Of a stretch of 64,000 nucleotides of DNA, positions 1-64,000 are shown in pieces. The translations under genes were made by a program, and so were the position numbers. The notes below the pieces were generated by a model. The model saw only the letters and a list, made by a program, of their open reading frames with translations. It did not search any database and was not told the origin of the DNA. Positions within the stretch are counted from its first letter, which is position 1, and the number at the start of each line of letters is the position of its first letter. Source of the DNA: a virus (lineage: Duplodnaviria > Caudoviricetes); IMG/VR virus record IMGVR_UViG_3300028591_000085, positions 1 through 64,000 of that record; one strand, written 5' to 3'.

Positions 1-107
1 TGATTATTAGTTGCAGGTTGTTGAGCCGGCTGATTATTAGTAGCAGGTTGTTGAGCCGGCTGATTATTAGTAGCAGGTTGTTGAGCCGGCTGATTATTAG
101 TAGCAGG
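1..107. repeat. 30-bp coding tandem repeat (~3.5 copies visible, truncated by the window) encoding PATNNQPAQQ
   Basis: tgattattagtWgcaggttgttgagccggc repeated head-to-tail with no spacers. Confidence 0.95.
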
Positions 108-1016
108 AGGAGTAGAAGATTTACCTTTTTTCTTTGCTTTTTCAGTTATATATGTTGAATTGCTAGATGATAAATCAATTGTATCATTAGTAGAATTCGT
201 AACAACTTCTTCACTAGTAGAAGCAGGCCGTTGTGAATTATTATTATTATTATCTCCTTTTTCAGCATTTTTTACGCCTTCGTCAGCCTTTTTCCAGAGA
301 GCTCTTAAACTGTCAAATGTTGATTTTGCATTTTTTGACAAATCGACCATATCTTTTCCAGTTCTTTGATATGATTTATTATTTTGATACCAATCCTTAA
401 AACGTTGAAGAAATGAACTAGATTTGGCTTGTCCATCATTCATCTGATCGCATTCTTCTTTAGAAAAAACTTTATCTAAACCTATTTTTTGAACAACGGT
501 CCATACTAATAGACCAGCACCTAAAGCAGCTGCTCCCCCACCAACATTACCAAGTTTTTTATTTAAACCGAACGTTAATACGGTTACTATTGTATTTAAT
601 ATTGAACCTATTATTTCTTTAACTTGCATAAATCCGTTAACAGATTTCACTAGTGATTCCGGTTGTTCACCATCAGGAGGAGGCGGGGGATCCCCATTAC
701 CAAATAACTTGCCAAACCAATTACCGATAGTATCGAAAATACTACTGATAAAATCACAGAGTTTTGACAATATTCCTCCTTTTTTTTGATTAGCTTCATT
801 TTCAGCTTCTTGATAAAGATATAATAAATCTTCATATGTCCCACTTTCAGAAAATACCTTAAGTTCGGCATCACGAATATTTTGTTCATATTCAAGATTT
901 ACCATTTCCCACATTGTATCAATGCGACTAAATGCATTATCTAATTTAGCATCTTCTATGGCTAAGTATCTTTCAATACCTGTAAGATAGCCATTGTATA
1001 CATTAGCATTATTCAT
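1..1016 (-). CDS. Putative virion (inner head-type) protein, runs off the window start; missing from the ORF track
   Basis: Open frame MNNANVYNGYLTGIERYLAIEDAKLD...LYQEAENEANQKKGGILSKLCDFI... from ATG 1016 with RBS AAGGAGAG; ends in PATNNQPAQQ repeats at the window edge. Confidence 0.85.
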   Translation of the reverse strand, partial: MNNANVYNGYLTGIERYLAIEDAKLDNAFSRIDTMWEMVNLEYEQNIRDAELKVFSESGTYEDLLYLYQEAENEANQKKGGILSKLCDFISSIFDTIGNWFGKLFGNGDPPPPPDGEQPESLVKSVNGFMQVKEIIGSILNTIVTVLTFGLNKKLGNVGGGAAALGAGLLVWTVVQKIGLDKVFSKEECDQMNDGQAKSSSFLQRFKDWYQNNKSYQRTGKDMVDLSKNAKSTFDSLRALWKKADEGVKNAEKGDNNNNNSQRPASTSEEVVTNSTNDTIDLSSSNSTYITEKAKKKGKSSTPPATNNQPAQQPATNNQPAQQPATNNQPAQQPATNN

Positions 1017-1030
1017 ATCACTTCTCTCCT

Positions 1031-1786
1031 TTATTTTTGATTATTTTCAGCATTCTTTTTATTTTCGACAGATTGATAACCTTTAAAGGTCTTAATAAAT
1101 TTCATGCCATTATTTACAAATTTACCAGCATATGTTCCCATTGCATTGAATATTTTACTTATTTTACCCTCTTCAATATTGTGTTCTCTCCGATACTCTT
1201 TCAGAGCAACCGACCTTAACGTTTCAGTTTTGCCTTTTTGAATAAGATGAAATTTATCATTTACCCAGTCACGTATTTTTGGCGCAACTGCTAATGCTGC
1301 TGCAGATGTAATTACCGCTTTACCATATTTCGATGCAAAATTTGCAGCTCCATCAACATATTTAGCAACGACATGATCATCAATATGAGTACCTTTCGAA
1401 ATAGCTTGAATCATTTTTCTACCTTCAAGTATTTTGTCGTCGCATTCTTTATTTATTTTTTCAATGTCAACAGTATAAATTTCTTTTCCTGCATTGCTTT
1501 TTAGAAATGACTGTGTGTCAATATGGTCTTTAGAACCAAATAACGATGCTACTGCATTTGCGAGATTTTTTAATGCATTCATAATAGCATCAGCAATACG
1601 ACTTATAAAAGCTCCAAACTTACTCTGTTTTTGTTCAGGTACTGTTTCATTTTCATCTTCGGTATATATACCTAAAGATAAAATGTTTGATTCAATTAAA
1701 TAGTCATTAAGAAGTTTATCTATTTCAATTTTATATTCAAGAAATTCTATATCAATTTCTTTATCAGATATATCATTAAAAATCAT
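1031..1786 (-). CDS. Putative virion inner-head protein
   Basis: ATG 1786 preferred over TTG 1795 (RBS AAAGGAG); acidic N-terminus with LIES/YTED followed by amphipathic SKFGAFISRIADAI helix, as in the neighbouring gene. Confidence 0.6.
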   Translation of the reverse strand: MIFNDISDKEIDIEFLEYKIEIDKLLNDYLIESNILSLGIYTEDENETVPEQKQSKFGAFISRIADAIMNALKNLANAVASLFGSKDHIDTQSFLKSNAGKEIYTVDIEKINKECDDKILEGRKMIQAISKGTHIDDHVVAKYVDGAANFASKYGKAVITSAAALAVAPKIRDWVNDKFHLIQKGKTETLRSVALKEYRREHNIEEGKISKIFNAMGTYAGKFVNNGMKFIKTFKGYQSVENKKNAENNQK

Positions 1787-1832
1787 TATTTTCAACTCCT
1801 TTATTAGATTTTTAATAAAAAATCTTTGTCAT

Positions 1833-1845
1833 TTATTATTATGTT
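1833..1845 (-). promoter_or_regulatory. Late-type promoter AACA-N6-TAA
   Basis: AACAtaataaTAA upstream of the 1786 start. Confidence 0.6.
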
Positions 1846-1847
1846 TT

Positions 1848-1903
1848 TTTAGAAACATTAGTACTTATCTTTTATTTAAGATAGAAATACTAATGTTTCT
1901 AAA
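1848..1903. terminator. Intrinsic terminator-like inverted repeat
   Basis: tttagaaacattagta / tactaatgtttctaaa just after the 1909 stop. Confidence 0.7.
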
Positions 1904-1908
1904 TATTA

Positions 1909-2559
1909 TTAAATAACATGTATTTTTGAAAGGCATACATGAATTACTATCATAAAACGTATCAAATCATTCATTATCACTGCTGAACTATATAATGATA
2001 ATGATTTTTTCATTAAATCTGATAAATCTGACATTGATTTAGAAAATACATCGTAACATTCTTCTATATCTTTAAGTAATTCATTTTTATCAATTTCTAT
2101 AGAATTATTATCTGATACTTCAAAATTATATTTATTCATATAATAATCAAACGTTTTTTGAAAATTATACACTTCCATCCGATTTTCTTCATCAGAATTA
2201 TATGACTGATAATGTATCAAATCCCAATCTATATGTTTGATTTTTTCTTGAAAGTACACAGAAACTTCTCGTGATGAATAATATTTCCTGTTTTCACTCG
2301 ATTCTATTTTTTCAATAAAGTTTTTATATTTATCTTCATATAATTTAAGAATTTTCAAGCTCGTTACATAAAGAATATCCTTAAAAATATTCTCAGATTC
2401 ACAAATTAAAAAAGATATTAATCTATCTTCAGTATTTATGTTTCGTTGTCTAACTTCAATTAATAATGCATCAGTATATTTTTGAAGTTTATAGACGATA
2501 TTAACTATACAATCATAGTAATTTCCAATCATTTCTGTTAAGAAATTAGTATTACTCAT
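1909..2559 (-). CDS. Hypothetical protein (structural cluster)
   Basis: 216-aa ORF with RBS AGGCGGTG. Confidence 0.7.
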   Translation of the reverse strand: MSNTNFLTEMIGNYYDCIVNIVYKLQKYTDALLIEVRQRNINTEDRLISFLICESENIFKDILYVTSLKILKLYEDKYKNFIEKIESSENRKYYSSREVSVYFQEKIKHIDWDLIHYQSYNSDEENRMEVYNFQKTFDYYMNKYNFEVSDNNSIEIDKNELLKDIEECYDVFSKSMSDLSDLMKKSLSLYSSAVIMNDLIRFMIVIHVCLSKIHVI

Positions 2560-2584
2560 ATTTTAATCACCGCCTATTAATAAC

Positions 2585-3313
2585 TTAGAAAAGTTGAAAT
2601 TTTTTAGAAGTGTCTTCCGGTTCAGTATTAATGTGAATACAATTATTAATATTCTTAAAAATATCAACACACTTCTTTATCATTTTATATGTAAAATAAG
2701 TAAGTGAATTTTTTAAAAGTTTAATTGCTTCACATGTTAACGGAGTTATAGTCTGTTGTCCTTCAAGACTTTGAACTAATGTGATGAATCTTGTATTCAT
2801 ATTATCAATTTCGTTTCTGAATTTAATAATAAATTCAATATTAGTTAATGCATTTGGAATACTGATATTTTCACAAAGATTATATTCTCCACCAAAAAGA
2901 GATTTAACAAAACTTTGATCTTTCTCTTTAGCTTTAGTTAACGAGTCATTAAACTTACTCAATACCTCTGCCGAAGAATCAGGATTTGAACGAATTATAT
3001 CAGAAACAAAATCAATCATACCATTACTATATTCTTTATATATTTCAAGTGCTTTAGACAAGCTATAGCAACAAACTTGTTTATTGGGATTAAATATTAC
3101 TGATCTTGGATCATCGAATAACGAATATACCCAACTAATATCTTTTGCTGCAACATCTACTGAAAAAAATGTTGAAATCATCTTCTTATATTTCTGCATT
3201 TCATCGGTAAATCTATCACAGATATCTCCAGCCTTCATATTGCATATATCTAAATCAGTATGAACTGATTTAAGATTATTAATAAACCCACCAATTTTAT
3301 CGCTACATATCAT
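2585..3313 (-). CDS. Hypothetical protein (structural cluster)
   Basis: 242-aa ORF with RBS AAGGAGGG. Confidence 0.75.
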   Translation of the reverse strand: MICSDKIGGFINNLKSVHTDLDICNMKAGDICDRFTDEMQKYKKMISTFFSVDVAAKDISWVYSLFDDPRSVIFNPNKQVCCYSLSKALEIYKEYSNGMIDFVSDIIRSNPDSSAEVLSKFNDSLTKAKEKDQSFVKSLFGGEYNLCENISIPNALTNIEFIIKFRNEIDNMNTRFITLVQSLEGQQTITPLTCEAIKLLKNSLTYFTYKMIKKCVDIFKNINNCIHINTEPEDTSKKFQLF

Positions 3314-3329
3314 ATATTATAACCCTCCT

Positions 3330-4361
3330 TTATACGAACTCAAAAGGGGAATCCGAAACTTCATTTTGAATACTATTAATAGTTAACATTTTATTACTTT
3401 CTTTTATATCTTTTTTACCTTTTTCTTTTGATTTAACTGCATTTACTTTTAATGTATTTGCAAGTTTTAATAATTTATTTTTTGTTTTATTTTGTTTTTC
3501 TAATATTTTCTTTTTCTTTTCAGCAGTAAATGCAGTATTAGAATTAACACATGCTGCATTCATTTCAAGAAATGCAGCTTGCATTTCAAGAGATTTAGAT
3601 AACTGCTCTCTTAAATGATATATTTGATATATACATTCTCTAGTTACAGGAACAATTGACATAGCAACTAATGATATAGCTGCAAGTCCAACAACCATTT
3701 CTGAACCAAGGAAATTATTTCTACCTTTTTCACAGAGGCTTTCGAGCATCTTTCTATAATCAATACCCATTTTGTCATTTACATTATTAAATTTTCTAAG
3801 TTGTTCAAAATAGAAGAGATCCGCTCTCAACGTATCATTTTTTAATACGATTGTCATAATCTGGTCAGTAGGTCTTCTCATATAATCGACAAACTGATAG
3901 AGTAATGTGCTAGTAGCTTCAACACATGTATACACATAAGTATTATATTCAAGCTCAACATACTCTGTTTTAGTTTGATATCCTTTCATATATGTAGATG
4001 AAAGGTTCTCTATATTTCTAAGAGCTTTCTGTACAATATTGACGTATTCTAATACGTTACTATTTTTCTGATCAGCTGCAAGATTATACAGAATATTCAG
4101 AGTTTCAACCATATTGGGATAACCCTCATAATTTTTAATATTTCCTTCAGATTTTGGTATTGAACCAAAATTTATATGTTTTTTATCTATGACTGATTGA
4201 AATAATTTTTGTTGATATTTCTTTGTAACAGGAGAATTAGCATCTTCTAATACAGTTTGAATATTTTCATATTCGTGTCCATATGTTTTAGTATTATATT
4301 CATTCTCCATTAATATATTAATAGATTCGGAAAGCATTCCATTAAACGGCATACAATTCAT
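3330..4361 (-). CDS. Putative virion structural protein
   Basis: 343 aa, RBS AAAGGAG, N-terminal LSES/LMEN/VLED, hydrophobic segment near aa 220-240, coiled-coil C-terminus. Confidence 0.6.
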   Translation of the reverse strand: MNCMPFNGMLSESINILMENEYNTKTYGHEYENIQTVLEDANSPVTKKYQQKLFQSVIDKKHINFGSIPKSEGNIKNYEGYPNMVETLNILYNLAADQKNSNVLEYVNIVQKALRNIENLSSTYMKGYQTKTEYVELEYNTYVYTCVEATSTLLYQFVDYMRRPTDQIMTIVLKNDTLRADLFYFEQLRKFNNVNDKMGIDYRKMLESLCEKGRNNFLGSEMVVGLAAISLVAMSIVPVTRECIYQIYHLREQLSKSLEMQAAFLEMNAACVNSNTAFTAEKKKKILEKQNKTKNKLLKLANTLKVNAVKSKEKGKKDIKESNKMLTINSIQNEVSDSPFEFV

Positions 4362-4369
4362 CTCCTTTA

Positions 4370-5653
4370 TTAATGACTGATCATACGACCAATCTCTCGC
4401 CCAAGCTTATTAGAAGACATAGAGTTTTCTCTTTCAAGGGTTTCAAGAGCATAAGTCTGATATGCGTTGTCACCATCGTATAATATATTTAAGGTTCCTG
4501 TAGCTTCATCAACAACTACAAATGCTACCAAGAAAAGATTATTCATAATTCTCTTAGCAATTGCAGCATCTCTTACGTGTATAGCTAAATTATTCTCTAA
4601 ATAATCAGCTTCATATGAGGATATTGCAATAGTAGCATTAGGAATTATGGCATGAGGTACAGTTAAATCATGAAGACCAAAATGTCTCTTTTTCAATCTT
4701 CTTAATGTAGGGAACCATCTATTATTTCTATTAGCAGCATCAGTTTTTATTTCATCAAGATTAAGAATTATATTCTTAAATAATGATATTTCACCAGAAG
4801 TCCATCTAAGAAATTTAAAGAATAAACTCTTGTTTTGTAAAGCCCTTTGAATATTTACAATCATATCATCTGATTTAATCGGATGCATTACAGCTTTGAC
4901 ACCAATTATAAAATCAATATACTGGAAGAATTCATTTTTTTCATTTTTTGCAATTAATCTAACTTGAATTCCATACGGAGTTATATCATTAGATTTTTTT
5001 ACATCTTTATCTAATAATTTAGGAGCCATACGCCTATCTGTTTGACTCATCATATCTTTACGATTTTCTTTATCCAGTTGCTTAAGTTTTGAATCCGCTA
5101 CACGATTCATTAAATCATATGCATTAGTCATATCACTTTCAGCTTCAGCAAAAGGATGTAAATCAAATTCAGACATATGTTCACGTAATCCATCTTTATG
5201 GCTTTCAACCATTTCTTTAGAAGCTCTGTCTATTCCAGATATGAGCATGCCATAAGTTTTATTATAATTCATAAATAGTAACGCTTCACCATCATACGCT
5301 TCTTGAACACATTTTTCATATAATTCTCCATTATCTTCTTGAACTGATTCAAGACGGATATTTTGATGAAGCCTCTTTAAATATGACATTGGAGTAGGAT
5401 CCAACGACATATCCATTATAGGATGCATTGAAATCCATGTTTGTGTTAAATCTGCATATACTCTATCAAGAGTCCTAACTAATGTATTAGCTAAATCAAT
5501 GGGTATAGTATCTGATACTAAACAAGGAAATTGAAAAGTGGCATCATTAGCACCACGAATTATAGATTTATTATTAACTTTTATTGAGTTTAACTGAGAA
5601 GTGATTTCAGGACCTTTTCTAAGTAAAGCCGAAATTTCGTCTACCATTCCCAT
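4370..5653 (-). CDS. Putative virion structural protein
   Basis: Start moved to ATG 5653 (RBS GAAGGAGG, late promoter at 5703-5715); FPCLVSDTIPID...IGVKAVMHPI resembles structural proteins of Bacillus-type jumbo phages (recollection). Confidence 0.6.
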   Translation of the reverse strand: MGMVDEISALLRKGPEITSQLNSIKVNNKSIIRGANDATFQFPCLVSDTIPIDLANTLVRTLDRVYADLTQTWISMHPIMDMSLDPTPMSYLKRLHQNIRLESVQEDNGELYEKCVQEAYDGEALLFMNYNKTYGMLISGIDRASKEMVESHKDGLREHMSEFDLHPFAEAESDMTNAYDLMNRVADSKLKQLDKENRKDMMSQTDRRMAPKLLDKDVKKSNDITPYGIQVRLIAKNEKNEFFQYIDFIIGVKAVMHPIKSDDMIVNIQRALQNKSLFFKFLRWTSGEISLFKNIILNLDEIKTDAANRNNRWFPTLRRLKKRHFGLHDLTVPHAIIPNATIAISSYEADYLENNLAIHVRDAAIAKRIMNNLFLVAFVVVDEATGTLNILYDGDNAYQTYALETLERENSMSSNKLGREIGRMISH

Positions 5654-5702
5654 AGTATAAACCTCCTTCAAATAATATTTTTTTATTACAAAAAAATCAT
5701 AA

Positions 5703-5715
5703 TTAAATATATGTT
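5703..5715 (-). promoter_or_regulatory. Late-type promoter AACA-N6-TAA
   Basis: AACAtatattTAA. Confidence 0.6.
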
Positions 5716-5740
5716 TTTCATAGGTTTTTATAGAGAATAA

Positions 5741-5753
5741 GACAGTTGAATAA
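5741..5753 (+). promoter_or_regulatory. Late-type promoter GACA-N6-TAA
   Basis: GACAgttgaaTAA upstream of 5781. Confidence 0.5.
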
Positions 5754-5780
5754 TATTTTATTGTCGGGGAGTCTTGTCCT

Positions 5781-6143
5781 ATGTTATTGTATATTGCTGT
5801 TGTATTATTAATCATTGTCTTCGTTTTAGTATTTATGATGTGGTGGGAATCATCAGGTGATAAATATATTGAATATGAAGATGATGTTGAGATTATTAGT
5901 CGTCATAAACCTGACGGAGAAAAATTTGATGATTATACGGTAATAGTTAAATATAAATTAATGGATGATATTGATGTATTAACTGGTAAAGATAATTATT
6001 TAATTTCAACTATTTGTAGTTACAATAATACAGCATTGGCTATTATAAGACGGTCAAAAAGTAGAAATGGAAATATTTATTATATGGTCGTTTCATTTTC
6101 TAACCGTAATTTAAATAAATTAATGAAAAATGAAAGGAGTTAA
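5781..6143 (+). CDS. Membrane-anchored hypothetical protein
   Basis: N-terminal TM helix MLLYIAVVLLIIVFVLVFMMWW; RBS GGGGAG. Confidence 0.7.
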   Translation: MLLYIAVVLLIIVFVLVFMMWWESSGDKYIEYEDDVEIISRHKPDGEKFDDYTVIVKYKLMDDIDVLTGKDNYLISTICSYNNTALAIIRRSKSRNGNIYYMVVSFSNRNLNKLMKNERS

Positions 6144-6150
6144 TAATAAA

Positions 6151-7032
6151 ATGACTAATACAGATAAATTATTTATTGAAATGTGTAATGATATACTTGA
6201 AAACGGAACTACTAATTTAGGACAAAAAGTACGGCCTGTGTGGGAAGATGGTACTCCTGCATATACTAAAAAAATATTTGGAGTAATAAATAGATATGAT
6301 TTGAGAAAAGAATTCCCCGCTTTAACTTTAAGACGTACTGCGATAAAAAGTGCAGTAGACGAAATTTTATGGATATACCAAAAGAAATCAAATAATATTC
6401 ATGAGCTTAATTCTCATATATGGGATCAATGGGCTGATGAAACGGGTAGCATAGGCAAAGCTTATGGTTATCAAGCAGGACTAAAAAATATACAAAGAAA
6501 TATTCTCGGAGATGATAATCAATATCATTTAAAAATGATAGATCAAGTTGAATCTGTTTTATACGATTTAAAACATGAACCTTTTAGTAGACGAATGATT
6601 TTGAATCTATTTAATTTTGCAGATTTACATGAAATGCATCTTCAACCTTGTTGTTGGTCTTGTACATTTAATGTAAGTGATGAAGGTGGAAATAAACCTG
6701 TATTAAATATGATTCTCAATCAACGATCTAATGATGTTCTTGTTGCTAACAATTGGAATGTTGTTCAGTACGCATCACTGTTAATGATGTTTGCTCAGGT
6801 ATCAAATATGATACCTGGTGAGTTAGTCCATGTTATAGCAGACGCTCATATTTATGACAGACATTTTGATATTGTAAAAGAAGTTATATCCAGACCTTCA
6901 ACTAATATAACTCCTATAGTAACAATAGACCCTGATATAAAAGATTTTAAGGACTTTACCGTGAAGTCTTTTAATATAGAAAGATACGCATTTAATCCAA
7001 AATCAGTAGGAAAAATACCAGTAGCTATTTAA
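6151..7032 (+). CDS. thyA: Thymidylate synthase
   Basis: IWDQWAD, SRRM, catalytic PC (LQPCC), QRSND, NNWN, DAHIYDRH, C-terminal PVAI; start 6151 fits RBS AAAGGAG. Confidence 0.97.
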   Translation: MTNTDKLFIEMCNDILENGTTNLGQKVRPVWEDGTPAYTKKIFGVINRYDLRKEFPALTLRRTAIKSAVDEILWIYQKKSNNIHELNSHIWDQWADETGSIGKAYGYQAGLKNIQRNILGDDNQYHLKMIDQVESVLYDLKHEPFSRRMILNLFNFADLHEMHLQPCCWSCTFNVSDEGGNKPVLNMILNQRSNDVLVANNWNVVQYASLLMMFAQVSNMIPGELVHVIADAHIYDRHFDIVKEVISRPSTNITPIVTIDPDIKDFKDFTVKSFNIERYAFNPKSVGKIPVAI

Positions 7033-7042
7033 GGAGAATAAT

Positions 7043-7666
7043 ATGAAACTAATAGCATGCATTGATCAAAACTTTAATATAGGAAAAAATAATGAATTAT
7101 TATTTCATATCCCTGAAGATATGGAACATTTTAAGAAAGAAACTATAAATAATATTGTAGTAATGGGTCGAAAAACATATGAAAGTATGGGTAGTAGACC
7201 TCTAACTAATAGATTAAATATAGTAATAACTAATCAATATGAAAAAATGCAAAAAGCAACTATTAAATACCATCCTCAAGCTAATCAGAGTGTTATATTT
7301 ATGAGTATGATGGAATTTCTTAATGGATATTTACCAACAACTCCTTCAGAAACTTTTGATAAAATTTATGTAATAGGGGGAGCTCAGATTTATAACTATT
7401 TGCTTCCACTATGTGATACATTAGATTTAACACGTGTTCATACTACAGTTGAAGATGCTGATTCTCGGATAGAAAATCTGTCATATGAAAACTTTTATAA
7501 ATCTAATGAGGACGATAGTTTTTATGATGATATGTATTTATTATATAATTCAAAAGAGGATGCAATGCGTTATGAACTTAGTTCAGGAATTTTCAATATG
7601 ACGTCCGAAAAAGAAAAAGTTCGTTATGACTTTTTACTTTATAAATTAAAATCTATATTGAGGTGA
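7043..7666 (+). CDS. folA: Dihydrofolate reductase
   Basis: IGKNNEL, PEDMEHFKKET, VVMGRKTYES, RPLTNRLNIVIT, YVIGGAQIY. Confidence 0.96.
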   Translation: MKLIACIDQNFNIGKNNELLFHIPEDMEHFKKETINNIVVMGRKTYESMGSRPLTNRLNIVITNQYEKMQKATIKYHPQANQSVIFMSMMEFLNGYLPTTPSETFDKIYVIGGAQIYNYLLPLCDTLDLTRVHTTVEDADSRIENLSYENFYKSNEDDSFYDDMYLLYNSKEDAMRYELSSGIFNMTSEKEKVRYDFLLYKLKSILR

Positions 7667-7676
7667 AATATTAATA

Positions 7677-8102
7677 ATGAAATTTACAAATTTAACTGGA
7701 ACCCCGATAACAATAGTTGATAACAAATCTAAGCATATGAAAACACACCAGATTAAAGCGTCTGATAAATTTATAATAATTGAAGATGGTGAATATGTAC
7801 CTGTAACAAGGATAGATTCACTCCCGATATCTCGTTTGAAAAACTACAATGAAGTAACTTTGTCAGTTGTTCGTGATGATGGTAAAATAGATATTAATAT
7901 TTTACCTTCTCAATTAAATAGTATTTTTCCAAAGATAGAAGATCATTTCTATATAGTCAGATATGAATGCATCAGATTTTTTGTTAATCGAAACGATGTA
8001 TTATTTCCATCTGAACCTTATAGATATTTAAACACTTCTAGAGGAAAACTTGAACTTAGTGATGGGAAGTATCTCAGTTTATGCCAGAATCCGTTCTGCT
8101 AA
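7677..8102 (+). CDS. Divergent NLTPH-family (Crn4-like) protein
   Basis: NLTGTPITI...FYIV...RNDVLFP aligns with 42713..43066 (NLTPHMVTI...IYVV...REDVFIP). Confidence 0.5.
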   Translation: MKFTNLTGTPITIVDNKSKHMKTHQIKASDKFIIIEDGEYVPVTRIDSLPISRLKNYNEVTLSVVRDDGKIDINILPSQLNSIFPKIEDHFYIVRYECIRFFVNRNDVLFPSEPYRYLNTSRGKLELSDGKYLSLCQNPFC

Positions 8103-8149
8103 ATAAAATACCTCGTAGCAAATATATTTGCTACGAGGTATTTTATTTT
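8101..8149. terminator. Bidirectional terminator
   Basis: Perfect ~23-bp inverted repeat aaataaaatacctcgtagcaaat/atttgctacgaggtattttattt between convergent genes. Confidence 0.9.
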
Positions 8150-9043
8150 TTATTTAGTATTTATTATTACAGTAAAAAGTGCTGTAATGAAATTACTACC
8201 AGCAATGCCATTTTCAACATATCCAAGTTTATTTAGAAATTCATTGACTGCTTTCTGTGTACCAGAACCGAACGAAGGGGTATTGTCAACAGTTGCAGTT
8301 ATTATTTTTTTCTGTTTTGCTAACATAAGAAGTTTCTTAAGAGCTAAAACACCATTATCCGAATCTTTATATTTATATCCAGTACTATCTAATGTAGCTT
8401 TAACTGGGGCTTTATTAGAAGACTTAGGATAACCATTCAGACCTTGCTTCATTATAACTGAAGGATAGTCAATGCATGCTTTATTTAAATCAACATCACC
8501 ATATACACCAGGAATATTACCTTTGAATGAATACTGATGAATTCCACATTCCATTGTAGGTGAACCGACTGTATTAGCACACCATAATGCATAACGCTTT
8601 AATATCTGAGCTGAAACTTTTTGCGTAAGGAAGTCATCGTAACTATAAAGCATTGCAAAATATCCAGCCTTTTCAAGTATATTACAAAATGTTGTAATGA
8701 TTCTTCCTATTATATCCTTATTAAGACCTACTTGACATTCGTCCTCAATATCGAATGCAACAGGCATATTAAATTTCTTTCCTTTAATAATCTCAAGGAA
8801 TAACTTAGCTTCGAGTTCAGCATCAGCTACAGTTGTTGCATATGAATACCAATAGGCACCAATGCATAAACCTGCTGCAGATGCATTCTTGTAGTGAGTC
8901 TCAAAACACTTGTCCTTTTGAGATTTATACTTACCATAACCGGCTCTTATCATAACAAAGTTAATACCACTGTTCTTAACTTTTGTCATGTTAACATTAG
9001 GGTTATGCTCTGAAACGTCGATACCTTTATAATCCCAACTCAT
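8150..9043 (-). CDS. Endolysin: GH25 muramidase plus C-terminal peptidoglycan-binding domain
   Basis: GIDVSEHN, FVMIRAGYG, GAYWYSY, FDIED, HQYS, DVDLN; C-terminal FGSGTQKAV...NGIAG. Confidence 0.93.
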   Translation of the reverse strand: MSWDYKGIDVSEHNPNVNMTKVKNSGINFVMIRAGYGKYKSQKDKCFETHYKNASAAGLCIGAYWYSYATTVADAELEAKLFLEIIKGKKFNMPVAFDIEDECQVGLNKDIIGRIITTFCNILEKAGYFAMLYSYDDFLTQKVSAQILKRYALWCANTVGSPTMECGIHQYSFKGNIPGVYGDVDLNKACIDYPSVIMKQGLNGYPKSSNKAPVKATLDSTGYKYKDSDNGVLALKKLLMLAKQKKIITATVDNTPSFGSGTQKAVNEFLNKLGYVENGIAGSNFITALFTVIINTK

Positions 9044-9225
9044 TTCTTTCCCTCCATTTTCTTATAATGATTAGATGCAGCTTTAATCATATCTTGATGG
9101 GTGTCAATAATTCGTTGTATAGTAGTTTGTGAAAATCTATATATATTTGATAACTCTTCGATGTTAGCACCAAATATATAAGACTTAATTATTTGACGAA
9201 TCGTCTGATCAGTCATTATAATCAC
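9040..9225 (-). CDS. Small HTH protein coupled to the endolysin
   Basis: GANIEELSNIYRFSQTTIQRII HTH pattern; ATGA overlap with the lysin start. Confidence 0.65.
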   Translation of the reverse strand: MIIMTDQTIRQIIKSYIFGANIEELSNIYRFSQTTIQRIIDTHQDMIKAASNHYKKMEGKK

Positions 9226-9241
9226 TCCTTTCAGGATTTTT

Positions 9242-9254
9242 TTATGAGATTGTT
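9242..9254 (-). promoter_or_regulatory. Late-type promoter AACA-N6-TAA
   Basis: AACAatctcaTAA. Confidence 0.6.
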
Positions 9255-9277
9255 TTAGAGTAACAATACTGTATTAT

Positions 9278-9544
9278 TTACTTAAATTTTAATCTAATAT
9301 ATACTTTAGATTGTGTTTCATAGGTATCAATTATAGTACTTTTTACAGTAAAAGGTACATCCAATTCTTCATAAATAAGATCATTAATTGCTGTTAAATT
9401 TGAACTCTGAACTACTAATTCATTAGAAGATTTATCAGCACTAACTTCATAATCATGTGATACTAAAAGATCGGTAATCATTTTCATAATCTTATCAGTA
9501 TACTTTTTACATTCTGTAAATGTAGTAACCATAGGATTAACCAT
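9278..9544 (-). CDS. Hypothetical protein
   Basis: 88-aa ORF, AGAAAGGAGTG upstream. Confidence 0.7.
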   Translation of the reverse strand: MVNPMVTTFTECKKYTDKIMKMITDLLVSHDYEVSADKSSNELVVQSSNLTAINDLIYEELDVPFTVKSTIIDTYETQSKVYIRLKFK

Positions 9545-9603
9545 TTTAAATGTTACTCACTCCTTTCTAATATTATTAAGAATAGTTGATTGAAATATAA
9601 AAT

Positions 9604-9616
9604 GACATATAGATAA
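9604..9616 (+). promoter_or_regulatory. Late-type promoter GACA-N6-TAA
   Basis: GACAtatagaTAA. Confidence 0.5.
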
Positions 9617-9642
9617 TCATAAGAATCCTAAAATAAGGAGGA

Positions 9643-10899
9643 ATGTATGTGGATAACATAGTTTTTTTAGAATCGTGTTTAGAATTATATGAAGCTAAGT
9701 CACAACTAGAAACAGTCATTTCTATTATAGATACGTTTTATGAAAGTTCTGATCAAAATACTAAAAAAGGATTTAGTAAACTAAAAGAAGCTTTTAATAG
9801 ATATACATCTAAAGTTAAAGACCTGTGCGAGCTATATTCATCAAAAAGACGAGTTAAAAAAAATCTTAAGATTATGAAAAGAGCTATTAAAGATAATCCT
9901 GAATTAGCAAAAGAAAAAGTAACATATCGTACATTTGCTGATTTTACAGATGATTTAGATTATGACGTGAAACTCAGTAAAAACTTAGCATATAGAATTG
10001 ATAATTATGATAAAAAATGGATGACAAATCTAATTGATTCATACTATAAAAATATGGATGATTCTAATAAATTTTTAAAGAAAATCACCATAAAAGAATC
10101 CATAGAATATGCTGAAGGAATTATATCTGATATTGATAAGGCAATTGAAACTCGAAAAAAATTGGTTGAGAATGTAGCTAACAATATCGATGCTGAGAGT
10201 ACTACACCTGAACAAGTTAACATGTTTAAAAATTTAATTACTACAATTTATAAATCAATACAAACTCGAATTTTCATAATGATGTATAATATAGAATCAT
10301 TATTTGTTTCAACTGTCGATAAAATTAGAAATGATATAGACGCTGAAGCAAATAAAATGGTTGTTAAAAAAATTACTAAATCGTATAATACTATACAAAA
10401 AAATTCTAAAAAAATTGACACTGTTGAAATTTTTGGAACTATTATAGAACTGTATGAAACTGATAAATATATAGAATCCGAATTCGTTACTGGTGCTGAT
10501 CATCCTAGAGTATATTTTGATAAAGACTTTAAGAAACTATCTCCAGCTTATAAAAAAGCAATACTATATCATGAATATGGTCATGTTATAAATGGGCATC
10601 TAGGTACAGTACATTATCGCGATGAATATAAACTAGATAAAAAGATATCTCGTAGAGTTAAAAAATATTTAAAGCAAGTAAATTCTAAAAAAGAAAATCT
10701 AGCTTCAGACGATTTATTAATTTATTTATTGATTGAATTAGAAGCAGATGAATTCTCTGCTAACTTCGTTGGTAAGAATGTAATAAAAAAATCACTAGAG
10801 CATGACTATATTGATTTAGTAAATAAAGCAAAAGATTTACCTGAAGATGATAAAATAAATACACTATTTGTTGGTAAATTAAGAGCTTCTATGTTATAA
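9643..10899 (+). CDS. Putative virion protein with C-terminal HExxH zinc metallopeptidase
   Basis: AILYHEYGHV plus downstream ELEADEFSA (M48/ImmA-like third ligand); N-terminus FLES/LYEA/FYES then KKGFSKLKEAF. Confidence 0.75.
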   Translation: MYVDNIVFLESCLELYEAKSQLETVISIIDTFYESSDQNTKKGFSKLKEAFNRYTSKVKDLCELYSSKRRVKKNLKIMKRAIKDNPELAKEKVTYRTFADFTDDLDYDVKLSKNLAYRIDNYDKKWMTNLIDSYYKNMDDSNKFLKKITIKESIEYAEGIISDIDKAIETRKKLVENVANNIDAESTTPEQVNMFKNLITTIYKSIQTRIFIMMYNIESLFVSTVDKIRNDIDAEANKMVVKKITKSYNTIQKNSKKIDTVEIFGTIIELYETDKYIESEFVTGADHPRVYFDKDFKKLSPAYKKAILYHEYGHVINGHLGTVHYRDEYKLDKKISRRVKKYLKQVNSKKENLASDDLLIYLLIELEADEFSANFVGKNVIKKSLEHDYIDLVNKAKDLPEDDKINTLFVGKLRASML

Positions 10900-10943
10900 A
10901 AAAATAACACTGTTGAATGTTATAATCAACAGTGTTATTTTTT
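10899..10943. terminator. Bidirectional terminator
   Basis: aaaaaataacactgttga / tcaacagtgttatttttt. Confidence 0.85.
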
Positions 10944-10966
10944 ATTCTTCGGAGACTATGATGATA

Positions 10967-11191
10967 TTAAAGTTTGAACTTGGTATATTTCTTTTTCTTC
11001 GCCTTTTTCTTCATCTTCTTCTCCAGCTTTTCTTTCGTCTTCGGTGATAGCTGTTCATCGGCTATGGCATCCGGAATTGATCTTGGTGAACCATCAGAAT
11101 ATGTTCCCAGAACCATTCCACGAATCTTATCATTCTCCGCCAATTTTCCAATTGACTCTACCACCGTTGCGATTATAATTTCTTTTTCCAT
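10967..11191 (-). CDS. Small basic early protein
   Basis: RBS AAAGGAGG, TATATTATTT upstream, Lys-rich tail. Confidence 0.75.
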   Translation of the reverse strand: MEKEIIIATVVESIGKLAENDKIRGMVLGTYSDGSPRSIPDAIADEQLSPKTKEKLEKKMKKKAKKKKYTKFKL

Positions 11192-11220
11192 TTTTATGGA
11201 ACCTCCTTTATTATTTAAAA

Positions 11221-11230
11221 AAATAATATA
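11221..11230 (-). promoter_or_regulatory. Early-type promoter TATATTATTT
   Basis: Exact motif ~30 nt upstream of 11191. Confidence 0.6.
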
Positions 11231-11257
11231 TAATCGTTAGTAAAAATACCTATGAAA

Positions 11258-11270
11258 AACATAAGTATAA
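11258..11270 (+). promoter_or_regulatory. Late-type promoter AACA-N6-TAA
   Basis: AACAtaagtaTAA. Confidence 0.65.
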
Positions 11271-11300
11271 TGCATAAAAAATGAAAGGAGTGAACTCCAA

Positions 11301-12626
11301 ATGGCGGAACCTATATCAATTGGAAATATTGGTTTAATAAAAAATAGTTCATCTACTAAAAATAATTTACCAATGATTAGTAATGTCGTAAATAATATAA
11401 ATAATGCTGTTAGTTCATATAACCAGTCAAAATCTAAAAACAATTCATCCAGTGGTTCAAATAATGGTTCTAGTGAATATGCGTTTGAACCATCCTCTAT
11501 AGACGGTGGTTCTGATAAGGAAAAAGACAAAGCTCAAAAAACACCTCAGTCTGAAATGTCTATATCAAATAATGCTACTGAATCAAGCGATTTAGTAAAA
11601 CAAATGTTAAATCCTGATACTATAAAATCAAATGAATCAGATTTAAAAAAATTAAGACGAACCCTTAGTATATATGATTCTCCAAATAAAAGTGCTGCAT
11701 GGTTATGGGAAAAGTCAACTGAATACTATAATAGATTCAAAGTTGCTACATTAGATGACGCTTTTACTAGAGGGTTTGGACATGTATTTTTTGTCAAACC
11801 TATGTGTAATATAAGTGAGAGTAATGATGGCGGTAGTCCATTAACTGTAACAAACCCAATGTTTCAGTATGCAAATACAAGTTCACCAGCAACTATAAAA
11901 GAATTAACATATTCTGGAAATGGAACTGGGACTGACGGAAATGATTCACCATCATTTATGTTATCTCTATCAAATAAGGTTACTAATTTTTCTTTAAATG
12001 ATGAATTCATTAATGAAGGTGTTACCGGTAAAACATATACGGGTACCCAGATAGCTTATGGTAAAGATATATCTGAATCACGAAGCGTTAATAATTTATC
12101 AATAACATTTAAAGATGATAAATATCTTCATGTGTACCAATTACATAGATTATGGCTTGAATATATATCAGGTGTATATAGAGGTACTATGACTCCTACA
12201 AAAAATACTATAACTGAAAAAATATTAGATTATGCAGGTGCCGTTTATTATATCATCACAGGTAATGATGGTGAGACTATTTTATATTGGGAAAAATATT
12301 ACGGTATTTTCCCAACTAATATATCAACAGACTCATTGAACTGGGATATTGAAAAACTTATTTCAAATCCAACGTTTACAGTGACATATCGATATTCAAT
12401 CAGAAACTCATACGATCCTGCAATTTTAAGTGAGTTTAATATGAATGGTGGTTCAAATAAGTCAAATTCCGCAGAACCCATATTTGATAAAGAACTCGGA
12501 CATGTTGGACCGTCGTGGGTAGGTATGCCATATATAGAAGAACAGGTTGCTCAAACATCTACTTCAAACGAAACTACTAAAAGTTATAAGTTGAAGTTTG
12601 CTAAGAAGAGCTTAGAAGTTTATTAA
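11301..12626 (+). CDS. Tail tube-fold baseplate protein (T4 gp19/gp54-like tube initiator)
   Basis: SITFKDD...LWLEYI...DYAGAVY...YYGIFPTNISTDSLNW...FTVTYRY pattern; adjacent to the wedge gene. Confidence 0.6.
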   Translation: MAEPISIGNIGLIKNSSSTKNNLPMISNVVNNINNAVSSYNQSKSKNNSSSGSNNGSSEYAFEPSSIDGGSDKEKDKAQKTPQSEMSISNNATESSDLVKQMLNPDTIKSNESDLKKLRRTLSIYDSPNKSAAWLWEKSTEYYNRFKVATLDDAFTRGFGHVFFVKPMCNISESNDGGSPLTVTNPMFQYANTSSPATIKELTYSGNGTGTDGNDSPSFMLSLSNKVTNFSLNDEFINEGVTGKTYTGTQIAYGKDISESRSVNNLSITFKDDKYLHVYQLHRLWLEYISGVYRGTMTPTKNTITEKILDYAGAVYYIITGNDGETILYWEKYYGIFPTNISTDSLNWDIEKLISNPTFTVTYRYSIRNSYDPAILSEFNMNGGSNKSNSAEPIFDKELGHVGPSWVGMPYIEEQVAQTSTSNETTKSYKLKFAKKSLEVY

Positions 12627-12643
12627 AAGAGGAGATGAAGTAA

Positions 12644-15600
12644 TTGGCTACTCCAATTGTAGATAGAAATTATATAGATAATTTCTCTGTTAAAAAATAT
12701 ACTATTGAAAATCTAGTTCCTAAATATTTCCCTGACATAGATGCATCATATCGACATGTTGGTATGATCGGTTTTACAACAGAGCAGATTTCAAATATTT
12801 CAGAAGATTTATTTAATACTGCAACTGTATTGTTTAGGGAAACATTTCCTAATAGAGCACAGATTCCTGAGAGTATTTATTCACATGCTGCTATATTTCA
12901 ATTATCAGATGTATTTTCAACAGCAGCATCGTGTAATTTTCTTTTAGTACTAGAAGAAAAAGCTATTCTTAAAAATATATTTAATGACCCAACTTCAAAA
13001 GATAAAGATACTGGTATTTATAAATTTATAATAGATAAAGATACTGTAATTCATGTTGAAGATATTCCTTTTATATTAGACTACGATATTGAATTACAGA
13101 TAGCTAAGAAACTTAAAAAAGGAATTAAAAATCTCGCAGATAATGATACTGATAAGTATGATTATGTTTATAGTGCATCATATGTAATGCCTAAGAATTT
13201 TAAAAACTCTTTGACTACAAATAATAAGAATAATGACCCATATATAAAAATAAGACGTTCTGCTGATAAATATATTGCACTTGAAATACGGTGTCATCAA
13301 TGTATTAGAAGAGTGAGATACGAAGATATAGTAACCAATAGTATTGTAAATTATCCTGTAATAGATATACCATTTGATGGCAATCTTGCAGGATTTGATA
13401 TTCGGTATAAAACAGTTAATGATACAGATGATAACTACAAGCAGCTGAAAACTTTAGTCATCTATAGTCAACCTATTGATGAACCGTTCTGTTATTATCA
13501 GCTTAAAGATGAACACACTCTAAGAATTACATTTAATAGTAAAGATGAATATTTCACACCTGAGCGTGGAACAACTCTTGAAATTACTACATATACCACT
13601 ATGGCAGAAGATGGTAATTTTGATGTTTACACAGGTAATCAAATTTCTATAAATAACTTAAATAAAAATTCTAATCACGTTCATAGTACCCCGTACTTAT
13701 CATCTGCTAAACCTTTGACAGCATCATCAGGTGGTAGAAATAAACTTACTACAGATGAACTTCAAAAATTAGCAGTAATGATGTATCGCACTGCTACCGC
13801 ATTAACTACTGAACATGATTTGTCTGAATACTTTTCTAATTATCCAATTTTATATGACGATAGTGAGATTCTTTTTATTAAAAGAAGAAACGACATATAT
13901 GAGCGAGTATATGGCGCATTCATATTAATGAAAAAAGATGATTATGTTTATCATACTAATACAGTTAATATGGATTTAAACCTTGCTGATATGGATAATG
14001 TTGAAAAAAATATTTTCATGTTACATCCGGGAACATTATTTACCGACGTAAATAATATATTCTATGAAAGATCAACAGTCACAGACCCTATTAGTTTATT
14101 AGTGGTTGATGATAACATACCTGATGATGCTTATAAAGCAAGTGTAATGATTAAACTTAATGATATTCGGGAATATATTCCAGATATAACTCCGGGAGAA
14201 TACGTCACACCTATAGAAGATGAAACTAAACGTGGTTTTATCACATTTTTTATTGATCCTGATAAAGTTAATTTGTATGATAGATTATATAATCAATATT
14301 TAGAAAAAATAAATTTAAATGATCCTGAAGTATTCTACGACGAACATATATCAAATGCGTATGTAAATATAAATGATATTCCTTTTCATTATTTAGAAAA
14401 TAGACCTATTCCGTTTTCAGAATTTCAAAAGAAAAAAGGATTTAGTGTAGCAAGTTCAGTATTTGATTTTGAGTCTCCGATGAGAAAAATAGTTCTTTCG
14501 GATTATGATAATAAAACCATACGAAAGAAAAGATTCTTATATGTAAATCCATTTTTAATTAAGTTTAAGAAAAATCCAAATTTAGTTAGTACATACATGA
14601 CGTATGTTAATGAGGCATCTACAGTAGATTTTACTTATAAATATGATGACTCATATGTACAATTTATTATATATCAATTAAAGGTAAATAGATTATTTGA
14701 AAAAGAAAAACGATTTAAATTTTCTGTTTCATTGATGCCCAGTATTAAGGTTGACGATCAATATCCTCTCATTGATTGTAAAACTGAATACTCGTCAATA
14801 AGAGATATAGAAATTAGAGAGGAAAGTGAATATTATCCTCTTACTGATAAAATTTTAACTAAATTTTTAAAAAATGATCCATCAAATGCTCTCAATGTTA
14901 ATACATTTAATAATGATCTTCGTGTATTCGTTGTGATAAATAACGGTGACACTAAAGTGTGTTATATAGAACTTTATCCTGAGGAATATTTTGAAAATGA
15001 TGATGTGTATACATTCTCATCTGAGGTATATACTGACGATCATATATCAACCGATGGTAGATTAAGACTGCTCCCTGGTACAATTTATAAACGTTATATA
15101 TACAAATTATGTTTGCCTAATGTATATAAAGCGTTATTAGTAGTATCAGACGATGTACCAAATTCAGTTGATGAAATTAATGAATATGAAGATAAACCTG
15201 AAGATGTAATTATATTCGATCCTGAAACAATGATTAGATATAGTGACATTGCACAAGACCTCCCACCCATTGATGGTGAACCTGTATTCGCTTGCGATAA
15301 ATTATCTCAGATAAAAGATTATGCTCGTTATGTCCATAAATCATTATCTGATGATTATTATAAGCAAGACCCTGTGGATTGGACTAAATTCTATCATTAT
15401 GATGAAAATGGTAATATTGAACGTATTGAAGAAATCGGATACGAAACTACAACTATTGTAAATAAAGTATATAGCTCAAATGAAATGATGACAAAACTTA
15501 TCAATGGTGAAATTAAAGAATGGAGTCGAGTTGTAAACTTAATGTCTTCTAATAGTGATATACTCATTCCTATGGAAAATGTAACATGTTCTATTTATAC

Positions 15601-16477
15601 AGCGTATAGAAGAAGATATTCTGAAGAAACCTTTAAAATGGAACTTATAGATTTCTTAAAAGATGATTATTATGATTATGATAAGTCTAGAGATATACGC
15701 TTAAAATATGTCTTATTTGGAGATAGAGAACTCAATGATAGTCATTTCGACAATTCATTAAATGAATACTTTATTACAAATGAATATAAGACATTAATGG
15801 AACCTATTACATTTATGAAACCTCTTAATAATGTAAGAACTTCATTATTATTTAAGAATTATATTGAGACTGATCCTAATACAGGAAAATATATTAACGA
15901 TATAATGGATATAAGACTTAATACTTTACCCGTAATTAGATGGAGTGAAGCAATTGATGAGAATCTAATTGAATACTTTATGAATAGTTTCTTAAAGCAA
16001 TATAATAATTTAATTGATATTGTAGATAATAAATTACGCAATGAAACTACTATAGATATAAAATTCTATAATAGTTATGGTAGGAGTTCTAATTTTGTTA
16101 TTGGAGAAAATAATAGAATTCTTCATACTATAAATCTTGAGATATCCTTTGATATATGGTATGTACCTGGTACTGATTTAGTATCAGCAACTCCTGAAAT
16201 TAAGAATTACATAAAAAATGAAATCGAAACAATGAATAGAAATAAGATGAATAATCTGTATATTTCTAATTTAATGAGAAAAATAGAATCTAATTTTGCA
16301 TATGTAGATCATATGAAGTTTAACTCTATAAATGGGGAAGGTTCAGATTATCAAGCAGTACGCAATAGAACTGTTGATATTAAGAATTTAACCGTTGAAG
16401 AACGACGAAATTATATACCTGAGTTTTTAGTTGTAAATACTTCGGATATTACTATAAACGAGTTTTTTGCATCTTAA
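12644..16477 (+). CDS. Baseplate wedge protein (T4 gp6/baseplate J-like)
   Basis: GMIGFTTE...ETFPNRAQIPESIYSHAA; SSGGRN...ALTTEHDL; C-terminal LYISNLMRKIE. Confidence 0.75.
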   Translation: MATPIVDRNYIDNFSVKKYTIENLVPKYFPDIDASYRHVGMIGFTTEQISNISEDLFNTATVLFRETFPNRAQIPESIYSHAAIFQLSDVFSTAASCNFLLVLEEKAILKNIFNDPTSKDKDTGIYKFIIDKDTVIHVEDIPFILDYDIELQIAKKLKKGIKNLADNDTDKYDYVYSASYVMPKNFKNSLTTNNKNNDPYIKIRRSADKYIALEIRCHQCIRRVRYEDIVTNSIVNYPVIDIPFDGNLAGFDIRYKTVNDTDDNYKQLKTLVIYSQPIDEPFCYYQLKDEHTLRITFNSKDEYFTPERGTTLEITTYTTMAEDGNFDVYTGNQISINNLNKNSNHVHSTPYLSSAKPLTASSGGRNKLTTDELQKLAVMMYRTATALTTEHDLSEYFSNYPILYDDSEILFIKRRNDIYERVYGAFILMKKDDYVYHTNTVNMDLNLADMDNVEKNIFMLHPGTLFTDVNNIFYERSTVTDPISLLVVDDNIPDDAYKASVMIKLNDIREYIPDITPGEYVTPIEDETKRGFITFFIDPDKVNLYDRLYNQYLEKINLNDPEVFYDEHISNAYVNINDIPFHYLENRPIPFSEFQKKKGFSVASSVFDFESPMRKIVLSDYDNKTIRKKRFLYVNPFLIKFKKNPNLVSTYMTYVNEASTVDFTYKYDDSYVQFIIYQLKVNRLFEKEKRFKFSVSLMPSIKVDDQYPLIDCKTEYSSIRDIEIREESEYYPLTDKILTKFLKNDPSNALNVNTFNNDLRVFVVINNGDTKVCYIELYPEEYFENDDVYTFSSEVYTDDHISTDGRLRLLPGTIYKRYIYKLCLPNVYKALLVVSDDVPNSVDEINEYEDKPEDVIIFDPETMIRYSDIAQDLPPIDGEPVFACDKLSQIKDYARYVHKSLSDDYYKQDPVDWTKFYHYDENGNIERIEEIGYETTTIVNKVYSSNEMMTKLINGEIKEWSRVVNLMSSNSDILIPMENVTCSIYTAYRRRYSEETFKMELIDFLKDDYYDYDKSRDIRLKYVLFGDRELNDSHFDNSLNEYFITNEYKTLMEPITFMKPLNNVRTSLLFKNYIETDPNTGKYINDIMDIRLNTLPVIRWSEAIDENLIEYFMNSFLKQYNNLIDIVDNKLRNETTIDIKFYNSYGRSSNFVIGENNRILHTINLEISFDIWYVPGTDLVSATPEIKNYIKNEIETMNRNKMNNLYISNLMRKIESNFAYVDHMKFNSINGEGSDYQAVRNRTVDIKNLTVEERRNYIPEFLVVNTSDITINEFFAS

Positions 16478-16478
16478 A

Positions 16479-16491
16479 AACATTACAATAA
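16479..16491 (+). promoter_or_regulatory. Late-type promoter AACA-N6-TAA
   Basis: AACAttacaaTAA. Confidence 0.6.
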
Positions 16492-16510
16492 AAAACCTAA
16501 TTAAAAGGAG

Positions 16511-17482
16511 TTGAGTATAATGGATGATTTAAATGTTAGAAAGCAGGGAGTAATTAACTTCATGGATGAAGTTAGAGCTCAAAAAGAACAGGAAGCAAAA
16601 GATAATGCATTTAAAAATACAGAAGATTATAAACTCAAATGTTTAGATAGAGAACAAGATAATGCTAAGGGTGTTTGTCTTGATATGGTCTTTTCTAAAC
16701 TATATAAAGATGCCTTACCGTTAAATAATGATTATAAAGTAGCACATGGTGAAGATCTTGATGCTGAAATGAAGGATTTTATTAATAGTAGATGCCCCAA
16801 GGGAATGACCTATTATATTCATGAAGGTATCCGTCGCGGAAGTGAAGGAGCTAAAAAAATCATGGATGAAACTGATAAAATCGTTAATAATGATTATAAT
16901 AATAAAGCTCTTAACATTGAAAAATATAACCCTGAAGATTTAGTGTTTAGAGCAGATGATGCTCTTGTTAATAAGATTGACGTTATGAATAAGAAACTCG
17001 ATTTAGATAATCTGAGCGAAACAATTAAATCAAATGTTAAAATGTCAGCAATGTCTGAAATTCAGAGAGCTAAAGAAGCTGAAAAGGATTCTAAAGCTAT
17101 TGAAGATGAACTTGCTAAAGATATTAGTATAAGAACTGAATCTCAAATAGATGAAGCTCTTGCATTGAGAAATATTAATACGATGAGAGATTTTGAACCC
17201 TCATTATTCCAGGGTATTATGATTAATAAAATGAATAAATATCAAAAAATGCAAGAATGCGGTACACTTGAACCAACGTGTATTTATAATACATTAGCTG
17301 ATTTTGGTTTACCTGAATCAACAACTGAGGATGTTCATTTTGCAACACCTGAAGAACTCGCATTTGTTGAAACTGTTAAGGAATATACTAAATTAAATAT
17401 CATTAAAGCTTTAAAGCTTGAAAGCTTTGGAATAAATGATGTTCGTGATTTAGCATTTAAATACGCATCCAATGATATTTGA
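16511..17482 (+). CDS. Putative virion structural protein
   Basis: 323 aa, helical, several x-x-E-S motifs, late promoter. Confidence 0.6.
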   Translation: MSIMDDLNVRKQGVINFMDEVRAQKEQEAKDNAFKNTEDYKLKCLDREQDNAKGVCLDMVFSKLYKDALPLNNDYKVAHGEDLDAEMKDFINSRCPKGMTYYIHEGIRRGSEGAKKIMDETDKIVNNDYNNKALNIEKYNPEDLVFRADDALVNKIDVMNKKLDLDNLSETIKSNVKMSAMSEIQRAKEAEKDSKAIEDELAKDISIRTESQIDEALALRNINTMRDFEPSLFQGIMINKMNKYQKMQECGTLEPTCIYNTLADFGLPESTTEDVHFATPEELAFVETVKEYTKLNIIKALKLESFGINDVRDLAFKYASNDI

Positions 17483-17496
17483 TTAATAAATAAATG

Positions 17497-17534
17497 GAAT
17501 GTAGAGTTAAATAATTTAACTCTACATTCTTTTT
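17497..17534 (+). terminator. Intrinsic terminator
   Basis: gaatgtagagttaaa / tttaactctacattc followed by a T-run. Confidence 0.85.
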
Positions 17535-17543
17535 AGTATGCTG

Positions 17544-17556
17544 AACATTGACATAA
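17544..17556 (+). promoter_or_regulatory. Late-type promoter AACA-N6-TAA
   Basis: AACAttgacaTAA. Confidence 0.6.
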
Positions 17557-17588
17557 ATATTTAAATACAGAAAGGATGGAATAAAAGT

Positions 17589-20500
17589 ATGTCTAGAAGT
17601 GTTATACATGATCATGTCCAACTTAGCGTTAATAGTGGTCATGATGTTAAAAATGTAATATATCCTGAGAATACTGAAACGGATGTACATATTACAAGTT
17701 TGCCTAAGATAAGTACTTTAACCGATCTTATCACAGCATTAGGTGAACTGGCATTTTATAACGTTGAAGATATTATAATTAACGAAACTATTCCTGTAAA
17801 TACATATACAAAAGTAAATAAATCAAATAATAATGGTACAATACGTGATGGTGAATATATCGTAATAGATCATGTTGATGATACTTTTGATAGTGCTCAT
17901 CAATTATATTACAAAGACATCACGTATTCTGATGGAAGTGAACCTCAGGCGGGTGATATTGTAGTAAAGACAGATTACCGTTCTGATGTAACTTTTAGTG
18001 CAAAGAAAATAATAGAACTCTTTGGAAATCTTGAAGAGTATCTTAATTCAATTTTTGTTAAAAAAGAAGATTTTGTAATCGAAATAAGAAAGATTTATGA
18101 TTACATAAATTCTATTAAAAATAACCTTGATGCTACAATAAATGCAAACTTCGAATATTTTTTAAATAAATATATTAGACCTATACAGGTTCGTTTATCT
18201 GAACTTGATGATTATCTCGATTTCGGTAGTATATATTCAGCATACTATGCATTAGATACTGAATATATTCGCAGATATTTTGCACATGGACGAAAAGAAA
18301 TCTCAGGTTCATCATCATACCTATTTCCATTTCAGTCATATGATCATTGGTTAAATAGATTACCGTCACCTATTACTGACGGCGGTTCTACTCGAATTAA
18401 AGAGATAATACCGATTAGTCGTAAATGGCGTTTTATTCCGTTAGAAACCATGTATAGTGAAAGAACACGTGGATCTAAAACATATGATGCGACTTCATAT
18501 CAAAATATTGATAAAGGTAATGTAACGATATCCAATTCATTAGCTAATGGTAATATCACTGTATGGAATAAAGTAACTAATAAATATGCTGAAGCATTAT
18601 TTACTGAAAAAACCAATGGAGTAGATACTAGCGTATTTGGAGATTTATGTGCAATTAAAACTGCAATTCTTAAAAATGATTCAAATATCACTGATGAAGA
18701 AATTAACTTATTAGCATCTGCACAACCTTCAACAACTTCGAAAATAATTATGCATTCATATAAAAAGATAACAGATCCTAATGATACACTTCCAAACTAC
18801 GAAGTTGTTGATAGTATAGGCTTACAATATTTCTTTGAAGCATCAAGTTCCAGCGAAACCAATACAAAAGATTTTAAAACTGATGTATTGATGAATATAA
18901 ATAATTTCTGGAATCTTCCGAATTTATTAATAGGTGAAAGAACCACTACGTCATATACATATGATGAAAATGGTAATATTACTGGCACCACTGAAAATAT
19001 TGAAACAATTGATACACCTTTCAAAACATTGTTAGACAATGATCCGAGTTTAAAAAATAAACTTGAAACTATGTATAACCGATATAAGAATTTAACTCAT
19101 GGTGGTATAGATAAAGTAAATCGGACGATAGAATTGTTCTATATCATGGGTGATGTTTACGATGTTCAAGTTGGTGACCATGTAAGAGAAATTGAAGAAA
19201 CTGAACCTGAATATGTTGATATAAGTGATGATGTTGGATGCGTTTCATATAAAGAAGTTCGTGAAGATATCCATTGTGGTATAATCTATGCTGGAGGCTT
19301 TGTTGAGCCTTTTATATTAGATAATACTTATCAAACTTATGATATTAATGTTGACCGTACAACATTACCTCCGGGAACTGAGTTAACTTCTATTTATCCT
19401 ACATTAGGACAGTACTATTGGCCTTTCCCCTGCAATGGTATAATAGTACCTGATATGTTAAAAATGCATAATAAATCAAGAACTCATCAAATTACAATTT
19501 CAGATGAGGGCATTAAAACATCAAATAGTATAGTATTAGCAAATGACCAAAAAATTAGCGTTAAAAATATTGGTGCTGCATTATCACCTAATTCATTTTT
19601 TAATGCATTTATTGATCCCAGATCAAGACTTTACTATGACCCTGAAGATCTTAGTGGTTATAATATTTCTGATGATATGAAAAATAGTCCGGATTATAGT
19701 ACTACTGTTGATGGAGTTCCTTTATGGAAAAAAATTTATCCTAATGGAATTAGACCATTAAGAGTTGGTATAACTGGTAGATACAAAGTCGAAGTTCTGG
19801 TAAACGGTGAATGGAAATTATGCTATTATTGCGCACCTGCATTCGATACAGATAAAATATATTTATCTGATACTAGTCCTTGGAATCCTGCATGGAATGT
19901 CCCCAGAAGTGTTAGTGAATTCGATGCTACGGATGACCATTGGCGTGGAAGAATGTTATATAATTCTGAATTCTTACCGACAACTATTACAGCTAATAGT
20001 AACAATGCCAATAAGTACAGAACATATCAGTCAGACAATCGTCATCCGATAGGTTATGGATATACATTACTGTTATGGGCTGGTGGAAATGATCCTGATG
20101 ATGGTGCTATAATCGCAAATTGGGATTTTATACCTCCAGTTAACACATGGCAAGCATGTGAGTATTGGGATAGAGGTTTTCAAATTATTCCTACAGGTGA
20201 TGATGCACATGGTGGTAGAGTTGACTATTATACCAATTATACAGTTAGTACTACATTTAGTACTAATATAAGTTCAGCAGAAGACCCGGTCTCGGTTACA
20301 ATTGCATATAAAGCAACACAATTATTATTATTCTGGAGGGATGTTCTCTTCAGCGGTGAAGATAAAAATCCCTTCAATAGTAGTAATGAACTTATAGTTG
20401 GTCCAGGTAGTGATGATCCTAGATGGAAAAAATACGAACTTTCACGTGATTATAGAGTTAGTGAAGATTCAACGAGTGTAGATTTTACTCCTAGCTATGC

Positions 20501-20600
20501 AACATATCGCGTTACTAAAATTTTAACAAATTTAAGTAAAGCTGATTTATCTATAGAATCTTCCCAAAATCACTTTAGATTATTGGCTAAATTTATATAA
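17589..20600 (+). CDS. Putative tail fibre / receptor-binding protein
   Basis: N-terminal IYPENTETDV...LGELAF...TFSAKKI fibre-type segments, coiled coil, then aromatic/Thr-rich beta domains. Confidence 0.55.
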   Translation: MSRSVIHDHVQLSVNSGHDVKNVIYPENTETDVHITSLPKISTLTDLITALGELAFYNVEDIIINETIPVNTYTKVNKSNNNGTIRDGEYIVIDHVDDTFDSAHQLYYKDITYSDGSEPQAGDIVVKTDYRSDVTFSAKKIIELFGNLEEYLNSIFVKKEDFVIEIRKIYDYINSIKNNLDATINANFEYFLNKYIRPIQVRLSELDDYLDFGSIYSAYYALDTEYIRRYFAHGRKEISGSSSYLFPFQSYDHWLNRLPSPITDGGSTRIKEIIPISRKWRFIPLETMYSERTRGSKTYDATSYQNIDKGNVTISNSLANGNITVWNKVTNKYAEALFTEKTNGVDTSVFGDLCAIKTAILKNDSNITDEEINLLASAQPSTTSKIIMHSYKKITDPNDTLPNYEVVDSIGLQYFFEASSSSETNTKDFKTDVLMNINNFWNLPNLLIGERTTTSYTYDENGNITGTTENIETIDTPFKTLLDNDPSLKNKLETMYNRYKNLTHGGIDKVNRTIELFYIMGDVYDVQVGDHVREIEETEPEYVDISDDVGCVSYKEVREDIHCGIIYAGGFVEPFILDNTYQTYDINVDRTTLPPGTELTSIYPTLGQYYWPFPCNGIIVPDMLKMHNKSRTHQITISDEGIKTSNSIVLANDQKISVKNIGAALSPNSFFNAFIDPRSRLYYDPEDLSGYNISDDMKNSPDYSTTVDGVPLWKKIYPNGIRPLRVGITGRYKVEVLVNGEWKLCYYCAPAFDTDKIYLSDTSPWNPAWNVPRSVSEFDATDDHWRGRMLYNSEFLPTTITANSNNANKYRTYQSDNRHPIGYGYTLLLWAGGNDPDDGAIIANWDFIPPVNTWQACEYWDRGFQIIPTGDDAHGGRVDYYTNYTVSTTFSTNISSAEDPVSVTIAYKATQLLLFWRDVLFSGEDKNPFNSSNELIVGPGSDDPRWKKYELSRDYRVSEDSTSVDFTPSYATYRVTKILTNLSKADLSIESSQNHFRLLAKFI

Positions 20601-20621
20601 AAATAAGTAAGGAGGGATAAT

Positions 20622-23600
20622 ATGTCATATCAATCACCATGGTCTAATCCTTATGGTAATAATAATTCTGGATTTTTACCTCAAAAATATCCATATTATG
20701 AATGGAAAGAAGAAAAACGTGGTAATGAAAATTTACCAAAAAATGAAATAGCACCTACGACAATAGACAATGTACGTATTTCGGAAAATGAAGTGAAATT
20801 AATTCCGTTATATAGTACATCAACATATGAATTTGGATTTAAACTTAATATAATTTCAAGAGATGCTAGTAACTTGGAAACTACTCTAGGTATTCAATTC
20901 TATATTAAAAATCTTGTAAAAGATGGAAGTAAAGATAAAATATTCCAAATAGGTTTATTAGGATTAGGAATCGTACAATGGCTTGCGCCGGGCGATGGGA
21001 CTTCTCAATATGATACCCCCAGTATAAATGTAAGTTATTCAGCAACGATTGATTCTAATAAGACCAGCGATGAAACTATAATCAAACAGTCTGTTAGTGG
21101 TAATAATTTGCATTTAACTAAGTTTGGTGCAAATATTACAAATGTTACATTGGGTAGTAACTTTTATTATACAATGAATTATAAAACAATTGGTGATATT
21201 GTAACCTGTGACAGTTGGTTAAATGAAGAAAGATTCCTTACATCAACTGAACAACAAGTTACTGTTAAACATGGTTCAGATGGTAAGAAGAGATTAGTTA
21301 TAAAACTTAACTCGCTTACAATAAGCCCATATTTAGATGGTAACTGGAATATTAGAGAAGGAAATATTGATCAGATTTTCCAGGATGAAGATAATTATGT
21401 CTTAATTCTTTGGGAAAGAGGCGACTTATTATATCGCGATGAACAATTAGCATCACCTAAGACAGTTTCATGCATTCTTCCGGATTTCGATGCTCGTATA
21501 GCTCCAACGCAATCTACGAATCCTGAAGTACCATCAGTATCATGGACACTTAATTTAACTGACAAATTAGCAGAAATTGCGTATAAATATGCTGATAGTG
21601 CTAAGAAAAATCCTGTAACTGAAGATGTACTGGAATTGTCAGCTTATCATAATTTAGATTATAATGTGTATGTGTTACCTATAATCGAATGTAAAAATAA
21701 AAGATATAATGTCAGAATATATTCAAATAACACATATATGGATATTATCGAATATCCTAAGAACACGACGACTGAATATACTCTCAGACCTGACCAATCA
21801 ATGCTTGCTGAATTTGCAAATATAAAAACAAATGAAGCAACCCTTTATTTATATCATTATTGTAAAAATAAAAATAGTAAAGATACTATATTCAAATATA
21901 CAGATGATGCAACATTACAGCATCTTAATGGATTTATCGGTGTTGATTCCGCAACATTTGAATTAGCTATACCACGTGATGACGTACCCGCTATATCTAA
22001 TAGCCAAGCATTACGTAGTAGATACAAGCCTGGTACAACTGTTGTAGATAATGCAGTTCGAAGAGATTCTTCTAAATTGGTATATTCGATTACAGATTAT
22101 ATTTATGATTGGAGATCTCCTGGTGCACAGGAATCAAATAAAGATAAAATTAATTATATACCTATGATGGGAAATAATGCTGAGCATACTAAGAATTTAC
22201 CTCTTACGGATTTCAGAAAATATGCTCTCATAACAGGACAAAGTAAAATTGGTGTTGAAGCACAGTTTACATCTGTACCTGAGAAATATATGGAATATGA
22301 TAAAACAAAGATTATATCAATTGATTTGAAAGCTAATGATACAACATATCCATTGGTATCTTTCTCAAATGGAGATATGTTTGGTACTGATTTTTGCAAT
22401 GAGTCAATTAACTTTGTTAAATGTAGTCCTATTTCAATAATAATGCAAAATGGTAGGAATGATTCAATTGAAGAGTCCATAGCCAGTGGTACATCATTCC
22501 ATTCATATAGAAAAGAAATTGATAAAATTGATCATAGTATATCTATGTATAATTACAGCCCTCCGACAGTACAGTTGGATGTTGATTTTGAATCAAAGAG
22601 TGACGGTAATAATATAACAATAACACCATTATTAAAACTTGCAATATCTCACAGATCAATAGTAGATCCTTCAAGAGCTGAGTCTGAATCAGTATATACT
22701 AACCCAGATCAAACAGAATATCAAGTTTCCCATACTGATTATGGTGCAGTTACATATAAAGCATATTATAAATTAAAATATACTGATGGTAGCGAAGATG
22801 CTAATTATTATTTAACAAATATTGATGGTACCACCGATGATTTAGTTGATAATAATTCATCAGTGTATAATGAACTTCGTACTGATACTTGCGGCTATAG
22901 TGAAGCACAAATTATAAAAAAGCAGAGTAATGGGGGATCGTTAAGTTCCATTTCATTTGAAAAAACTATTAATAATAATACCATAATGGCTTCACAAATA
23001 GATTTTATTCTTATTTGGCACGACTACTTCAATCAAGGTATTGTTGAAAAATCCTATCCGATTTTTATAAATAATACTGCCAACCAAGATGAAGCATTAT
23101 CAACATTAAATTCAACTGAAGTGTTTGTGGATGTTGATATTACTCATATGGGAATAGGTATTGGTAGTGATTACGATGATAAAGCCAATACGGTCATTTC
23201 TGATAAACTTACGTCCAATATTAATCAACCTAATAAAATTAAAACTGATCTTGGTGGATCAGATTTATTACCGTCAACATCATTTAAGAATGTAATTGTT
23301 AACTGGGATTCAGTATTTATGCGCGAAGCATATTTTAAAGAAGCTGCATTTTTCTATGAGGGTATAAGAATAAATTTATATCCTGCATCAATTGGAAATA
23401 ATAGTAATGTTACTGTAAAATATAATCCCAATAATGGTCAACTTGAAATTGATGCTTCATCAAAACGATATAAAGAAAATATTGAATATGATATAGATAC
23501 TGATTCATATCATGATCAATTTGAAAGAATTAAAGTAGCAAAATATAACTATAAAGATTCTCAAAATAATACACCTAAAGATAATACTCCTCATAATCTC

Positions 23601-23777
23601 GGATTTATTGCAGAAGATCTTGATGAGGTTAATAAGGATCTTGTAATTTATAACAATGACGGACTTCCTGAAAACTATAAAGATAGAGATATGCTCGCTT
23701 TATTATATCTTGAAGTTAAACGTCAAAATGAAAAAATTAAAGAACTTGAAGAACAGATTGCTGAACTTTTAAGTTAA
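20622..23777 (+). CDS. Tail fibre/spike with C-terminal intramolecular chaperone (peptidase S74)
   Basis: SSKRYKENI...GFIAEDL...terminal coiled coil QNEKIKELEEQIAEL. Confidence 0.85.
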   Translation: MSYQSPWSNPYGNNNSGFLPQKYPYYEWKEEKRGNENLPKNEIAPTTIDNVRISENEVKLIPLYSTSTYEFGFKLNIISRDASNLETTLGIQFYIKNLVKDGSKDKIFQIGLLGLGIVQWLAPGDGTSQYDTPSINVSYSATIDSNKTSDETIIKQSVSGNNLHLTKFGANITNVTLGSNFYYTMNYKTIGDIVTCDSWLNEERFLTSTEQQVTVKHGSDGKKRLVIKLNSLTISPYLDGNWNIREGNIDQIFQDEDNYVLILWERGDLLYRDEQLASPKTVSCILPDFDARIAPTQSTNPEVPSVSWTLNLTDKLAEIAYKYADSAKKNPVTEDVLELSAYHNLDYNVYVLPIIECKNKRYNVRIYSNNTYMDIIEYPKNTTTEYTLRPDQSMLAEFANIKTNEATLYLYHYCKNKNSKDTIFKYTDDATLQHLNGFIGVDSATFELAIPRDDVPAISNSQALRSRYKPGTTVVDNAVRRDSSKLVYSITDYIYDWRSPGAQESNKDKINYIPMMGNNAEHTKNLPLTDFRKYALITGQSKIGVEAQFTSVPEKYMEYDKTKIISIDLKANDTTYPLVSFSNGDMFGTDFCNESINFVKCSPISIIMQNGRNDSIEESIASGTSFHSYRKEIDKIDHSISMYNYSPPTVQLDVDFESKSDGNNITITPLLKLAISHRSIVDPSRAESESVYTNPDQTEYQVSHTDYGAVTYKAYYKLKYTDGSEDANYYLTNIDGTTDDLVDNNSSVYNELRTDTCGYSEAQIIKKQSNGGSLSSISFEKTINNNTIMASQIDFILIWHDYFNQGIVEKSYPIFINNTANQDEALSTLNSTEVFVDVDITHMGIGIGSDYDDKANTVISDKLTSNINQPNKIKTDLGGSDLLPSTSFKNVIVNWDSVFMREAYFKEAAFFYEGIRINLYPASIGNNSNVTVKYNPNNGQLEIDASSKRYKENIEYDIDTDSYHDQFERIKVAKYNYKDSQNNTPKDNTPHNLGFIAEDLDEVNKDLVIYNNDGLPENYKDRDMLALLYLEVKRQNEKIKELEEQIAELLS

Positions 23778-23796
23778 TAATATAAATATTATAAAC

Positions 23797-23840
23797 AAAA
23801 AATAAGGATGTAGAACCTAAGTTCTACATCCTTATTTTTT
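23797..23840. terminator. Bidirectional terminator
   Basis: aaaaaataaggatgtagaac / gttctacatccttatttttt. Confidence 0.9.
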
Positions 23841-25015
23841 TAAGGAATTATAATTTGACTTCTTAATACATACTCATTTATCTCAATATCAGCAATTACC
23901 TGCATAACATCAGACTTATGAACCATTGTATTTTCATCAAATAAATCACTCGGATAATTGTCAGATACAACTAATAATGCGTACGAATTACTTACAGTAC
24001 TTCTAGTATATGTGTATACTGGCTCATCTGAATTATTAGCATCGGATGAATCATCATTCGGATTAGAATTGTCTGTTTCTGAATTGGTGTCGGATGGATT
24101 TGAATCAGTAGTACTGGGTTCAGTATTAGGATTATCATTATCATTATCATTTTCTGTATGACACCCACCACAATTACAACTACATTCATTATTAGACTCA
24201 TTATCATTTCCAACTGATGTATCTCCAGAAGATAGTCTAATATTATCTGAAAGTATTTGATTAATAGTCGCGTCATTATAGATTACTGTGAAATTAGTAA
24301 GATCTATCGTTAAATTTAACTCAATAGTCCTAGGATTAAATTCATTAACAATAGGACTTATTTCATAACCTTCATCAGAAGTTGAATATATCAAAAGTTT
24401 ATTTTTTAACGATGTGTTTATGGTACAAGACCTACAATTATAACTCTGACCATAAATTGACGGATGATTATTAACATCTTCATTTTCAAATCTATCTATA
24501 TAGATATCTATAGAATTTATATTAATAATTGTTTTTTGACTTTTAGTACAAATAACTCCATAAGGAAGTTTATTCGTGATGACCCAATCAATATTAGAAG
24601 TTAATCTTTTAAATCTTCTATAAACACATTCATTTTCTTCATTTACACCTAACGGATATATGAAATCAGTAAATTGCATAGGTTTGATTACAACAGAATG
24701 CTCAATTTCTTTACCCTCAGAATTACATAAACTGTAATCGACTGATACTGTAAATTGAGATTGAATTTTATCAATTTGAGTAATATCTTTATCTTTCAAA
24801 TAATTAATTAATTCACAAGCTTTTTCTTTATTAGATTTTATTCCAACATTAGACCAATCGGTAAAATACATTACAGCAGTAACAGTCTTTTGTGTGGTAT
24901 CAGTTGATAAGTTTACTATATTTTTATTTAAAACTTTCACATCACGTATAGGAGCAGATACATCTTGGTTAATCTGATATACTTTTTTTCCTATAATAGT
25001 ATAAATAGCTTTCAT
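23840..25015 (-). CDS. Hypothetical (probably structural) protein with D/N/S-rich linker and C-terminal shared module
   Basis: CSCNCGGC, low-complexity linker, YALLVVSD...FDENTM...EYV module also found in the wedge protein. Confidence 0.65.
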   Translation of the reverse strand: MKAIYTIIGKKVYQINQDVSAPIRDVKVLNKNIVNLSTDTTQKTVTAVMYFTDWSNVGIKSNKEKACELINYLKDKDITQIDKIQSQFTVSVDYSLCNSEGKEIEHSVVIKPMQFTDFIYPLGVNEENECVYRRFKRLTSNIDWVITNKLPYGVICTKSQKTIININSIDIYIDRFENEDVNNHPSIYGQSYNCRSCTINTSLKNKLLIYSTSDEGYEISPIVNEFNPRTIELNLTIDLTNFTVIYNDATINQILSDNIRLSSGDTSVGNDNESNNECSCNCGGCHTENDNDNDNPNTEPSTTDSNPSDTNSETDNSNPNDDSSDANNSDEPVYTYTRSTVSNSYALLVVSDNYPSDLFDENTMVHKSDVMQVIADIEINEYVLRSQIIIP

Positions 25016-25626
25016 ATTAATTCCACCTTCTTATTTGATAATTTTCTTTTATTAAAATTACAATCATAATTTTCCATATATTCAATTTTTATTTCTATTC
25101 GCGGTTTAATTGAATAAAACTTTCTAGATATCCCTTCGATAACTAATGCGTCATCATATATTAATATCCCTTGTATCATATCACAATATGCTTTAGCAAC
25201 ATTATCCCAGTCGGGTTTAGATACTGGGCGTATTAATCCTAGTTCAGCACAAAGCTTCTCAATATTATTCATACTATTAGGAGTTGGAAAATATGAGTCA
25301 CAATAAAATTTTGTAGGAGTAGTTATTAAAGGTACGTCCGGCTGTGTCTTCATAAAGTTTTTAAAAAACTTTTTATTATCTTTTGCTCCTTTAACATAGA
25401 ATATTCCATTTTTTCCGCTTCTAGGTCTTGGTGTTGCTTTTGGTAATAAATAAATAGTATATTCAAGTTGTTTCCATTTAATATTTTTTATATATTCTAT
25501 AGTGTTAATTACTTTTGGGTGTGATAAATTTAATTTAGATTTATCACATATAAATTTTATTCGTTCATCATATTCTGATGGTATATCAGAATATTTTTCA
25601 TTATATTCTTTTTCAATTTTAAGCAT
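25012..25626 (-). CDS. rusA: RusA-family Holliday junction resolvase
   Basis: PKATPRPR, KPDWDNVAKAYCD, YDDALV, KFYSIKPRIEIKI. Confidence 0.88.
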   Translation of the reverse strand: MLKIEKEYNEKYSDIPSEYDERIKFICDKSKLNLSHPKVINTIEYIKNIKWKQLEYTIYLLPKATPRPRSGKNGIFYVKGAKDNKKFFKNFMKTQPDVPLITTPTKFYCDSYFPTPNSMNNIEKLCAELGLIRPVSKPDWDNVAKAYCDMIQGILIYDDALVIEGISRKFYSIKPRIEIKIEYMENYDCNFNKRKLSNKKVELI

Positions 25627-25647
25627 TATAATTCTCTCTTTTCAAAT

Positions 25648-27171
25648 TTATTTAGTTAATCTAGCAAAATTTAATATTTTTTCATTTACAGATTCTTCCC
25701 ACCTTAATGCGGGAGCAGTTAAATCTCTAAAAAATCCTGATACAGAATCATTCACTTTCATTGCTATCTTTTTTTGAAGATTAGGTTTAACTACTGATAA
25801 ACCAGTATTTACTGCTAAAAACTCTATTAAACTTGCATTATTTCTGAATAATCTAGGCTCACTAGATAATACTAACTGACTATATAAATCAGTAACATTT
25901 AAATTTACATCAACTTCACACGGTAAACCTTCAGCCGACCATGAATCACCAGCTCTACTTATTGATATTGAATCAACTATTCCCATATTACATGAGAACT
26001 GTCCATCAACAGTAGCCTTTACTAAGAATGGTGCACCGTATGTATTGTTGTTACCACCAACTTTTGCTTGTCTCGGCAATGCAAGAGCAACCAAATGCAT
26101 CAATGGTACAAATACGTTTAAGTAATAAGCTAATTTATTTCCATATGGAGATTTAAGATGTACTGTTATATCATATGATTTTGAATATGATGACGATTGC
26201 CAAATTTGAGGCATTATTAAATTCTCGCCTCTAATTATATTAGAAGATAGATTTATTAATCTGGATAAGCATGTACCAACTTGACCTAATGTACCATTGT
26301 TAGAACTAAGTTCAGCAATGCCGCTTGATAAAGCTTGACCAGTATTATTAGCAAATTCCGATAGGTTATCAGATATATTTCCCAAACCACCTGAGTTCGC
26401 TAAGAATGAGAATTCTTTTATAAAATTTTGACCAGATTCAAATGCACTTTTTATAGCAGAATCTGCAGTACTATTTTGCATACTTTCATTGAACGGGGTT
26501 TCAGGATCAATATAGAATTGAACAAATTTAGTAGCATCTTTAGCAGTACTATTATCTGAATAGCCATCAAATCCTAATCCTGACATAAAACCAGACCAAG
26601 TATTTCGGAAATTATCATATATTGATGACATTGTATTATCTAGCCAATTCCCAAATGATTGCGATGATTGACCAGTCTCCATATTTATTCTATCCCAACT
26701 TAATCTACTAAGTGGTTGACCACAATACTCAACATCACCAATATCCAAAAATATTGCTCCAGCTTGACATAACTTATTTACATATGTCATATAATCTGTA
26801 TAGTTTGCTTTAAAATCATATAATCTTACTTCTTTATTTGTTGATCCTGAATTTATTAATCCTGGTTCTCCACCTGTATACGCTCCATTAATAATACCAC
26901 TTACAATACGACCACCATCTTTAGCGGATATTGTATCTGCTAAAACATCAGCAAACGCAAACGAAGCCGCTGATGAATCTTCATCACCATCTACCGATGG
27001 TAAATAATCAGGTTCACCAGGGATAATAGTACAAATAGGTGCATCATTCAAAATATATTTACAAAAATTAGCACCCATTTTACTCGATATATCAGATACA
27101 CGGGGATCAACCATTGATGAAAATTGATGTGGAGCACCAAATACATAATTTGTTAGTTTATATATACCCAT
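25648..27171 (-). CDS. Baseplate hub / tail-tube cap protein (T4 gp48-like fold)
   Basis: SKSYDITVHLKSP...LALPRQ...APFLV...IVDSISISR...GLPCEVDVNLNVTDL; directly downstream of the tape-measure-like gene. Confidence 0.6.
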   Translation of the reverse strand: MGIYKLTNYVFGAPHQFSSMVDPRVSDISSKMGANFCKYILNDAPICTIIPGEPDYLPSVDGDEDSSAASFAFADVLADTISAKDGGRIVSGIINGAYTGGEPGLINSGSTNKEVRLYDFKANYTDYMTYVNKLCQAGAIFLDIGDVEYCGQPLSRLSWDRINMETGQSSQSFGNWLDNTMSSIYDNFRNTWSGFMSGLGFDGYSDNSTAKDATKFVQFYIDPETPFNESMQNSTADSAIKSAFESGQNFIKEFSFLANSGGLGNISDNLSEFANNTGQALSSGIAELSSNNGTLGQVGTCLSRLINLSSNIIRGENLIMPQIWQSSSYSKSYDITVHLKSPYGNKLAYYLNVFVPLMHLVALALPRQAKVGGNNNTYGAPFLVKATVDGQFSCNMGIVDSISISRAGDSWSAEGLPCEVDVNLNVTDLYSQLVLSSEPRLFRNNASLIEFLAVNTGLSVVKPNLQKKIAMKVNDSVSGFFRDLTAPALRWEESVNEKILNFARLTK

Positions 27172-27201
27172 TTTTTTTAGGTCCCCCTTTATTATTTAAA
27201 A

Positions 27202-27242
27202 AAATGAATAAGGAGAATGTAGGACATTCTCCTTATTCATTT
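27202..27242. terminator. Terminator-like hairpin overlapping a late promoter
   Basis: aaatgaataaggagaatgt / acattctccttattcattt. Confidence 0.75.
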
Positions 27243-27245
27243 GTT
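27233..27245 (-). promoter_or_regulatory. Late-type promoter AACA-N6-TAA
   Basis: AACAaatgaaTAA. Confidence 0.55.
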
Positions 27246-27262
27246 TTCTTAACAAGCTATTT

Positions 27263-30200
27263 TTATAAACCTCTGGCAATCTTTCTTGCAATAATAGTAT
27301 TTCTCGAACTATCGCCAGCTAATGATGTTTTAGGCTTATGGGCAGCTTCCATATTACGAATAGTATCCTGTATTACAGTACTATTGTTATTAACTATATT
27401 TTGTGGTTTTATTGAACTCAATCCAGTAATACCATTGCTGGTATTATAAGTATTGGTTACAATATTATTTAAAAGTCCTATAATTTGTTGCATACTCGCG
27501 GGGTCAACTTGACTAGTATTAATATTATTAGTAACATGATTAGTGCTTCTATAAATATCACTTGCTGTTCCTCCATCAATTAAACCAGATTCAATTGAGA
27601 AGTCCTCAGTGCCTAATCCATAACCACCACGATTAGTAATTTTTCTATTTGATTTAATTAAATCATCTGTATATTTATTTATTTTATTAGTAGTATCTTT
27701 AATTGATTTCGCATTACGATGTTTAATAGAAGCTGATGTGTTGGTATTACCCTTGCCAGCCCGTGATTTTTTACGTGAACCATATCCACCACTATTTAAT
27801 GAATCCATATAATTCTTATAATTAATAGAAGAACTAATATTCGGCATACTAGAAGAACTGGTAGAAGTATTGGATTTCTTAGTAGCTTTGTTCGCAAATT
27901 CATCATAGTACTTTTGAGCGGCATTCCTACGATTATCTGACATAGGTATGCCTGGTCTTTCATAAACCTTCATGAATGATTCAGCAGCTCTAATTGGATC
28001 AGATATACTTTTGAACTCATCATATGTCATACCACCAAGTTCTACCCAATCACTGTAAATTGTATCATTTCTACCGGAATTAGTCATTGTCTTGTGGAGA
28101 TATTCCATCTGTAAACCTACATCATTTCTCCACGCCAAATTATCTCCTTTTACTTCTTGTGAATATGCACCTATTTTAGATCCCCATGGAGTCCATTGAA
28201 CCAGTCCACCGCCACCGTCTTGCGAATATACACCTGGGTCAAAACCAGATTCTTGTTCAATATTACCCATAATACCAGCAATTGCTGCTGCTGAATATCC
28301 ATATCCAGCAAGTGCATTCCACACTTGTTCTTTAACACTGTTACCATCAACAGTGCCTGCGGCATCACTAGAAGCACTTGATGAACTATCAAGTGATGCA
28401 TCACTAGATGAACTTGAAGAAGATGATGACGAACTACTTGATTTAAGTCCAGACAAGAAGCCAGAATAATCTGTGTCTAATTCTCCAGTAAACATTGCAT
28501 TTGTCATTCTTCGACCAGCTTCACTAAATACCGAAGCTATGAAACTCATACCATCTTCAACTGATGAACTTGATGATGATGAGCTTGATGCCATAGATGC
28601 ATCAGAAGAAGATGATGAACTTGCTGTACCAAGAGGTACGTAGTTGTTACTAGCATCCGTGTATGCATAACCAATTACACCTTTATTCTGCCATTCAGAG
28701 AACGGAGTTGCTTGTATTACACCATCATCGGCAGATACTACATTGTCAGAGTTACCATTTGCTTCAGACCAATATACTGTTTGATTATCTTTATCAACAC
28801 CTTCTACATATACAACATGTCCATACGGACTGCTAGAATGCATAGAAGCTAATGAATCATCAGCAATTTCACTACCTGTAGGTAAACCTAACCCGCTGAC
28901 AGTATTTACTACATCTTGACCGTTTCCTAATGAAACGCCTTTATTAAGGCCTTCCCATTTAGCTCGTTCCCATGCACGTCCTTCAGCATACCATGTACAT
29001 TGACCAGCATCACATTGAGCTTTGGATGTATATCCTTCAGAACTAAAATCAGCAAGGCGCTGGCCTACTGCAGCTTTAAGTTCTTGAATATGTTTACTAT
29101 TATCATGGGTTCCAGATGATGTCGTTCCATCAGTAGAAGACTGTTTTTTCTGATAATCTGCATAATCAGCAGCAGAATTAATACGAGGTGTATTTCCTTT
29201 TCCAGTTCCTCTTCCGCCACCGTATGATTTTACAGGTAAAGAGCTGTTTCTAACATTAGATGTCAGACCGCCTAATTGTGTTTTATTAAGTTTAATAAGT
29301 TCGGGTAAATTCATAGAATTCTTATTAATAATAGCTTTTCCAGAACCACCTGCACCTATCTTTGAAAGTATCTCATTATATATTGCTCTATATGATGAGG
29401 CATCATAATGAAGACCACCATCACTTGATTTAATTGTACCGTCGTTGACTTTTTCAGTAAACCATGAATCTAAATCTATAAACTTAATTTTATCATTTTT
29501 TAATTCACTTATTGCTTTCTTAAGCGCACTATTGTATGATTTAATGTAATCACTATTTTTAGATTTTGATGCTAAGTGACCTACAGATACAAAATATATT
29601 GTATTTTTTATACTTGAAGCTATTTTTTCTGCTTGATAAGCATACAATTTAGCAGTGTCAGTCATTTGGGTATTCGGGGTGTTTTCAGCAACATCGTTTA
29701 TACCTAACCAAATAACTACTTTAGCATTTGTACTACCTTTAGCATATTCAGCTATTTTTGCAGGTGCGGTATATGTAAACCATTGAATACCTTGCGATAC
29801 TTGAGCAATGTATACATTACCATCTTTACCTTCAGTATAAATAGCATTCATACCTTCACCGTTATAAGCATTGACTGATGTATACATTCCAACAGTTCGT
29901 GAATCACCAACGAATATAACTTTGGAATTATTAGGCTTTGATTTAACCGAATCTAAACTATCTGAACGGTTATCACCATTTTTCTTATTATCAGTATTTT
30001 TCTCACCTTGCTTATAGCCATTCAAACCTTTTTGCATAATAAGCGAAGGATAATCAGTATTACATTTATCCATGTCTACGGCTTTACCAGGAATACCTTT
30101 AACCTGCATTTCCTGTGGATCTCCAGCATATTGCCAAATTTTCCATTTAAGGGTAGGCTGATAACTTCCCCATTTAGCAACCCATAGTGCATATTTATTT

Positions 30201-33200
30201 TTAGTTTCTTTAGTTACATGATCAAATGTAGCATTTTCTGATCCATATACCATTGGTAAATAGTTATTTTTTTCAAGAACTGAACAGAATGCCTCGATTA
30301 TCTTAGACACTTTTTCAGCACCTAATGATTCAAGAGATACAGTTCTATATTTTTCTTCAACATCATATGCAATAGGCATATCAAATTTTTTACCTTTAAT
30401 TATATCTAAACAACGTTTAGCTTCAGCAATAGCTTCATTTTCAGTATTCGCACGACAGTAATAATATCCTCCAACATGAATACCAGCATTAATACAACCA
30501 GCATAATGCTCTTCAAACATATTATCGGTAATATCTTGACCTTCACCAATTTTAATCATGGCAAATTCTATACCATCAGCTTTAGCTTTCTTATAATCAC
30601 AATTAGTTTGACAATAACTAATATCAACACCTTTAGCACCGGATTTCATCGAATCTTCTCTATTATCAATACTAGAATATTCATAGTCAGAATTACTAGA
30701 TGAAGATGATGTACTTGTTCCAGTACTTGATGATGAACTCGTTGATGTACCAATTGTAGCATTCGATGACTCAGATGATGATTTTTCACCACGAATACTT
30801 GCAAGGATATCAGAGAAATCCACATTGAAATTACCGGTAAATAATCCATTTATTAATGCGGTACCTACTCTAGAAAATACTTGAGAAATGAAATCAAGTA
30901 TTGAGGGCTTTGAGTCTTTACTTGAACTGCTCGATGTTGATGAGTTATTGGAGCCTGGTTTACCTGAAGAACTCATTGATGAAGCATTTGTGGAGGACTT
31001 ATCATTAGATGTACCATATGTTTTTCCAGTATATGGGTCAGCATTAGTATACGCATATCCTAGAACTTTACCACCCCATAACGGGAACTCAGACATAGGT
31101 GTTTCTATAACACAACCATCTTCAGCTCTAGTTCCACCACGCTGACTTGCTAATCCATCTCCATTCGCTTCAGTCCAGTATACCATGTTATTCTTTTCAT
31201 CAAAACCTTCAATATATACTGCATGACCAGATTCACTACCAGTATCTATCGATGCTACCGAATCATCTGCAATTTCATTACCAGTTGGGAAACCAAGTTT
31301 CCCTGCATTCGCTACAACTTGATTACCGTTGCCTAACATTGACCCTGTATCAAGTGCACCCCATTTAGCACGTTCATATGCACGTCCTTCAGCATACCAT
31401 GTACATTGGCCAACATCACACTGAGCCTTTGTTGTATATCCTTCATTACTAAAATCAGCAATTCTTTTACCGATATTTTCTTTTAACCACTCTATTTGTT
31501 TTTGGTGAAGCTCTTCACGAGAACTTTCAATTTTACGAGGTTTTACATTATCACTGATTAATTTATTTATAACAGCATCTTCAGTCATTCCTGCTGGGAA
31601 TGAGTATGAATTATTATCAGCATCAGTATAATGATATCCACCATTACTATCTCTAGTAATACCTTTTCTATATTCATCTTTAGATACTGATGTTTTAGTA
31701 TTTTTATTATTTGATTTTTTATTAGTACTACTTGATTCATTTTTAAGATACGATGCAAGTTCATTCATATCTTTTACAACTATAATATTTCGATTATTTG
31801 TATCAGGCTTATAAAATGCGTCCGATACATAGGTTTTTCCATTATATGTAAATGACGGTGCATTATTGCCGTAACCAGTTGCTAAGCTCCGTTTATTATA
31901 AATACCATCTTTACCATAAATTTTATCAGCTAATTTGTCAATATTATTAATATCTGAGAAAATATCTTTTTCATTTGTTGATACTGACCATGCCTTAGAA
32001 AGGCTTCCGAATTTTTTATCCTTATCATTATAAGTATATTTATAATTATATCCACCATTATTATCTCTGGTTAATGTTCCTTTATATTTAACCTCATCAG
32101 ACTTGTATCCATCACCGAAACCACCATATTGTCCATTATCAAATGACCAGGCTTTACCGGTTCTATTTACAATATCATTAAGTTTGTATTTCTTGTTATA
32201 AGATTTTCCACGAGGATCACTTATATCAACGTTACCATTTGAATCAATACCAGTAGCAACTACATAATGTCCAGCGTCAGTATAAGGATCATCTCCCCTA
32301 CCACCATAACGTCCATTACCAGATGCTCCTGAAAGAATCATAGGTTTACCACTCTTTAATTCAGATGAAATGAATTGAGAGCTAGGCATGAATTCTTCAG
32401 TAGTATTAATACCATATGCATTTGAAGCATTATCTATAAAATTCCAATTTGTTCCAGTATCATCTCTGTCTCCAGTCATTTCAGCAAGTGCTGCTGTTTC
32501 AGTAGGTAATACAGATTGACCGGTCATCTTGGATGCTATCATAGACATTGCGGTAGGACCACATCCGGTATCATCCATGGTCGCTCCATCATTACCATAC
32601 TTATTTGAACTCCACGCAGAGTCAGACTGTGAGTAATACGGAACACCATTTACATCGTCAGGTCCTCTACCACCCTTAGGAAGTTTCTTTCGAGATTTAG
32701 ACCCCTTACCATTACCTCCCCATAATGATGTGATGTTTTCAATGTAACCAGTAGTAGTATCCTTAACTTCATTCCAAATACCAGTAGCATGCTCTTTGAT
32801 TCCTGAAATAAAGTTATTAATACCTTCAGCTATTCCATCGACAATTTTCGAAACAGTCGGGAATTTTTCGTGTATAGTTTCATATACAGACGACATAAAG
32901 TCGCTTGCCTTATCAAAGAATTTGCTAGTTGCTTCTGTAGTTTTATTCCATAATTCTTTTGCTCTATCTTTAAAATTCTGAAGAGAATTTTTAGCAGTAT
33001 TTTTCAACGGAATCTTTTCTTTAGTTAATAAACCTAATTTTATCTTTTCATTAACTTCATCAGCATTTACTGTTTCGTCAATCAGGTCACCATTAGCATT
33101 ATAATGCTTATAAGTTTTACCATCAGCAACATAATAGCTACCATCAGACGGATCAAACCATCCATACTGATTTGTCAATTTAAGTATCCCTAAACCAGCT

Positions 33201-36200
33201 CCTGCTATAGGATTTATTAAACTAAACGCAGCAGTTACGCCCTCTCTAACTTTATAGAGAACTGAATCTCTATTGTTGAACATATCGGTCCATGCATTAG
33301 ATAATTTTTCTTTGAGCTTTGCGCCAGTTTCTTTAATCTTGGTGAAATCAAAATGAGAAGTAACATCCTTAATGAATATACCAGACTTAATAGACTGCTC
33401 AACTTCTTCGTCTGTTCTGGGATTTTCAAGAACTTCATCAGTTGCTGAATAGTAAACATATTTACCATTTTCGTTCTTATAATATGTACCATCACCAACT
33501 AAATACTTCTCATCAGTTGACATTATCTTTGATACAAGCCCGTTACCCTTACTAATAGCATCTGCTAATTTAGAACTTTTCCTGATATTATCTAATAATT
33601 TTTCACCTAAAGATGTTGCAATTTTAGCAGAATTTTCTTGATTTTCATCACGCTTTTTAAATAAACTTGACCAGGCCTCAGCAGCATCATTTAATATAGT
33701 ATGTGCTATAGCAGTAGTTTTACCCATTATTTTTATATTTGTCGCTTTTATTATTCCCTGTTGGATAAGACTTGTAAGTTCTTCATCTGTTATAGGTGGA
33801 ACTTCTTGATCATATCCATCTGCATCACATAATGACCATTTACCGTTACTAGATTCATGGTAATAATAGCCAGCATACTCGCCACTCAAAACTTGATATG
33901 CGGTAACCTTTCTTGATCCAATTAGTTTTCTACCATAATCTCCGCCAGTAAAGAAATCACCGACGCTTTTAATTTTATCACCAACTATTGATACTGCTTC
34001 ATCGGTAACACCTCTGATATGTCCACCTATTTTAGCAGCTTTTTCACCGACCTTATCGCCAATGGTCTTATTCTGTTCCAAGTTCCAATCATCAAATGAT
34101 TTATGTTTAATTACTTCATTATTTTCTTCAGCCCATTGTTTATATTCATCGACTGACATATTCTTATCAACTTTACCAGATTTTTTAGCTTCTTCTAGGG
34201 ATTTTTCAGTTTGCTCAAGAACATAACTGTTATATTCATCCATAAAATTAGTTTGAGCATCCTTTAATCTAGCTTCATCAGAATCACCGGCAAATAAATT
34301 ATATAATGCATTTGCAATGTTATGCCAGCCATTCCAACCACTTAATGTATTAATAATATCAAAGATAACATCAACTATTGCACCGATTGTAGTTCCTGAA
34401 AAACCTCCAAGAATTGCAGCAATTATTTCCATTCCAGTATCAACATCATCTTGACTTACTTGGAATAATTTAGCAGCACCAGCTTTTCCACCACGTGCTA
34501 TCATGCCTAATATGCCACCACCAACTTCAAATACAATGGTACCAACTCCAAGAGTTGCAGCACCTGTTGCAGTTTTAGCTTCAGCTTCAGCAGTTACCTT
34601 TTCGACCTGTCCGACTTCTTTCGGACCAAATTTTTCAACAGCCTCCTTAATAATTTTTTCAGCTTCATCAACCGACTTAGTGGTTCCTTTAGCACCTTTA
34701 TGTTTAACAAGATCCACTATCTTTTTAAAGAAATTTTTAATTGTTTCTTTAATTCTAGTAATCATATTTTTAAGAACACCACCGGCACCCTTTTCAGTCG
34801 ATGCTAATGATGCACTATTAATTTCAATATTTTTAGCATGTTTTAATACAGCTTTTTCATACTTAGCAGCTTGTTTACTTAATTTTTTAGATTTCTTAGT
34901 TAATTTGGCAGCTTCTTTTTCTAAGTCAGTTAATGTTTCAAGTCCTACCTTTTCTGCACCACGTCCAAAACTATGAGAGAATCCTGCCATCGCTGCTTTT
35001 TTTGACGCTTCCTTAGCTTCAGTTTCTGCAAGTTTTGCTGCTGCCTCAGCAGCAATTTTCTTTTCTAGTGCTTTAGCGCCCTTAGCAGTAGCATGTTCCA
35101 TACCTTTTGTACCAAGATAGTTTAATCCACCACTAACAGCTCTAAAACCAGATGCACTCTTAGGATTAAAAATATCAGCTGCAGAATGTATATTTGCACC
35201 TTTTGATAAAACTTTACCCACACCCTGAGCAGTACCACCAACTATTTTAGTTCCGACGGTTGGAATTACTGATGCTCCTTTTCCAACAACTTTCAGTGTA
35301 CCACCCATAACTGCAGCGGTACCTCTAATTGCACCAGGATGCATTAATAAATTAGCTTTAGCTTGAGAGTGAGAATCCCATTCACCGTCTTTATTAGTCA
35401 CAAATGTCATAGGAGCTGCTAATGGGTCATAATTTTCTCCAGGAAGTAGTTGTTTAGCTGCAGCAACACTATTTTGGGCTTCGTCTTTAATATTATCTAT
35501 ATTACTCTGCCCATTAGTATTTCTATCATTTTTATTGCCTAAGAAATTAATTACGTCGGCCACTTTATTTACTAGATCAGCTGCAACATCAGCAATTTTT
35601 ATAACAGCACTTGAAAATGCTTCCCAATTAATTTTTTTAACAAGTTCAGCTGTACCATCTGCAATTTTTGTTCCGATGAACCATATATTCTTTGCTAAAC
35701 TTGAAATACCATCTATATACGGTTTAAGACTACTATTTTCATATTTTTCTTTAATCCATCCAGTGAATCCCTTTTCTTTAATATCGTTAATAGCTTGAGT
35801 AGCACCCTGTGCCATTTCAGAAAAATACGATTCCCCAGTTTTCTGGTTAACAAAAATATTTTTAATCTTTTCACCTAAAGTTTCACCTATACCATCACCC
35901 TTTAAGAATGACCAGATATTTCCTAAGATTCCACCTAAAGGTGAAGAGGCTAACCATTTAAATGCTTTTATAAGAAAAGGAGAAGCAAGTATTAAAGCAG
36001 TTGCAAGTTTTCCTTTTCTACCAAAAACACTCTTCCATTCAGCAAAATGGTCACTTGCTCTCGATTTGATAACAGCAGTATTTTCCTTTATTGCTGTAAA
36101 TAACTTCTCTGTTCTATCTCTGGTTTGTTCAGCTATTCTATGAGCAAGTCGTTGACCTCCCTGATGCACATTACTAAGTGTGGACATGATCGGATTAGGG

Positions 36201-39200
36201 TCAATCGCTGCTGCTCCAGATTCAAAGCCTTTACCACCTCTAACAACACGTACAATAGGACCATGGCCGCCAAAATTTATTTTTCGTCTAGTACCATTTC
36301 CACCATTTGCTGTCGCAGAGGCATTATTTTCATTTATTAAACGTTCAAGCCTATCAAGTTTTTCAGAATCTCCTGTAAGCTCAAAATGTATAGTCTTAAT
36401 TCCGTGTTTAAGATCAACCTGTAATGTGTCAGAATCTTGCCGACTACATCCACTACATCTCTTTGCTAAATCTTCTAAAGAACCGATATCGTCAATTTCA
36501 ACAGTACTATTTTCTAATTCATCTAAATTTTCCAACGGATTATTAGTTTTACCATTATTGGACATCATCTTTTTCCTACCCTTATTTCTAAGAGAGGCTT
36601 CCGATTTTTTAGCTTTATTACGTAACTGCATTATTAAATTATTATCATCATAATTATCATAAGAGCTGACATCTTCCATATTCTCACTGAAATCAGCGTC
36701 TTCATCTTGATATCCTTTACTATATTTACTATAGCTATCTTTTAATCCAGCGGTTGAATCCATATTTCCTTCTTGCAATTTATTACCGTCCAAATCTATG
36801 AGTTCACCTTTAGTATTACGTAAAATACCGGTTTTTAAAACTCTATTAGCTACAGTAACTACAGTTTCGCCAGGATCAAGATATATAATTTTTTTAGATA
36901 ATAATTTAGTAAGTTTATCCTGTACTTGTTCTGCAATATTATCTGCTCTATAATCGTATATATATTTAGCATGACCTGATGTAAAGTTCAATATTCCTTC
37001 ATTAAATTTATGACGTAAAAATCCTTTTACACCACCATGCATTGATACTTCGTCACCAAAGAACCGTGATGATGCAGCCTTTGCTATAACTCCACCTTTA
37101 GTTTTAGCTTGTGCAAGTCTTAACTTAGTAGCACTAAACGCATAATCTAAACCACTATGATCGCCGGGAGTATTATCAATAGTATCTTTTACTTCACGTT
37201 CAACAGCATCATAATCAATATTACCAGTAGCATCTTTATGCTTATTGATAATTTCAGTGAGTTCGGTATATCCTTTTTCACGTTCAGCTTGACTTGTATT
37301 ACTAAATCTACGTTCAAGTTCTTTATCATTTTTATCAGAGAATCTGTCTGAATCATCATCATTGCCAGAAATCTTATCATATATTTTCTTTAATACATAA
37401 GCTATCTGAGCATTCTCACTAAGTTTTGAGAACGGTAATTTTACTATATCTTTAAATCCTTTACCGATTAATGAAATACCTTCAGTTTGCTCACGCGCTC
37501 TTCTAGTAAGTGCATCTTCGGTTTCAACCGTAGTATCAAGATATTTACTTGCCTTACCGCCACTCATTACTTTAGCCATATAACGAGCTTCAGCTGTATC
37601 AGACGAATATTGACCTTTAGTATATTTCTGAATTATTTTTGCGTTCTTATCACGAATTTTTTGTTCTTTATATTCTTTATTAATTTTAGCACGAGCTTCT
37701 TTTTGTTGTTTTCTACGCTCACGCCATCTTTCAGCTCTGGTCATACCATCAAGCTGTTCCTGAGTTCTACTTGTTGGTGCTGTAATACCAAATGCTTTAC
37801 CAAACTTAGTATTACTTAACCATTTCATACCTTTTTTAGCACCGTATACACCTAACTGTAATGCAGTACCAATACCTTTAAACGCAAGTTTAATAGGTGA
37901 AAATGCTAATTTAGTAAGACCAACAATTTGTCTACCTATTGATTTAATCTCAGTTTTAATAGTTCGCTTAAGCCAATCTTTTCCTGTATCTAAAGCTGCT
38001 TTAAGTTTACTATTACGCCATGCATCTGAAAGCTTATTATATACAGTAAATTGTATTGCTTTAATTAATTTAAACGGTGCAAGAAGTATATGTTGATTTA
38101 CTTCATAAGCTAGTTTAGCAGCTCCAGAAATGACTTTCTTAACGGGAGTTACTATAGTTTTATTAAGTATTTCAGCAAACGGTACTAAAATACTATTTTT
38201 AATAAATCCTGAAATATCATTTGCAACTTCATCAAATTTTGATTTAACTGCACCAACTACACCTCCAACTTTTTCAGAGATCGCCTCTGCCATAAATGAA
38301 AGTGAGTCACCAACAGTATATTCCAAATTAAGTGCAATTTGTTTACCCCAATATACAAACTGGGTCTTCAGAGGTCTTAAGAAGTTTGCATTAAGCATAT
38401 TTCCAATACGACCGAATAATCCATGCTTATGCTTCTTTTCACCAGTATATTCGTCTATATAATCTTCACCAAATAAGAATTTCTTAAATGCTGAACCATT
38501 TGCAGCAATAGAAGCACCGAGACCCATTAATGCACCAAACACAGGTCCACCAGGTAAAACAGCACTAGCTAAAGCACCACCTAAAATACCTAAACCTGAC
38601 ATTGAAAGAATCTTGGTGTCTTGGCTTAAATTAACACCTATAGAACCAGCAAACTTATCAGCGCCTTTTCTAAATGCATCTCTTATTCCAGGAAGTAATC
38701 CTTTTTGAGCAGTGTCAGGATTTCCGAATAAGAAGTTTTTCATTTTCTCAGATCTAGCCACTAACGTTGTAGCTATACCGAGACCAGCACCTACAATAGG
38801 ACCGCCCACAAGAGTGCCAAGAAGACCTCCACCTTTTCCAAAAAGGGAATGTGTCAGCATTCCGATTGCTCCACCACCAATGATGTCAAGCTTATGTTTC
38901 TTTAAATAATCTTGAGCGCCCTTGCTAATGAAACCACCAATACGGTCACCATTTTCATCTTTTTCGCCGAATAACCAATTTTGGAAAGATTCATTCTTAG
39001 CTAAAATACTACCAGCTATACCAAGACCTACACCTGTAATAGGACCACCAATGATAGAACCTAAAAGGCTCGAACCTGCAAATATACCAAAACCGGCACC
39101 TATAGCACCGCCAATAGTAGCATCCTTGGTATAACTATTCACTTTAGCTTGTACTTTTTTCTTTATATCTTCTTCACTCTGACCTTCAAGAGGTTCACCT

Positions 39201-41560
39201 ATAATTTTTTCTTTCCATGCATTAAGACCCTGACTAAAGAAATCTTTAAACTTGGAGAATAATCCACCTTTACGTTTACCAGTAGGATTTCCATTTTCAT
39301 CAAGTTCTTCAGGTCCAAATAATTTAGTCAAAATTCCTCGTTTAATTGTACCAAATACAGAATCTTTATTATCAGCATACTCAGTACCATCACTAGAAGT
39401 ATAACCTGTACCAACTAAAGTGTACCTTATATGTTTAAAAGTATCACCTAAGTAATTACGTACTTGAGACAATAAACCATTTTGGTAATTACCGTTTTCA
39501 TCTTTAACACCTAATATAGCTTCCTTAAGAGGATTAAATACATTATTTTTAAGACTAGTACCAATATCACTAGCACCAGACTTAAAAATTCTTTGAAACT
39601 CTTGTCCAACTAATCTAATATCAAGCGGACCAGACATAAGTCGATTCATGCTTCCTTTTAAGGTATCTACTGTATTAGTGAAAAAGCTACCAACTTTACC
39701 ACCATGAGTAGCTAACCATCCAGCTTTACTTGGGTCGCTTTGCTGAAGAGCATAGCTATAATCTCTGAGATTTGCAATACTCTTATTTTTAAGACTTTTT
39801 TTAATTTCAGTATTATATAATGATGAATTAGCGCGAAGCCATTCATCGTAATTCTCAATATGAGTATCTCCAGTTGCAAAATATCCAGACCTTATCGGAT
39901 CATTTTCTATTTCTGATAAGAACTTAGTTTGATCAGCTTGAGTACTTCTTAACTGAGCAGTTAATTGTCCAGCTATATCTTTATTTTGCTCTGAAATTTT
40001 TAATAGCTCTTTAACAACTAAATCAATATTCTTATCATTTTTTCCACCAGAAAAACTCTTGGCTTGTTTAATAGCTTCAACAAAAGCTTCATTACCCATA
40101 TCCAGACTTAAATGAGATCTTTGCTCAGCCATTGATTTGAGTAATTGCTTTGCTGTAATGATAAGAGCATCTCGTTCTTCTTTAGCTTTATCTTCTGTTT
40201 GAGATTTAGTAGCTTGGGTAAAAGCATTTTCGAGTTCTTTGAACATTCTTCCATTATACAGTGGCTCCATTATTTTATTAAGTGCAGCATCTGCATTAGA
40301 ACGTCTCTTATCTTTTACCTGTATATAACCCATAGTATTAAAATCAAACATTTCAGAATCGTCTTTAGCTGTTTTAGTTTTTTCAGATTCGAAATGTCCG
40401 CTAATTATTTTCAGATACTGGGTTTGTTCTCTAAGCTCCTTAGTGATAATTTCGGTAATAGCAAATTTAGTTTCTTTATCAAAACGAATCGGACTATTCT
40501 CAAATTCATCAATTGATAACGTATTTTTCCTATTAACTCTAACACCGAATGTTTGAGCAAGGAATTTTTTAAAGTGTCCACCAATATCATGTTCACCGAC
40601 TACTACATTTTCTCCATACTCTGCTAATCTATCCAATATGACTGGTACAAAATTTGAAAATGCCGTCTCAAGACTTTGCATAGTAGAACCAAATACCTTA
40701 CTCATTAAGGTAGAACTAACCATACTTGAAACCATGCCCAGAGGATTCTCAATAAACATCTCAATCAAACTATCATCAAGATTAACTATTTCACCAATAA
40801 AAGGAACTTCGCTTAATGCACGTTTTGCATTCTTCTTGATTACATTCTTATATCGTGATAATTCTATACCACCTTTAGTACGATCCCTTAATGCCGCTAA
40901 CGGGTCATCTTCATTTTTTAATATGGATGCACCATTATCTTCTCGTTTACCAACGGCTTCATAATACCCTATACTTTTTTGAATGAATTCCTTCATGGAT
41001 TCATTATTGAATTTTACAATAGATTCAAGAGAATTTGTTACATTCTTTAAGTGAGCGTCTATCATGCCATTCATTTTTTCAAGTTGCTGCATACTTACAG
41101 CATTCATTGAAATTTGGGCATCCATATTAGCTTTAGCAATTTTTACAGTTGCTTCACCTTGACGCTGTATATTTCTATTTAAATCGAGAACAGCATCTCT
41201 AGTACCGTTATCGACATTTATATTATAACTACCTTCACCTTCACCCACATCATCTGATCCAAATGTAATATCTGATGATTCATCATCATCAGCAAACATA
41301 CCCCCAAAACCAAAATCAGAGTCATGACCGGCTATGTTACCAGCTTTTATATCTTTCCATGAATTTTTGAGAGCTTGATATGAAGCCTGAACATATTTGT
41401 TCTGCTTCAATGATGTAGCAATCCTATTTGTAGTTGCTTTTGTCTGTCTTATAGATGTAATTATTGATTTTGTAGCATTAATGCCAGCTGACGTAACATC
41501 AGATATATTAGGATATAATTCACTAAAAGCTGATGACGTGCTAGCTCCTATACTCTTCAT
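27263..41560 (-). CDS. Giant tape-measure-like tail protein with C39-like peptidase, 2x CHAP, GH25, SGNH hydrolase and phage tail lysozyme domains
   Basis: ~2950-aa helical/Gly-zipper region, then PYYSQ...GCGPTAMSM...GHY (C39-like), GQCTWYA...GHAV/GHVV (CHAP x2), GVDISYCQ...YDVEE (GH25), FVGDSR...GIND...GLHY (SGNH), AGIMGNIEQES...YERP (lysozyme). Confidence 0.88.
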   Translation of the reverse strand: MKSIGASTSSAFSELYPNISDVTSAGINATKSIITSIRQTKATTNRIATSLKQNKYVQASYQALKNSWKDIKAGNIAGHDSDFGFGGMFADDDESSDITFGSDDVGEGEGSYNINVDNGTRDAVLDLNRNIQRQGEATVKIAKANMDAQISMNAVSMQQLEKMNGMIDAHLKNVTNSLESIVKFNNESMKEFIQKSIGYYEAVGKREDNGASILKNEDDPLAALRDRTKGGIELSRYKNVIKKNAKRALSEVPFIGEIVNLDDSLIEMFIENPLGMVSSMVSSTLMSKVFGSTMQSLETAFSNFVPVILDRLAEYGENVVVGEHDIGGHFKKFLAQTFGVRVNRKNTLSIDEFENSPIRFDKETKFAITEIITKELREQTQYLKIISGHFESEKTKTAKDDSEMFDFNTMGYIQVKDKRRSNADAALNKIMEPLYNGRMFKELENAFTQATKSQTEDKAKEERDALIITAKQLLKSMAEQRSHLSLDMGNEAFVEAIKQAKSFSGGKNDKNIDLVVKELLKISEQNKDIAGQLTAQLRSTQADQTKFLSEIENDPIRSGYFATGDTHIENYDEWLRANSSLYNTEIKKSLKNKSIANLRDYSYALQQSDPSKAGWLATHGGKVGSFFTNTVDTLKGSMNRLMSGPLDIRLVGQEFQRIFKSGASDIGTSLKNNVFNPLKEAILGVKDENGNYQNGLLSQVRNYLGDTFKHIRYTLVGTGYTSSDGTEYADNKDSVFGTIKRGILTKLFGPEELDENGNPTGKRKGGLFSKFKDFFSQGLNAWKEKIIGEPLEGQSEEDIKKKVQAKVNSYTKDATIGGAIGAGFGIFAGSSLLGSIIGGPITGVGLGIAGSILAKNESFQNWLFGEKDENGDRIGGFISKGAQDYLKKHKLDIIGGGAIGMLTHSLFGKGGGLLGTLVGGPIVGAGLGIATTLVARSEKMKNFLFGNPDTAQKGLLPGIRDAFRKGADKFAGSIGVNLSQDTKILSMSGLGILGGALASAVLPGGPVFGALMGLGASIAANGSAFKKFLFGEDYIDEYTGEKKHKHGLFGRIGNMLNANFLRPLKTQFVYWGKQIALNLEYTVGDSLSFMAEAISEKVGGVVGAVKSKFDEVANDISGFIKNSILVPFAEILNKTIVTPVKKVISGAAKLAYEVNQHILLAPFKLIKAIQFTVYNKLSDAWRNSKLKAALDTGKDWLKRTIKTEIKSIGRQIVGLTKLAFSPIKLAFKGIGTALQLGVYGAKKGMKWLSNTKFGKAFGITAPTSRTQEQLDGMTRAERWRERRKQQKEARAKINKEYKEQKIRDKNAKIIQKYTKGQYSSDTAEARYMAKVMSGGKASKYLDTTVETEDALTRRAREQTEGISLIGKGFKDIVKLPFSKLSENAQIAYVLKKIYDKISGNDDDSDRFSDKNDKELERRFSNTSQAEREKGYTELTEIINKHKDATGNIDYDAVEREVKDTIDNTPGDHSGLDYAFSATKLRLAQAKTKGGVIAKAASSRFFGDEVSMHGGVKGFLRHKFNEGILNFTSGHAKYIYDYRADNIAEQVQDKLTKLLSKKIIYLDPGETVVTVANRVLKTGILRNTKGELIDLDGNKLQEGNMDSTAGLKDSYSKYSKGYQDEDADFSENMEDVSSYDNYDDNNLIMQLRNKAKKSEASLRNKGRKKMMSNNGKTNNPLENLDELENSTVEIDDIGSLEDLAKRCSGCSRQDSDTLQVDLKHGIKTIHFELTGDSEKLDRLERLINENNASATANGGNGTRRKINFGGHGPIVRVVRGGKGFESGAAAIDPNPIMSTLSNVHQGGQRLAHRIAEQTRDRTEKLFTAIKENTAVIKSRASDHFAEWKSVFGRKGKLATALILASPFLIKAFKWLASSPLGGILGNIWSFLKGDGIGETLGEKIKNIFVNQKTGESYFSEMAQGATQAINDIKEKGFTGWIKEKYENSSLKPYIDGISSLAKNIWFIGTKIADGTAELVKKINWEAFSSAVIKIADVAADLVNKVADVINFLGNKNDRNTNGQSNIDNIKDEAQNSVAAAKQLLPGENYDPLAAPMTFVTNKDGEWDSHSQAKANLLMHPGAIRGTAAVMGGTLKVVGKGASVIPTVGTKIVGGTAQGVGKVLSKGANIHSAADIFNPKSASGFRAVSGGLNYLGTKGMEHATAKGAKALEKKIAAEAAAKLAETEAKEASKKAAMAGFSHSFGRGAEKVGLETLTDLEKEAAKLTKKSKKLSKQAAKYEKAVLKHAKNIEINSASLASTEKGAGGVLKNMITRIKETIKNFFKKIVDLVKHKGAKGTTKSVDEAEKIIKEAVEKFGPKEVGQVEKVTAEAEAKTATGAATLGVGTIVFEVGGGILGMIARGGKAGAAKLFQVSQDDVDTGMEIIAAILGGFSGTTIGAIVDVIFDIINTLSGWNGWHNIANALYNLFAGDSDEARLKDAQTNFMDEYNSYVLEQTEKSLEEAKKSGKVDKNMSVDEYKQWAEENNEVIKHKSFDDWNLEQNKTIGDKVGEKAAKIGGHIRGVTDEAVSIVGDKIKSVGDFFTGGDYGRKLIGSRKVTAYQVLSGEYAGYYYHESSNGKWSLCDADGYDQEVPPITDEELTSLIQQGIIKATNIKIMGKTTAIAHTILNDAAEAWSSLFKKRDENQENSAKIATSLGEKLLDNIRKSSKLADAISKGNGLVSKIMSTDEKYLVGDGTYYKNENGKYVYYSATDEVLENPRTDEEVEQSIKSGIFIKDVTSHFDFTKIKETGAKLKEKLSNAWTDMFNNRDSVLYKVREGVTAAFSLINPIAGAGLGILKLTNQYGWFDPSDGSYYVADGKTYKHYNANGDLIDETVNADEVNEKIKLGLLTKEKIPLKNTAKNSLQNFKDRAKELWNKTTEATSKFFDKASDFMSSVYETIHEKFPTVSKIVDGIAEGINNFISGIKEHATGIWNEVKDTTTGYIENITSLWGGNGKGSKSRKKLPKGGRGPDDVNGVPYYSQSDSAWSSNKYGNDGATMDDTGCGPTAMSMIASKMTGQSVLPTETAALAEMTGDRDDTGTNWNFIDNASNAYGINTTEEFMPSSQFISSELKSGKPMILSGASGNGRYGGRGDDPYTDAGHYVVATGIDSNGNVDISDPRGKSYNKKYKLNDIVNRTGKAWSFDNGQYGGFGDGYKSDEVKYKGTLTRDNNGGYNYKYTYNDKDKKFGSLSKAWSVSTNEKDIFSDINNIDKLADKIYGKDGIYNKRSLATGYGNNAPSFTYNGKTYVSDAFYKPDTNNRNIIVVKDMNELASYLKNESSSTNKKSNNKNTKTSVSKDEYRKGITRDSNGGYHYTDADNNSYSFPAGMTEDAVINKLISDNVKPRKIESSREELHQKQIEWLKENIGKRIADFSNEGYTTKAQCDVGQCTWYAEGRAYERAKWGALDTGSMLGNGNQVVANAGKLGFPTGNEIADDSVASIDTGSESGHAVYIEGFDEKNNMVYWTEANGDGLASQRGGTRAEDGCVIETPMSEFPLWGGKVLGYAYTNADPYTGKTYGTSNDKSSTNASSMSSSGKPGSNNSSTSSSSSKDSKPSILDFISQVFSRVGTALINGLFTGNFNVDFSDILASIRGEKSSSESSNATIGTSTSSSSSTGTSTSSSSSNSDYEYSSIDNREDSMKSGAKGVDISYCQTNCDYKKAKADGIEFAMIKIGEGQDITDNMFEEHYAGCINAGIHVGGYYYCRANTENEAIAEAKRCLDIIKGKKFDMPIAYDVEEKYRTVSLESLGAEKVSKIIEAFCSVLEKNNYLPMVYGSENATFDHVTKETKNKYALWVAKWGSYQPTLKWKIWQYAGDPQEMQVKGIPGKAVDMDKCNTDYPSLIMQKGLNGYKQGEKNTDNKKNGDNRSDSLDSVKSKPNNSKVIFVGDSRTVGMYTSVNAYNGEGMNAIYTEGKDGNVYIAQVSQGIQWFTYTAPAKIAEYAKGSTNAKVVIWLGINDVAENTPNTQMTDTAKLYAYQAEKIASSIKNTIYFVSVGHLASKSKNSDYIKSYNSALKKAISELKNDKIKFIDLDSWFTEKVNDGTIKSSDGGLHYDASSYRAIYNEILSKIGAGGSGKAIINKNSMNLPELIKLNKTQLGGLTSNVRNSSLPVKSYGGGRGTGKGNTPRINSAADYADYQKKQSSTDGTTSSGTHDNSKHIQELKAAVGQRLADFSSEGYTSKAQCDAGQCTWYAEGRAWERAKWEGLNKGVSLGNGQDVVNTVSGLGLPTGSEIADDSLASMHSSSPYGHVVYVEGVDKDNQTVYWSEANGNSDNVVSADDGVIQATPFSEWQNKGVIGYAYTDASNNYVPLGTASSSSSSDASMASSSSSSSSSVEDGMSFIASVFSEAGRRMTNAMFTGELDTDYSGFLSGLKSSSSSSSSSSSSSDASLDSSSSASSDAAGTVDGNSVKEQVWNALAGYGYSAAAIAGIMGNIEQESGFDPGVYSQDGGGGLVQWTPWGSKIGAYSQEVKGDNLAWRNDVGLQMEYLHKTMTNSGRNDTIYSDWVELGGMTYDEFKSISDPIRAAESFMKVYERPGIPMSDNRRNAAQKYYDEFANKATKKSNTSTSSSSMPNISSSINYKNYMDSLNSGGYGSRKKSRAGKGNTNTSASIKHRNAKSIKDTTNKINKYTDDLIKSNRKITNRGGYGLGTEDFSIESGLIDGGTASDIYRSTNHVTNNINTSQVDPASMQQIIGLLNNIVTNTYNTSNGITGLSSIKPQNIVNNNSTVIQDTIRNMEAAHKPKTSLAGDSSRNTIIARKIARGL

Positions 41561-41676
41561 GACATTATCTAGCCATGGAGTTTTAAGTTTTGTACTATTC
41601 TTTCTTCAACATTTCGTTTAGAAGCCATAATTGACTTTTCACTCCTTTCCTCATAAAAAAAGAAGAGGTTTAAACT

Positions 41677-41689
41677 TTAAATTATTGTT
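41677..41689 (-). promoter_or_regulatory. Late-type promoter AACA-N6-TAA
   Basis: AACAataattTAA upstream of the giant gene's RBS. Confidence 0.6.
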
Positions 41690-41716
41690 TTTCTATATAA
41701 ATAATAGGAAAAAAAT

Positions 41717-41752
41717 AAGAGATACGGTTATTTACAAATAACCGTATCTCTT
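41717..41752 (-). terminator. Intrinsic terminator
   Basis: aagagatacggttattt / aaataaccgtatctctt, T-run on the minus strand. Confidence 0.85.
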
Positions 41753-41782
41753 TAAATGGGAGTAATGAGAGTAAAAATGGGC

Positions 41783-42343
41783 TTACTTAATCTTCTTCCT
41801 TTCCTGTAACCATGACGGGCAGGAAGACTTAGAAGCAACTTCCTTATGCTTCTTCTTCTTGGTCTCATAGGTGCCAAGATACGATCTATCCTGAGGACTA
41901 TGTGCATCAGTTACCGTGGTCTTATCACCAACATCCTTCAGATAAATCTTACCATTAAAATCTTTTCTAGGCAGGAATTCGAACTGGTTACCTGCACCCA
42001 TATATTCATAGAGTGCAGTCGCAAAGAACTCATACATTCCATCCATAGACGGAATAATGAATGACTTATCCAGAATCTTTACGGATTCTGACTTATCCAT
42101 ACCCGCCTTTTCGAGAAGCGACTTACACCACTTTCTGAATTCCTTAGAAACCATAATCTCCTCAACATCGTCAAGGTTACCCTTCTTAATCTTAGCAACC
42201 TCGGTAGTAAACTCTACATCATTTGCAAGAGCAGTAAGGAGCTTAGTGAAATTCTTTTTGTTAAAACGATTTACAATCGTTTTTCCGTTCTTAGTCTTAG
42301 CCTTCATTTCAGCCAGGGCTTCTTCAACTGTTAATACTTTCAT
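41783..42343 (-). CDS. Putative HU/IHF-like DNA-binding protein with N-terminal extension
   Basis: ALYEYMGAGNQFEF...GKIYLK...SPQDRS...KHKEVASK resembles the HU beta-arm; strong RBS, AAG-rich codons. Confidence 0.45.
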   Translation of the reverse strand: MKVLTVEEALAEMKAKTKNGKTIVNRFNKKNFTKLLTALANDVEFTTEVAKIKKGNLDDVEEIMVSKEFRKWCKSLLEKAGMDKSESVKILDKSFIIPSMDGMYEFFATALYEYMGAGNQFEFLPRKDFNGKIYLKDVGDKTTVTDAHSPQDRSYLGTYETKKKKHKEVASKSSCPSWLQERKKIK

Positions 42344-42459
42344 GATTTTTTCCTCCTTGATTTTTCTTTCTTGTCTTTTTTGATTTTCTTACGTTCTTTT
42401 ACTAACCGTAAAATATCATCAAGACAAAACGATTCCAGGTTGTCGATTTTGATTTTCAT
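42340..42459 (-). CDS. Small basic protein (below the ORF-track cutoff)
   Basis: MKIKIDNLESFCLDDILRLVKERKKIKKDKKEKSRRKKS; RBS GAAAGGG; TGA overlaps ATG 42343. Confidence 0.55.
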   Translation of the reverse strand: MKIKIDNLESFCLDDILRLVKERKKIKKDKKEKSRRKKS

Positions 42460-42501
42460 CTTCATCAACCCTTTCATTACAATATTGTGTAGTGTATAAT
42501 A

Positions 42502-42511
42502 AAATAATATA
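42502..42511 (-). promoter_or_regulatory. Early-type promoter TATATTATTT
   Basis: Exact motif. Confidence 0.55.
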
Positions 42512-42580
42512 ATAAAGTATATAACTTCTACACAATATAATATTATATAATAAAAACCGTAAAGTCGGTTTTTTCGATGA

Positions 42581-42590
42581 TATACTATTT
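42581..42590 (+). promoter_or_regulatory. Early-type promoter TATACTATTT
   Basis: One mismatch to consensus, precedes structured leader copy 1. Confidence 0.55.
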
Positions 42591-42606
42591 ATGTGCCATA
42601 ATGATA

Positions 42607-42687
42607 TTGTCAATAATATCATTACCAACTTACGCATTCCGATTGATGGAAAGTAAGACGTAAGGTTTCGTGTAATGATTGAGACAA
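42607..42687 (+). ncRNA. Structured 5' leader RNA, copy 1 (unclassified)
   Basis: Nested stems ttgtc/gacaa, atcattac/gtaatgat, cttacg/cgtaag, ttcc/ggaa; covaries with copy 2. Confidence 0.75.
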
Positions 42688-42712
42688 AATAAATTTTAAA
42701 GGAGGAATCATT

Positions 42713-43066
42713 ATGACAAAAATCGTAAACCTCACTCCCCACATGGTAACCATCATGGGCGAGGGCAACAAGTTTGCCCTCAATATCGAGCCATCTGGCA
42801 AGTTGGCTCGTGTATCCGCTACGACCGTAGTCGTAGGTGAGATAGAGGTGAGGACCGACATACGGACGACGTTTAAGGTACCCATAACGACAACCCGTTA
42901 CGGGGAGGTTGAGGGACTCCCCGATCCCGCGCCTGATACTATCTACGTAGTATCCTCCCTTGTCGCGGGACGTGTCCCCGACAGGGAGGATGTTTTCATC
43001 CCGAACGAGTCCGTTCGGGATGACGAGGGGAGGATCATCGGATGCCGTTCCCTCGGCCACATCTGA
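42713..43066 (+). CDS. NLTPH-family protein, probable Crn4-like cyclic oligoadenylate ring nuclease (candidate anti-type III CRISPR)
   Basis: NLTPH...PSGKLARV...YGEVEGLP...IYVVSSLVA...REDVFIP...VRDDEGRIIGCRSL; RBS AAAGGAGG; ~55% GC. Crn4 label is from recollection of the family motif. Confidence 0.65.
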   Translation: MTKIVNLTPHMVTIMGEGNKFALNIEPSGKLARVSATTVVVGEIEVRTDIRTTFKVPITTTRYGEVEGLPDPAPDTIYVVSSLVAGRVPDREDVFIPNESVRDDEGRIIGCRSLGHI

Positions 43067-43075
43067 TGACCTAAA

Positions 43076-43410
43076 CCACATGAAAGGAGGTGATTAACAT
43101 GTGGAATTAATTAGCACCCATCCCCAAAGGGTGAACGTGGTTTCTATACTGACACGTAAAAAAGTATAGCGTTGATAGTTTCGTAAAACTATAGATATCC
43201 GTCATACTTTGTATGGTCCAGAGCTCGCTAGTGGGAGTAACTGGTGAAAAGGAAGAAAGAAGTAATACTATGCGAGTTAGTATTATGAGCGCTCACTAGA
43301 AATGCCGAACATCTTGGGGTGGAAGATACGTATAAGAATCAGAAATGTACGGCGCATTTCTGTTACATAACTAAAAATAAGTTGAAGTTCTCGCATCAAC
43401 TTATTTTTTT
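43076..43410 (+). ncRNA. Highly structured ~335-nt non-coding RNA (unclassified), ending in a terminator
   Basis: About eight hairpins plus five loop-mediated pairings; no long ORF. Confidence 0.7.
43373..43410 (+). terminator. Intrinsic terminator
   Basis: aaaaataagttga / tcaacttattttttt. Confidence 0.85.
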
Positions 43411-43464
43411 ATAATTTTTTATATAATCAAATTTACTCATTCGTATTTTGTTTTTTTGTATATA

Positions 43465-43474
43465 TATATTATTT
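43465..43474 (+). promoter_or_regulatory. Early-type promoter TATATTATTT
   Basis: Exact motif, precedes structured leader copy 2. Confidence 0.6.
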
Positions 43475-43494
43475 ATTTAGTCATATTGATAATA

Positions 43495-43570
43495 TACCAA
43501 TAGAACTATACCAACTTATGCATTCCTAATAGAGGATATTAGTCATAAGGTGTCGAGTATAGTTATGGTA
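43495..43570 (+). ncRNA. Structured 5' leader RNA, copy 2 (unclassified)
   Basis: tacca/tggta, aactatac/gtatagtt, cttatg/cataag, tcct/agga. Confidence 0.75.
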
Positions 43571-43594
43571 AATAAAAAATAAGGAGGTATCATT

Positions 43595-43903
43595 ATGACT
43601 GATAAGAACATATTCGAAATAGCCTCAAACGATGCTGAGGCTAACCAACTCATGGAGAAGGTTTTTTATGCATCAAAAACCTTCAACGACACTCTGTTCT
43701 CGATCAAATATTTGATCGAGAACAGATACAATAATAAAGCTCCTGGATCAATGATTGAGCTGCTCTATCAGCTCAAAGGTATGGCAGAAAAGTTAATAGT
43801 ATCTGCCGAAATCATTTCCGACTTCGGTCATATGCTGGCCGAAGTCAAGGCTTTGAGCGAAAATGATTCAGTCGAAGCTGAGGAAGCTAAGACTGAGGGC
43901 TAA
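43595..43903 (+). CDS. Early hypothetical protein (helical, acidic)
   Basis: 102 aa, RBS AAGGAGG, GC above background. Confidence 0.8.
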   Translation: MTDKNIFEIASNDAEANQLMEKVFYASKTFNDTLFSIKYLIENRYNNKAPGSMIELLYQLKGMAEKLIVSAEIISDFGHMLAEVKALSENDSVEAEEAKTEG

Positions 43904-43909
43904 AAGATA

Positions 43910-43955
43910 AGGACTCCCCGAACAATCTGGTGTTCGTTCGGGGAGTCTTTTTTTT
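43910..43955 (+). terminator. Intrinsic terminator
   Basis: gactccccgaac / gttcggggagtc followed by a T-run. Confidence 0.9.
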
Positions 43956-46900
43956 TAATCTTTTTTGTCATAAATTTCTTTTAAGCTTCTTTTTAATTCT
44001 ATAATGCATTTATTACCAAGTGCTGTTAACAATATACTCGGTGTCATACGTTTTAAAATACTATTAGAAGCTATTATTGTACTAACTTCTTCTTCGGGTC
44101 TATAACTACTCCAGGGTTCATATCCTGCAGGAATTATTTCACCAATGGTATTCTTAAGAGCAGTAAAATTGGCTATCTTGGAGCCAACTTCTAGAGGTTC
44201 AGAGTGTTTTACATAGAACTCTATAAGTACTCCACCCTCTTCAATTTTTTCTCCTTTAATAACACCAAATTTATTGGGTTCAATTTTTTTACTTGTTTCA
44301 TTAACAAGTAAACCACATTTAACTATACTACCAGCTGAGTCCGGATCATACTTTTCTAAGAACTTTTTCTTAGAATTTATAGTACTATAATAATTACTTA
44401 CAATCTTTCTTAATGAAGGTGAAAGCTCATCAAGTTCAACTGTAGAATATATCTTAATTTCTTCAATTACTCCTGAATATTTGGAATGAATGTCATTCCT
44501 ACTCCCTTCAAGAATAGTAGATTGTTCCTCTTGACTAAGATTTGCAAGTAAAGTATTCAATGAATTATCTTCAAATGAAGTATCAAATTGAATCAAGCTG
44601 TCTCCTACTTTTATTTCTTGACCTTTTTTAACCATATATTCAACGTTAGCATTTTTACCAATTACAACACTCTTTAAGAAACACATCTCTGTTGCAGCTT
44701 CATCTGATAATTTTTCAGTTATCATTGTAGCATCTTGATAAGTGTTATAAGTAGACATGATTGCAACTTTAGTAAGTGTTCCCATGTTCATTCTGCAATT
44801 ATTAAACTTATCATTGGTAAAGAAGTCTTTATGATAAGCTAATACAGAATCTTTCTTAAACTTATCTCCAACTTTTAATGTAGTAATTAATTGGTTACTC
44901 AAGAAGAAACCACCGCCACCATTTTTAACAATAGTATGACCTAGGTTAACAGCTTGACATTTCCCAGAGTTATATTTAACTATCATTATATCATCTTTAT
45001 AATCTACTACAATACCATCTTCAGCAGCATTGACAGCAAAGTCTGATGATAATTGGAAACGACAAACTTCTTCCATACCATTAGATATTAATACAGGGGA
45101 TGATTTCTTTACAGGAATAGTATGTTTAGATTGTTTTAATGCGTGTCCAAGACGAGTAGGGTCATCATTAGTAGCACCTAAAGGTATAGTTAATTCAGCA
45201 GGTGAGAATACATCTACATCGTGTAACGTATCCAATTTTTCATTTTTTGAATCAACGTAATTTAAATCAACATATCCACGTAACGACGTTATTGAAGGAT
45301 TAAACGTAAGAGTCTTGCTTACACCACAAGAACCGTCAGGAGATGTTGACGGTGATATAACACCTATCGAGGTCTTATCAAAAGTTCTTTTAGGAACTGT
45401 ATAAGATTCATCAAGGTTAGCACCTCTAAATCCTTTACTAGAAATACCACGGAACATTTCCATTTCAAGTGTTGGATTAAGTGTGGAATAATCTTCAACA
45501 GTTTTTAATGCAATAAGTTCTTTTATTACACAATCCTGAGGTACTGAATATGCTTTTTTACCGTTACTATTTCTATATAAAATATATTTCTTAGCAAGAC
45601 GCTCATAAAGAATAGCAGGTATTATTTCATTACATCTAATTCTTGATAGTCCCTGATTTATTTCAGGAGTATATTGAGAATCAGATAATAATGATACAGC
45701 GTATATGATTATCTCTATTAAGTCATAAGGAATATTAATATCTTTACATACTTCCACAGTTATGGGGTCCATCATAAATTCATACACGTTAAGTAATGCA
45801 TTTGCAATTGCAGCTTTACCCCAAACTTTTATTAAATATGGCATATATGGTTCTTTAGTATCCATTTCAGAGATTTTATAATTCTGAGTATCTAAGAATC
45901 TGTATCCATTTATTAATAAATCAATACCAACTGTAGATTCGTATACAAGATAGCAATCTGCAAATCTTAAATAGCTTTCATTAGGTTTAAGCTCAGGAAA
46001 CTTATCGTCAAGTCTATATTTAACTTTTCCTTTTTTAAGTAATGATGATAAACCTTCCCAAAATCCCAATAATAAACCAACAGCAACATACTGTTCAAGA
46101 ACTTTTGCTCTGGTATACATAAGTCTCTTAGGAGCTCTAGTAGATTCATATACATGTTTTTCTTCATCAGATAAAGCATTTAACATAATATAAACTATGG
46201 TATCATTATTATCAGTTTTTTGAGTTTCCTCATTTATATAAATAGGAGAACCGCTTTTATCTAAACCAATAAAGATATATCCTTTCTTCATGGGTATATC
46301 TCTTTTTTTAGCAAATTCTATTGCTTCATTCTGGTTAAATAAAATTTCAGTCTTTCCTTTTTTAAACTTTATCGCAATCTTAGAAAGTTCATCATACTCT
46401 ACTGTAGTAATAAACTTATTGTTTATTGAGATACAGTTTCCATATGTAAAGTATTTCTTTATTTCATCTGACTTTTTCAATACAGTTTTAAGTCTTTCTA
46501 TAGATGATAAAGATTTAGTTCCAACTCGTTCAATAAACATCTTATTGTAGTTAGTTGTTAACTGAACTATATTTGAACTAGTCTTCACAACTGGATATAA
46601 TAAGTTTTGTTTTTTGATAACTTTTCTATTGCCACCTATATAAATAAATTTATCTTCTATAAATTTAGGTATATCAACCTTAATTGTATGACGTTTTCTA
46701 TTAGTATCTTCAAGATAAATAGTATATGTATCTTTATAATTTAACTCATCAGACGAATCTTGAATTTTTATATCTCTAACAAACATGGGAAGAGACTTAT
46801 TATTTAATGAAAGAATTGCATCAGTTATATCTTTCGGCATTAATTTTTCATTATATTCCTTATCAAAATTATCAAATTTCAGTTGCGTCACATTTTTATT

Positions 46901-48307
46901 ACTTGTTCTAACAGATGCCGATACATCGTGAGTAGGTATTTGGATATGAGAAGCTTGAATTTTCTCAATTTCTTTGATTGTCATTCCTTTTATTTTAAGA
47001 TCAGCTTGCGCTTTCCTAAGTTCTTCATCTCTTGCTGTTGATGCAGTCTTCTTAGGAACAACGGGTGAAATCACTTCATCATAAATTGTATTTAATAATT
47101 CTTTATCAGAATCTATGTCATTTTCCAATTTAGTCTGTACTGCTGTTTTTATATTATCGGATGTTAAACTCTTAGTATATGCATCCGGAGCAATCTTCTC
47201 AACTTCATTTCTTATCGCAACAGCTTTTGCTCTAATTGCATTATAAACTTTATCACTACCAGTTATAACTTTTCTATCACCAAGAGTAGATTTTGAAACA
47301 GTGGGTCTTTCAACCTTATTTGACGATGGTTTATATGTTGCTTTAGATTCATCTTGTTTAACTTCATCTAAAGATGTTATAATAGTATTATTTTTAGTAT
47401 TATTAATACTATTATTCAATTCACCAATAGTATTTTCAACAGCTTCATCCTTCTTAATCTGCTCTTCATTAACTGCGTCATTAAAGAATGATACATTTGA
47501 ATATAGTCTATTCATTTCTCTACGGAAAATTGTATATGTTTTCTTATCACAATTATATGGATTGAACTTTAAGCTCTTTTTATCAGTAAACATATAGAAA
47601 TCAATATTTAATGCTGTAATCATATCAGGATATTTAAGTAATGTATAGTATAGCATAAAGACAGGATTTGTCATATTCTCTTTCAAATTTTTATACATAG
47701 GATAATTTGAAACATCAATTAAAACAAATCTATTTTGATATGCTGTCAGATTAGGAGCAAATAATATACTTCTTAAATAATCCCAGTACATTTTAATCTT
47801 TCTAACTGGTGAAATTTTTTCACACAGTGTTAAAAAGATATTCATATGCTTTGATAAATCATAGTATAGATTCCTATCATCTTTACCATCAATAGCAAGT
47901 TTTATATAAGGATGAATTTTATTTTGTGATTTTGACAATACCTTTTTATATAATTCTTTACGTAAATCAAGCTCACGTATTCTAAATGTTTTTCCATACA
48001 ATTTACCACTATACATCGGGTTATAATAGTAATAGAAATATTTATTTGCATTGACAAAGTTTATGGTATTTGTCATTAAATTAAGAGATTCATCTGTATT
48101 ATTGGTATATAAAAAACAAAGGTTTCCTCTATTCCCATTAGTACCTTTAGGTAACGTAATTTTTTTATTTATTAATTTTAAATATGGTACATTATCAGGG
48201 TAAACTGCTTCCATCATTACATCATTTTCGCTATCAATATCTGTAACAACTTCAGTCATGAGTTCTTCTTCCTGTTTACCATTTATAACATCGAAAAATA
48301 AACTCAA
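43955..48307 (-). CDS. Phage multisubunit RNA polymerase beta-like subunit (probably virion RNAP)
   Basis: SPSTSPDGSCG (cf. CPIETPEGPNIG), NDDPTRLGHALKQSKHTIP (cf. HDDANRALMGSNMQRQAVP), YNTYQDA (cf. GYNFED), GSKIANFTALKNT (cf. GDKMAGRHGNKGV), KRM (cf. SRM). Confidence 0.9.
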   Translation of the reverse strand: MSLFFDVINGKQEEELMTEVVTDIDSENDVMMEAVYPDNVPYLKLINKKITLPKGTNGNRGNLCFLYTNNTDESLNLMTNTINFVNANKYFYYYYNPMYSGKLYGKTFRIRELDLRKELYKKVLSKSQNKIHPYIKLAIDGKDDRNLYYDLSKHMNIFLTLCEKISPVRKIKMYWDYLRSILFAPNLTAYQNRFVLIDVSNYPMYKNLKENMTNPVFMLYYTLLKYPDMITALNIDFYMFTDKKSLKFNPYNCDKKTYTIFRREMNRLYSNVSFFNDAVNEEQIKKDEAVENTIGELNNSINNTKNNTIITSLDEVKQDESKATYKPSSNKVERPTVSKSTLGDRKVITGSDKVYNAIRAKAVAIRNEVEKIAPDAYTKSLTSDNIKTAVQTKLENDIDSDKELLNTIYDEVISPVVPKKTASTARDEELRKAQADLKIKGMTIKEIEKIQASHIQIPTHDVSASVRTSNKNVTQLKFDNFDKEYNEKLMPKDITDAILSLNNKSLPMFVRDIKIQDSSDELNYKDTYTIYLEDTNRKRHTIKVDIPKFIEDKFIYIGGNRKVIKKQNLLYPVVKTSSNIVQLTTNYNKMFIERVGTKSLSSIERLKTVLKKSDEIKKYFTYGNCISINNKFITTVEYDELSKIAIKFKKGKTEILFNQNEAIEFAKKRDIPMKKGYIFIGLDKSGSPIYINEETQKTDNNDTIVYIMLNALSDEEKHVYESTRAPKRLMYTRAKVLEQYVAVGLLLGFWEGLSSLLKKGKVKYRLDDKFPELKPNESYLRFADCYLVYESTVGIDLLINGYRFLDTQNYKISEMDTKEPYMPYLIKVWGKAAIANALLNVYEFMMDPITVEVCKDINIPYDLIEIIIYAVSLLSDSQYTPEINQGLSRIRCNEIIPAILYERLAKKYILYRNSNGKKAYSVPQDCVIKELIALKTVEDYSTLNPTLEMEMFRGISSKGFRGANLDESYTVPKRTFDKTSIGVISPSTSPDGSCGVSKTLTFNPSITSLRGYVDLNYVDSKNEKLDTLHDVDVFSPAELTIPLGATNDDPTRLGHALKQSKHTIPVKKSSPVLISNGMEEVCRFQLSSDFAVNAAEDGIVVDYKDDIMIVKYNSGKCQAVNLGHTIVKNGGGGFFLSNQLITTLKVGDKFKKDSVLAYHKDFFTNDKFNNCRMNMGTLTKVAIMSTYNTYQDATMITEKLSDEAATEMCFLKSVVIGKNANVEYMVKKGQEIKVGDSLIQFDTSFEDNSLNTLLANLSQEEQSTILEGSRNDIHSKYSGVIEEIKIYSTVELDELSPSLRKIVSNYYSTINSKKKFLEKYDPDSAGSIVKCGLLVNETSKKIEPNKFGVIKGEKIEEGGVLIEFYVKHSEPLEVGSKIANFTALKNTIGEIIPAGYEPWSSYRPEEEVSTIIASNSILKRMTPSILLTALGNKCIIELKRSLKEIYDKKD

Positions 48308-48336
48308 AAGAAAACACTCCTTTCAAATAAAAAATA

Positions 48337-48349
48337 TTATACCAATGTT
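48337..48349 (-). promoter_or_regulatory. Late-type promoter AACA-N6-TAA
   Basis: AACAttggtaTAA. Confidence 0.65.
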
Positions 48350-48373
48350 TTGGGGTCGGTTTTTCAATAAAAA

Positions 48374-48405
48374 AGATGTAGGGATTTATGTAAATCCCTA
48401 CATCT
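48374..48405 (-). terminator. Intrinsic terminator
   Basis: agatgtagggattta / taaatccctacatct. Confidence 0.85.
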
Positions 48406-48410
48406 ATTAA

Positions 48411-50351
48411 TTAATCGTTGAAATAATTCATATTAATGCTACTCATCATATCATCATACATTTCTTCTAACGACTCTTGAACTTGCATTCTGCCTTTTCT
48501 ATCAGCAGTGACAACTTCACTATCACTCTTATTTTTATCAGGTAAATTATCAACCCACGTTTTTAACGTGCTCATATACTTACCCTTCCACTTAGTGAAA
48601 GCTTCGTTAGGAGTACCATCAGAATCTCTGTAAGGTTCAGGAATTATATCCAGATAATCTTTAGAGCCATTAACTTCTTTCCAACACCAATACTTAGGAG
48701 CAGGAGGGAAATCATAATCCTGGTCAAATTGTATTCTAGCATCAGAATAAAGTTTATTATAATAAACCCCATCTCTTTTATCGTCTTCTTTTTTCCTTAA
48801 ACCATGATGGCCTGCAGATGAGTATTTGGTCTTATAACCTTTTTGATTTAATACTTCGATAATGGGTTTCATATCATTATCAATATTAGCAGCTTCATTA
48901 ATAGATTCAGTTGCTACCATTTCTTGAGCTACATCATTTATATGATTTTTGATATATCGAATTTTATTAGTATATGCGACTATAGCATCGATATTATTAT
49001 CATTCATAGCTTCATCGAGTTTAGATTCGTATAACGAAATAATTTGTAATTCAGGAGTTAAATCGTTATTACCATCACGCAACTCATCTAGTTCAGATAT
49101 CATGCTCTCAAGCGCAGTTTTATCTGTTTTACTCGTTGACTTATTGTCTTCTTTCTTTTCATCTTTATTCTTTTCATATTCCGCAAAATCTTTACCTATT
49201 TTTTTAATCTTTTCTTTATCTTTCTTTTCGTTCTTTTCTCTATTTTTATCATTCAATTCTTTTTCTGTTGTTTTAATAAAAGCATTAAGTTCTTTTACTT
49301 CATCATTAGTAAGCTCTTTTTGTAACTCTCTCAGCTTCTTCTCTTTTTCAATTAAAGATCGCTTTAATTCAGCAAGTGTCTTTTCATCTAAATTAAATTT
49401 AGATTTAAACTTAATTTTGTTTTTAATAATTGCTTTATCTAAAGCTACCTTTTTAATTTTAGCAGGAAGAACTATACGAGTTTTAACTTTAGCTGCAAGA
49501 CTCCTGATAACATCTTCTGTAGTATAGTTATATTCTATTTCATCATTATTGATGTAATCGAGTACAGATTCTATTTCAACATCATCAGGTAACTCAATGC
49601 CTTCATAATTATCCGGATCAGTTTGAGTTTTATCTTCAATAGAATCATCTAATGTTTTCACATCCTTTATTACAGATTCAGGATCTCCTAATCCCTCAGT
49701 AGACCCCGTCTGAGGAAGCATATTAGCAATAAAATTCTCATCTATAGTAGGTTCTGAAGTTTCAGATTTTATATTTGAAGGTTCATTTAAGTCAGTATCA
49801 TCAGACGATAAATATTCATCATTATCATCATCAGAATCTTCTACAACTAAATTAGCTATATTTGATAATATAGTTGTGCCATTTTCAAGAATAAAATCAG
49901 AAATACTACTTTCCATAATTTCATCTCTCTTACTCTCCTTAGCAACAGCGGGTGGCTTTATAGTTGCAAAATAAACACTTCTAGGACCGTAATCAACACG
50001 ACATTTGTTTTCATATTCATTTATAATATCACGAACCTTATCGGTTTTAGCGGCTGATATCATAGATTTATAAAACCCATTAACTTCATCAAGTTCCTTT
50101 TTCATAGATACTATCATATCCTTATATTCGGGATACTTTTCCTTAAACTTCTTAATCTTCATCTCTAACTTAACTTTTTTAACTATGATTTTTTTAGCGT
50201 CACTATCTATTGGGTATTTAATTTGATTAGTAACCGATTTACCAGCTGCAGTAGTAACAGCACTCATCATAACCGATTCATTAAATTTATCTGAAGAATT
50301 GCGTCTAACTTCATTAATAATACTATCAAGATATTTATCAACGTTAATCAC
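48411..50351 (-). CDS. Putative virion protein with many x-x-E-S/A motifs and a C-terminal ID..MKPII..LN.KGY.T..S.AGH domain
   Basis: 646 aa; late promoter; alternating basic and acidic blocks. Confidence 0.65.
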   Translation of the reverse strand: MINVDKYLDSIINEVRRNSSDKFNESVMMSAVTTAAGKSVTNQIKYPIDSDAKKIIVKKVKLEMKIKKFKEKYPEYKDMIVSMKKELDEVNGFYKSMISAAKTDKVRDIINEYENKCRVDYGPRSVYFATIKPPAVAKESKRDEIMESSISDFILENGTTILSNIANLVVEDSDDDNDEYLSSDDTDLNEPSNIKSETSEPTIDENFIANMLPQTGSTEGLGDPESVIKDVKTLDDSIEDKTQTDPDNYEGIELPDDVEIESVLDYINNDEIEYNYTTEDVIRSLAAKVKTRIVLPAKIKKVALDKAIIKNKIKFKSKFNLDEKTLAELKRSLIEKEKKLRELQKELTNDEVKELNAFIKTTEKELNDKNREKNEKKDKEKIKKIGKDFAEYEKNKDEKKEDNKSTSKTDKTALESMISELDELRDGNNDLTPELQIISLYESKLDEAMNDNNIDAIVAYTNKIRYIKNHINDVAQEMVATESINEAANIDNDMKPIIEVLNQKGYKTKYSSAGHHGLRKKEDDKRDGVYYNKLYSDARIQFDQDYDFPPAPKYWCWKEVNGSKDYLDIIPEPYRDSDGTPNEAFTKWKGKYMSTLKTWVDNLPDKNKSDSEVVTADRKGRMQVQESLEEMYDDMMSSINMNYFND

Positions 50352-50379
50352 TATTAATCATTCCTTTCTTGGAAATATC

Positions 50380-50392
50380 TTATTCTTTTGTT
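50380..50392 (-). promoter_or_regulatory. Late-type promoter AACA-N6-TAA
   Basis: AACAaaagaaTAA. Confidence 0.55.
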
Positions 50393-50400
50393 TTTCACGT

Positions 50401-52716
50401 TCATTTGTTAAGTAATGTTTCTAAATTTTTTATACTGGGTTTTATCACAGTATCCATGATGGCAGATATATATTGTGATTTCCCTAATGCATTTATAACA
50501 CCAGTTGTTGAATTATTATCATCATTTACAATATATGAAAACTTAGTGTCAACTGCTTTCGATGATTTATATGTCGATTCCATATCATATTTAAGTTTAT
50601 ATAACTCATTTTTTTTCTTTTCAAATGGTTCTTTAGCTTTAGAATTTTTAAGTCTATCAAAGAGTTTGATAGATACTTTAAAATCTGTCATCATCATATT
50701 TTTATATAAATTAATATATCTTAAATCTTCAGATGATTTAAGTTTATTTATAGTATCATTTGAATGAGTAAAATAAAATTTTAAAACTTTATTAGAATTA
50801 GAAATTAACGAATCCATAGTTTTTATATATTCAGATAAAAAACCCGAAATTTCTGTTTCTGAATAACTATCATCATTTTTAAGATATACTGATGCATATG
50901 TATTAAGTTTATTTTTTTCTCCAATAACTGAACGAGAAACATTATATTTTTTCATCGCCTTAAAAATATTTATAGCAAGTTCTTTTTCATACTTAGAAGG
51001 CGCTTGATTAAAAAATCTTATTGCTGAAATGACATGAGCTTTATCAGTTAAAGGATATTTGCGTAATTCAGGAATTCCAAAATCTGAATCTTTTAATTTA
51101 TTTCTTTCTTTTGAGCTTAATGCAGCTTCCGTAACATCCACTTTATTTTCAATCTCCCTTCTAATTTCAGCTATTCTTTGAGGCATATATAAACCTGTAA
51201 AATCATCAGTATCATCATGTGATAATTTATTAGTATTGAAACTCTCGTCCCAATCCCAATCCCATTCGTATAACTCCGCAGATTTATCATTACCATAAGT
51301 AAATTTATGTCCATCTTTATTGGATGCTTTATTTACTTTAATTTTACCTATACATTTTATCTTTATAGGTTTTTTTACCCAAACCTCTTTAGTAATTTTA
51401 CAATCGGGAACTTCATCAGTATTAGGTTTGTATACATCAATGTTCTCTAATGGAGTATGAACATATAATTCTTTATCCTTAAGATTTTTAGATAATCCCA
51501 TTAAAGCTCCATCTATAGACATAGAGAAACAAACTCTTTTAGTAGAATTATCTTCAAACCCATTTTGTGTAAAATAGTTGCTTGGAATTTTAGGTTGTAA
51601 AGTTTCACCATTCATATTTTTATCAGATATAAAATAAACTTTAGCATCCCTTTGTGTAGATGATTCAGTTGTATAATCGTCTAAACAAGCATCTACAAAC
51701 TCTTGTAAACTCATACCTTCTTTAACTCCCTTAACGGATGAAAAATATAAAGTTGGATAAGTTTTCTTTTTATTCCATTTATCTTCAACAGCTTTTTTCA
51801 TACTGGATATAGAATTATATGGACCATGTATTCCTATATTAGAATCCCATGCAGACTCAAACCAATAGTAATTCTTCTTTCGTATAAAATATGTGAATGA
51901 ATGAGTTTCCCCACCCTGACCTGTTTTATCATTTACTTCAATAATAAACATACGACCTTTTTTCAGGTGAAGTTTATTAAATACATAAAATACAAAATTC
52001 GATTGGTCATGACACGAACCTTTCTTTTGTTCATATACTTCTTCCGGAGACATTAACTTATCAAAATTCGAATATTTAATATTGGATTTCATATATGATA
52101 ATAAATCTTCAGGAGTTTTAATATTATTGTGAATAAACTTATTAAGTCCATCTTTATATACAGACTCTGTTACAACCCCATCACCTGAATAATTTTTCAA
52201 ATACCATATTAATGCTTCTCTATGTTCATCTTTAAAAAATGATAGACATTGTTTTACTGGATAAAATTTACCACTCAATATAAAGGGATCTTTATCAGTA
52301 GCTTTTATTTTACCTTTATACATTGATTCATACTGAGCAACGTATATATCTGTTACAGCTCCATCCCACATATAATTATCTTCATTTTGTTCGTTTATAT
52401 GTTTTAACGAAATTCCTGTCGGTTCAATATGTGATATTACTATTCTAGCTTCTTCTCGGCATTCATTTTCAGCTTGAACTATATCGGGAATATCTTTTTC
52501 TTTAGATCCGCCTGGTAGAAAATATTCACCGTCAGGCTTTCTCTTAACAAATACATCTTTATTTCCTCTAATTATAATTGTTTCAACTCTATCACGATAC
52601 ACGTGATTATCAAAAGGAAAGACTTTCAATGCGTTCCATATATGATTTTTATCATAAAATCCACCATTAGTTTTAGCAAGCAGTCTTCCTCTTTCAAGGC
52701 TTTTCAATGTAATCAC
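50401..52716 (-). CDS. Multidomain protein: NUDIX + transglutaminase/papain-like + putative ART-fold + DUF6582-like
   Basis: LPGGSKEKD...ECREEARI; GSCHDQ...THSF...WFES; RVCFSMSIDG...VPD...EVW; LSSKERNKLKDSDFGIPELRKYPLTDKAHVISAIRFFN. True start may be TTG 52707. Confidence 0.75.
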   Translation of the reverse strand: MITLKSLERGRLLAKTNGGFYDKNHIWNALKVFPFDNHVYRDRVETIIIRGNKDVFVKRKPDGEYFLPGGSKEKDIPDIVQAENECREEARIVISHIEPTGISLKHINEQNEDNYMWDGAVTDIYVAQYESMYKGKIKATDKDPFILSGKFYPVKQCLSFFKDEHREALIWYLKNYSGDGVVTESVYKDGLNKFIHNNIKTPEDLLSYMKSNIKYSNFDKLMSPEEVYEQKKGSCHDQSNFVFYVFNKLHLKKGRMFIIEVNDKTGQGGETHSFTYFIRKKNYYWFESAWDSNIGIHGPYNSISSMKKAVEDKWNKKKTYPTLYFSSVKGVKEGMSLQEFVDACLDDYTTESSTQRDAKVYFISDKNMNGETLQPKIPSNYFTQNGFEDNSTKRVCFSMSIDGALMGLSKNLKDKELYVHTPLENIDVYKPNTDEVPDCKITKEVWVKKPIKIKCIGKIKVNKASNKDGHKFTYGNDKSAELYEWDWDWDESFNTNKLSHDDTDDFTGLYMPQRIAEIRREIENKVDVTEAALSSKERNKLKDSDFGIPELRKYPLTDKAHVISAIRFFNQAPSKYEKELAINIFKAMKKYNVSRSVIGEKNKLNTYASVYLKNDDSYSETEISGFLSEYIKTMDSLISNSNKVLKFYFTHSNDTINKLKSSEDLRYINLYKNMMMTDFKVSIKLFDRLKNSKAKEPFEKKKNELYKLKYDMESTYKSSKAVDTKFSYIVNDDNNSTTGVINALGKSQYISAIMDTVIKPSIKNLETLLNK

Positions 52717-52733
52717 CTTCTTTTAGAAAATCT

Positions 52734-52746
52734 TTATTTATTTGTC
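52734..52746 (-). promoter_or_regulatory. Late-type promoter GACA-N6-TAA
   Basis: GACAaataaaTAA. Confidence 0.5.
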
Positions 52747-52780
52747 ATCAGAAGAATTATTCAAGTATACAAAAACTATT

Positions 52781-52827
52781 AAAAAAATCAGCCTATAACT
52801 CATTACGAGCATAAGCTGATTTTTTTT
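52781..52827. terminator. Terminator
   Basis: aaaaaaatcagc...gctgattttttt. Confidence 0.75.
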
Positions 52828-52845
52828 AAATTATTACATATATTT

Positions 52846-53382
52846 TTATGCAAGAATATACGCAATTGGTCTATTATCAGTACTCATTAAGCAAACTCCA
52901 TGTCGGTCGATATCCGTTGCAAAATTAACAATAGCTTTACCTTCATCAGTAGTGATAAGATTTTCAAATTTCTTAAAAGACATTCTTATACCTTTTAAGG
53001 TGTTTCCCATCGCGTTACTTTTGGTGTACATAGAATTCACTATTATACCTCCAGTCTTTTCCATAATTGAAGACACATCCATCGCAGAGGGAATCGTTAT
53101 TATTACGGATTCACACCCCTTTAAACTCACAACATACTTTTTCTTACTAATGAGCTTAGTCTTATAATTCTGCTCATTGTAAGCCAACTTACAATACCTC
53201 ACGTTTTCACGTGTTGTAATTACATCTTCCAAGAAGATATACTTGTTAACAAGTACCTTATAGTTCTTAATCTTCTTCTTAACCTTGTACAAGGTCTTGA
53301 AGTTAGCCAAGCTCTTGGTCTTCTTGTTAACTACTTTCTTGGTGTTCTTTTCCTTTTCAGTTTTCTTTTTAGCTTTCGACAT
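52846..53382 (-). CDS. Basic hypothetical protein
   Basis: 178 aa, RBS AGGAGG. Confidence 0.8.
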   Translation of the reverse strand: MSKAKKKTEKEKNTKKVVNKKTKSLANFKTLYKVKKKIKNYKVLVNKYIFLEDVITTRENVRYCKLAYNEQNYKTKLISKKKYVVSLKGCESVIITIPSAMDVSSIMEKTGGIIVNSMYTKSNAMGNTLKGIRMSFKKFENLITTDEGKAIVNFATDIDRHGVCLMSTDNRPIAYILA

Positions 53383-53385
53383 TTT

Positions 53386-53862
53386 TTATTCCTCCTGATT
53401 TTTTATTTCATCCTTATTCAAATTATAGATATAAGGATAATAATCCATTTCAGACTTTTTCAAATCTTCATATGACATAACAAATGAAATATCATCTGCT
53501 AAGATTTTATCAAAAATCTTTATAGTTTTAATTATAGTCTTTAATTCTTTTTTACTAAAATCATAACTACCAAGAGATCTTTCTAAAATTTCTTTAACTA
53601 GACGATTCTCATATATAGATCCACCTGTAAGAATTTCTTGATATACATAATATCTATTCTGAACATACGTATCTGCATATCTTACAAGATATAAATCATC
53701 AAAGTTCTGAAGATTTCGACATTTCTTATTAGGCAACTTTAATAACGAGAGAGAGATATCTTTATAATTTTTCTCTATATTAGAAATGTAGCATTTCACT
53801 ACACGTTTCTCATCATGAAATGCTACAATTTCTTTCTTAATCATATCATATGCTGCCCACAT
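53386..53862 (-). CDS. Hypothetical protein, distant member of the LYAxTxxK paralog family
   Basis: IVAFHDEKRVVKCY resembles LYAFTNDKNLAKKF. Confidence 0.7.
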   Translation of the reverse strand: MWAAYDMIKKEIVAFHDEKRVVKCYISNIEKNYKDISLSLLKLPNKKCRNLQNFDDLYLVRYADTYVQNRYYVYQEILTGGSIYENRLVKEILERSLGSYDFSKKELKTIIKTIKIFDKILADDISFVMSYEDLKKSEMDYYPYIYNLNKDEIKNQEE

Positions 53863-54287
53863 TATTTTTTACCTATTTTAAGTGCAGCTTCGTATATAGA
53901 CTGGAACTTAGATAAAGTCTCAGGTTTAATATGAAGCTTTATCGGTTCAAATGAAAGAATCGATAAAATAAGTGATGCTATCAATCTCGCAATTATAACT
54001 ACGACTGGCACTAAATCTTTAAACGATCTTTCAATTCTATCCAAAAGATTATCTCCCTCTATTTTCTGGATTATCTGCTGTCTCGCTTCTAACCTTTCAG
54101 TTGAAGTTCCAAAATAATTAGGATCTTGCTTAATTTTCTTCCGTGCTTTCTTCCTAGCCTTTTCTTCAGCTAAATATAACTGAAGTTGCATATCTTGGAC
54201 CTCCTCCATTATGTTGTCATAAGTGTTGTTGAGAGTCTTGTCTATTTCACTTATAACACTCACTTGTTTCTTTTTTGATTTTGACAT
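53862..54287 (-). CDS. Coiled-coil protein with one hydrophobic segment
   Basis: 141 aa, RBS AAGGAGG, LVPVVVIIARLIASLILSIL. Confidence 0.8.
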   Translation of the reverse strand: MSKSKKKQVSVISEIDKTLNNTYDNIMEEVQDMQLQLYLAEEKARKKARKKIKQDPNYFGTSTERLEARQQIIQKIEGDNLLDRIERSFKDLVPVVVIIARLIASLILSILSFEPIKLHIKPETLSKFQSIYEAALKIGKK

Positions 54288-54317
54288 AAAGAATTCCTCC
54301 TTGTAATATTATATTAA

Positions 54318-54327
54318 AAATAATATA
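54318..54327 (-). promoter_or_regulatory. Early-type promoter TATATTATTT
   Basis: Exact motif ~30 nt upstream of 54287. Confidence 0.6.
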
Positions 54328-54402
54328 GCATAAAGCTAAAAAAATGATGTATAATCTAAGATAAAATTTGCTATTAAATAATAAAAAATAATTTAACAAC
54401 AT

Positions 54403-54585
54403 TTAACTAATGTAGGGGGGAAACGAAATAGAACAGAAAAGGGAGCTGGAGATAGAACAGAAATTGATGAAAAAAAAAATAAAAAGAATAAATAAAATAA
54501 ATATAATAAAAAACCAATTTAGATAATATAGAGAAAAAAAATCTATATTATCTAACATTTTATTAATTAAATAAGTATTATACAT
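54403..54585 (-). CDS. Possible small hydrophobic peptide (uncertain)
   Basis: RBS GAAAGGAG before ATG 54585, but the Phe/Ile-rich sequence may just reflect poly-T DNA. Confidence 0.3.
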   Translation of the reverse strand: MYNTYLINKMLDNIDFFSLYYLNWFFIIFILFILFIFFFINFCSISSSLFCSISFPPYIS

Positions 54586-54610
54586 TGTAAAGTCTCCTTT
54601 CAAAAGTAAG

Positions 54611-54654
54611 AAGAAAAGAAATAGAAGAATCAACTTCTATTTCTTTTCTTTTTT
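54611..54654. terminator. Terminator
   Basis: aagaaaagaaatagaag / cttctatttcttttctt. Confidence 0.8.
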
Positions 54655-54670
54655 ATTATTGTAATATTAA

Positions 54671-55882
54671 TTAATTTAAGTTATTAGTAGATGATAGCAT
54701 TTTATAAATCTTTTTAGATGAATTAATAATCTGATTAAGAATATTAAATATATTATTACTAATAAGATCTTTATTATTATCAATAGTATAAAAATATTTA
54801 AGTATTGTAGAAGTAATATCATCTAATGAAAGTTTCATATTAAATTTAAATGCTGAATTAAGCATAATATAATAAAACTTACGTAACGGTTCAGTTTTAC
54901 TACTAGCCATTTCATCTCTAATTTTAACAAACTCATTAATTTTAGTATTTAATCTAATTTTATATTGATTAAGATTTTCAGGAAGTAATAAAACAGCATC
55001 TTTAGATAATAATGTTTTAACATCCTGAAAATCTACAAAAAATCTAATAGGTAATGCCATAAACATCTCTAGGAACGTATAAAAATTACAATTGATTGTA
55101 AAATAAGCAAATGTATTTTTATATTGACAATCATGTGTAATATATTCATAATCAAATAATGAGTGACAACGGTTTATATCCGCTTTATTATCTTCCATTT
55201 TTTTGGTACAATCTATATTTGCATATGGAGTATGAATATCCATAAGAGTTACATTTTCAGATGTAGTTTTTACTTTAGAAAAATATTTACTATATATAAA
55301 TGAATCTGTTAATATATCTACTGAATTTACATATGATTGATAATATTTATAGAAATTAGTAACAAACTCACTTATTATTTCATTTTTAAGAATCTCTTCA
55401 TCAGGAATAGTTTCTGTAAAATCTGTATCTTCTTTAAATTTAAATACCTTTTTAAAAAAGATATCAGGTAAACTTCCAAAAACTGAAAAAAGATGAGTTC
55501 CTGATAAAACAACTTCAATATCTTCATATACATATTTAACTGGAAAGAAATAGTTATTAATATTAGGTATCTTAGTATTTTCATTAATTGAATTTACTAA
55601 TGAAGTCATATCTTCAGCTAAATTTATTTCTTTTTTTGAATCATTATTATATTCAAAATCACTATATTTATTTCGAATTATTAATTCAGAATTTGTAAAG
55701 AGTTTCATGATAAATGATTCAAATAAGTTTATGTGGTGTATACCAAAAGAAATTTGAACATGAGATAATATTTTATTTAAGTTATTTCCAGCATTATGTT
55801 GATAATTTTTACTTAATTTTCCAGATGCTATTAAATTATAAAGCATATCCATATTAACAAGAGTAACATAATCGACAACCAT
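54671..55882 (-). CDS. Hypothetical protein
   Basis: 403-aa ORF, RBS GAGGTG. Confidence 0.8.
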   Translation of the reverse strand: MVVDYVTLVNMDMLYNLIASGKLSKNYQHNAGNNLNKILSHVQISFGIHHINLFESFIMKLFTNSELIIRNKYSDFEYNNDSKKEINLAEDMTSLVNSINENTKIPNINNYFFPVKYVYEDIEVVLSGTHLFSVFGSLPDIFFKKVFKFKEDTDFTETIPDEEILKNEIISEFVTNFYKYYQSYVNSVDILTDSFIYSKYFSKVKTTSENVTLMDIHTPYANIDCTKKMEDNKADINRCHSLFDYEYITHDCQYKNTFAYFTINCNFYTFLEMFMALPIRFFVDFQDVKTLLSKDAVLLLPENLNQYKIRLNTKINEFVKIRDEMASSKTEPLRKFYYIMLNSAFKFNMKLSLDDITSTILKYFYTIDNNKDLISNNIFNILNQIINSSKKIYKMLSSTNNLN

Positions 55883-55901
55883 TTTTAATGCACCTCATTT
55901 T

Positions 55902-56060
55902 TTATTTTTCATCTGAATTGTTAATATAATCACATGACATCGTTCCATCCTCATATACTAAGTGAGGACATTTATTACATTTTTTAATGCTTTCATCACT
56001 TTCACCAAAGTATTCAGTAATATCTGAAATATTGGTATAGTTATTCAAGCAATCGTTCAC
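55902..56060 (-). CDS. Small Cys-containing protein (below the track cutoff)
   Basis: GTG start with RBS GAAAGGA; NDCLNN...KKCNKCPHL...MSCDY, 52 aa. Confidence 0.55.
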   Translation of the reverse strand: MNDCLNNYTNISDITEYFGESDESIKKCNKCPHLVYEDGTMSCDYINNSDEK

Positions 56061-56133
56061 ATTTATCATCCTTTCTTGTTATTAATATTTATTAGAACGT
56101 CCAGTTAAAAATTAATAGTTAGATAAAAAGTTA

Positions 56134-56143
56134 TATATTATTT
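56134..56143 (+). promoter_or_regulatory. Early-type promoter TATATTATTT
   Basis: Exact motif upstream of the 56172 operon. Confidence 0.6.
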
Positions 56144-56171
56144 TTATAAAAATAAGGGAGGTTCTTTTAGA

Positions 56172-56381
56172 TTGACTAAATTTGATAAAGATAAAAGAAA
56201 TGTTTTATATGCCATAAATACGATTCTTCATTATTCTAGTTATCTATGTTATTTACCTGAAGAAGAAAAATTAAAACGTATAAAACATCTCAAGAAAATT
56301 AAGAAACGTATTGAGAAAGAAAAATATGATGGTATTATGAGAAAGGAATGGTTAGATGACTACCAAAGATGGATTAAATAA
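56172..56381 (+). CDS. Small hypothetical protein
   Basis: TTG start, RBS AAGGGAGG. Confidence 0.7.
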   Translation: MTKFDKDKRNVLYAINTILHYSSYLCYLPEEEKLKRIKHLKKIKKRIEKEKYDGIMRKEWLDDYQRWIK

Positions 56382-56898
56382 AGTTTATATATTTTATTTA
56401 ATGAATGATGATAAGGAGCCAGAGGTATATGCATACACTGACGATAAATTATTAGCAACTGAATTTGAAAAATTTAGAGATGCTAGATTATTTAAGAAAG
56501 TTAAGACATACTTAACTCACAGTGAACTCATGAGCTTGTATAAAGATTATCCTAAAGGTGAATTAACAGTGTTTGATACTACTACACGAGATGTTAATAA
56601 TCCGTGTAAATCAGTAGAGGTGATGATAGTTGTAACTGAGCTTGAGAGAATGTCAATCATTAATAAATATGATGCGTTAATGTATTATGAGTTACCCGCG
56701 ATGGCATCAAAAGTAAGACCGGATATATTTAATGATGAAATAATGAAAGCTCTTAAAATTATTGATTATGATTATCATTATAATTTCTATAATGATCCTG
56801 AGGGAGTGGATCCAATGTATCAATACGATTACTCAATGGATGGGTTCGCTTTATTCTATGACATATATAAAAATTTTATTGTGAAAGGTTCTGAATGA
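56356..56898 (+). CDS. Paralog family member 1
   Basis: VYAYTDDKLLATEFEKFR...FNDEIMKALKIIDY. Confidence 0.8.
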   Translation: MTTKDGLNKVYIFYLMNDDKEPEVYAYTDDKLLATEFEKFRDARLFKKVKTYLTHSELMSLYKDYPKGELTVFDTTTRDVNNPCKSVEVMIVVTELERMSIINKYDALMYYELPAMASKVRPDIFNDEIMKALKIIDYDYHYNFYNDPEGVDPMYQYDYSMDGFALFYDIYKNFIVKGSE

Positions 56899-56901
56899 AT
56901 A

Positions 56902-57555
56902 ATGACTATTTATAAAGTATACATTTCAGTACCCGCTAAGATTGTAACATTTGATTTTAAAATGTTATTACCTGACGAGGGTTCGTATTTAGAATATGAT
57001 AAAAACACTGATAGGTTTTACGGGTTATATGGATGGACAAATGATAAGAAGATAATGTCAGATTTTAAAAATTGGCGATGTGAGTGTAAATATTATAGAT
57101 ATACTCGCGAAGAGGTAAGTTCGGATGATTATAAAATGTACAAAGAAAATTTTAAACTATGGAGAATTAAGTATCGTAAATTGATTGTAAATCAGGATTC
57201 AGAAAAGTATAAAATCGTTCCACTAACGTTGCATGAAAAATCTATAATGGATGACGATGCAACTATTTATACTTTCATACTTGATAGTGGTAAATACTTT
57301 GTAGTTGATTATTATCCATTGAATGATGAGATAACTGATGCTCTTGATATCTTAAATTATACTAGTGAATATGACGGATATTTAGGCGGAGATCCAAGTG
57401 CGTTTACTGATGGTGAACGTGAAGAACGTACTGAACTGGCTTTTTATAATCGTGGTTATAATCTTACAGTATTTAATAATAAATACTTTGATTTATTTGA
57501 AAATAAATTAGGTATATTTATGATAATTTATAAAGAACTACTTTATGGAGGTTAA
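56902..57555 (+). CDS. Paralog family member 2
   Basis: LYGWTNDKKIMSDFKNWR...LNDEITDALDILNY. Confidence 0.8.
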   Translation: MTIYKVYISVPAKIVTFDFKMLLPDEGSYLEYDKNTDRFYGLYGWTNDKKIMSDFKNWRCECKYYRYTREEVSSDDYKMYKENFKLWRIKYRKLIVNQDSEKYKIVPLTLHEKSIMDDDATIYTFILDSGKYFVVDYYPLNDEITDALDILNYTSEYDGYLGGDPSAFTDGEREERTELAFYNRGYNLTVFNNKYFDLFENKLGIFMIIYKELLYGG

Positions 57556-57556
57556 A

Positions 57557-58162
57557 ATGAAATTATATCGTATATTTATTCATGGAGTAAATGTTAATAA
57601 TAAAGATTATCCGGCTATATCAGACTTTAGTCCTAGAGATATAGGTGATGATAATATTTATTTATATGCATTTACTAACAAAAAGAAAATTGCAAAAAAA
57701 TTTATGGAATCTCGAATTCATGATTTGTTTTATGTTACAACATCAAATATATCTGATGATGATTATAATGATATCTGTGATAAATATGGAGATTATGAAT
57801 TATCCTACCATGAATACAAATATCAAACTTTTCAAGGAAATAAATCTGTAAGTAAAAACTTAAAGATTTTGTCAACTGAAAAGGAATTTGATTTAGTATT
57901 TTATGATGCACCTGTTATACTTTCCAAGATTGGTAGAAAATTAATAGATGTGATGGATAAAATTCAGTTTAATTTATTAAATGATACATTATATGACATA
58001 TTAACAAACACGATTCCGTCACGTGACATTATAGAATGGATGTATGAAATTGAAGATGCGCCATTCGGTGTATATGAAATAAATACAGTAAATTTATATT
58101 TTCACGAATTTGGAAATACGTATAATATTGAAAGGATATGTGACGCTTATGAAACTATTTAA
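57557..58162 (+). CDS. Paralog family member 3
   Basis: LYAFTNKKKIAKKFMESR...LNDTLYDIL; start 57557 by RBS GGAGG. Confidence 0.8.
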   Translation: MKLYRIFIHGVNVNNKDYPAISDFSPRDIGDDNIYLYAFTNKKKIAKKFMESRIHDLFYVTTSNISDDDYNDICDKYGDYELSYHEYKYQTFQGNKSVSKNLKILSTEKEFDLVFYDAPVILSKIGRKLIDVMDKIQFNLLNDTLYDILTNTIPSRDIIEWMYEIEDAPFGVYEINTVNLYFHEFGNTYNIERICDAYETI

Positions 58163-58730
58163 ATTTTATAAAATCCCATCAGAAGATGCGGATACAGATG
58201 AAATGCATATAACGGACAAGTACCCGTTATATGCATTTACAAACGATAAGAACCTTGCAAAAAAGTTTGAGAAAGAAAGAAGAAAAGATTTATTTATTAA
58301 GATAGTAGATAAAGGTCTTTCTCGTGAAGAGTACGCTCAGTTTGCCATTAATAATAGAGGGTCAGATCTTAAAATTCAAAAATTAGTTACTTCTAGTAAT
58401 AAGAATACTAATAAGCAAGTGATTAAGAAAATTCCAATATTGTTAACTCAAAATGAGTATGTTAGTTGTAATGAACCGATGCTATTAATTATGGATGAAT
58501 CATGGTGGATAGATGTTACTGAATGTGTATTAGCAAATCCGTATATATTTAATAATGAAATAAGAGAAGCATTGAGAATTTTACAATATAACGTGTCATT
58601 TAAAGTATATAATCAAGATATCAGACTCATGGATATTATAGATGAAGAAGATGACGATTATTCTGCTCCTGAAATTGAAATTGATGAAGTTGAAATTTTT
58701 ATAAAGTTATATGGAGATACATTCAAATAA
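58149..58730 (+). CDS. Paralog family member 4
   Basis: LYAFTNDKNLAKKFEKER...FNNEIREALRILQY; start 58149 by RBS. Confidence 0.8.
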   Translation: MKLFKFYKIPSEDADTDEMHITDKYPLYAFTNDKNLAKKFEKERRKDLFIKIVDKGLSREEYAQFAINNRGSDLKIQKLVTSSNKNTNKQVIKKIPILLTQNEYVSCNEPMLLIMDESWWIDVTECVLANPYIFNNEIREALRILQYNVSFKVYNQDIRLMDIIDEEDDDYSAPEIEIDEVEIFIKLYGDTFK

Positions 58731-58735
58731 AGGAG

Positions 58736-59413
58736 ATGGTTCAAATGAAGAAAAAATCTATATCAGACTATGTTAAAATTATGAATATTGATACTCCTGA
58801 AAATATGGAGTATCATGTTAATATTGAAACGGGGAAAGATAGACAAAAGTTTATTGAGCAAATTAAAAAAATCATCAGAGGTTCTACAGAATACAGGGAT
58901 TATATTCAATTTCTGAAAGAAAATATGGATTTAAATAAGTGCACATTCTTTCAGAATATAAATGGAGAAAAGACAACCCGTGGAAAAGTATCTATTGAAT
59001 TACATCATGAACCATTTACATTGCAAGACTATGTGGATGTGATAATTGAAAAGTATTTGGATAATGGAACAGAATTGAATGCTTTACTAATAGCCGATGA
59101 AGTACTCGAACTTCATTATGAAAATAAAGTTGGGCTAGTCCCTTTGTCTAAGACCATGCATGAAGTTGTTCATAATTCAAATAAAATTCTAATTCCATTG
59201 AATATGGTGTATGGTGAATATTCTAAATTTCTTGAAGAATATGAACCGTATATTTCGGATGAATTGTACGATAAGCTTCAGAAGAAAATAGATATGACTA
59301 AAAATCTTACTGCTGATTCATTTGATGCAATTCGTAAAGAATTCACATATATTGATGTTAAAGGATTTGATGATGTTACTAAACTTGAGAATGCCAATTC
59401 TCAAGCTGTATAA
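58736..59413 (+). CDS. HNH-like nuclease domain protein
   Basis: KC...IELHHEP...LVPLSKTMHEVVH. Confidence 0.6.
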   Translation: MVQMKKKSISDYVKIMNIDTPENMEYHVNIETGKDRQKFIEQIKKIIRGSTEYRDYIQFLKENMDLNKCTFFQNINGEKTTRGKVSIELHHEPFTLQDYVDVIIEKYLDNGTELNALLIADEVLELHYENKVGLVPLSKTMHEVVHNSNKILIPLNMVYGEYSKFLEEYEPYISDELYDKLQKKIDMTKNLTADSFDAIRKEFTYIDVKGFDDVTKLENANSQAV

Positions 59414-59456
59414 AAAAATGAAGATTAGTTCGTAATTGAACTAATCTTCATTTTTT
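59412..59456 (+). terminator. Terminator
   Basis: aaaaaatgaagattagttc / gaactaatcttcatttttt. Confidence 0.9.
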
Positions 59457-59571
59457 AAACGGACGTGATTCGTAAGCGTTATAAATTTCTCACTTATTTC
59501 TTTGTTATGATTTAAAAAATATAAATATTAAAACCTCATAATAACTTTCATAGAGATTTACTCATTATTTA

Positions 59572-59581
59572 TATATTATTT
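59572..59581 (+). promoter_or_regulatory. Early-type promoter TATATTATTT
   Basis: Exact motif upstream of 59628. Confidence 0.6.
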
Positions 59582-59627
59582 TTTGAAGTCATGTACTAAA
59601 ATTATTAAGTGAAAGGAGTAATTATAC

Positions 59628-60827
59628 ATGGTAAAATTAGTATTTGGTGATAATGGTAGTGAAAGACCCCGTGAAGATGAAGAACTCCAAGGAGAGAAAC
59701 TTCAAGTCACACTGGAGAATATGCCTAAGATTAAAGCAGTGCATATCTCTGAGACACAGCGAGAGGCTTATTTAAAAGCTTACGATTGTGTGGTAACGCA
59801 TGATTTCGGGGATGAGTATCATTTGACCGAAGAAGAAAGGAAGAAGAAGAATCAGTATTATGAGGTCTTCAAACCGATAAGAAAAATGCGTCATACTATT
59901 AGAAAGATAGACGAATATGTTATAGCTATGCGTCAGATTCTACATTGTATTGATGTAATTGCTGAAAATAATGGTTTGTATGATCCTCAAGAATTTAAGA
60001 AAATGGTGATGAAAGGTGAAGTAAAAATATTTGGTTTATCGTTTCCTAAGTATAAAGGAAAGAATCGAAAGACGTTATCCGCAGAATATTTGACAGAGTT
60101 TATTTTGTCAGATAAAGATCCTAAAGAGCTGATGATGAGCTCGAACAATGTAACGACGATTGCTAGTAAAGAGCATATTAGAAATACTTTGTTCACACCT
60201 GAAGAATTGAAGGATCTCACTGATACGATTAGAAGTGATCGTGAGGAGTATGTTAATCCTGAAGAATGCTGGGTTGTCGAAGGATTATCTAAGAAAAAGA
60301 ATGCGGCATTAGTTCGTAATTCTCCTGAAATAGTATCGGCAGCTAAAGCGATAAAGCGTCAGTCATCTGAGAAATCTAATATGGATAGATTAATCTATGA
60401 TATGTCAGTAACTGATATCAGCAAGATTCAGCAGTATGACATGGCGAGAGGTTATCGTAGAGGAAATTCTGATAAAATTCCGAAGTATAAAGGAGGAAGT
60501 GTTGATAAATATATTGCGGAGTTAGATGATTATGAGCGTACACAAATTAAGTTCAATTATCATGGAAAGATGTTATCGATTGAAGAAATCGAAGAAATAG
60601 AACTTAAGGATATGCTTAGCGATAGCGGTTGGAATATAATGGCATTTGCGACCAATCGTGACGAGACTAAGAAATTAAAGAAGATACGAAAGGCTGATGA
60701 AAAGCGTTGTAGAAAACTTAAAGCGAAACTTGATAGTACAACTAAAAGGCTTGAGCGTACTACTGGAGCATTAGCTATTCGTAAGAAAAAGAAAAAGAAA
60801 AATAAGAAGAAAGGGGGTGATGATTGA
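59628..60827 (+). CDS. Hypothetical protein
   Basis: 399 aa, RBS GAAAGGAG, Lys-rich tail. Confidence 0.85.
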   Translation: MVKLVFGDNGSERPREDEELQGEKLQVTLENMPKIKAVHISETQREAYLKAYDCVVTHDFGDEYHLTEEERKKKNQYYEVFKPIRKMRHTIRKIDEYVIAMRQILHCIDVIAENNGLYDPQEFKKMVMKGEVKIFGLSFPKYKGKNRKTLSAEYLTEFILSDKDPKELMMSSNNVTTIASKEHIRNTLFTPEELKDLTDTIRSDREEYVNPEECWVVEGLSKKKNAALVRNSPEIVSAAKAIKRQSSEKSNMDRLIYDMSVTDISKIQQYDMARGYRRGNSDKIPKYKGGSVDKYIAELDDYERTQIKFNYHGKMLSIEEIEEIELKDMLSDSGWNIMAFATNRDETKKLKKIRKADEKRCRKLKAKLDSTTKRLERTTGALAIRKKKKKKNKKKGGDD

Positions 60828-60999
60828 AAAAGATAAATTTAAAAAATCGGTTAAACAGTATAAGAAAGATATAAAAGAGAAAACTGATATTATCTTACTG
60901 CATACTGTTGGAAAATCAGATATGGAGTTTCGTGATTATAAAGAAGAATCTTTAGATTGGTCATGGGACTCGATTACAGGGAGCGATAATGATGAGTAA
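60817..60999 (+). CDS. Small hypothetical protein
   Basis: Overlaps both neighbours, RBS AAGGGGGTG. Confidence 0.65.
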   Translation: MMIEKDKFKKSVKQYKKDIKEKTDIILLHTVGKSDMEFRDYKEESLDWSWDSITGSDNDE

Positions 61000-61882
61000 A
61001 AAGATTCAAAGAAGTATGATACTTCAGTATTTTAATGATGATTTATATATTAAAATAATTGAAGTAACAAGAACATTTGAGTGGGATAATAATCAAAGGG
61101 CAACTCAGATAAAGAAGCTATTGACTGAGTTTAATGTTCCGTATACTCCACTCGGTTCTGGGACGAATCGAATGGCTGTTTTAATAGATGGATATGCTGT
61201 TAAAATAGCACTGGATTCGGATGGTATGATTGATAATCGTCGAGAGTTTTTGTATACGACAATACTTCAACCGTATGTTGTAAAGGTATATGAATGTATG
61301 CCTGGTGGTTTAGTTGAAGTGTGTGAATATGTATCGTTGTTTACTCTCGATGATTTTCATACACGTCAGGATGATATGAGAGAAATACTTGGGTATATCT
61401 CGAATCAGTTTCTCCTTGGAGATGTTGGCGTAACCTCTAAGAATTATACTAACTGGGGAATTAGATCAAATAATGAAATATGCATACTTGATTTTGCGTA
61501 TATTTATGATATAACGTATAAGTTATTTGTATGCTCGTGTGACAATTCTACATTAGTACGATATGATAAAGATTTTGTTAAACTAAAATGCCCGAATTGT
61601 GGTAGGGTATATACGTTTGGCGAAATTAGAAAGAAGGTAACGCGAGCGGCACAAGAAAAAGAGATTGGAGATATTAGAACGAAAGGATATAATTTAACAA
61701 GTTCAGTTCAGGAAGTTGAAATAAATCCCGAGTTTGAAATATCTCATGACACTAAGACGAAAAAGAAAGATAAAGAAAAGTTAGAAAAGAAAGCTGAGAA
61801 AGACAATTTTAACGAACGATTTGAAGAATTAAACGGTATATCGTATAAAGAATACCGTAAGATTATGAAAGGTAAAATGTAA
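60989..61882 (+). CDS. Ser/Thr protein kinase-like protein with Zn ribbon
   Basis: LGSGTNR (Gly loop), AVKIA, NRRE, GDV...NWG, ILDFAY; CSC...CPNC. Confidence 0.75.
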   Translation: MMSKKIQRSMILQYFNDDLYIKIIEVTRTFEWDNNQRATQIKKLLTEFNVPYTPLGSGTNRMAVLIDGYAVKIALDSDGMIDNRREFLYTTILQPYVVKVYECMPGGLVEVCEYVSLFTLDDFHTRQDDMREILGYISNQFLLGDVGVTSKNYTNWGIRSNNEICILDFAYIYDITYKLFVCSCDNSTLVRYDKDFVKLKCPNCGRVYTFGEIRKKVTRAAQEKEIGDIRTKGYNLTSSVQEVEINPEFEISHDTKTKKKDKEKLEKKAEKDNFNERFEELNGISYKEYRKIMKGKM

Positions 61883-61890
61883 ATAATTTA

Positions 61891-61929
61891 GGGTGTGATT
61901 AATTTAGAAAAATATTAATCACACCTTTT
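61891..61929 (+). terminator. Terminator
   Basis: ggtgtgattaat / attaatcacacc followed by a T-run. Confidence 0.75.
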
Positions 61930-61933
61930 ATTA

Positions 61934-61943
61934 TATATCATTT
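61934..61943 (+). promoter_or_regulatory. Early-type promoter TATATCATTT
   Basis: One mismatch; followed by ATGTG like the 42581 site. Confidence 0.55.
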
Positions 61944-61983
61944 ATGTGTCCCATATAAAAAATTTTATAGGAGGTATATTAAA

Positions 61984-63456
61984 ATGGGAAAGAATAAGAA
62001 ATGCAAGGATAAGGTTACCTGGGCTGCTGACTCTGAGTCTACGTTTTTCGATAATATCGCTCGGTTGGAAAAGGCTAAAGAGCGTAAGAAAAATGATAAA
62101 AATGATAAGGACAAGGATAAAGACAAGTTCGAGGGTAAGAAGAATTTTAACAAGAATAAGAAGGATAAGCGTATTCGTCGTGATGATGATGATTTACCTT
62201 CTTATCTGATTATTAATCAGCGGAAGCAGGAAGCTAAAGAGAGAGCCATGAGAGCTATGGCAAATCTGAACGGTTCTAATGATGAAAACCCTGCTGATAA
62301 TTTAACCGAGACGAGTACGTCTGATAAATCTGTTAATCATGTAATGACTGCTAAGACAGTAGAAAATCGTATGACTAACAGGCCGTCTCATTATAATACA
62401 CGTGTACAGAAGAATGATAAGAATCTGTTGTTATCACCCAGAGTAGTGTTTATACCTGGAATGAATAGAGTTATAATTAACGACTCTATTAGTCCTCATT
62501 CTATAGATATGAATGATTTGGAAGATTATAAGATAACGATAGATACTACTAAGTTAACATCTGATGAATTTCATGACTATCGATATACTTTATTCAGGTA
62601 TATAATAGCGTCGACTCATCCGACTCTGGTGATAGGTAGAGATGATTTCCTGAAGAAGTTTAGGAAGTATCAGGATATAAATCCTAATAGATTCTTAATA
62701 TTGGAGTCTGATGATAGTGATTATTTTGCTATATGGTATATTCCTACCATAGTAGAAGATAATATAATGGACACGATTCCTAATTATTATAAAATGGGGA
62801 TTGGACAGTTATTAAGATTCCTTGCGGTATTAGCTGTTGAGGGGAATAAGATATCTAATGTATTCAAGATGTCTTCTGATGCTAAGTCTAAAGAATATGT
62901 TGCTGCATGGGTTAATTATCTGGATACCAGATTTAGTATTGATAATATAACAAGACAGTTACTCGATATGATTGATAATGATCCCGAAACAGTTATCTAC
63001 GATGAAAACACCAATACGCCAACTGATGTTGCTAAATTATTGGCGTTTACTAATCTGGAAATGAAGTCGGACGCACATGATTTAGCAACTAGCATTTGCT
63101 ACTTCCAGGAAATGGATTTGTACGAAGATGACGATGATAATACTATACCGGTATTTATACCAAATAGTATTGGTGAGTATCAGTTAGAGAATGATGACGA
63201 AGAAGAGGAAGAAGAAGACACGGAAGATGATGCAGAAGAGTATGAAGATGAATCAGATGACGATGATGACTCAGAAGAGGAAGAGGAAGACACCGAAGGT
63301 GATGAATCAGACAACGATGAAGGGGAAGAAGAAGACGAATCTGATTCAGAAGAAATCGTTGATATAACTGATGATATGGAATTGAATATTGCTACTTCTT
63401 CATCAGATGATGACGATGAACTTCCTACCGATTTTCCTGTCAGGTCTAAATCGTAA
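61984..63456 (+). CDS. Protein with basic N-terminus and very acidic C-terminal tail
   Basis: RBS AGGAGG; ~80-aa D/E tract. Confidence 0.85.
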   Translation: MGKNKKCKDKVTWAADSESTFFDNIARLEKAKERKKNDKNDKDKDKDKFEGKKNFNKNKKDKRIRRDDDDLPSYLIINQRKQEAKERAMRAMANLNGSNDENPADNLTETSTSDKSVNHVMTAKTVENRMTNRPSHYNTRVQKNDKNLLLSPRVVFIPGMNRVIINDSISPHSIDMNDLEDYKITIDTTKLTSDEFHDYRYTLFRYIIASTHPTLVIGRDDFLKKFRKYQDINPNRFLILESDDSDYFAIWYIPTIVEDNIMDTIPNYYKMGIGQLLRFLAVLAVEGNKISNVFKMSSDAKSKEYVAAWVNYLDTRFSIDNITRQLLDMIDNDPETVIYDENTNTPTDVAKLLAFTNLEMKSDAHDLATSICYFQEMDLYEDDDDNTIPVFIPNSIGEYQLENDDEEEEEEDTEDDAEEYEDESDDDDDSEEEEEDTEGDESDNDEGEEEDESDSEEIVDITDDMELNIATSSSDDDDELPTDFPVRSKS

Positions 63457-63468
63457 AGGATGATCATA

Positions 63469-64000
63469 ATGATATTCATTATGAATTCGAAAATGCTTCA
63501 AGATCTTTATCTCGTTCATGAACGAGATAAAGATATCTTGAACACACAATACATTATAGTTTCGTCCAGGATTAGAAAAAGAGAGAGTGTAAAAAATATT
63601 CTGTATGCATATAACTCTTTATATCCACCGTCTGAAGTTATGATAAAAAATACTGAAGAGGATAAAAAAGAAGCCTACATGGATTTTCTGACAAAAAATA
63701 ATATAGGTTTACTAAGTTCCTTAGTATTATTATCTCTTGAAAAGAATTTTACAATAGTTTTTATTTGTACACAGAATGAATGGAAACTCAGACATCTGCA
63801 ATATATTGCAGAATTTATTGAGGATAAATTTAAATATCCCGTGTATAATTATAAAGAATATTATAAAAACTTTATAAAGAAAGATAATGAACCTATTAAG
63901 GTTAATGAAGTAAAATGCCGAAGAAAAATTAAAGCTTGGGAAAAGTATTTTAAGAATAACCAGACAGCAGAAAACATGAAGACTGAAAAAGGACGGAAAC
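63469..64000 (+). CDS. Partial hypothetical protein, possibly DUF488-like; runs off the window
   Basis: MIFIMNSKMLQDLYL...LYPPSEV...AYMDFL...IVFICTQNEWKLRHLQYIAEFI; RBS AAAGGA. Confidence 0.7.
   Translation, partial: MIFIMNSKMLQDLYLVHERDKDILNTQYIIVSSRIRKRESVKNILYAYNSLYPPSEVMIKNTEEDKKEAYMDFLTKNNIGLLSSLVLLSLEKNFTIVFICTQNEWKLRHLQYIAEFIEDKFKYPVYNYKEYYKNFIKKDNEPIKVNEVKCRRKIKAWEKYFKNNQTAENMKTEKGRK

What the first reader, a model, noticed from the sequence alone, without database searches (positions are those of the whole stretch)
42480..43955. Candidate early counter-defence island combining protein and RNA parts
Seen: between two large late genes lie two parallel units. Unit 1 is early promoter > structured leader > Crn4-like gene > large structured RNA > terminator. 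Unit 2 is early promoter > same leader > unknown 102-aa gene > terminator. Both also share AGGAGG.ATCATTATGAC at the start codon. Inference: a cassette-like expression platform for anti-defence cargo, which makes the 43595 gene a guilt-by-association candidate. I do not recognise this arrangement as described.
Basis: partly seen in the sequence, partly recalled or inferred. Interest (0 to 1): 0.8.

Follow-up and report, generated by a model that had tools for sequence, protein, structure and literature searches.

The report
Anti-CRISPR gene trailing new folded RNA
A giant phage plugs small genes into a reusable early-expression cassette; one cassette carries a known type of anti-CRISPR enzyme followed by a folded RNA of a family I found in no catalogue, and the same enzyme-plus-RNA pairing recurs in an unrelated phage group.

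Summary
The layout is real. In this PBS1/AR9-like jumbo phage, two cassettes each have an AR9-type early promoter, a covarying 5' hairpin leader, one gene and a terminator. Gene 1 is Crn4-family (PDB 9r7b, E 7e-16) with its catalytic His and Arg intact. The leader is not island-specific: about ten copies precede unrelated ORFans genome-wide and none precedes a recognisable core gene. Relatives gain, move or lack cassettes, as with morons and T4 PeSLs. So guilt by association for the 102-aa helical ORFan is weak.

The new part is the RNA behind crn4. Its core (43224-43299) defines a family absent from Rfam, with a strongly covarying pseudoknot, in about seven lineages. It sometimes occurs in tandem or stands alone. 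In two unrelated phage groups it directly follows crn4, but most crn4 lineages lack it. Most likely it is a trans-acting RNA with a binding core; a counter-defence role is about 25% likely and untested. No expression data could be obtained. The scan had noted one member earlier, on CPR DNA, as an orphan (e1-796993).

The parts
42558..42594 (+). Early promoter 1 (CGTA, 18 nt, ATATACTAT, 6 nt); predicted +1 at 42595
   Evidence: start site inferred from the AR9 consensus
42595..42712 (+). 5' leader 1; conserved core 42612-42688 (outer stem, 2x5 internal loop, 6-bp stem, internal loop, capped hairpin); 5' end predicted to pair over the start codon
42713..43066 (+). Crn4-family ring nuclease gene, 117 aa, T8/H10/R102; 55% GC in a 31% GC genome
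43076..43104 (+). Hairpin exposing a full Shine-Dalgarno in its loop, then a 2-3 codon minigene (ATG at 43099); likely a ribosome-bound 5' stabiliser of the RNA
   Evidence: role inferred
43118..43322 (+). Body of the structured RNA, closed by pairing of 43118-43133 with 43310-43322
   Evidence: 96-99% identical in five related loci
43135..43169 (+). H-type pseudoknot with A-run loop in the RNA's 5' part
   Evidence: read from the sequence; a 3-nt deletion in L045 keeps it and breaks the rival MFE stem
43224..43299 (+). Family-defining RNA core: hairpin with 8-nt loop, invariant purine joiner at 43254, variable hairpin, invariant decamer at 43286 whose 3' end and next 4 nt pair with the loop
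43340..43362 (+). Extra hairpin before the terminator
43373..43410 (+). Terminator-like hairpin plus T run ending unit 1
43442..43478 (+). Early promoter 2; predicted +1 at 43479
43479..43594 (+). 5' leader 2; core 43498-43573
43595..43903 (+). 102-aa ORFan; predicted two-helix hairpin; only close relatives
43909..43956 (+). Terminator of unit 2, meeting the end of the convergent RNA polymerase beta gene

Best explanation
The stretch is two moron-like cassettes inserted at a variable site between core genes of a PBS1/AR9-like phage. The virion RNA polymerase reads each promoter at once on infection (inferred from AR9). The leader folds from +1 into a long hairpin that shields the mRNA 5' end and shows a conserved internal loop, most likely a protein-binding site that tunes stability or translation of all such cargo mRNAs (inferred). 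Unit 1 makes a Crn4 ring nuclease that most likely destroys cyclic oligoadenylates and blunts type III CRISPR (homology and residues shown; activity inferred). The same transcript runs on into a 230-330 nt RNA of an uncatalogued family (shown by covariation). That RNA probably persists on its own behind a ribosome-bound Shine-Dalgarno hairpin and works in trans through a compact pseudoknotted core that binds a protein or small ligand (inferred). Whether the target belongs to host defence is open (about 25%). The 102-aa gene is ordinary cargo of the same platform with no specific defence evidence.
For: Crn4 hit and residues. Ten leader copies, all before ORFans with high GC3 and mostly their own terminator. 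Third cassette in L018/L019/L021, and the 102-aa cassette in another 5' context in L020. Other inserts at this site in distant relatives. Six short-form leaders behind the same promoter in G002, none in the reversed control. In relatives the leader hairpin starts at the predicted +1. RNA core: 99.4% of cells paired, 34 two-sided changes, 0/500 shuffles, slid controls 31-49%; 10/10 pseudoknot partners complementary against 1.8 when shuffled; an untrained second copy found in L126 at 44.7 bits. Stand-alone and tandem copies. RNA 96-99% conserved while the crn4 protein is 59-86% identical.
Against: 19 of 34 distinct crn4 sequences lack the RNA, and no crn4 was found in four other RNA-bearing records, though these are incomplete. 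High identity of the RNA among close phages could reflect recent recombination rather than selection. The search pattern came from the two crn4-linked RNAs, which biases towards them. Folding predictions for the AU-rich leaders are weak on their own (z about -1). Host and its CRISPR content unknown.
Confidence: 0.6

Rival explanations
1. Two-part counter-defence module: the RNA is a functional partner of Crn4, for example a decoy for cyclic oligonucleotides or for a CRISPR or CBASS effector, and is kept next to it by selection.
For: The RNA directly follows crn4 in the AR9-like group and in an unrelated sigma70-promoter group lacking the AR9 polymerase. crn4 is rare (39 loci in viral contigs). 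RNA-bearing crn4 never form one clade in 200 bootstrap trees. Tandem cores suit a sponge.
Against: Five of about seven RNA lineages are not next to crn4. The AU test does not reject a single origin (p 0.099), so the link may be one inherited unit. One copy sits in a CPR chromosome. No binding data.
Confidence: 0.25
2. The RNA is a GOLLD/ROOL-like passenger: a self-assembling ornate RNA that uses any strong early transcript, with a role unrelated to defence.
For: Sporadic spread (1 of 151 CPR-class genomes; absent from five related jumbo phages). Very variable periphery and length. One copy lies beside a tRNA. The invariant decamer is palindromic or nearly so, which could allow dimers.
Against: No match to the GOLLD or ROOL models. 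Does not explain the repeated position behind crn4.
Confidence: 0.3
3. The core is a ribozyme or a cis-acting 3' element that processes or stabilises the upstream mRNA.
For: Small pseudoknotted core with invariant unpaired purines, as in small ribozymes. A hammerhead-like motif follows one member (L101, read by eye).
Against: No known ribozyme model matches. Several members have their own promoter and no upstream gene on the transcript.
Confidence: 0.15
4. The leader is an RNase III-type processing site or a switch: cutting or refolding frees the start codon that the mRNA 5' end pairs over.
For: In both units, a third genome copy and seven related cassettes the start codon is predicted paired (unpaired probability at most 0.04) while the Shine-Dalgarno is largely open. 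An asymmetric loop in a long stem recalls T7 and SP82 sites (own knowledge).
Against: Most other copies, and the short form in L032 and L033, lack pairing of the 5' end with the start codon. The copies that have it are closely related. The helix is AU-rich. No riboswitch model matches.
Confidence: 0.25
5. The shared leaders are only recombination handles left by duplication, with no RNA function.
For: PeSL precedent (PMC2839356). Near-identical flanks surround divergent crn4 alleles in L031 and L045.
Against: Compensatory changes in both inner stems, and the same internal loop in a shorter hairpin in another phage, show selection on structure.
Confidence: 0.07

Closest known systems
Crn4 ring nucleases, Crn4b-like (PMC12830947; PDB 9r7b, 9sma)
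   Same: Full-length homology; Thr, His and Arg conserved; phage copies already proposed as anti-CRISPRs.
   Different: No RNA partner or cassette context in the passages I read; activity of this copy untested.
PeSL cassettes of T4-like phages RB49 and phi1 (PMC2839356); morons (own knowledge)
   Same: Repeated promoter plus stem-loop units around ORFans, with gain, loss and replacement between close phages.
   Different: The promoter is of the phage virion-polymerase type, not sigma70. The conserved fold lies in the 5' UTR and covaries, whereas PeSL stem-loops are terminators. Cassettes are dispersed singly between core genes.
AR9 early promoters (PMC5312081)
   Same: AT-rich element ending TATTAT or TACTAT, 6 nt, purine start.
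   Different: An extra upstream CGTA at fixed spacing and long structured leaders.
Large ornate RNAs GOLLD (RF02032) and ROOL (RF03087) (PMC12286853)
   Same: Phage-borne, pseudoknotted, function unknown, sometimes near tRNAs.
   Different: No model match; an 80-nt invariant core with freely varying periphery; this copy is much shorter and follows an anti-CRISPR-family gene.
Ribosome-binding-site stabilisers such as that of phage SP82 (PMC7509114)
   Same: A strong Shine-Dalgarno without a real ORF can stabilise downstream RNA.
   Different: Here it would protect a non-coding RNA; not tested.

Membership tests
Crn4 ring nuclease | Sequence homology over the whole chain | tested here: met
   9r7b E 7e-16, 9sma E 2e-12
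Crn4 ring nuclease | Conserved T13, H15, R112 (Crn4a numbering) | tested here: met
   T8, H10, R102; invariant in 30 homologues
Crn4 ring nuclease | Crn4b subtype: lacks about 10 residues of Crn4a | tested here: inconclusive
   best hit is Crn4b, but the hairpin length lies between the two
Crn4 ring nuclease | Homodimer that cleaves cA3, cA4, cA6 | not testable with these tools
   needs biochemistry; the dimer was not modelled
AR9-type early promoter | AT-rich consensus, 6 nt, then G | tested here: met
   9/13 with G and 12/13 with A at +1
AR9-type early promoter | Mapped early start independent of translation | not testable with these tools
PeSL cassette | Repeated promoter and stem-loop units beside ORFans, with modular shuffling | tested here: met
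PeSL cassette | Sigma70-like promoter | tested here: not met
   no excess of sigma70 sites; phage-type motif instead
PeSL cassette | The repeated stem-loop is a terminator | tested here: not met
   it lies in the 5' UTR with no T run; terminators are separate and mostly unrelated
PeSL cassette | Mini-circle formation | not tested
   no reads available
GOLLD / ROOL | Match to the Rfam model | tested here: not met
   the ROOL search had no positive control
GOLLD / ROOL | Length of about 580-800 nt (own knowledge) | tested here: not met
   230-330 nt here; other members about 400-600 nt
GOLLD / ROOL | RNA-only multimers | not testable with these tools
   palindromic decamer is only a hint
Known riboswitch, ribozyme, tmRNA or RNase P | Match to an Rfam model or ARAGORN call | tested here: not met
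RNA anti-CRISPR (solitary repeat mimic) | Resembles a CRISPR repeat of the host | tested here: inconclusive
   no Rfam CRISPR repeat hit; host unknown

The most novel reading that the evidence does not exclude
The RNA core is a phage-made decoy for cyclic oligonucleotide signals or their effectors that travels with the Crn4 nuclease, giving a joint protein-plus-RNA block of type III CRISPR or CBASS signalling.
Probability: 0.2. Interest if true: 0.92.

Novelty: new variant of a known kind. Interest (0 to 1): 0.62.

Why it matters
Large phage RNAs such as GOLLD and ROOL have had no function, partly for lack of a genetic clue. This family has a small invariant core and a recurrent neighbour with known biochemistry, so one in-line probing series and one plasmid-challenge assay can test it. 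If it binds cyclic oligonucleotides it would be, to my knowledge, the first RNA sponge for an immune second messenger. The leader also gives a sequence tag for listing early accessory genes in an uncultured jumbo-phage clade.

Tried and rejected
Rfam scans of the window and of family members gave nothing above chance. GOLLD, ROOL and tmRNA were considered and rejected. Hammerhead, hairpin ribozyme, K-turn, preQ1 and T-box readings were compared by eye and lack key residues. Blastn of the RNA against cultured phages and plasmids gave only short chance hits. Exact long patterns for the leader found nothing in viral or genome collections, and model R1 missed the short form in relatives. Most raw hits of the first core pattern in bacterial genomes were chance and were filtered out by the pseudoknot test; a looser viral pattern added no new lineage. 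Weak R2 hits L280 and L299 lie in coding sequence. The 102-aa protein has no family, no fold match below E 0.001 and no distant homologue. The crn4 tree was inconclusive. The supplements of two structured-RNA catalogues could not be fully checked: none held for PMC10690425, and only 200 of 408 files for PMC8040213, with no hit, so prior listing there is not excluded.

Full report
Setting. The window is the start of a 203-kb, 31% GC virus record rated 85% complete. The gene right of the finding is a multisubunit RNA polymerase beta whose best cultured relatives are PBS1, Goe21, LPJP1, staphylococcal jumbo phages and AR9. On the left lie a 45-aa and a 186-aa gene, then a 4765-aa gene, all on the minus strand. 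In relatives L001, L002, L007 and L011 the beta and 186-aa genes keep this order with other inserts, or no clear one, between them. The site is therefore variable.

Observation. Both units are as described. The promoters fit the AR9 early consensus of PMC5312081 and put +1 at 42595 and 43479. An upstream CGTA at 17-19 nt spacing occurs nine times in the genome, a lead taken from e1-5642294 and checked here. Terminator-like hairpins end both units.

Crn4. The 117-aa protein matches Crn4b and Crn4a structures. T8, H10 and R102 align with T13, H15 and R112; His and Arg are essential in Crn4a, and phage copies are already proposed as anti-CRISPRs (PMC12830947). This part is a new member of a known family. 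Its activity is inferred.

Leader. Ten full copies occur in the genome (they are the training set of model R1), and three degenerate ones were seen by eye. Both inner stems covary: 13 cells change on both sides against 4.0 in shuffles. Every copy precedes a small or medium ORFan with GC3 of 0.32-0.65 against a genome median of 0.18; the ten scanned had no Pfam or PHROG hit. Close relatives carry a third cassette after unit 2, and L020 has the 102-aa cassette behind other genes. A related complete phage, G002, has six cassettes with the same promoter and a shorter hairpin that keeps the 2x5 internal loop, followed by a second, pseudoknotted leader. In most cases the hairpin begins at +1. So this is a clade-wide platform for accessory early genes, working like morons and PeSLs (PMC2839356) but failing two PeSL features. 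The shared start-codon motif marks a subfamily in which the mRNA 5' end is predicted to pair over the AUG. I read the leader as a 5' shield with a protein-binding loop; processing or switching is the main rival.

The 102-aa gene. It has three close homologues only, folds as two long helices and matches nothing. It shares the platform with a dozen other ORFans, so its defence odds are those of any early accessory gene.

The RNA. In L017, L018, L031 and L045 it is 96-99% identical while the crn4 protein is 59-86% identical. A search for crn4 loci showed that a second phage group, with sigma70-type promoters and no AR9 polymerase, also has a structured RNA right after crn4, single in L066 and tandem in L061. 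Shared motifs gave a pattern that recovered further members. All 15 distinct hits to the full descriptor have a fully complementary pseudoknot with eight different partner sequences, whereas looser chance hits rarely do. On 12 aligned cores 99.4% of cells pair, 34 change on both sides and slid controls fall to 31-49%. Model R2 found an untrained second copy in L126. Some of these sequences are close kin; I count about seven lineages. Contexts vary: behind crn4, behind an AR9-like promoter alone, beside a tRNA, and between ruvC and yebC in a CPR chromosome. That last copy is the orphan noted in e1-796993. The family is sporadic and matches neither Rfam nor GOLLD nor ROOL. Paper searches found no description, but two large catalogues could not be fully checked.

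Link to Crn4. Two of about seven lineages sit directly behind a rare gene, which chance would hardly give. But the pattern was built from those two, 19 of 34 crn4 sequences lack the RNA, and the tree cannot separate one origin from two (four changes; AU p 0.099). Four other RNA-bearing records, all incomplete, show no crn4. The link is suggestive, not obligatory.

Mechanism. Shown: cassette architecture, Crn4 membership by sequence, covarying structure of leader and RNA core. Inferred: early transcription by the virion polymerase, cOA cleavage, read-through into the RNA, protection by the exposed Shine-Dalgarno hairpin (precedent in PMC7509114), and action in trans through the core. Invariant unpaired purines around a pseudoknot, tandem copies and a free periphery fit a binding module best; a catalytic core or a self-assembling passenger remain open.

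Verdict. Observation confirmed; interpretation partly supported. The cassette and the nuclease are variants of known things. The RNA family is uncatalogued as far as I could check, and its recurrent pairing with a ring nuclease makes it testable. Interest 0.62; the decoy reading has about 20% probability.

Noticed in passing
G000 83750-83690 (-), 173990-174045 (+), about 127110-127040 (-), 174520-174600 (+); L032, L033, L286-L292: A second leader type, an H-type pseudoknot with a U-rich first loop just before the RBS, often stacked behind the hairpin leader; six copies in G002.
   Followed up: partly
window 42340-42477 (-): A 45-aa lysine-rich ORF overlapping the start of the 186-aa gene; a similar ORF precedes that gene in L002 and L007.
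   Followed up: no
window 43657-43684 and 43693-43726: Two near-perfect zero-spacer inverted repeats inside the 102-aa gene; the second is disrupted in L017 and L018.
   Followed up: partly
L031:435-842 and L045:132-605: The gene just upstream of the crn4 cassette in both loci ends in a similar C-terminal stretch and has Crn4-like wording (an NDLFIP or NDIFIP motif); possibly a diverged Crn4 paralogue.
   Followed up: no
L101:3400-3480: A hammerhead-like motif directly 3' of the RNA core in this member and in L133; Rfam did not report it at E 0.05.
   Followed up: no
L047, L051, L055, L059: Other AR9-like phages carry crn4 in stand-alone early cassettes with different, lineage-specific 5' hairpins and no large RNA.
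   Followed up: partly
L224:2960-3425 (-): A member of the RNA family in a CPR chromosome between ruvC and yebC, with a sigma70-like promoter; it shares a loop motif 3' of the core with L066.
   Followed up: partly
G000 174323-174440 and 175029-175150: Two adjacent cassettes end in near-identical 3' UTR and terminator sequences, and a similar terminator ends the third cassette in L018 and L021, suggesting terminators are shuffled as modules too.
   Followed up: no
window 27263-41560 (-): 4765-aa protein with what look like CHAP, GH25, SGNH and phage tail lysozyme domains (read by eye), pointing to a Gram-positive host.
   Followed up: no

Follow-up and report, generated by a model that had tools for sequence, protein, structure and literature searches.

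A hairpin that occurs twice in the 64,000-nt stretch of phage DNA analysed here (the window) is identified by comparison with its relatives as a leader RNA that acts in cis at the 5' end of early messages from accessory-gene cassettes and that belongs to a single lineage of rumen jumbo phages. The comparison shows that the outer stems of the hairpin vary freely in sequence yet stay paired, and that no part of it except an internal loop (L1) and the pairs on either side is conserved in both this long form and a short form found in related phages. We tentatively propose, at a little under an even chance, that the element combines a 5'-protective stem with a putative protein-binding tag that coordinates early accessory genes.

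The virus record is 203 kb long and ~85% complete, and the window is its first 64 kb. This stretch carries the gene for a multisubunit RNA polymerase beta subunit (43955-48307), whose closest cultured relatives belong to AR9/PBS1-like jumbo phages at ~30% identity. Both hairpins sit in an accessory island between the beta gene and a conserved 186-aa gene, two genes that are directly adjacent in relatives where the island is absent (Table 1). The closest complete relative, G004, has 113 of 170 proteins in common with this phage at a median identity of ~51%, and Shine-Dalgarno sequences together with the relatives indicate that the host is probably Gram-positive. A Tubulin/FtsZ-family gene lies at genome 74219-75364 (+).

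Table 1. Coordinates of the two leader copies and associated features (window positions unless a genome or contig is named)
Feature	Position	Strand	Remarks
Copy 1 early promoter	42579..42595	+	AR9-type AT-rich 10-mer, 6-nt spacer, predicted +1 G 42595
Copy 1 PX 5' strand	42597..42605	+	pairs with spacer and start codon, 42707-42715
Copy 1 leader hairpin	42607..42687	+	RNAfold and comparative pairing
Copy 1 P0	42607-11/42683-87	+	
Copy 1 P1	42618-25/42672-79	+	
Copy 1 closing pair	C42626-G42670	+	
Copy 1 internal loop L1	42627-28/42665-69	+	
Copy 1 P2	42629-34/42659-64, then C42635-G42657	+	
Copy 1 P3	42637-41/42647-51	+	5-nt loop
Copy 1 Shine-Dalgarno and sequestered AUG	42698..42715	+	Shine-Dalgarno 42698-42705, AUG 42713-15
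Crn4-family cOA ring nuclease	42713..43066	+	117 aa, behind copy 1
Copy 2 early promoter	43463..43479	+	AR9-type layout, predicted +1 A 43479
Copy 2 PX 5' strand	43479..43491	+	12 bp from +1, pairs with 43588-43600 including AUG
Copy 2 leader hairpin	43495..43570	+	RNAfold and comparative pairing
Copy 2 P0	43495-99/43566-70	+	
Copy 2 P1	43504-11/43557-64	+	
Copy 2 closing pair	C43512-G43555	+	
Copy 2 internal loop L1	43513-14/43550-54	+	
Copy 2 P2	43515-20/43544-49	+	
Copy 2 P3	43524-27/43533-36	+	5-nt loop
Copy 2 Shine-Dalgarno and sequestered AUG	43581..43597	+	Shine-Dalgarno open, 0.99 unpaired
Accessory ORF	43595..43903	+	102 aa, behind copy 2
Terminator-like hairpin and U run	43912..43956	+	closes cassette, convergent with RNA polymerase beta gene
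Motif-free AUG-pairing leaders	window 61948 (+); genome 171246, 171913 (+), 200928 (-)		
Second-domain sites	genome 174.5k (+), 127.1k (-), 173.9k (+), 83.8k (-); L070:4460-4560; L016:9915-10003		

The first-pass annotation of this DNA had described a duplicated leader; the repetition is real, but the genome holds eleven copies rather than two, ten of them clear and one divergent, as judged by blastn, a profile HMM and a covariance model. Plain blastn alone recovers six additional copies in the genome (E 5e-17 to 5e-5), and the HMM finds ten at E<=4e-10 while its best match in a reversed-genome control has an E of 4.3. Every copy is on the sense strand, 82-162 nt upstream of the start codon of an unrelated accessory gene, and is preceded by an early promoter at a distance from +1 that varies between 16 and 38 nt. 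The combination of core and promoter occurs 8 times in the phage genome and 12 times in G004, against 0-1 in simulated genomes. Related contigs from the rumen contain 20 further matches at 72-96% nucleotide identity, and a metagenome scan contributed 12 stretches that are biased to the consensus because the scan was based on a sequence pattern. Weak HMM matches at genome 100.75k, 144.7k and 60.9k were discarded as coding sequence or stemless. Two early leaders of the same genome, at 173909 (+) and 83839 (-), may represent a third variant; both have a long 5' stem, but where the loop would be there are only paired bases and one bulged C.

Both window copies lie where they had first been placed, with the shared core as described; P0, P1 and the C-G versus U-A change in P2 are likewise confirmed, and RNAfold gives the same fold for both. 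Single-copy folding is only modestly better than that of shuffled sequences (z -1.3 for copy 1 and -2.0 for copy 2), and the case therefore rests on comparison. Across 21 copies 96.4% of core cells are paired, a level that none of 500 shuffles matches and that falls to 33-56% in slid controls, and two-sided changes are found in 7 of the 12 core pairs, counts that do not represent independent events since the copies are related. Covariation in more homologues, the test set beforehand, is thus present. The arms of P1 pair at -7.2 kcal/mol with their own partners and at -2.8 with those of other copies (0 of 10000 permutations), and an additional invariant C-G pair lengthens P2. The annotation had claimed compensatory changes in every stem: pairing is indeed kept, but P0 and P1 have undergone wholesale replacement, not single compensatory changes.

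With respect to strand, P2 contains five G-U and no A-C combinations, which favours the sense strand, while folding energy does not favour it (12 of 30). This indifference of the folding energy, and the fact that the hairpin always adjoins an early promoter, would fit a DNA element, such as an operator or a part of the virion RNA polymerase promoter, in which pairing is a by-product of dyad symmetry. We find that idea scarcely credible given the irregular, bulged pairing, the G-U combinations without A-C in P2, the variable spacing to +1, and a long-range covarying helix with the start codon (below).

The internal loop had been given as CAA opposite GTKTCGW. Its conservation is borne out, but the C of CAA pairs with the G of TCG and the W is bulged or absent, leaving a 2x5 loop in which AA faces GYNUC (30 long and short copies). 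None of these 30 copies departs from the second A, the U or the C-G pair above the loop, and the loop-closing pair covaries, being C-G in 23 and U-A in 7. Identity among nine paralogues is 86% in the core but only 38-41% in the flanking arms, which can still pair, and this places the loop itself under sequence-level selection. The short form, recognised by reading the early leaders of G004, consists of a long stem from +1, the same loop, and then 4 bp closed by a 5-nt loop; the upper hairpin is missing and hence dispensable. In the long form, by comparison, the long stem below the loop is followed above it by 6 bp and an irregular extension. Nine short forms are present in G004, four in G025, two in G024 and one in G003, and one more stands ahead of a Crn4 gene in L016, another 206-kb phage. 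A mixed MAFFT alignment of long and short forms was misaligned, and a structure-anchored alignment was used instead. Some copies also carry, immediately before the ribosome-binding site, a second, pseudoknot-like leader domain with covarying stems, for which Rfam holds no match; its occurrence both in this phage and in the short-form phages supports their common origin.

Searches beyond these phages indicate that the element is probably confined to a narrow group of gut jumbo phages. Long-form patterns have no match in 185,579 prokaryote genomes and no new match in viral contigs, and relaxed loop patterns in viral contigs return only known copies or matches lacking the stem or the promoter. 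Four bacterial matches to the short pattern, about the number expected by chance, were rejected for want of flanking stems and promoters. The core is unmatched by blastn in cultured phages, the long-form model has no match among 23 related virus records, and both covariance models, with up to 150 candidates scored per genome, find nothing in 19 distant relatives (G005-G023) or in PBS1, LPJP1, SA1, phiR1-37 and JD-Fnp1. A weak PBS1 match (21.9 bits) covers a Shine-Dalgarno sequence and GTG start, lacks the invariant U and was set aside.

A check against Rfam had been asked for, and at the gathering threshold Rfam 15 yields 0 matches in the window; the long and short forms give only sub-threshold chance matches and fall in no riboswitch, ribozyme, leader or CRISPR-repeat family. 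The element is new to Rfam, and it may be among the 10,000 candidate viral RNAs reported in PMC10690425. No terminator is called at the motif, and sigma-70-like sites are at chance level. The annotation also raised the prospect of a ribozyme, which could be a small self-cleaving RNA that matures the 5' end. Twister-type ribozymes likewise occur in multiple copies and have a conserved internal loop, but no Rfam ribozyme matches at E<=10, the short form has neither a conserved pseudoknot nor a second loop, and what is kept across lineages is a 2x5 loop without a conserved tertiary partner. Together with RNA contigs that cross the loop intact, a weaker argument, this leaves self-cleavage unsupported and with a very slim chance.

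The early promoters proposed at first sight hold up, in that upstream of every copy there is an AT-rich 10-mer, six bases and then a purine, the layout of early promoters in the published description of phage AR9 (PMC5312081). The first-pass structure was incomplete, as it overlooked a covarying helix (PX) in which the spacer and start codon are paired with the first 11-13 nt of the transcript. Nine leaders, including both in the window, form this helix with their predicted first 10-13 bases (shuffle P <=0.002), while the Shine-Dalgarno sequence stays partly or fully open. PX of copy 1 has a predicted energy of -10.0 kcal/mol (shuffle P 0.002, pair probability 0.95) and covaries in the L003 and L006 copies through multi-base changes; in its fold the AUG is unpaired at <=0.09 and the Shine-Dalgarno sequence, partly open, at 0.51. 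PX of copy 2 reaches -12.6 kcal/mol (shuffle P <0.002), rank 1 of 19. The helix onto the AUG is absent from 10 of the 19 leaders, and in most other leaders the basal stem starts at or near the predicted +1. The predicted first bases are mostly paired, with 0-3 unpaired 5' bases in constrained folds and 0-1 in 12 of 18 leaders. The AUG is also paired with the 5' end in several short early leaders that lack the motif, the Shine-Dalgarno sequence lying in a loop, so the helix is a habit of the phage that need not be coupled to L1.

A competing hairpin in copy 1 (42599-42624, +) had been noted as well. It does exist, and forms in short folding intermediates, but it is restricted to copy-1-type leaders and one other copy. 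A switch operating through it is not supported, as the hairpin reaches significance in only 3 of 19 leaders, of which two are nearly identical, and accounts for 5% at equilibrium in copy 1.

The stretch is present in RNA libraries from the gut of sheep and cattle. Contigs of run X1 match it at 100% identity over 42606-42716, 42688-43321 and a divergent gene up to 42459, and there is no contig over the promoter gap 42460-42605 or over the polymerase gene, a weak indication, since assembled RNA contigs cannot show transcript ends and the +1 sites are predicted. A related phage in run X3 has a similar coverage pattern. The loop is crossed intact by 42606-42716 in X1 and by 43505-43600 in X3. The coverage is consistent with co-transcription of leader and gene, at least some of the RNA keeping an uncut loop. 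Contig depth in X1 (11 over the leader, 29 over the gene) is unusable as a measure of expression. Contig starts at 43513, immediately past the C of the loop, were considered as a cleavage site but reflect branching of the assembly, the 31-mer at 43512 being present twice in the genome and the next 31-mer once.

Intact contigs bear, again weakly, on a further explanation, namely that the hairpin is a processing site for host RNase III, or another host nuclease, as in the early RNAs of T7 and SP82. A nick at the asymmetric loop would lead to degradation of the upstream piece and free the start codon, and the strong Shine-Dalgarno sequence with its ribosome would then guard the new 5' end. This would account for the AUG helix in nine copies, and the long AU-rich stems of free sequence are suitable substrates. 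The RNase III sites of T7 and SP82 are internal to long transcripts, unlike the elements here, which begin at the predicted +1. Where those substrates have an internal loop they receive a single cut on the downstream strand (PMC1935012), a geometry matched by the longer loop strand, which lies downstream in the 30 copies. Against it, duplexes mapped for B. subtilis RNase III are 10-36 bp long and over 90% paired near the cut (PMC11780869), while the short form has only 4 bp above its loop. On balance we consider processing unlikely.

The genes behind the leader are diverse. Eleven unrelated genes follow the copies, and almost all are without a family; the exception, behind copy 1, is by homology a Crn4 ring nuclease, with phmmer matches to Crn4b (9r7b, E 7e-16) and Crn4a (9sma, E 2e-12). 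Its T8, H10 and R102 align with conserved Crn4 residues and are invariant in homologues, in agreement with the Thr, His and Arg named as conserved in this family (PMC12830947). The 102-aa ORF behind copy 2 has no significant Pfam or PHROG family. With an anti-CRISPR ring nuclease in the set of tagged genes, the orphan genes that follow other copies of the leader become candidates for host takeover or counter-defence. Elsewhere in the window (7677-8102, +), a 141-aa protein with faint Crn4 similarity at both ends (pairwise E 0.012) and without the catalytic His adjoins genes that by eye resemble thymidylate synthase and dihydrofolate reductase.

The presence of the leader ahead of Crn4 in two lineages, in the long form here and the short form in L016, the asymmetric conserved loop as a possible pocket, and the sequestered AUG in nine copies speak for another suggestion of the annotation, a small-molecule riboswitch (for cOA, a cyclic dinucleotide or an ion) of counter-defence genes. 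We regard it as very unlikely and the cOA or cyclic-dinucleotide version as unsupported: only about ten bases are conserved, no alternative fold is (the 5' hairpin being significant in so few leaders), no Rfam riboswitch matches, the eleven unrelated genes suggest no common ligand pathway, and the Crn4 genes of G005 and L017 lack the motif. There is correspondingly little likelihood that the loop responds to an immune signal of the host (cyclic oligoadenylate, for instance), by itself or via a host immune protein, and so frees the start codon; if it did, a counter-defence set including Crn4 would be switched on only upon host alarm, forming a phage riboswitch regulon. In L017, a 215-kb contig, the leaderless Crn4 gene stands two genes from an Apyc1 anti-Pycsar nuclease (8119-10330).

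Behind the Crn4 gene of the window there is a separate, strongly folded RNA (43075-43410, +; z -3.84) that is 95-97% conserved in L002, L004 and L013 and has no Rfam match. Its 5' end is a hairpin (43076-43110, +) with a very strong Shine-Dalgarno sequence in the loop, followed by a three-codon ORF. A size-fractionated RNA library covers only 43124-43350, within this RNA, a hint that it exists as a discrete small RNA.

The phages acquire and lose promoter, leader, ORF and terminator together. In L013 one more such cassette, the third, with an ORF of 72 aa, is inserted at the U run of the terminator behind the 102-aa gene (11250-11760), and relatives lack the island. Modular gain and loss of cassettes is also known for the PeSLs of T4-type phages (PMC2839356), and with the 5' end paired in nearly all copies it would suit a passive, PeSL-like role, in which the leader is a 5' stabiliser and a stretch of shared homology for cassette shuffling, and the loop merely interrupts the helix, for example to avoid RNase III, with no specific binder. 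Yet a structural interruption would not keep the same loop bases at ~51% median protein identity while neighbouring pairs change, and other leaders of this phage have plain 5' hairpins that lack the loop. We judge a purely passive role improbable.

Protein binding and stabilisation are the best remaining options among those first listed, and they are combined in the reading that we prefer. The loop bases are kept while neighbouring pairs change, for which pairing alone is insufficient, and something therefore probably reads the loop. In the proposed scheme the paired 5' end would shield the message from RppH/RNase J-type 5' decay; B. subtilis RppH requires at least two unpaired 5' bases (PMC3997798). 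L1 would be the recognition site for one RNA-binding protein, encoded by phage or host, and this putative protein would jointly adjust how stable all tagged messages are or how well they are translated, for instance by keeping the AUG helix in place or letting it go as infection proceeds from early to late. A search by co-occurrence for a trans-acting gene leaves 35 genes common to this phage and G004 and not found in the motif-negative G005, too many to single one out. An mRNA-export tag of a phage nucleus was also considered; AR9-like phages are not Chimalliviridae (PMC13282480), and chimallin has no match among the ten candidate proteins of the phage genome that were scanned. Post-transcriptional early control in jumbo phages with their own RNA polymerases is largely uncharted, and the comparison narrows the question to one unit, a 2x5 loop with about ten conserved bases. 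If a protein binds this loop, the two would form a new compact RNA-protein pair.

Examples of protein-bound RNA tags in phages are boxB of lambda nut and the MS2 operator, and with HK022 put they offer one comparison: the leader resembles them as a small structured RNA behind early promoters that is plausibly recognised by a protein, and differs in having no sequence match to them. Antitermination would have no obvious use here, since copy 2 is followed by just one gene and then a terminator. The RNase III hairpins of T7 (R1.1) and Bacillus phage SP82 (PMC1935012) resemble the leader in being multi-copy stems that lie ahead of ribosome-binding sites in phage early RNA and carry an asymmetric internal loop; the comparison is one of geometry, and the start at the predicted +1 and the 4 bp above the loop of the short form set the leader apart. 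PeSLs (PMC2839356, PMC4122927) share the arrangement of repeated early-promoter and stem-loop units flanking modular accessory ORFs, but their hairpins terminate beside host sigma-70 promoters, whereas the element here forms a 5' leader downstream of a promoter of AR9 type, lacks a U run and has an internal loop whose sequence is maintained. Phage AR9 itself, of the same phage group and promoter type, has long early UTRs that share a predicted motif whose function is left unexplained where it is presented (PMC5312081, Fig. S3). In 5'-terminal stem-loops that stabilise messages against RppH and RNase J (PMC3997798) the first transcribed bases are mostly paired, as predicted here, but such stem-loops need no conserved sequence, in contrast to the conserved loop of the leader. 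While it appears to be a full member of none of these classes, the leader resembles known phage early-leader elements.

Follow-up and report, generated by a model that had tools for sequence, protein, structure and literature searches.

A jumbo-phage gene for a Crn4b-like ring nuclease in an expression cassette with conserved non-coding ends

The closest described relatives of the protein studied here are Crn4b from a member of the Hyphomicrobiales (MBK8772583, PDB 9r7b), which is encoded in a type III-D/Can2 locus, and Crn4a from Actinomyces procaprae (WP_136192672, PDB 9sma and 9qs9), which is associated with Csm6-2/CorA. Crn4b cleaves the cyclic oligoadenylates (cOA) cA4 and cA3 and not cA6; Crn4a cleaves all three and does not cleave cAAG. 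cA4 is turned over at about 1 per min, whereas the rates for cA3 and cA6 are low (0.02-0.08 per min); such speeds may or may not suffice for an anti-CRISPR (Acr). The activity of Crn4a is abolished in the variants H15A and R112A (PMC12830947). The S91/R92 pair, of which R92 stacks on adenine in Crn4a, has been reported to be structurally conserved in Crn4b; it does not define the catalytic function. Crn4a sets off type II Panoptes by removal of cA3. Partial relief of type III immunity by Crn4a was seen in a plasmid assay; Crn4b homologues, which occur in 11 of 28,137 phage genomes and in 10 of 59,895 plasmids, have been proposed as anti-CRISPRs (Chi et al. 2025, PMC12830947). These homologues are of the same family as our protein and have the same proposed role. 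The enzyme family and its occurrence in phages are already published (PMC12830947); added here are the jumbo-phage context and an unusual expression cassette.

The same working logic is found in AcrIII-1/Crn2 (DUF1874), a viral, metal-independent anti-type III ring nuclease with a general-acid histidine, which however has an unrelated fold and is specific for cA4. Acb1, a phage anti-CBASS 2H phosphodiesterase, likewise degrades cA3 among other signals; it is unrelated in fold and sequence and also cleaves non-adenylate CBASS signals, whereas Crn4a leaves cAAG uncleaved. On the side of gene expression, the PeSL ('promoter-early stem-loop') cassettes of T4-type phages consist of an early promoter and a stem-loop that are repeated before small accessory genes in variable slots. 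The early promoters of the AR9 virion RNA polymerase (RNAP) have the consensus AAATATATATTAT-N6-G+1 (PMC5312081).

The gene described here, crn4, lies in the window, by which we mean the whole stretch of 64,000 nucleotides that was analysed; it corresponds to positions 1 to 64,000 of an IMG/VR virus record of 203,042 bp with a CheckV completeness estimate of 85%. According to our main reading, to which we give a probability of about three in four, the gene product is a Crn4b-like ring nuclease that is made early and degrades cOA, acting against type III CRISPR and possibly against cA3-signalling CBASS. A literature search found no paper linking Crn4 with jumbo phages. With four natural alleles, crn4 is a concrete candidate for asking whether jumbo phages neutralise cOA signalling, and the anatomy of its cassette provides a handle on the expression and exchange of counter-defence genes in these phages. 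The features are listed in Table 1.

Table 1. Positions of the crn4 cassette elements in the window and of related features in the 203-kb record
Feature	Position	Strand	Nucleotide identity, four alleles	Basis or remark
Bipartite promoter-like element CGTA-N18-ATATACTAT-N6-G	42558..42595	+		Read from sequence; predicted start G42595
Structured 5' leader, nested stems CTTAYG/CRTAAG and TTCCN/NGGAA, then TATAAT-like box	42622..42688	+	89-100%	Covariance model R1
Shine-Dalgarno (SD) sequence AAAGGAGG	42698..42705	+		Read from sequence; consensus SD
Crn4b-like ring nuclease CDS, 117 aa (T8, H10, R102)	42713..43066	+		Intact ORF
ORF codons 1-33			69-95%	
Hypervariable segment, ORF codons 34-57, distal beta-hairpin arm	42812..42883	+	50-82%, 9-nt indel	Four-allele comparison
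ORF codons 58-117			84-94%	
Hairpin CCACATG/CATGTGG after stop, extended SD AAAGGAGGTGAT in loop	43076..43104	+		Kept in L002 and L114
Conserved non-coding 3' RNA, same predicted transcript as crn4	43105..43375	+	96.8-98.5%	No ORF; fold z -2.4
Intrinsic terminator, 10-bp AT-rich stem AATAAGTTGA/TCAACTTATT, then T run	43376..43410	+		Read from sequence
Leader copies (~66 nt), window	42622-42688, 43508-43572			
Further leader copies, 203-kb record	66513, 85696, 91764 (weak), 136156, 141420, 152414, 159171, 174454			
Predicted transcription starts, 203-kb record	42595, 43479, 83839, 85782, 98230, 127207, 152507, 173909, 179824			Bipartite motif
Other leader-class genes, 203-kb record	43595-43903, 66604-67464, 85470-85649, 135878-136111, 140923-141393, 152032-152391, 159257-160162, 174619-175029			
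Phage tubulin, 203-kb record	74228-74722	+		PF00091, 66 bits, 381-aa ORF
Reverse transcriptase, 203-kb record	168063-168644	-		PF00078, 70.8 bits, 370-aa ORF

Sequence and fold of the Crn4-like protein

The crn4 ORF starts with ATG, 8 nt downstream of its SD sequence, and ends with TGA, behind which comes another TGA in frame. A preceding reading of the DNA, made without database searches (the sequence-only reading), had noticed an intact motif set and had assigned it to the Crn4 family. All motifs are present, NLTPH at residues 6-10, ARV at 32-34, YVVS at 78-81 and RDDEGRIIGC at 102-111. Sequence, profile and fold all confirm the assignment, and the catalytic histidine and arginine are kept. 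Over its full length the protein matches the PDB chains of Crn4b (9r7b, E = 7e-16), Crn4a (9sma, E = 2e-12) and Crn4 H15A (9qs9, E = 5e-11). The PADLOC profile Unk_01, which is the former name of Crn4, was matched with an E-value of 9.9e-27. Searches of the 117-aa protein against Pfam and NCBIfam returned no family, thus the Crn4 family is not yet part of these collections; DUF1874 (AcrIII-1/Crn2) gave no Pfam match at E <= 1. The PHROGs families that match the protein are of unknown function. Some phage homologues carry an N-terminal extension of 60-80 aa, and PHROG 30542 and 21731 align C-terminally only; the window protein is without this extension and is in this respect like Crn4b, which is also small.

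The AlphaFold2 monomer model, obtained with 116 homologues, has a mean pLDDT of 95.7 and contains an extended beta-hairpin arm (strands 33-47 and 53-67) and a single short helix (82-87). Such an arm and helix, together with pairs of beta-strands, make up the Crn4 fold, which resembles no other known fold. The search for related structures, which had been proposed as a check together with the profile search, retrieved Crn4 entries only: Foldseek against the PDB found 9r7b, 9sma and 9qs9 (TM 0.73-0.78, E down to 3e-11), the next match having an E-value of 1. T8, H10 and R102 align with T13, H15 and R112 of Crn4a, which has the same fold and the same catalytic pair. H10, located in the NLTPH motif, is aligned with the catalytic histidine (Crn4a H15, Crn4b H17), and R102 with the catalytic or phosphate-binding arginine (Crn4a R112, Crn4b R103). 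Both residues and 17 other positions are invariant across the 116 homologues, and T8 is invariant too.

Like our protein, Crn4b has the NLTPH histidine, the arginine of the C-terminal RD..GRI.GC motif and an equivalent of S81. S81 corresponds to the serine of the ligand-contacting S91/R92 pair of Crn4a; the equivalent of R92, an arginine in Crn4b, is here a serine (S82), as in 103 of the 116 relatives. Five residues further on, R87 is an arginine in 115 of the 116, and it may substitute for the lost R92 contact. Since the R92 equivalent is a serine, binding details and ring preference may differ from those of Crn4a. We group the protein with Crn4b, based on the better match (37% identity over the whole length and TM 0.77-0.78, versus 28% identity with Crn4a) and on the arm, which is shorter than that of Crn4a. 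In alignments the arm exceeds that of Crn4b by about 5 residues and is without the insertion of about 10 residues that is present in the Crn4a arm. Across the 116 homologues the arm measures between 14 and 40 residues.

The cassette and its alleles

The 150 nucleotides upstream of crn4 are one copy of a repeated module. The bipartite promoter-like motif, in its general form CGTA-N17-19-ATAYAYWAT-N6-R, has nine matches in the 203-kb genome, of which four are found no more than 80 nt upstream of a leader copy; another two (127207 and 173909) are located beside other cassette-like upstream repeats. Its second half has the same shape (ATAYAYTAT-N6-G) as the AR9 early consensus, thus early expression of crn4 may reasonably be inferred from this analogy, although the RNAP beta subunits of the two phages are only about 30% identical. 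The sequence-only reading had called the protein an early factor, and this part of it stands by analogy only.

The leader was found by a covariance model in ten copies in the 203-kb genome, each of them in sense orientation to a small stand-alone gene, and these genes are mutually unrelated. In the hairpin, 96% of the cells are paired and four pairs are changed on both sides, which none of 500 shuffles reached; in slid controls at most 38-61% were paired. G-U pairs occur on the sense strand only. The leader is also present in the relatives L002, L105 and L114. It was absent near crn4 in 68 of 68 loci of other Crn4-carrying phages, therefore the leader is a property of the phage group and not of the gene.

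Downstream of the stop codon follows a hairpin with a 7-bp stem, the 15-nt loop of which forms a perfect extended SD sequence; 3' of it lies a mini-ORF of two to three codons (MWN-stop, in relatives MW-stop). This hairpin may be a ribosome-binding stabiliser of the RNA downstream, comparable to STAB-SD. The 3' RNA is conserved across the four cassettes to a degree (Table 1) that their ORFs, which differ by 8-50%, do not reach. An Rfam scan of positions 41500-44500 gave two sub-threshold matches only, and the 3' RNA has no Rfam match. One was to L20_leader (window 41710-41863, minus strand; 32 bits versus a gathering score of 58.7), is probably due to chance and overlaps a 16-bp terminator hairpin after the 186-aa gene; the other, to a lncRNA fragment, was also taken as chance. 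The terminator of the cassette was missed by the automated scan because its stem contains only two G-C pairs.

In the cassette, a promoter of the early type and a covarying leader precede a gene with GC3-rich codons, and the 3' RNA behind the gene is better conserved than the ORF itself. The cassette resembles the PeSL cassettes in being a repeated module of promoter and stem-loop, but the sequence and the hairpin are different and a conserved 3' RNA of about 300 nt is part of the cassette here.

Relatives of the locus were found by a metagenome scan, and a scan of IMG/VR with the neighbouring 186-aa protein found nothing. Four cassette alleles have been sequenced (window, L002 from JGI, L114 and L119), and two of the four occupy the same slot in the genome. 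The core of the gene is under strong purifying selection, with a dN/dS of 0.05 at a dS of 0.31 between the window and L002 in codons 58-117. Silent divergence ranges from a dS of 0.05 to saturation depending on the segment. Since it is so sharply uneven between segments, crn4 is best described as a recombination mosaic of old alleles between conserved non-coding modules. The most variable segment is the distal part of the arm; the arm is 23-26 residues long in the four alleles and has a dN of 0.10-0.57, with dS as high or saturated. The data do not demonstrate positive selection on the arm, since dS is as high as dN and a recombination mosaic with relaxed constraint explains the arm equally well. 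Hypermutation of the arm by a diversity-generating retroelement (DGR) was rejected: no template repeat was found, matches to the gene are 12-nt chance matches only, and the reverse transcriptase is located elsewhere in the genome.

In a fifth relative (L105), whose 186-aa neighbour is 81% identical, the leader is followed, again in this slot, by a different Crn4 allele, of which 23 codons precede the end of the contig. L107 and L108, in which this neighbour is about 70% identical, have other genes in the same slot, and L002 contains an extra leader with a 72-aa cassette (3003-3311) between the 102-aa gene and the RNAP beta gene that is absent from the window. Thus, the slot is an accessory hot spot, and Crn4 has long been in the lineage.

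GC content and codon usage of crn4

The GC content of about 55% against a background of about 30% given in the sequence-only reading agrees well with the values calculated here, 0.554 for crn4 and 0.312 across the 203,042-bp record (z = 4.5 among 354-nt windows of the record). The GC content at codon positions 1, 2 and 3 is 0.57, 0.44 and 0.65. The single 354-nt window with the highest GC content in the record begins at 42731, and in GC3 crn4 ranks first among 179 ORFs, for which the genome mean is 0.23-0.24 (sd 0.10-0.11); the GC anomaly is therefore real.

Several effects contribute to it. Crn4 genes are richer in GC than their flanks in 50 of 52 phage loci from IMG/VR, on average by 0.09, which reflects the high content of Gly, Pro, Arg and Val and the low content of Lys in the proteins. 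A fit over these 52 loci (gene = 0.96 x flank + 0.11) predicts a value of 0.41 here and leaves a clade-specific residual of about 0.15. The nine clear leader-class genes, crn4 included, have a mean GC3 of 0.48 versus 0.23 in the 170 other ORFs (Mann-Whitney p = 4e-6), and in each codon class their usage is shifted toward C as well as toward G. The eight leader-class genes other than crn4 have no Pfam or PHROG family. At the level of the clade, the four alleles hold a GC3 of 0.60-0.65 despite deep silent divergence. Phage tRNAs as the basis of two codon-usage classes were ruled out, since the 203 kb contain no tRNA gene.

Opposite to crn4 the GC-rich stretch contains an antisense ORF of 220 aa (42419..43081), which is longer than the crn4 ORF and could be taken for the true gene, or the region could be taken as non-coding altogether. 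Long spurious antisense ORFs are however frequent in GC-rich DNA, and the plus-strand frame of crn4 has 1394 homologous clusters, a consensus SD, a dN/dS of 0.05 and a confident fold. This reading can be set aside with near certainty; the antisense ORF is a by-product of the GC-rich stretch. The origin of the GC richness itself deserves more attention, as the sequence-only reading had described the gene as recently acquired or strongly host-adapted. Recent horizontal acquisition from a GC-rich donor would fit with a GC content 0.15 above the family-trend prediction for a phage with 31% GC, with a shift in codon use all through the gene (all 9 Glu codons are GAG, the G fraction of NNR codons is 0.92 and the C fraction of NNY codons 0.74) and with the slots of the more distant relatives L107 and L108, which are without crn4. 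Against it stand the four alleles, which lie between near-identical leader and 3' RNA modules and are yet deeply diverged at silent sites (dS of the core 0.19-0.45, higher elsewhere; 0.2-1.7 or saturated overall), all with the GC3 noted above. In addition, a Crn4 allele is present behind the same leader in L105, and the eight other leader-class genes are GC3-rich too. The lineage of the window shows no decay, having 9 GC-to-AT versus 10 AT-to-GC changes (9 versus 1 in the L002 lineage), and a tree of 73 phage and MAG alleles contains no GC-rich donor, the sister allele L025 having a GC3 of 0.30. Deep alleles with kept GC3 and the lack of a donor in the tree therefore make recent acquisition the weaker explanation, which we consider unlikely. 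What is left of the original statement is its second part in a wider form, host adaptation or a class-specific trait, which is in better agreement with the high GC3 of all genes that follow this leader. The GC content of crn4 could be due to a maintained class-specific codon usage or to repeated exchange among GC-richer alleles, two processes that are not separable here.

Phage context, distribution and proposed role

The sequence-only reading had also spoken of a jumbo phage, and the record bears this out: it is 203 kb long, the same 117-aa Crn4-like protein is encoded on a 273-kb ENA contig, and the phage encodes an RNAP beta subunit of its own as well as a tubulin. The 1450-aa gene adjoining the crn4 cassette encodes the RNAP beta subunit (phrog_3148, E = 5e-154), which is about 30% identical to the counterparts of PBS1, Listeria phage LPJP1, Staphylococcus jumbo phages and phiR1-37. 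Phage tubulin is typical of nucleus-forming phages and is by itself no proof of nucleus formation. Nucleus-forming jumbo phages are said to escape DNA-targeting defences and to stay open to type III systems through their mRNA, as Mayo-Munoz et al. reportedly described in 2022. The strong SD sequences, and the presence of Bacillota among the look-alikes and the RNAP relatives, suggest a host from the Bacillota.

crn4 is oriented opposite to its core neighbours, the unit of 45-aa, 186-aa and 4765-aa genes and the RNAP beta gene. The 4765-aa protein (window 27263-41560, minus strand) has Ser-rich linkers and repeated segments. The 102-aa neighbour could be assigned to no family; it is not similar to the 119-aa cassette protein, and its only look-alikes are weak helical ones.

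Relatives of the protein were found in 22 cultured-phage records, all less than 48% identical and none of them larger than 200 kb (the largest has 182 kb); they include phages of Paenibacillus, Bacillus, Microcystis and Thermobifida. Nine plasmids carry relatives. In the GTDB species genomes, a pattern scan picked up just three, all of them distant (41-43% identity). A megablast search of the locus against cultured phages gave no match. In metagenomes, 1394 clusters are homologous, and at least 146 IMG/VR contigs encode relatives, many of these contigs being longer than 100 kb; among the best 80 IMG/VR relatives, nine are on contigs of more than 200 kb. These numbers indicate that uncultured phages carry Crn4 much more often than the reported 11 of 28,137 cultured genomes would suggest.

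As judged from the homologous enzymes of known structure, the protein would form an arm-swapped homodimer whose two long beta-hairpins shut over one cyclic oligoadenylate. H10 of one subunit would act as the general acid and R102 of the other would hold the phosphate, allowing a metal-free cut of the ring on one or both sides with short linear A(n)>P as products. The likeliest substrates would be cA4 and cA3, as for Crn4b. Since the gene is located behind a virion-RNAP-type early promoter and a conserved leader, in a jumbo phage with its own RNAP and a tubulin, the enzyme would be made when infection starts. The second messenger would then be drained and cOA kept below the threshold of CARF/SAVED effectors, and type III CRISPR, possibly also cA3-CBASS, would be blunted.

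The same enzyme could also have cA3-signalling CBASS or another cA3 system as its main target instead of type III CRISPR. Both Crn4a and Crn4b cleave cA3, an anti-CBASS role has been raised for the family (PMC12830947), and the sequence holds nothing that separates the two targets. However, Crn4a cleaves cA4 about 10-fold faster than cA3 and leaves cAAG uncleaved, and the cellular members of the family are type III-associated. We regard CBASS as the main target as improbable, and this possibility is compatible with an action against type III CRISPR rather than exclusive of it. It might also be thought that the protein is a cOA sponge or regulator without nuclease activity, since some ring-nuclease families have sponging members, for example Csx15, and since the R92 equivalent is lost. 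The invariance of the catalytic histidine and arginine and 17 other positions in 116 relatives suggests that the catalytic residues are under selection, which makes a sponge very unlikely.

If the cassette is exchanged between phages, its conserved non-coding ends might serve as recombination anchors, so that arm alleles could be swapped between co-infecting phages. In Crn4 the arm shuts over the ligand, and its length separates the cA6-cleaving Crn4a from Crn4b; therefore arm differences could tune specificity. Such a polymorphism could change which ring sizes are destroyed, or help to evade guards such as type II Panoptes, which senses cA3 removal. Taken as a whole, a picture in which Crn4 is a common and so far overlooked answer of jumbo phages to type III CRISPR, the only CRISPR type still able to act on them via their mRNA, and is borne on an exchangeable early cassette with swapped arms is a tentative one, and we rate it as possible rather than probable.

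Two further observations concern other parts of these genomes. The reverse transcriptase of the phage is located in a region (165-171 kb) with several stretches of moderately high GC content; it may belong to a DGR or a retron-like element and is unlinked to crn4. In the relative L107 (167-4395), the RNAP beta gene is split after ...GSKIA by about 1.2 kb with an HNH-like ORF of 265 aa, and its last 67 codons are found 3' of this interruption, which is probably an intron with a homing endonuclease (compare the annotation of PBS1).

What the first reader, a model, noticed from the sequence alone, without database searches (positions are those of the whole stretch)
43115..43410. ~300-nt RNA in which most loops have a complementary partner
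Seen hairpins: 43115-33, 43135-57, 43175-92, 43203-15, 43218-44, 43263-85, 43311-27, 43340-62, then the terminator. Seen loop pairings: ctatact 43144-50 / agtatag 43163-69 (H-type pseudoknot); ctagtgg 43228-34 / tcactag 43293-99; atcccc 43120-25 / ggggt 43316-20; tgccg 43303-07 / cggcg 43350-54; tgcgag 43271-76 / ctcgca 43390-95 in the terminator loop. It lacks tmRNA, RNase P, SRP and intron hallmarks. Inference: an unclassified compact or multimerising ncRNA co-transcribed with the Crn4-like gene, possibly a decoy or antitoxin mimic. The 5' part (GCACCC..GGGTG..CGTGG) weakly resembles a type I-C repeat, which may be chance.
Basis: partly seen in the sequence, partly recalled or inferred. Interest (0 to 1): 0.87.

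Follow-up and report, generated by a model that had tools for sequence, protein, structure and literature searches.

The report
Multi-pseudoknot RNA beside phage ring nuclease
A giant virus of bacteria carries, right after a gene that probably disarms CRISPR alarm signals, a 300-letter non-coding RNA knotted together by five loop pairings; the fold is kept in diverged relatives, matches no catalogued RNA family, and its job is untested.

Summary
The RNA is real as a conserved structure; its expression and function are untested. It lies in a 203-kb PBS1/AR9-like jumbo phage contig, directly after a Crn4 ring-nuclease gene (PDB 9r7b, E 7e-16). No Rfam family reaches its gathering score. Homologues form two clades about 77% identical, always right after crn4. 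Between clades, 21 of 55 hand-registered stem pairs change on both sides and none breaks; a structure-blind alignment gives 13 such pairs against 0-2 in slid controls. Three of the five loop pairings show compensatory change; two are merely conserved. New here: a conserved strong Shine-Dalgarno with a 2-3-codon mini-ORF at the 5' end; a kiss with the terminator loop that survives a 71-codon ORF in between; crn4 alleles swapped (55-86% aa) while the RNA stays 98-99%. Best reading: a stand-alone, nuclease-proofed ncRNA matured from the crn4 transcript, possibly aiding counter-defence. Only two lineages carry the covariation. The scan noted this stretch before only in this genome.

The parts
42625..42673 (+). 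Structured ~45-nt 5' leader in front of crn4; a dispersed motif with about 10 copies in the genome; probably near the 5' end of the transcript that carries the RNA
   Evidence: also in front of crn4 in L008, L132, L140, L167, L015, L148, L152
42713..43066 (+). Crn4b-type ring nuclease gene, 117 aa, NLTPH motif and the conserved Arg kept; 55% GC in a 31% GC genome
   Evidence: PDB 9r7b E 7e-16; His and Arg invariant in 48 relatives; residues defined in PMC12830947
43076..43110 (+). Strong Shine-Dalgarno (43082-94) in the loop of a 7-bp hairpin, followed by a mini-ORF 43099-43110 (Met-Trp-Asn-stop)
   Evidence: SD plus a 2-3-codon ORF in all 11 homologues checked, peptide not conserved; the full 11-nt SD occurs only 3 times in the genome
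43115..43133 (+). H1 hairpin; its loop (43122-27) pairs with 43314-19 (PK1)
   Evidence: H1 3 of 5 pairs compensatory; PK1 2 of 5
43136..43169 (+). H2 with H-type pseudoknot PK2 (43144-50/43163-69), U-rich loop 1 and A-rich loop 3
   Evidence: H2 invariant; PK2 2-3 compensatory changes depending on register, one mismatch in the 7-bp register
43175..43216 (+). H3 and H4 hairpins; the junction 43198-201 can pair with 43320-23
   Evidence: one compensatory change each; the junction helix varies only through G-U
43218..43244 (+). H5; its invariant loop (43228-33) pairs with 43294-99 (PK3)
   Evidence: outer stem 3 of 4 compensatory; PK3 invariant but for one G-C to G-U in L008
43245..43262 (+). 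Purine-rich single-stranded linker, largely conserved
43263..43285 (+). H6; its loop (43271-76) kisses the terminator loop 43390-95 (PK5)
   Evidence: H6 4 of 8 compensatory; PK5 1 of 5, kept at spacings of 122, 135 and 357 nt in clade 2
43286..43327 (+). Most conserved segment: 10-nt palindrome 43286-95, PK3 partner, PK4 strand 43303-07, PK1 partner
   Evidence: near-invariant in both clades; a palindrome this long is common in shuffles, P 0.30
43340..43362 (+). H8; its loop (43350-54) pairs with 43303-07 (PK4)
   Evidence: stem sequence replaced (7 of 8 pairs) with the loop kept in L138, L148, L152; one PK4 mismatch in L015
43373..43410 (+). Intrinsic-terminator-like hairpin with U tail, the predicted 3' end; its loop is the PK5 partner
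   Evidence: -12.0 kcal/mol; 2 compensatory changes in 11 pairs; too few G-C pairs for the scan tool to list it

Best explanation
A stand-alone, long-lived non-coding RNA of about 335 nt (43076-43410) matured from the early crn4 transcript. Shown by sequence comparison: eight hairpins tied by five loop pairings on the + strand. Inferred: (1) it is transcribed with crn4 from the promoter before the leader and ends at the terminator; (2) after the crn4 part is cut and degraded, a ribosome held on the strong SD and mini-ORF blocks the 5'-to-3' nuclease RNase J1 and so sets a stable 5' end; (3) the kiss between H6 and the terminator loop and the other pseudoknots close the chain into a compact, nuclease-resistant body, as a monomer or an oligomer; (4) the RNA accumulates early in infection and acts in trans. 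The most likely single role is counter-defence beside Crn4, as a decoy or sink for a host defence ribonucleoprotein, RNase or nucleotide signal. Odds: conserved structured RNA 0.93; discrete stand-alone species 0.6; counter-defence role 0.3.
For: Stems: 21 of 55 pairs change on both sides between clades, none breaks. Without H6, H8, the terminator and PK2, whose register was set by hand, 11 of 49 change on both sides and 1 breaks, against 1.4 and 17 in a no-structure simulation. Structure-blind alignment: 13 pairs against 0-2 in slid controls. Loop pairings alone: 6 of 28 against 0.9, P 0.0003. Stems are 60% identical, pseudoknot and unpaired positions about 79%. One-sided changes are G-U on +, which fixes the strand. 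No ORF is shared by the clades. The SD and mini-ORF are kept while the peptide is not; a strong SD-bound ribosome blocks RNase J1 in B. subtilis (PMC5737220). Every homologue follows crn4, including those found without using crn4.
Against: Covariation rests on one deep split between two lineages. PK3 and PK4 show no compensatory change and PK5 only one. The host is unknown, so RNase J1 is assumed from Bacillota-like signals. Most crn4 genes lack the RNA (none of the 80 viral crn4 loci L047-L126), so Crn4 does not need it and the link may be shared ancestry of one locus. No binding partner is indicated.
Confidence: 0.5

Rival explanations
1. A cis-acting 3' armour of the crn4 mRNA: the fold and the locked terminator keep the ring-nuclease message alive, or recycle ribosomes, while host RNases are active. 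It is never released as a separate RNA.
For: Always 3' of crn4 on the same strand and kept through crn4 allele swaps. The genome uses other structured leaders on accessory genes.
Against: A 300-nt fold with five pseudoknots is far more than 3' protection needs. An internal SD with a mini-ORF is better explained as a new 5' end. No conserved complementarity to the crn4 leader beyond 6-7 nt.
Confidence: 0.2
2. A ROOL/GOLLD-like RNA-only oligomer or cage whose role has nothing to do with Crn4; it rides in an accessory island, and some loop pairings are between molecules.
For: Several kissing loops, an invariant self-complementary stretch, and a variable linker that can hold a whole ORF. In ROOL a covarying pairing predicted as tertiary proved to be intermolecular (PMC12286853).
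Against: Half the size of ROOL, no tRNA genes in the genome, no Rfam similarity, and the palindrome is not beyond chance.
Confidence: 0.15
3. A riboswitch-like leader for a downstream gene: in L138/L148/L149 an SD and a 71-aa ORF follow H8 directly, and the other copies have lost that gene.
For: L015 and L152 keep an SD after H8 with no ORF, which looks like ORF loss.
Against: Clade 1 has neither SD nor ORF there yet keeps the whole fold. The SD is not paired in the model. Where the ORF exists, the terminator lies after it and cannot gate it.
Confidence: 0.07
4. A ribozyme, for example a pistol-derived domain in H2-PK2-H3 that cuts the RNA off the crn4 message.
For: The P1 / loop pseudoknot / G-C-G / P3 order of clade 1 resembles pistol env25 as I recall it; pistols are common near phage genes of Firmicutes (PMC6154101).
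Against: RF02679 gives no match at E up to 10. Stem P2 and the purine-32/G33 junction are missing, and the G40-C41-G42 equivalent is not kept in clade 2.
Confidence: 0.05
5. A DNA-level element (origin, packaging or recombination site that promotes crn4 allele exchange) or chance AT-rich hairpins.
For: crn4 alleles are exchanged right up to the element; one copy per genome.
Against: G-U-tolerant, strand-specific changes, long-range loop pairings, a terminator and an SD all point to RNA.
Confidence: 0.03

Closest known systems
ROOL and GOLLD large ornate phage RNAs (also OLE, raiA, ARRPOF)
   Same: Phage-encoded ncRNA of unknown function with several pseudoknots or kissing loops and a variable linker; ROOL was also found in rumen (PMC12286853).
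   Different: About 300 nt rather than 580-800; no Rfam match; no tRNA island; tied to a ring-nuclease gene; SD and mini-ORF at the 5' end; a kiss with the terminator loop.
RNA anti-CRISPRs (Racr solitary repeats; rAcrVIA1), from my own knowledge
   Same: Non-coding RNA in a phage accessory island next to a probable protein anti-CRISPR.
   Different: Those mimic a crRNA and are short. This RNA matches no CRISPR repeat family and is a large pseudoknotted fold.
STAB-SD / hbs-type 5' stabilisers of Bacillus
   Same: A strong SD able to hold a ribosome and block RNase J1 (PMC5737220).
   Different: Here it would protect a non-coding RNA and comes with a 2-3-codon ORF; not shown.
Pistol ribozyme (RF02679)
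   Same: Order of a hairpin, its loop pseudoknot and a following stem in the 5' domain.
   Different: No P2, catalytic residues not conserved, no model score.
Type III toxin-antitoxin RNAs (ToxI, CptI), from my own knowledge
   Same: H-type pseudoknot with A-rich and U-rich loops.
   Different: Single copy, no tandem repeats, no toxin gene.

Membership tests
Any Rfam 15 family (ROOL, GOLLD, OLE, raiA, tmRNA, RNase P, SRP, group I/II intron, T-box, riboswitches) | Covariance-model score at the family's gathering threshold | tested here: not met
   0 hits in the window and over the RNA in L015, L138, L148, L167; only weak unrelated hits far below threshold at E up to 10
tRNA / tmRNA | ARAGORN call | tested here: not met
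   0 genes in the whole 203-kb contig
ROOL/GOLLD-like RNA cages | Homo-oligomer through intermolecular kissing loops | not testable with these tools
   needs mass photometry or cryo-EM
ROOL/GOLLD-like RNA cages | Often near tRNA islands | tested here: not met
   no tRNA in the contig; neighbours are crn4 and core phage genes
Pistol ribozyme | P1, P2, P3 with a 6-bp pseudoknot from the P1 loop to the P2-P3 junction | tested here: not met
   no P2 strand between the A-rich linker and the pseudoknot strand; RF02679 no match
Pistol ribozyme | Conserved purine 32, G40, G42 | tested here: not met
   G-C-G after PK2 only in clade 1; clade 2 differs; residues from PMC6154101
Racr (solitary CRISPR repeat) | Similarity to a CRISPR repeat with a conserved processing hairpin and handle | tested here: inconclusive
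   no CRISPR repeat family in Rfam at E up to 10, H1 sequence changes between clades; the host's own repeats are unknown
Type III toxin-antitoxin antitoxin | Tandem pseudoknot repeats before a toxin gene | tested here: not met
   no internal repeat; the downstream gene varies and has no family match
STAB-SD-type stabiliser | Strong SD near the 5' end of the stable species | tested here: met
   SD kept in all homologues with a non-conserved 2-3-codon ORF; the 5' end itself is predicted
STAB-SD-type stabiliser | RNase J1-dependent 5' end just upstream of the SD | not testable with these tools
   no RNA data
Crn4 ring nuclease (neighbouring gene) | Sequence match with Thr, His and Arg of the active site | tested here: met
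Crn4 ring nuclease (neighbouring gene) | Cleaves cyclic oligoadenylates | not testable with these tools
   not assayed for this phage protein

The most novel reading that the evidence does not exclude
A new class of phage counter-defence RNA: a ribosome-capped, terminator-locked, multi-pseudoknot RNA that soaks up a cyclic-nucleotide signal or a type III CRISPR/CBASS component, working with the ring nuclease on the same transcript.
Probability: 0.2. Interest if true: 0.92.

Novelty: new variant of a known kind. Interest (0 to 1): 0.74.

Why it matters
It adds an uncatalogued, covariation-supported RNA fold to the short list of ornate phage RNAs. Unlike ROOL or GOLLD it has a fixed neighbour with a known biochemical activity, which gives a direct functional test. 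At about 300 nt with five loop pairings it is a practical SHAPE and cryo-EM target. If the ends are made as proposed, it shows a phage using a parked ribosome and a terminator-loop kiss to make a nuclease-proof RNA. If it binds a defence signal or complex, it would be an RNA counterpart of protein sponges and ring nucleases.

Tried and rejected
Rfam at gathering and E-value thresholds on both clades: nothing. Pistol ribozyme, suggested by memory of env25: rejected. T-box and hammerhead look-alike words seen by eye: not kept in clade 2 and no Rfam support. Second copy in the genome: none. A third clade: not found by DNA patterns in viral contigs (the 14 hits were chance), in GTDB genomes, by blastn in cultured phages, or by my covariance model in 93 virus records, among them about 22 related jumbo phages with the neighbouring core gene at 44-70% identity. 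Other crn4 genes are followed by ordinary genes or terminators. Host identification through genome bins failed. Literature: no paper holds the conserved words; the supplement of the viral structured-RNA screen PMC10690425 is not held, so prior listing there cannot be excluded. My own slips: one search had wrong registers for H4 and the terminator, and searches had the terminator register off; the corrected count is 2 compensatory pairs. The high identity of the RNA within clade 1 is not used as proof of constraint, since the neighbouring intergenic DNA is as conserved. The palindrome is not beyond chance.

Full report
Setting. The window is the first 64 kb of a 203-kb linear virus record, 31% GC, with no tRNA genes. 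The 1450-aa gene at 43955-48307 is an RNA polymerase beta subunit whose closest cultured matches are jumbo phages of Bacillus, Listeria and Staphylococcus (Goe21, LPJP1, SA1, PBS1, AR9; about 30-35% identity). A Bacillota host is therefore likely but not shown. Record names of the relatives suggest rumen samples (inference). Between this gene and a 186-aa core gene on the minus strand sits a plus-strand island: a structured leader, a 117-aa gene, the RNA, a second leader and a 102-aa gene. The 117-aa protein matches Crn4b (PDB 9r7b, E 7e-16) and keeps the Thr, His and Arg that PMC12830947 ties to binding and catalysis. That paper proposes, without testing, that phage copies are anti-CRISPRs.

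The observation. The hairpins and loop pairings are in the sequence largely as listed. The region folds better than shuffles on the plus strand (z -3.25). With the hairpins fixed and unpaired letters shuffled, five loops with a Watson-Crick partner of at least 6 bp is far beyond chance (0.5 expected, 0 of 1200), but with a looser rule the excess is not significant (6 against 4.3, P 0.13). The H1-loop pairing should read 43122-27/43314-19. The hairpin at 43311-27 is weak, competes with that pairing and is not kept in clade 2.

Homologues. Clade 1 (window, L008/L009/L130, L010, L132, L140, L167-170, L172, L175, L176) is 98-99% identical in the five relatives measured; clade 2 (L015, L138, L148, L149, L151, L152) is about 77% identical to the window over aligned positions and carries insertions. 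All follow a crn4 gene directly. Several were found without using crn4: L015 and L167 through the core gene, and L130, L132 and L138 as the three true hits of a metagenome DNA pattern. Within clade 1 the crn4 allele varies from 55 to 86% amino-acid identity, and the gene after the terminator changes too, so the 102-aa gene is not part of the unit. The reverse link does not hold: 80 other viral crn4 loci and 93 virus records have no copy. The RNA is known only from this narrow phage group.

Covariation. With helices predicted from the window alone and registered by hand on L015, the nine stem segments have 21 of 55 pairs changed on both sides and none broken. Leaving out the helices whose register I chose (H6, H8, terminator, PK2), 11 of 49 pairs change on both sides and one breaks, where random change at the same rate gives 1.4 and 17. 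On the structure-blind MAFFT alignment the tool counts 13 such pairs of 67, against 0-2 when partners are slid. For the loop pairings: PK1 has 2 compensatory changes, PK2 2-3, PK5 one; PK3 is invariant but for a G-C to G-U; PK4 is invariant but for one mismatch in L015, while the stem that presents its loop is almost wholly replaced. One-sided changes give G-U on the plus strand. Stems are 60% identical between clades, loops and junctions about 79%, the usual pattern of a structured RNA. The limit is that all of this comes from one split between two lineages, so it is not an R-scape-grade result.

Just after the crn4 stop is a Shine-Dalgarno sequence at 43082-94, a 13-nt match to the Bacillota 16S 3' end (own knowledge), whose 11-nt core occurs only three times in the genome. 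In all 11 homologues checked it is followed by a start codon and a stop within two or three codons, with different peptides. In clade 2 a perfect 17-bp hairpin follows, with compensatory changes between L015 and L148. At the other end, L138, L148 and L149 carry an SD and a 71-codon ORF between H8 and the terminator, yet the terminator loop still matches the H6 loop 357 nt away; L015 and L152 keep the SD without the ORF. The unit thus runs from the SD to the terminator and tolerates a gene inside its last linker.

How it most likely works. Shown: the fold, its strand and its fixed place after crn4. Inferred: it is transcribed with crn4, since the scan finds no plus-strand promoter or terminator between them. 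In B. subtilis a ribosome on a strong SD, even without a start codon, stops RNase J1 and stabilises what lies downstream (PMC5737220). The SD and mini-ORF would thus give the RNA its own stable 5' end once the crn4 part decays, and the pseudoknots and terminator kiss would close the rest. I put a discrete stand-alone RNA at 0.6. For its role, an early accessory island and a ring nuclease on the same transcript make counter-defence the most likely single guess (0.3), as a decoy or sink; nothing here identifies a target. The rivals are a cis-acting armour for crn4 mRNA, an RNA-only oligomer unrelated to Crn4, a leader for the optional ORF, and a ribozyme.

Comparison with what is known. No Rfam family reaches threshold in either clade. 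It resembles ROOL and GOLLD in kind (PMC12286853) but not in size, sequence or setting. A pistol-like order of helices in the 5' domain fails on P2, on the catalytic bases and on the model score. The CRISPR-repeat and antitoxin ideas lack their defining features. No paper in the library holds its conserved words, though one large screen's supplement could not be read.

Verdict. A real, apparently uncatalogued ornate RNA with good but two-lineage covariation, no expression evidence, and a testable link to phage counter-defence. Interest 0.74.

Noticed in passing
window 42625-42673 and 43511-43560; genome C1 near 66517+, 85758-, 91827-, 136220-, 141482-, 152488-, 159163+, 174458+: A ~45-nt structured leader recurs about ten times, mostly before accessory genes, with covarying stems and no Rfam match.
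   Followed up: partly
genome C1 83707-83766 and 127039-127100 (minus): A second leader motif, an H-type pseudoknot with U-rich and A-rich loops and a 2-nt loop 2, lies just before an SD; its geometry resembles H2-PK2 of this RNA.
   Followed up: partly
L015 and other clade-2 copies, purine-rich linker after H5: Shares a 12-nt word with the 5' leader of the same locus in L015 (P 0.005; 9 nt, P about 0.06, in L148 and L152), but clade 1 does not. Unexplained.
   Followed up: partly
L167 2000-2293 (minus); L140 3-839; L132 3-602; L138 9704-10150: Degenerate Crn4-like paralogues near the island; the one in L167 has Tyr in place of the catalytic His. With the allele swaps this suggests a diversifying ring-nuclease hotspot.
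   Followed up: partly
L015, H8 loop and the segment before the PK1 partner: Two L015-specific changes break PK4 by one pair but create a perfect 5-bp match that overlaps the PK1 partner; chance or an alternative fold.
   Followed up: no
L024 1667-1975 and 2978-3282; L040 1916-2267: Group I introns in the RNA polymerase gene of related phages; L028 and L034 show similar interruptions.
   Followed up: no
L039 and L042-L045, about 1.66-2.0 kb upstream of the 186-aa core gene: A conserved ~340-bp stretch without a long ORF in a more distant phage group; not homologous by my model; could be another ncRNA or a small or recoded gene.
   Followed up: no
window 43693-43726: A perfect 34-bp palindrome inside the 102-aa gene.
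   Followed up: no
genome C1 160224+ and 98198-: Other strong SD sites followed by short ORFs (40 and 13 codons), the first in a highly structured region.
   Followed up: no
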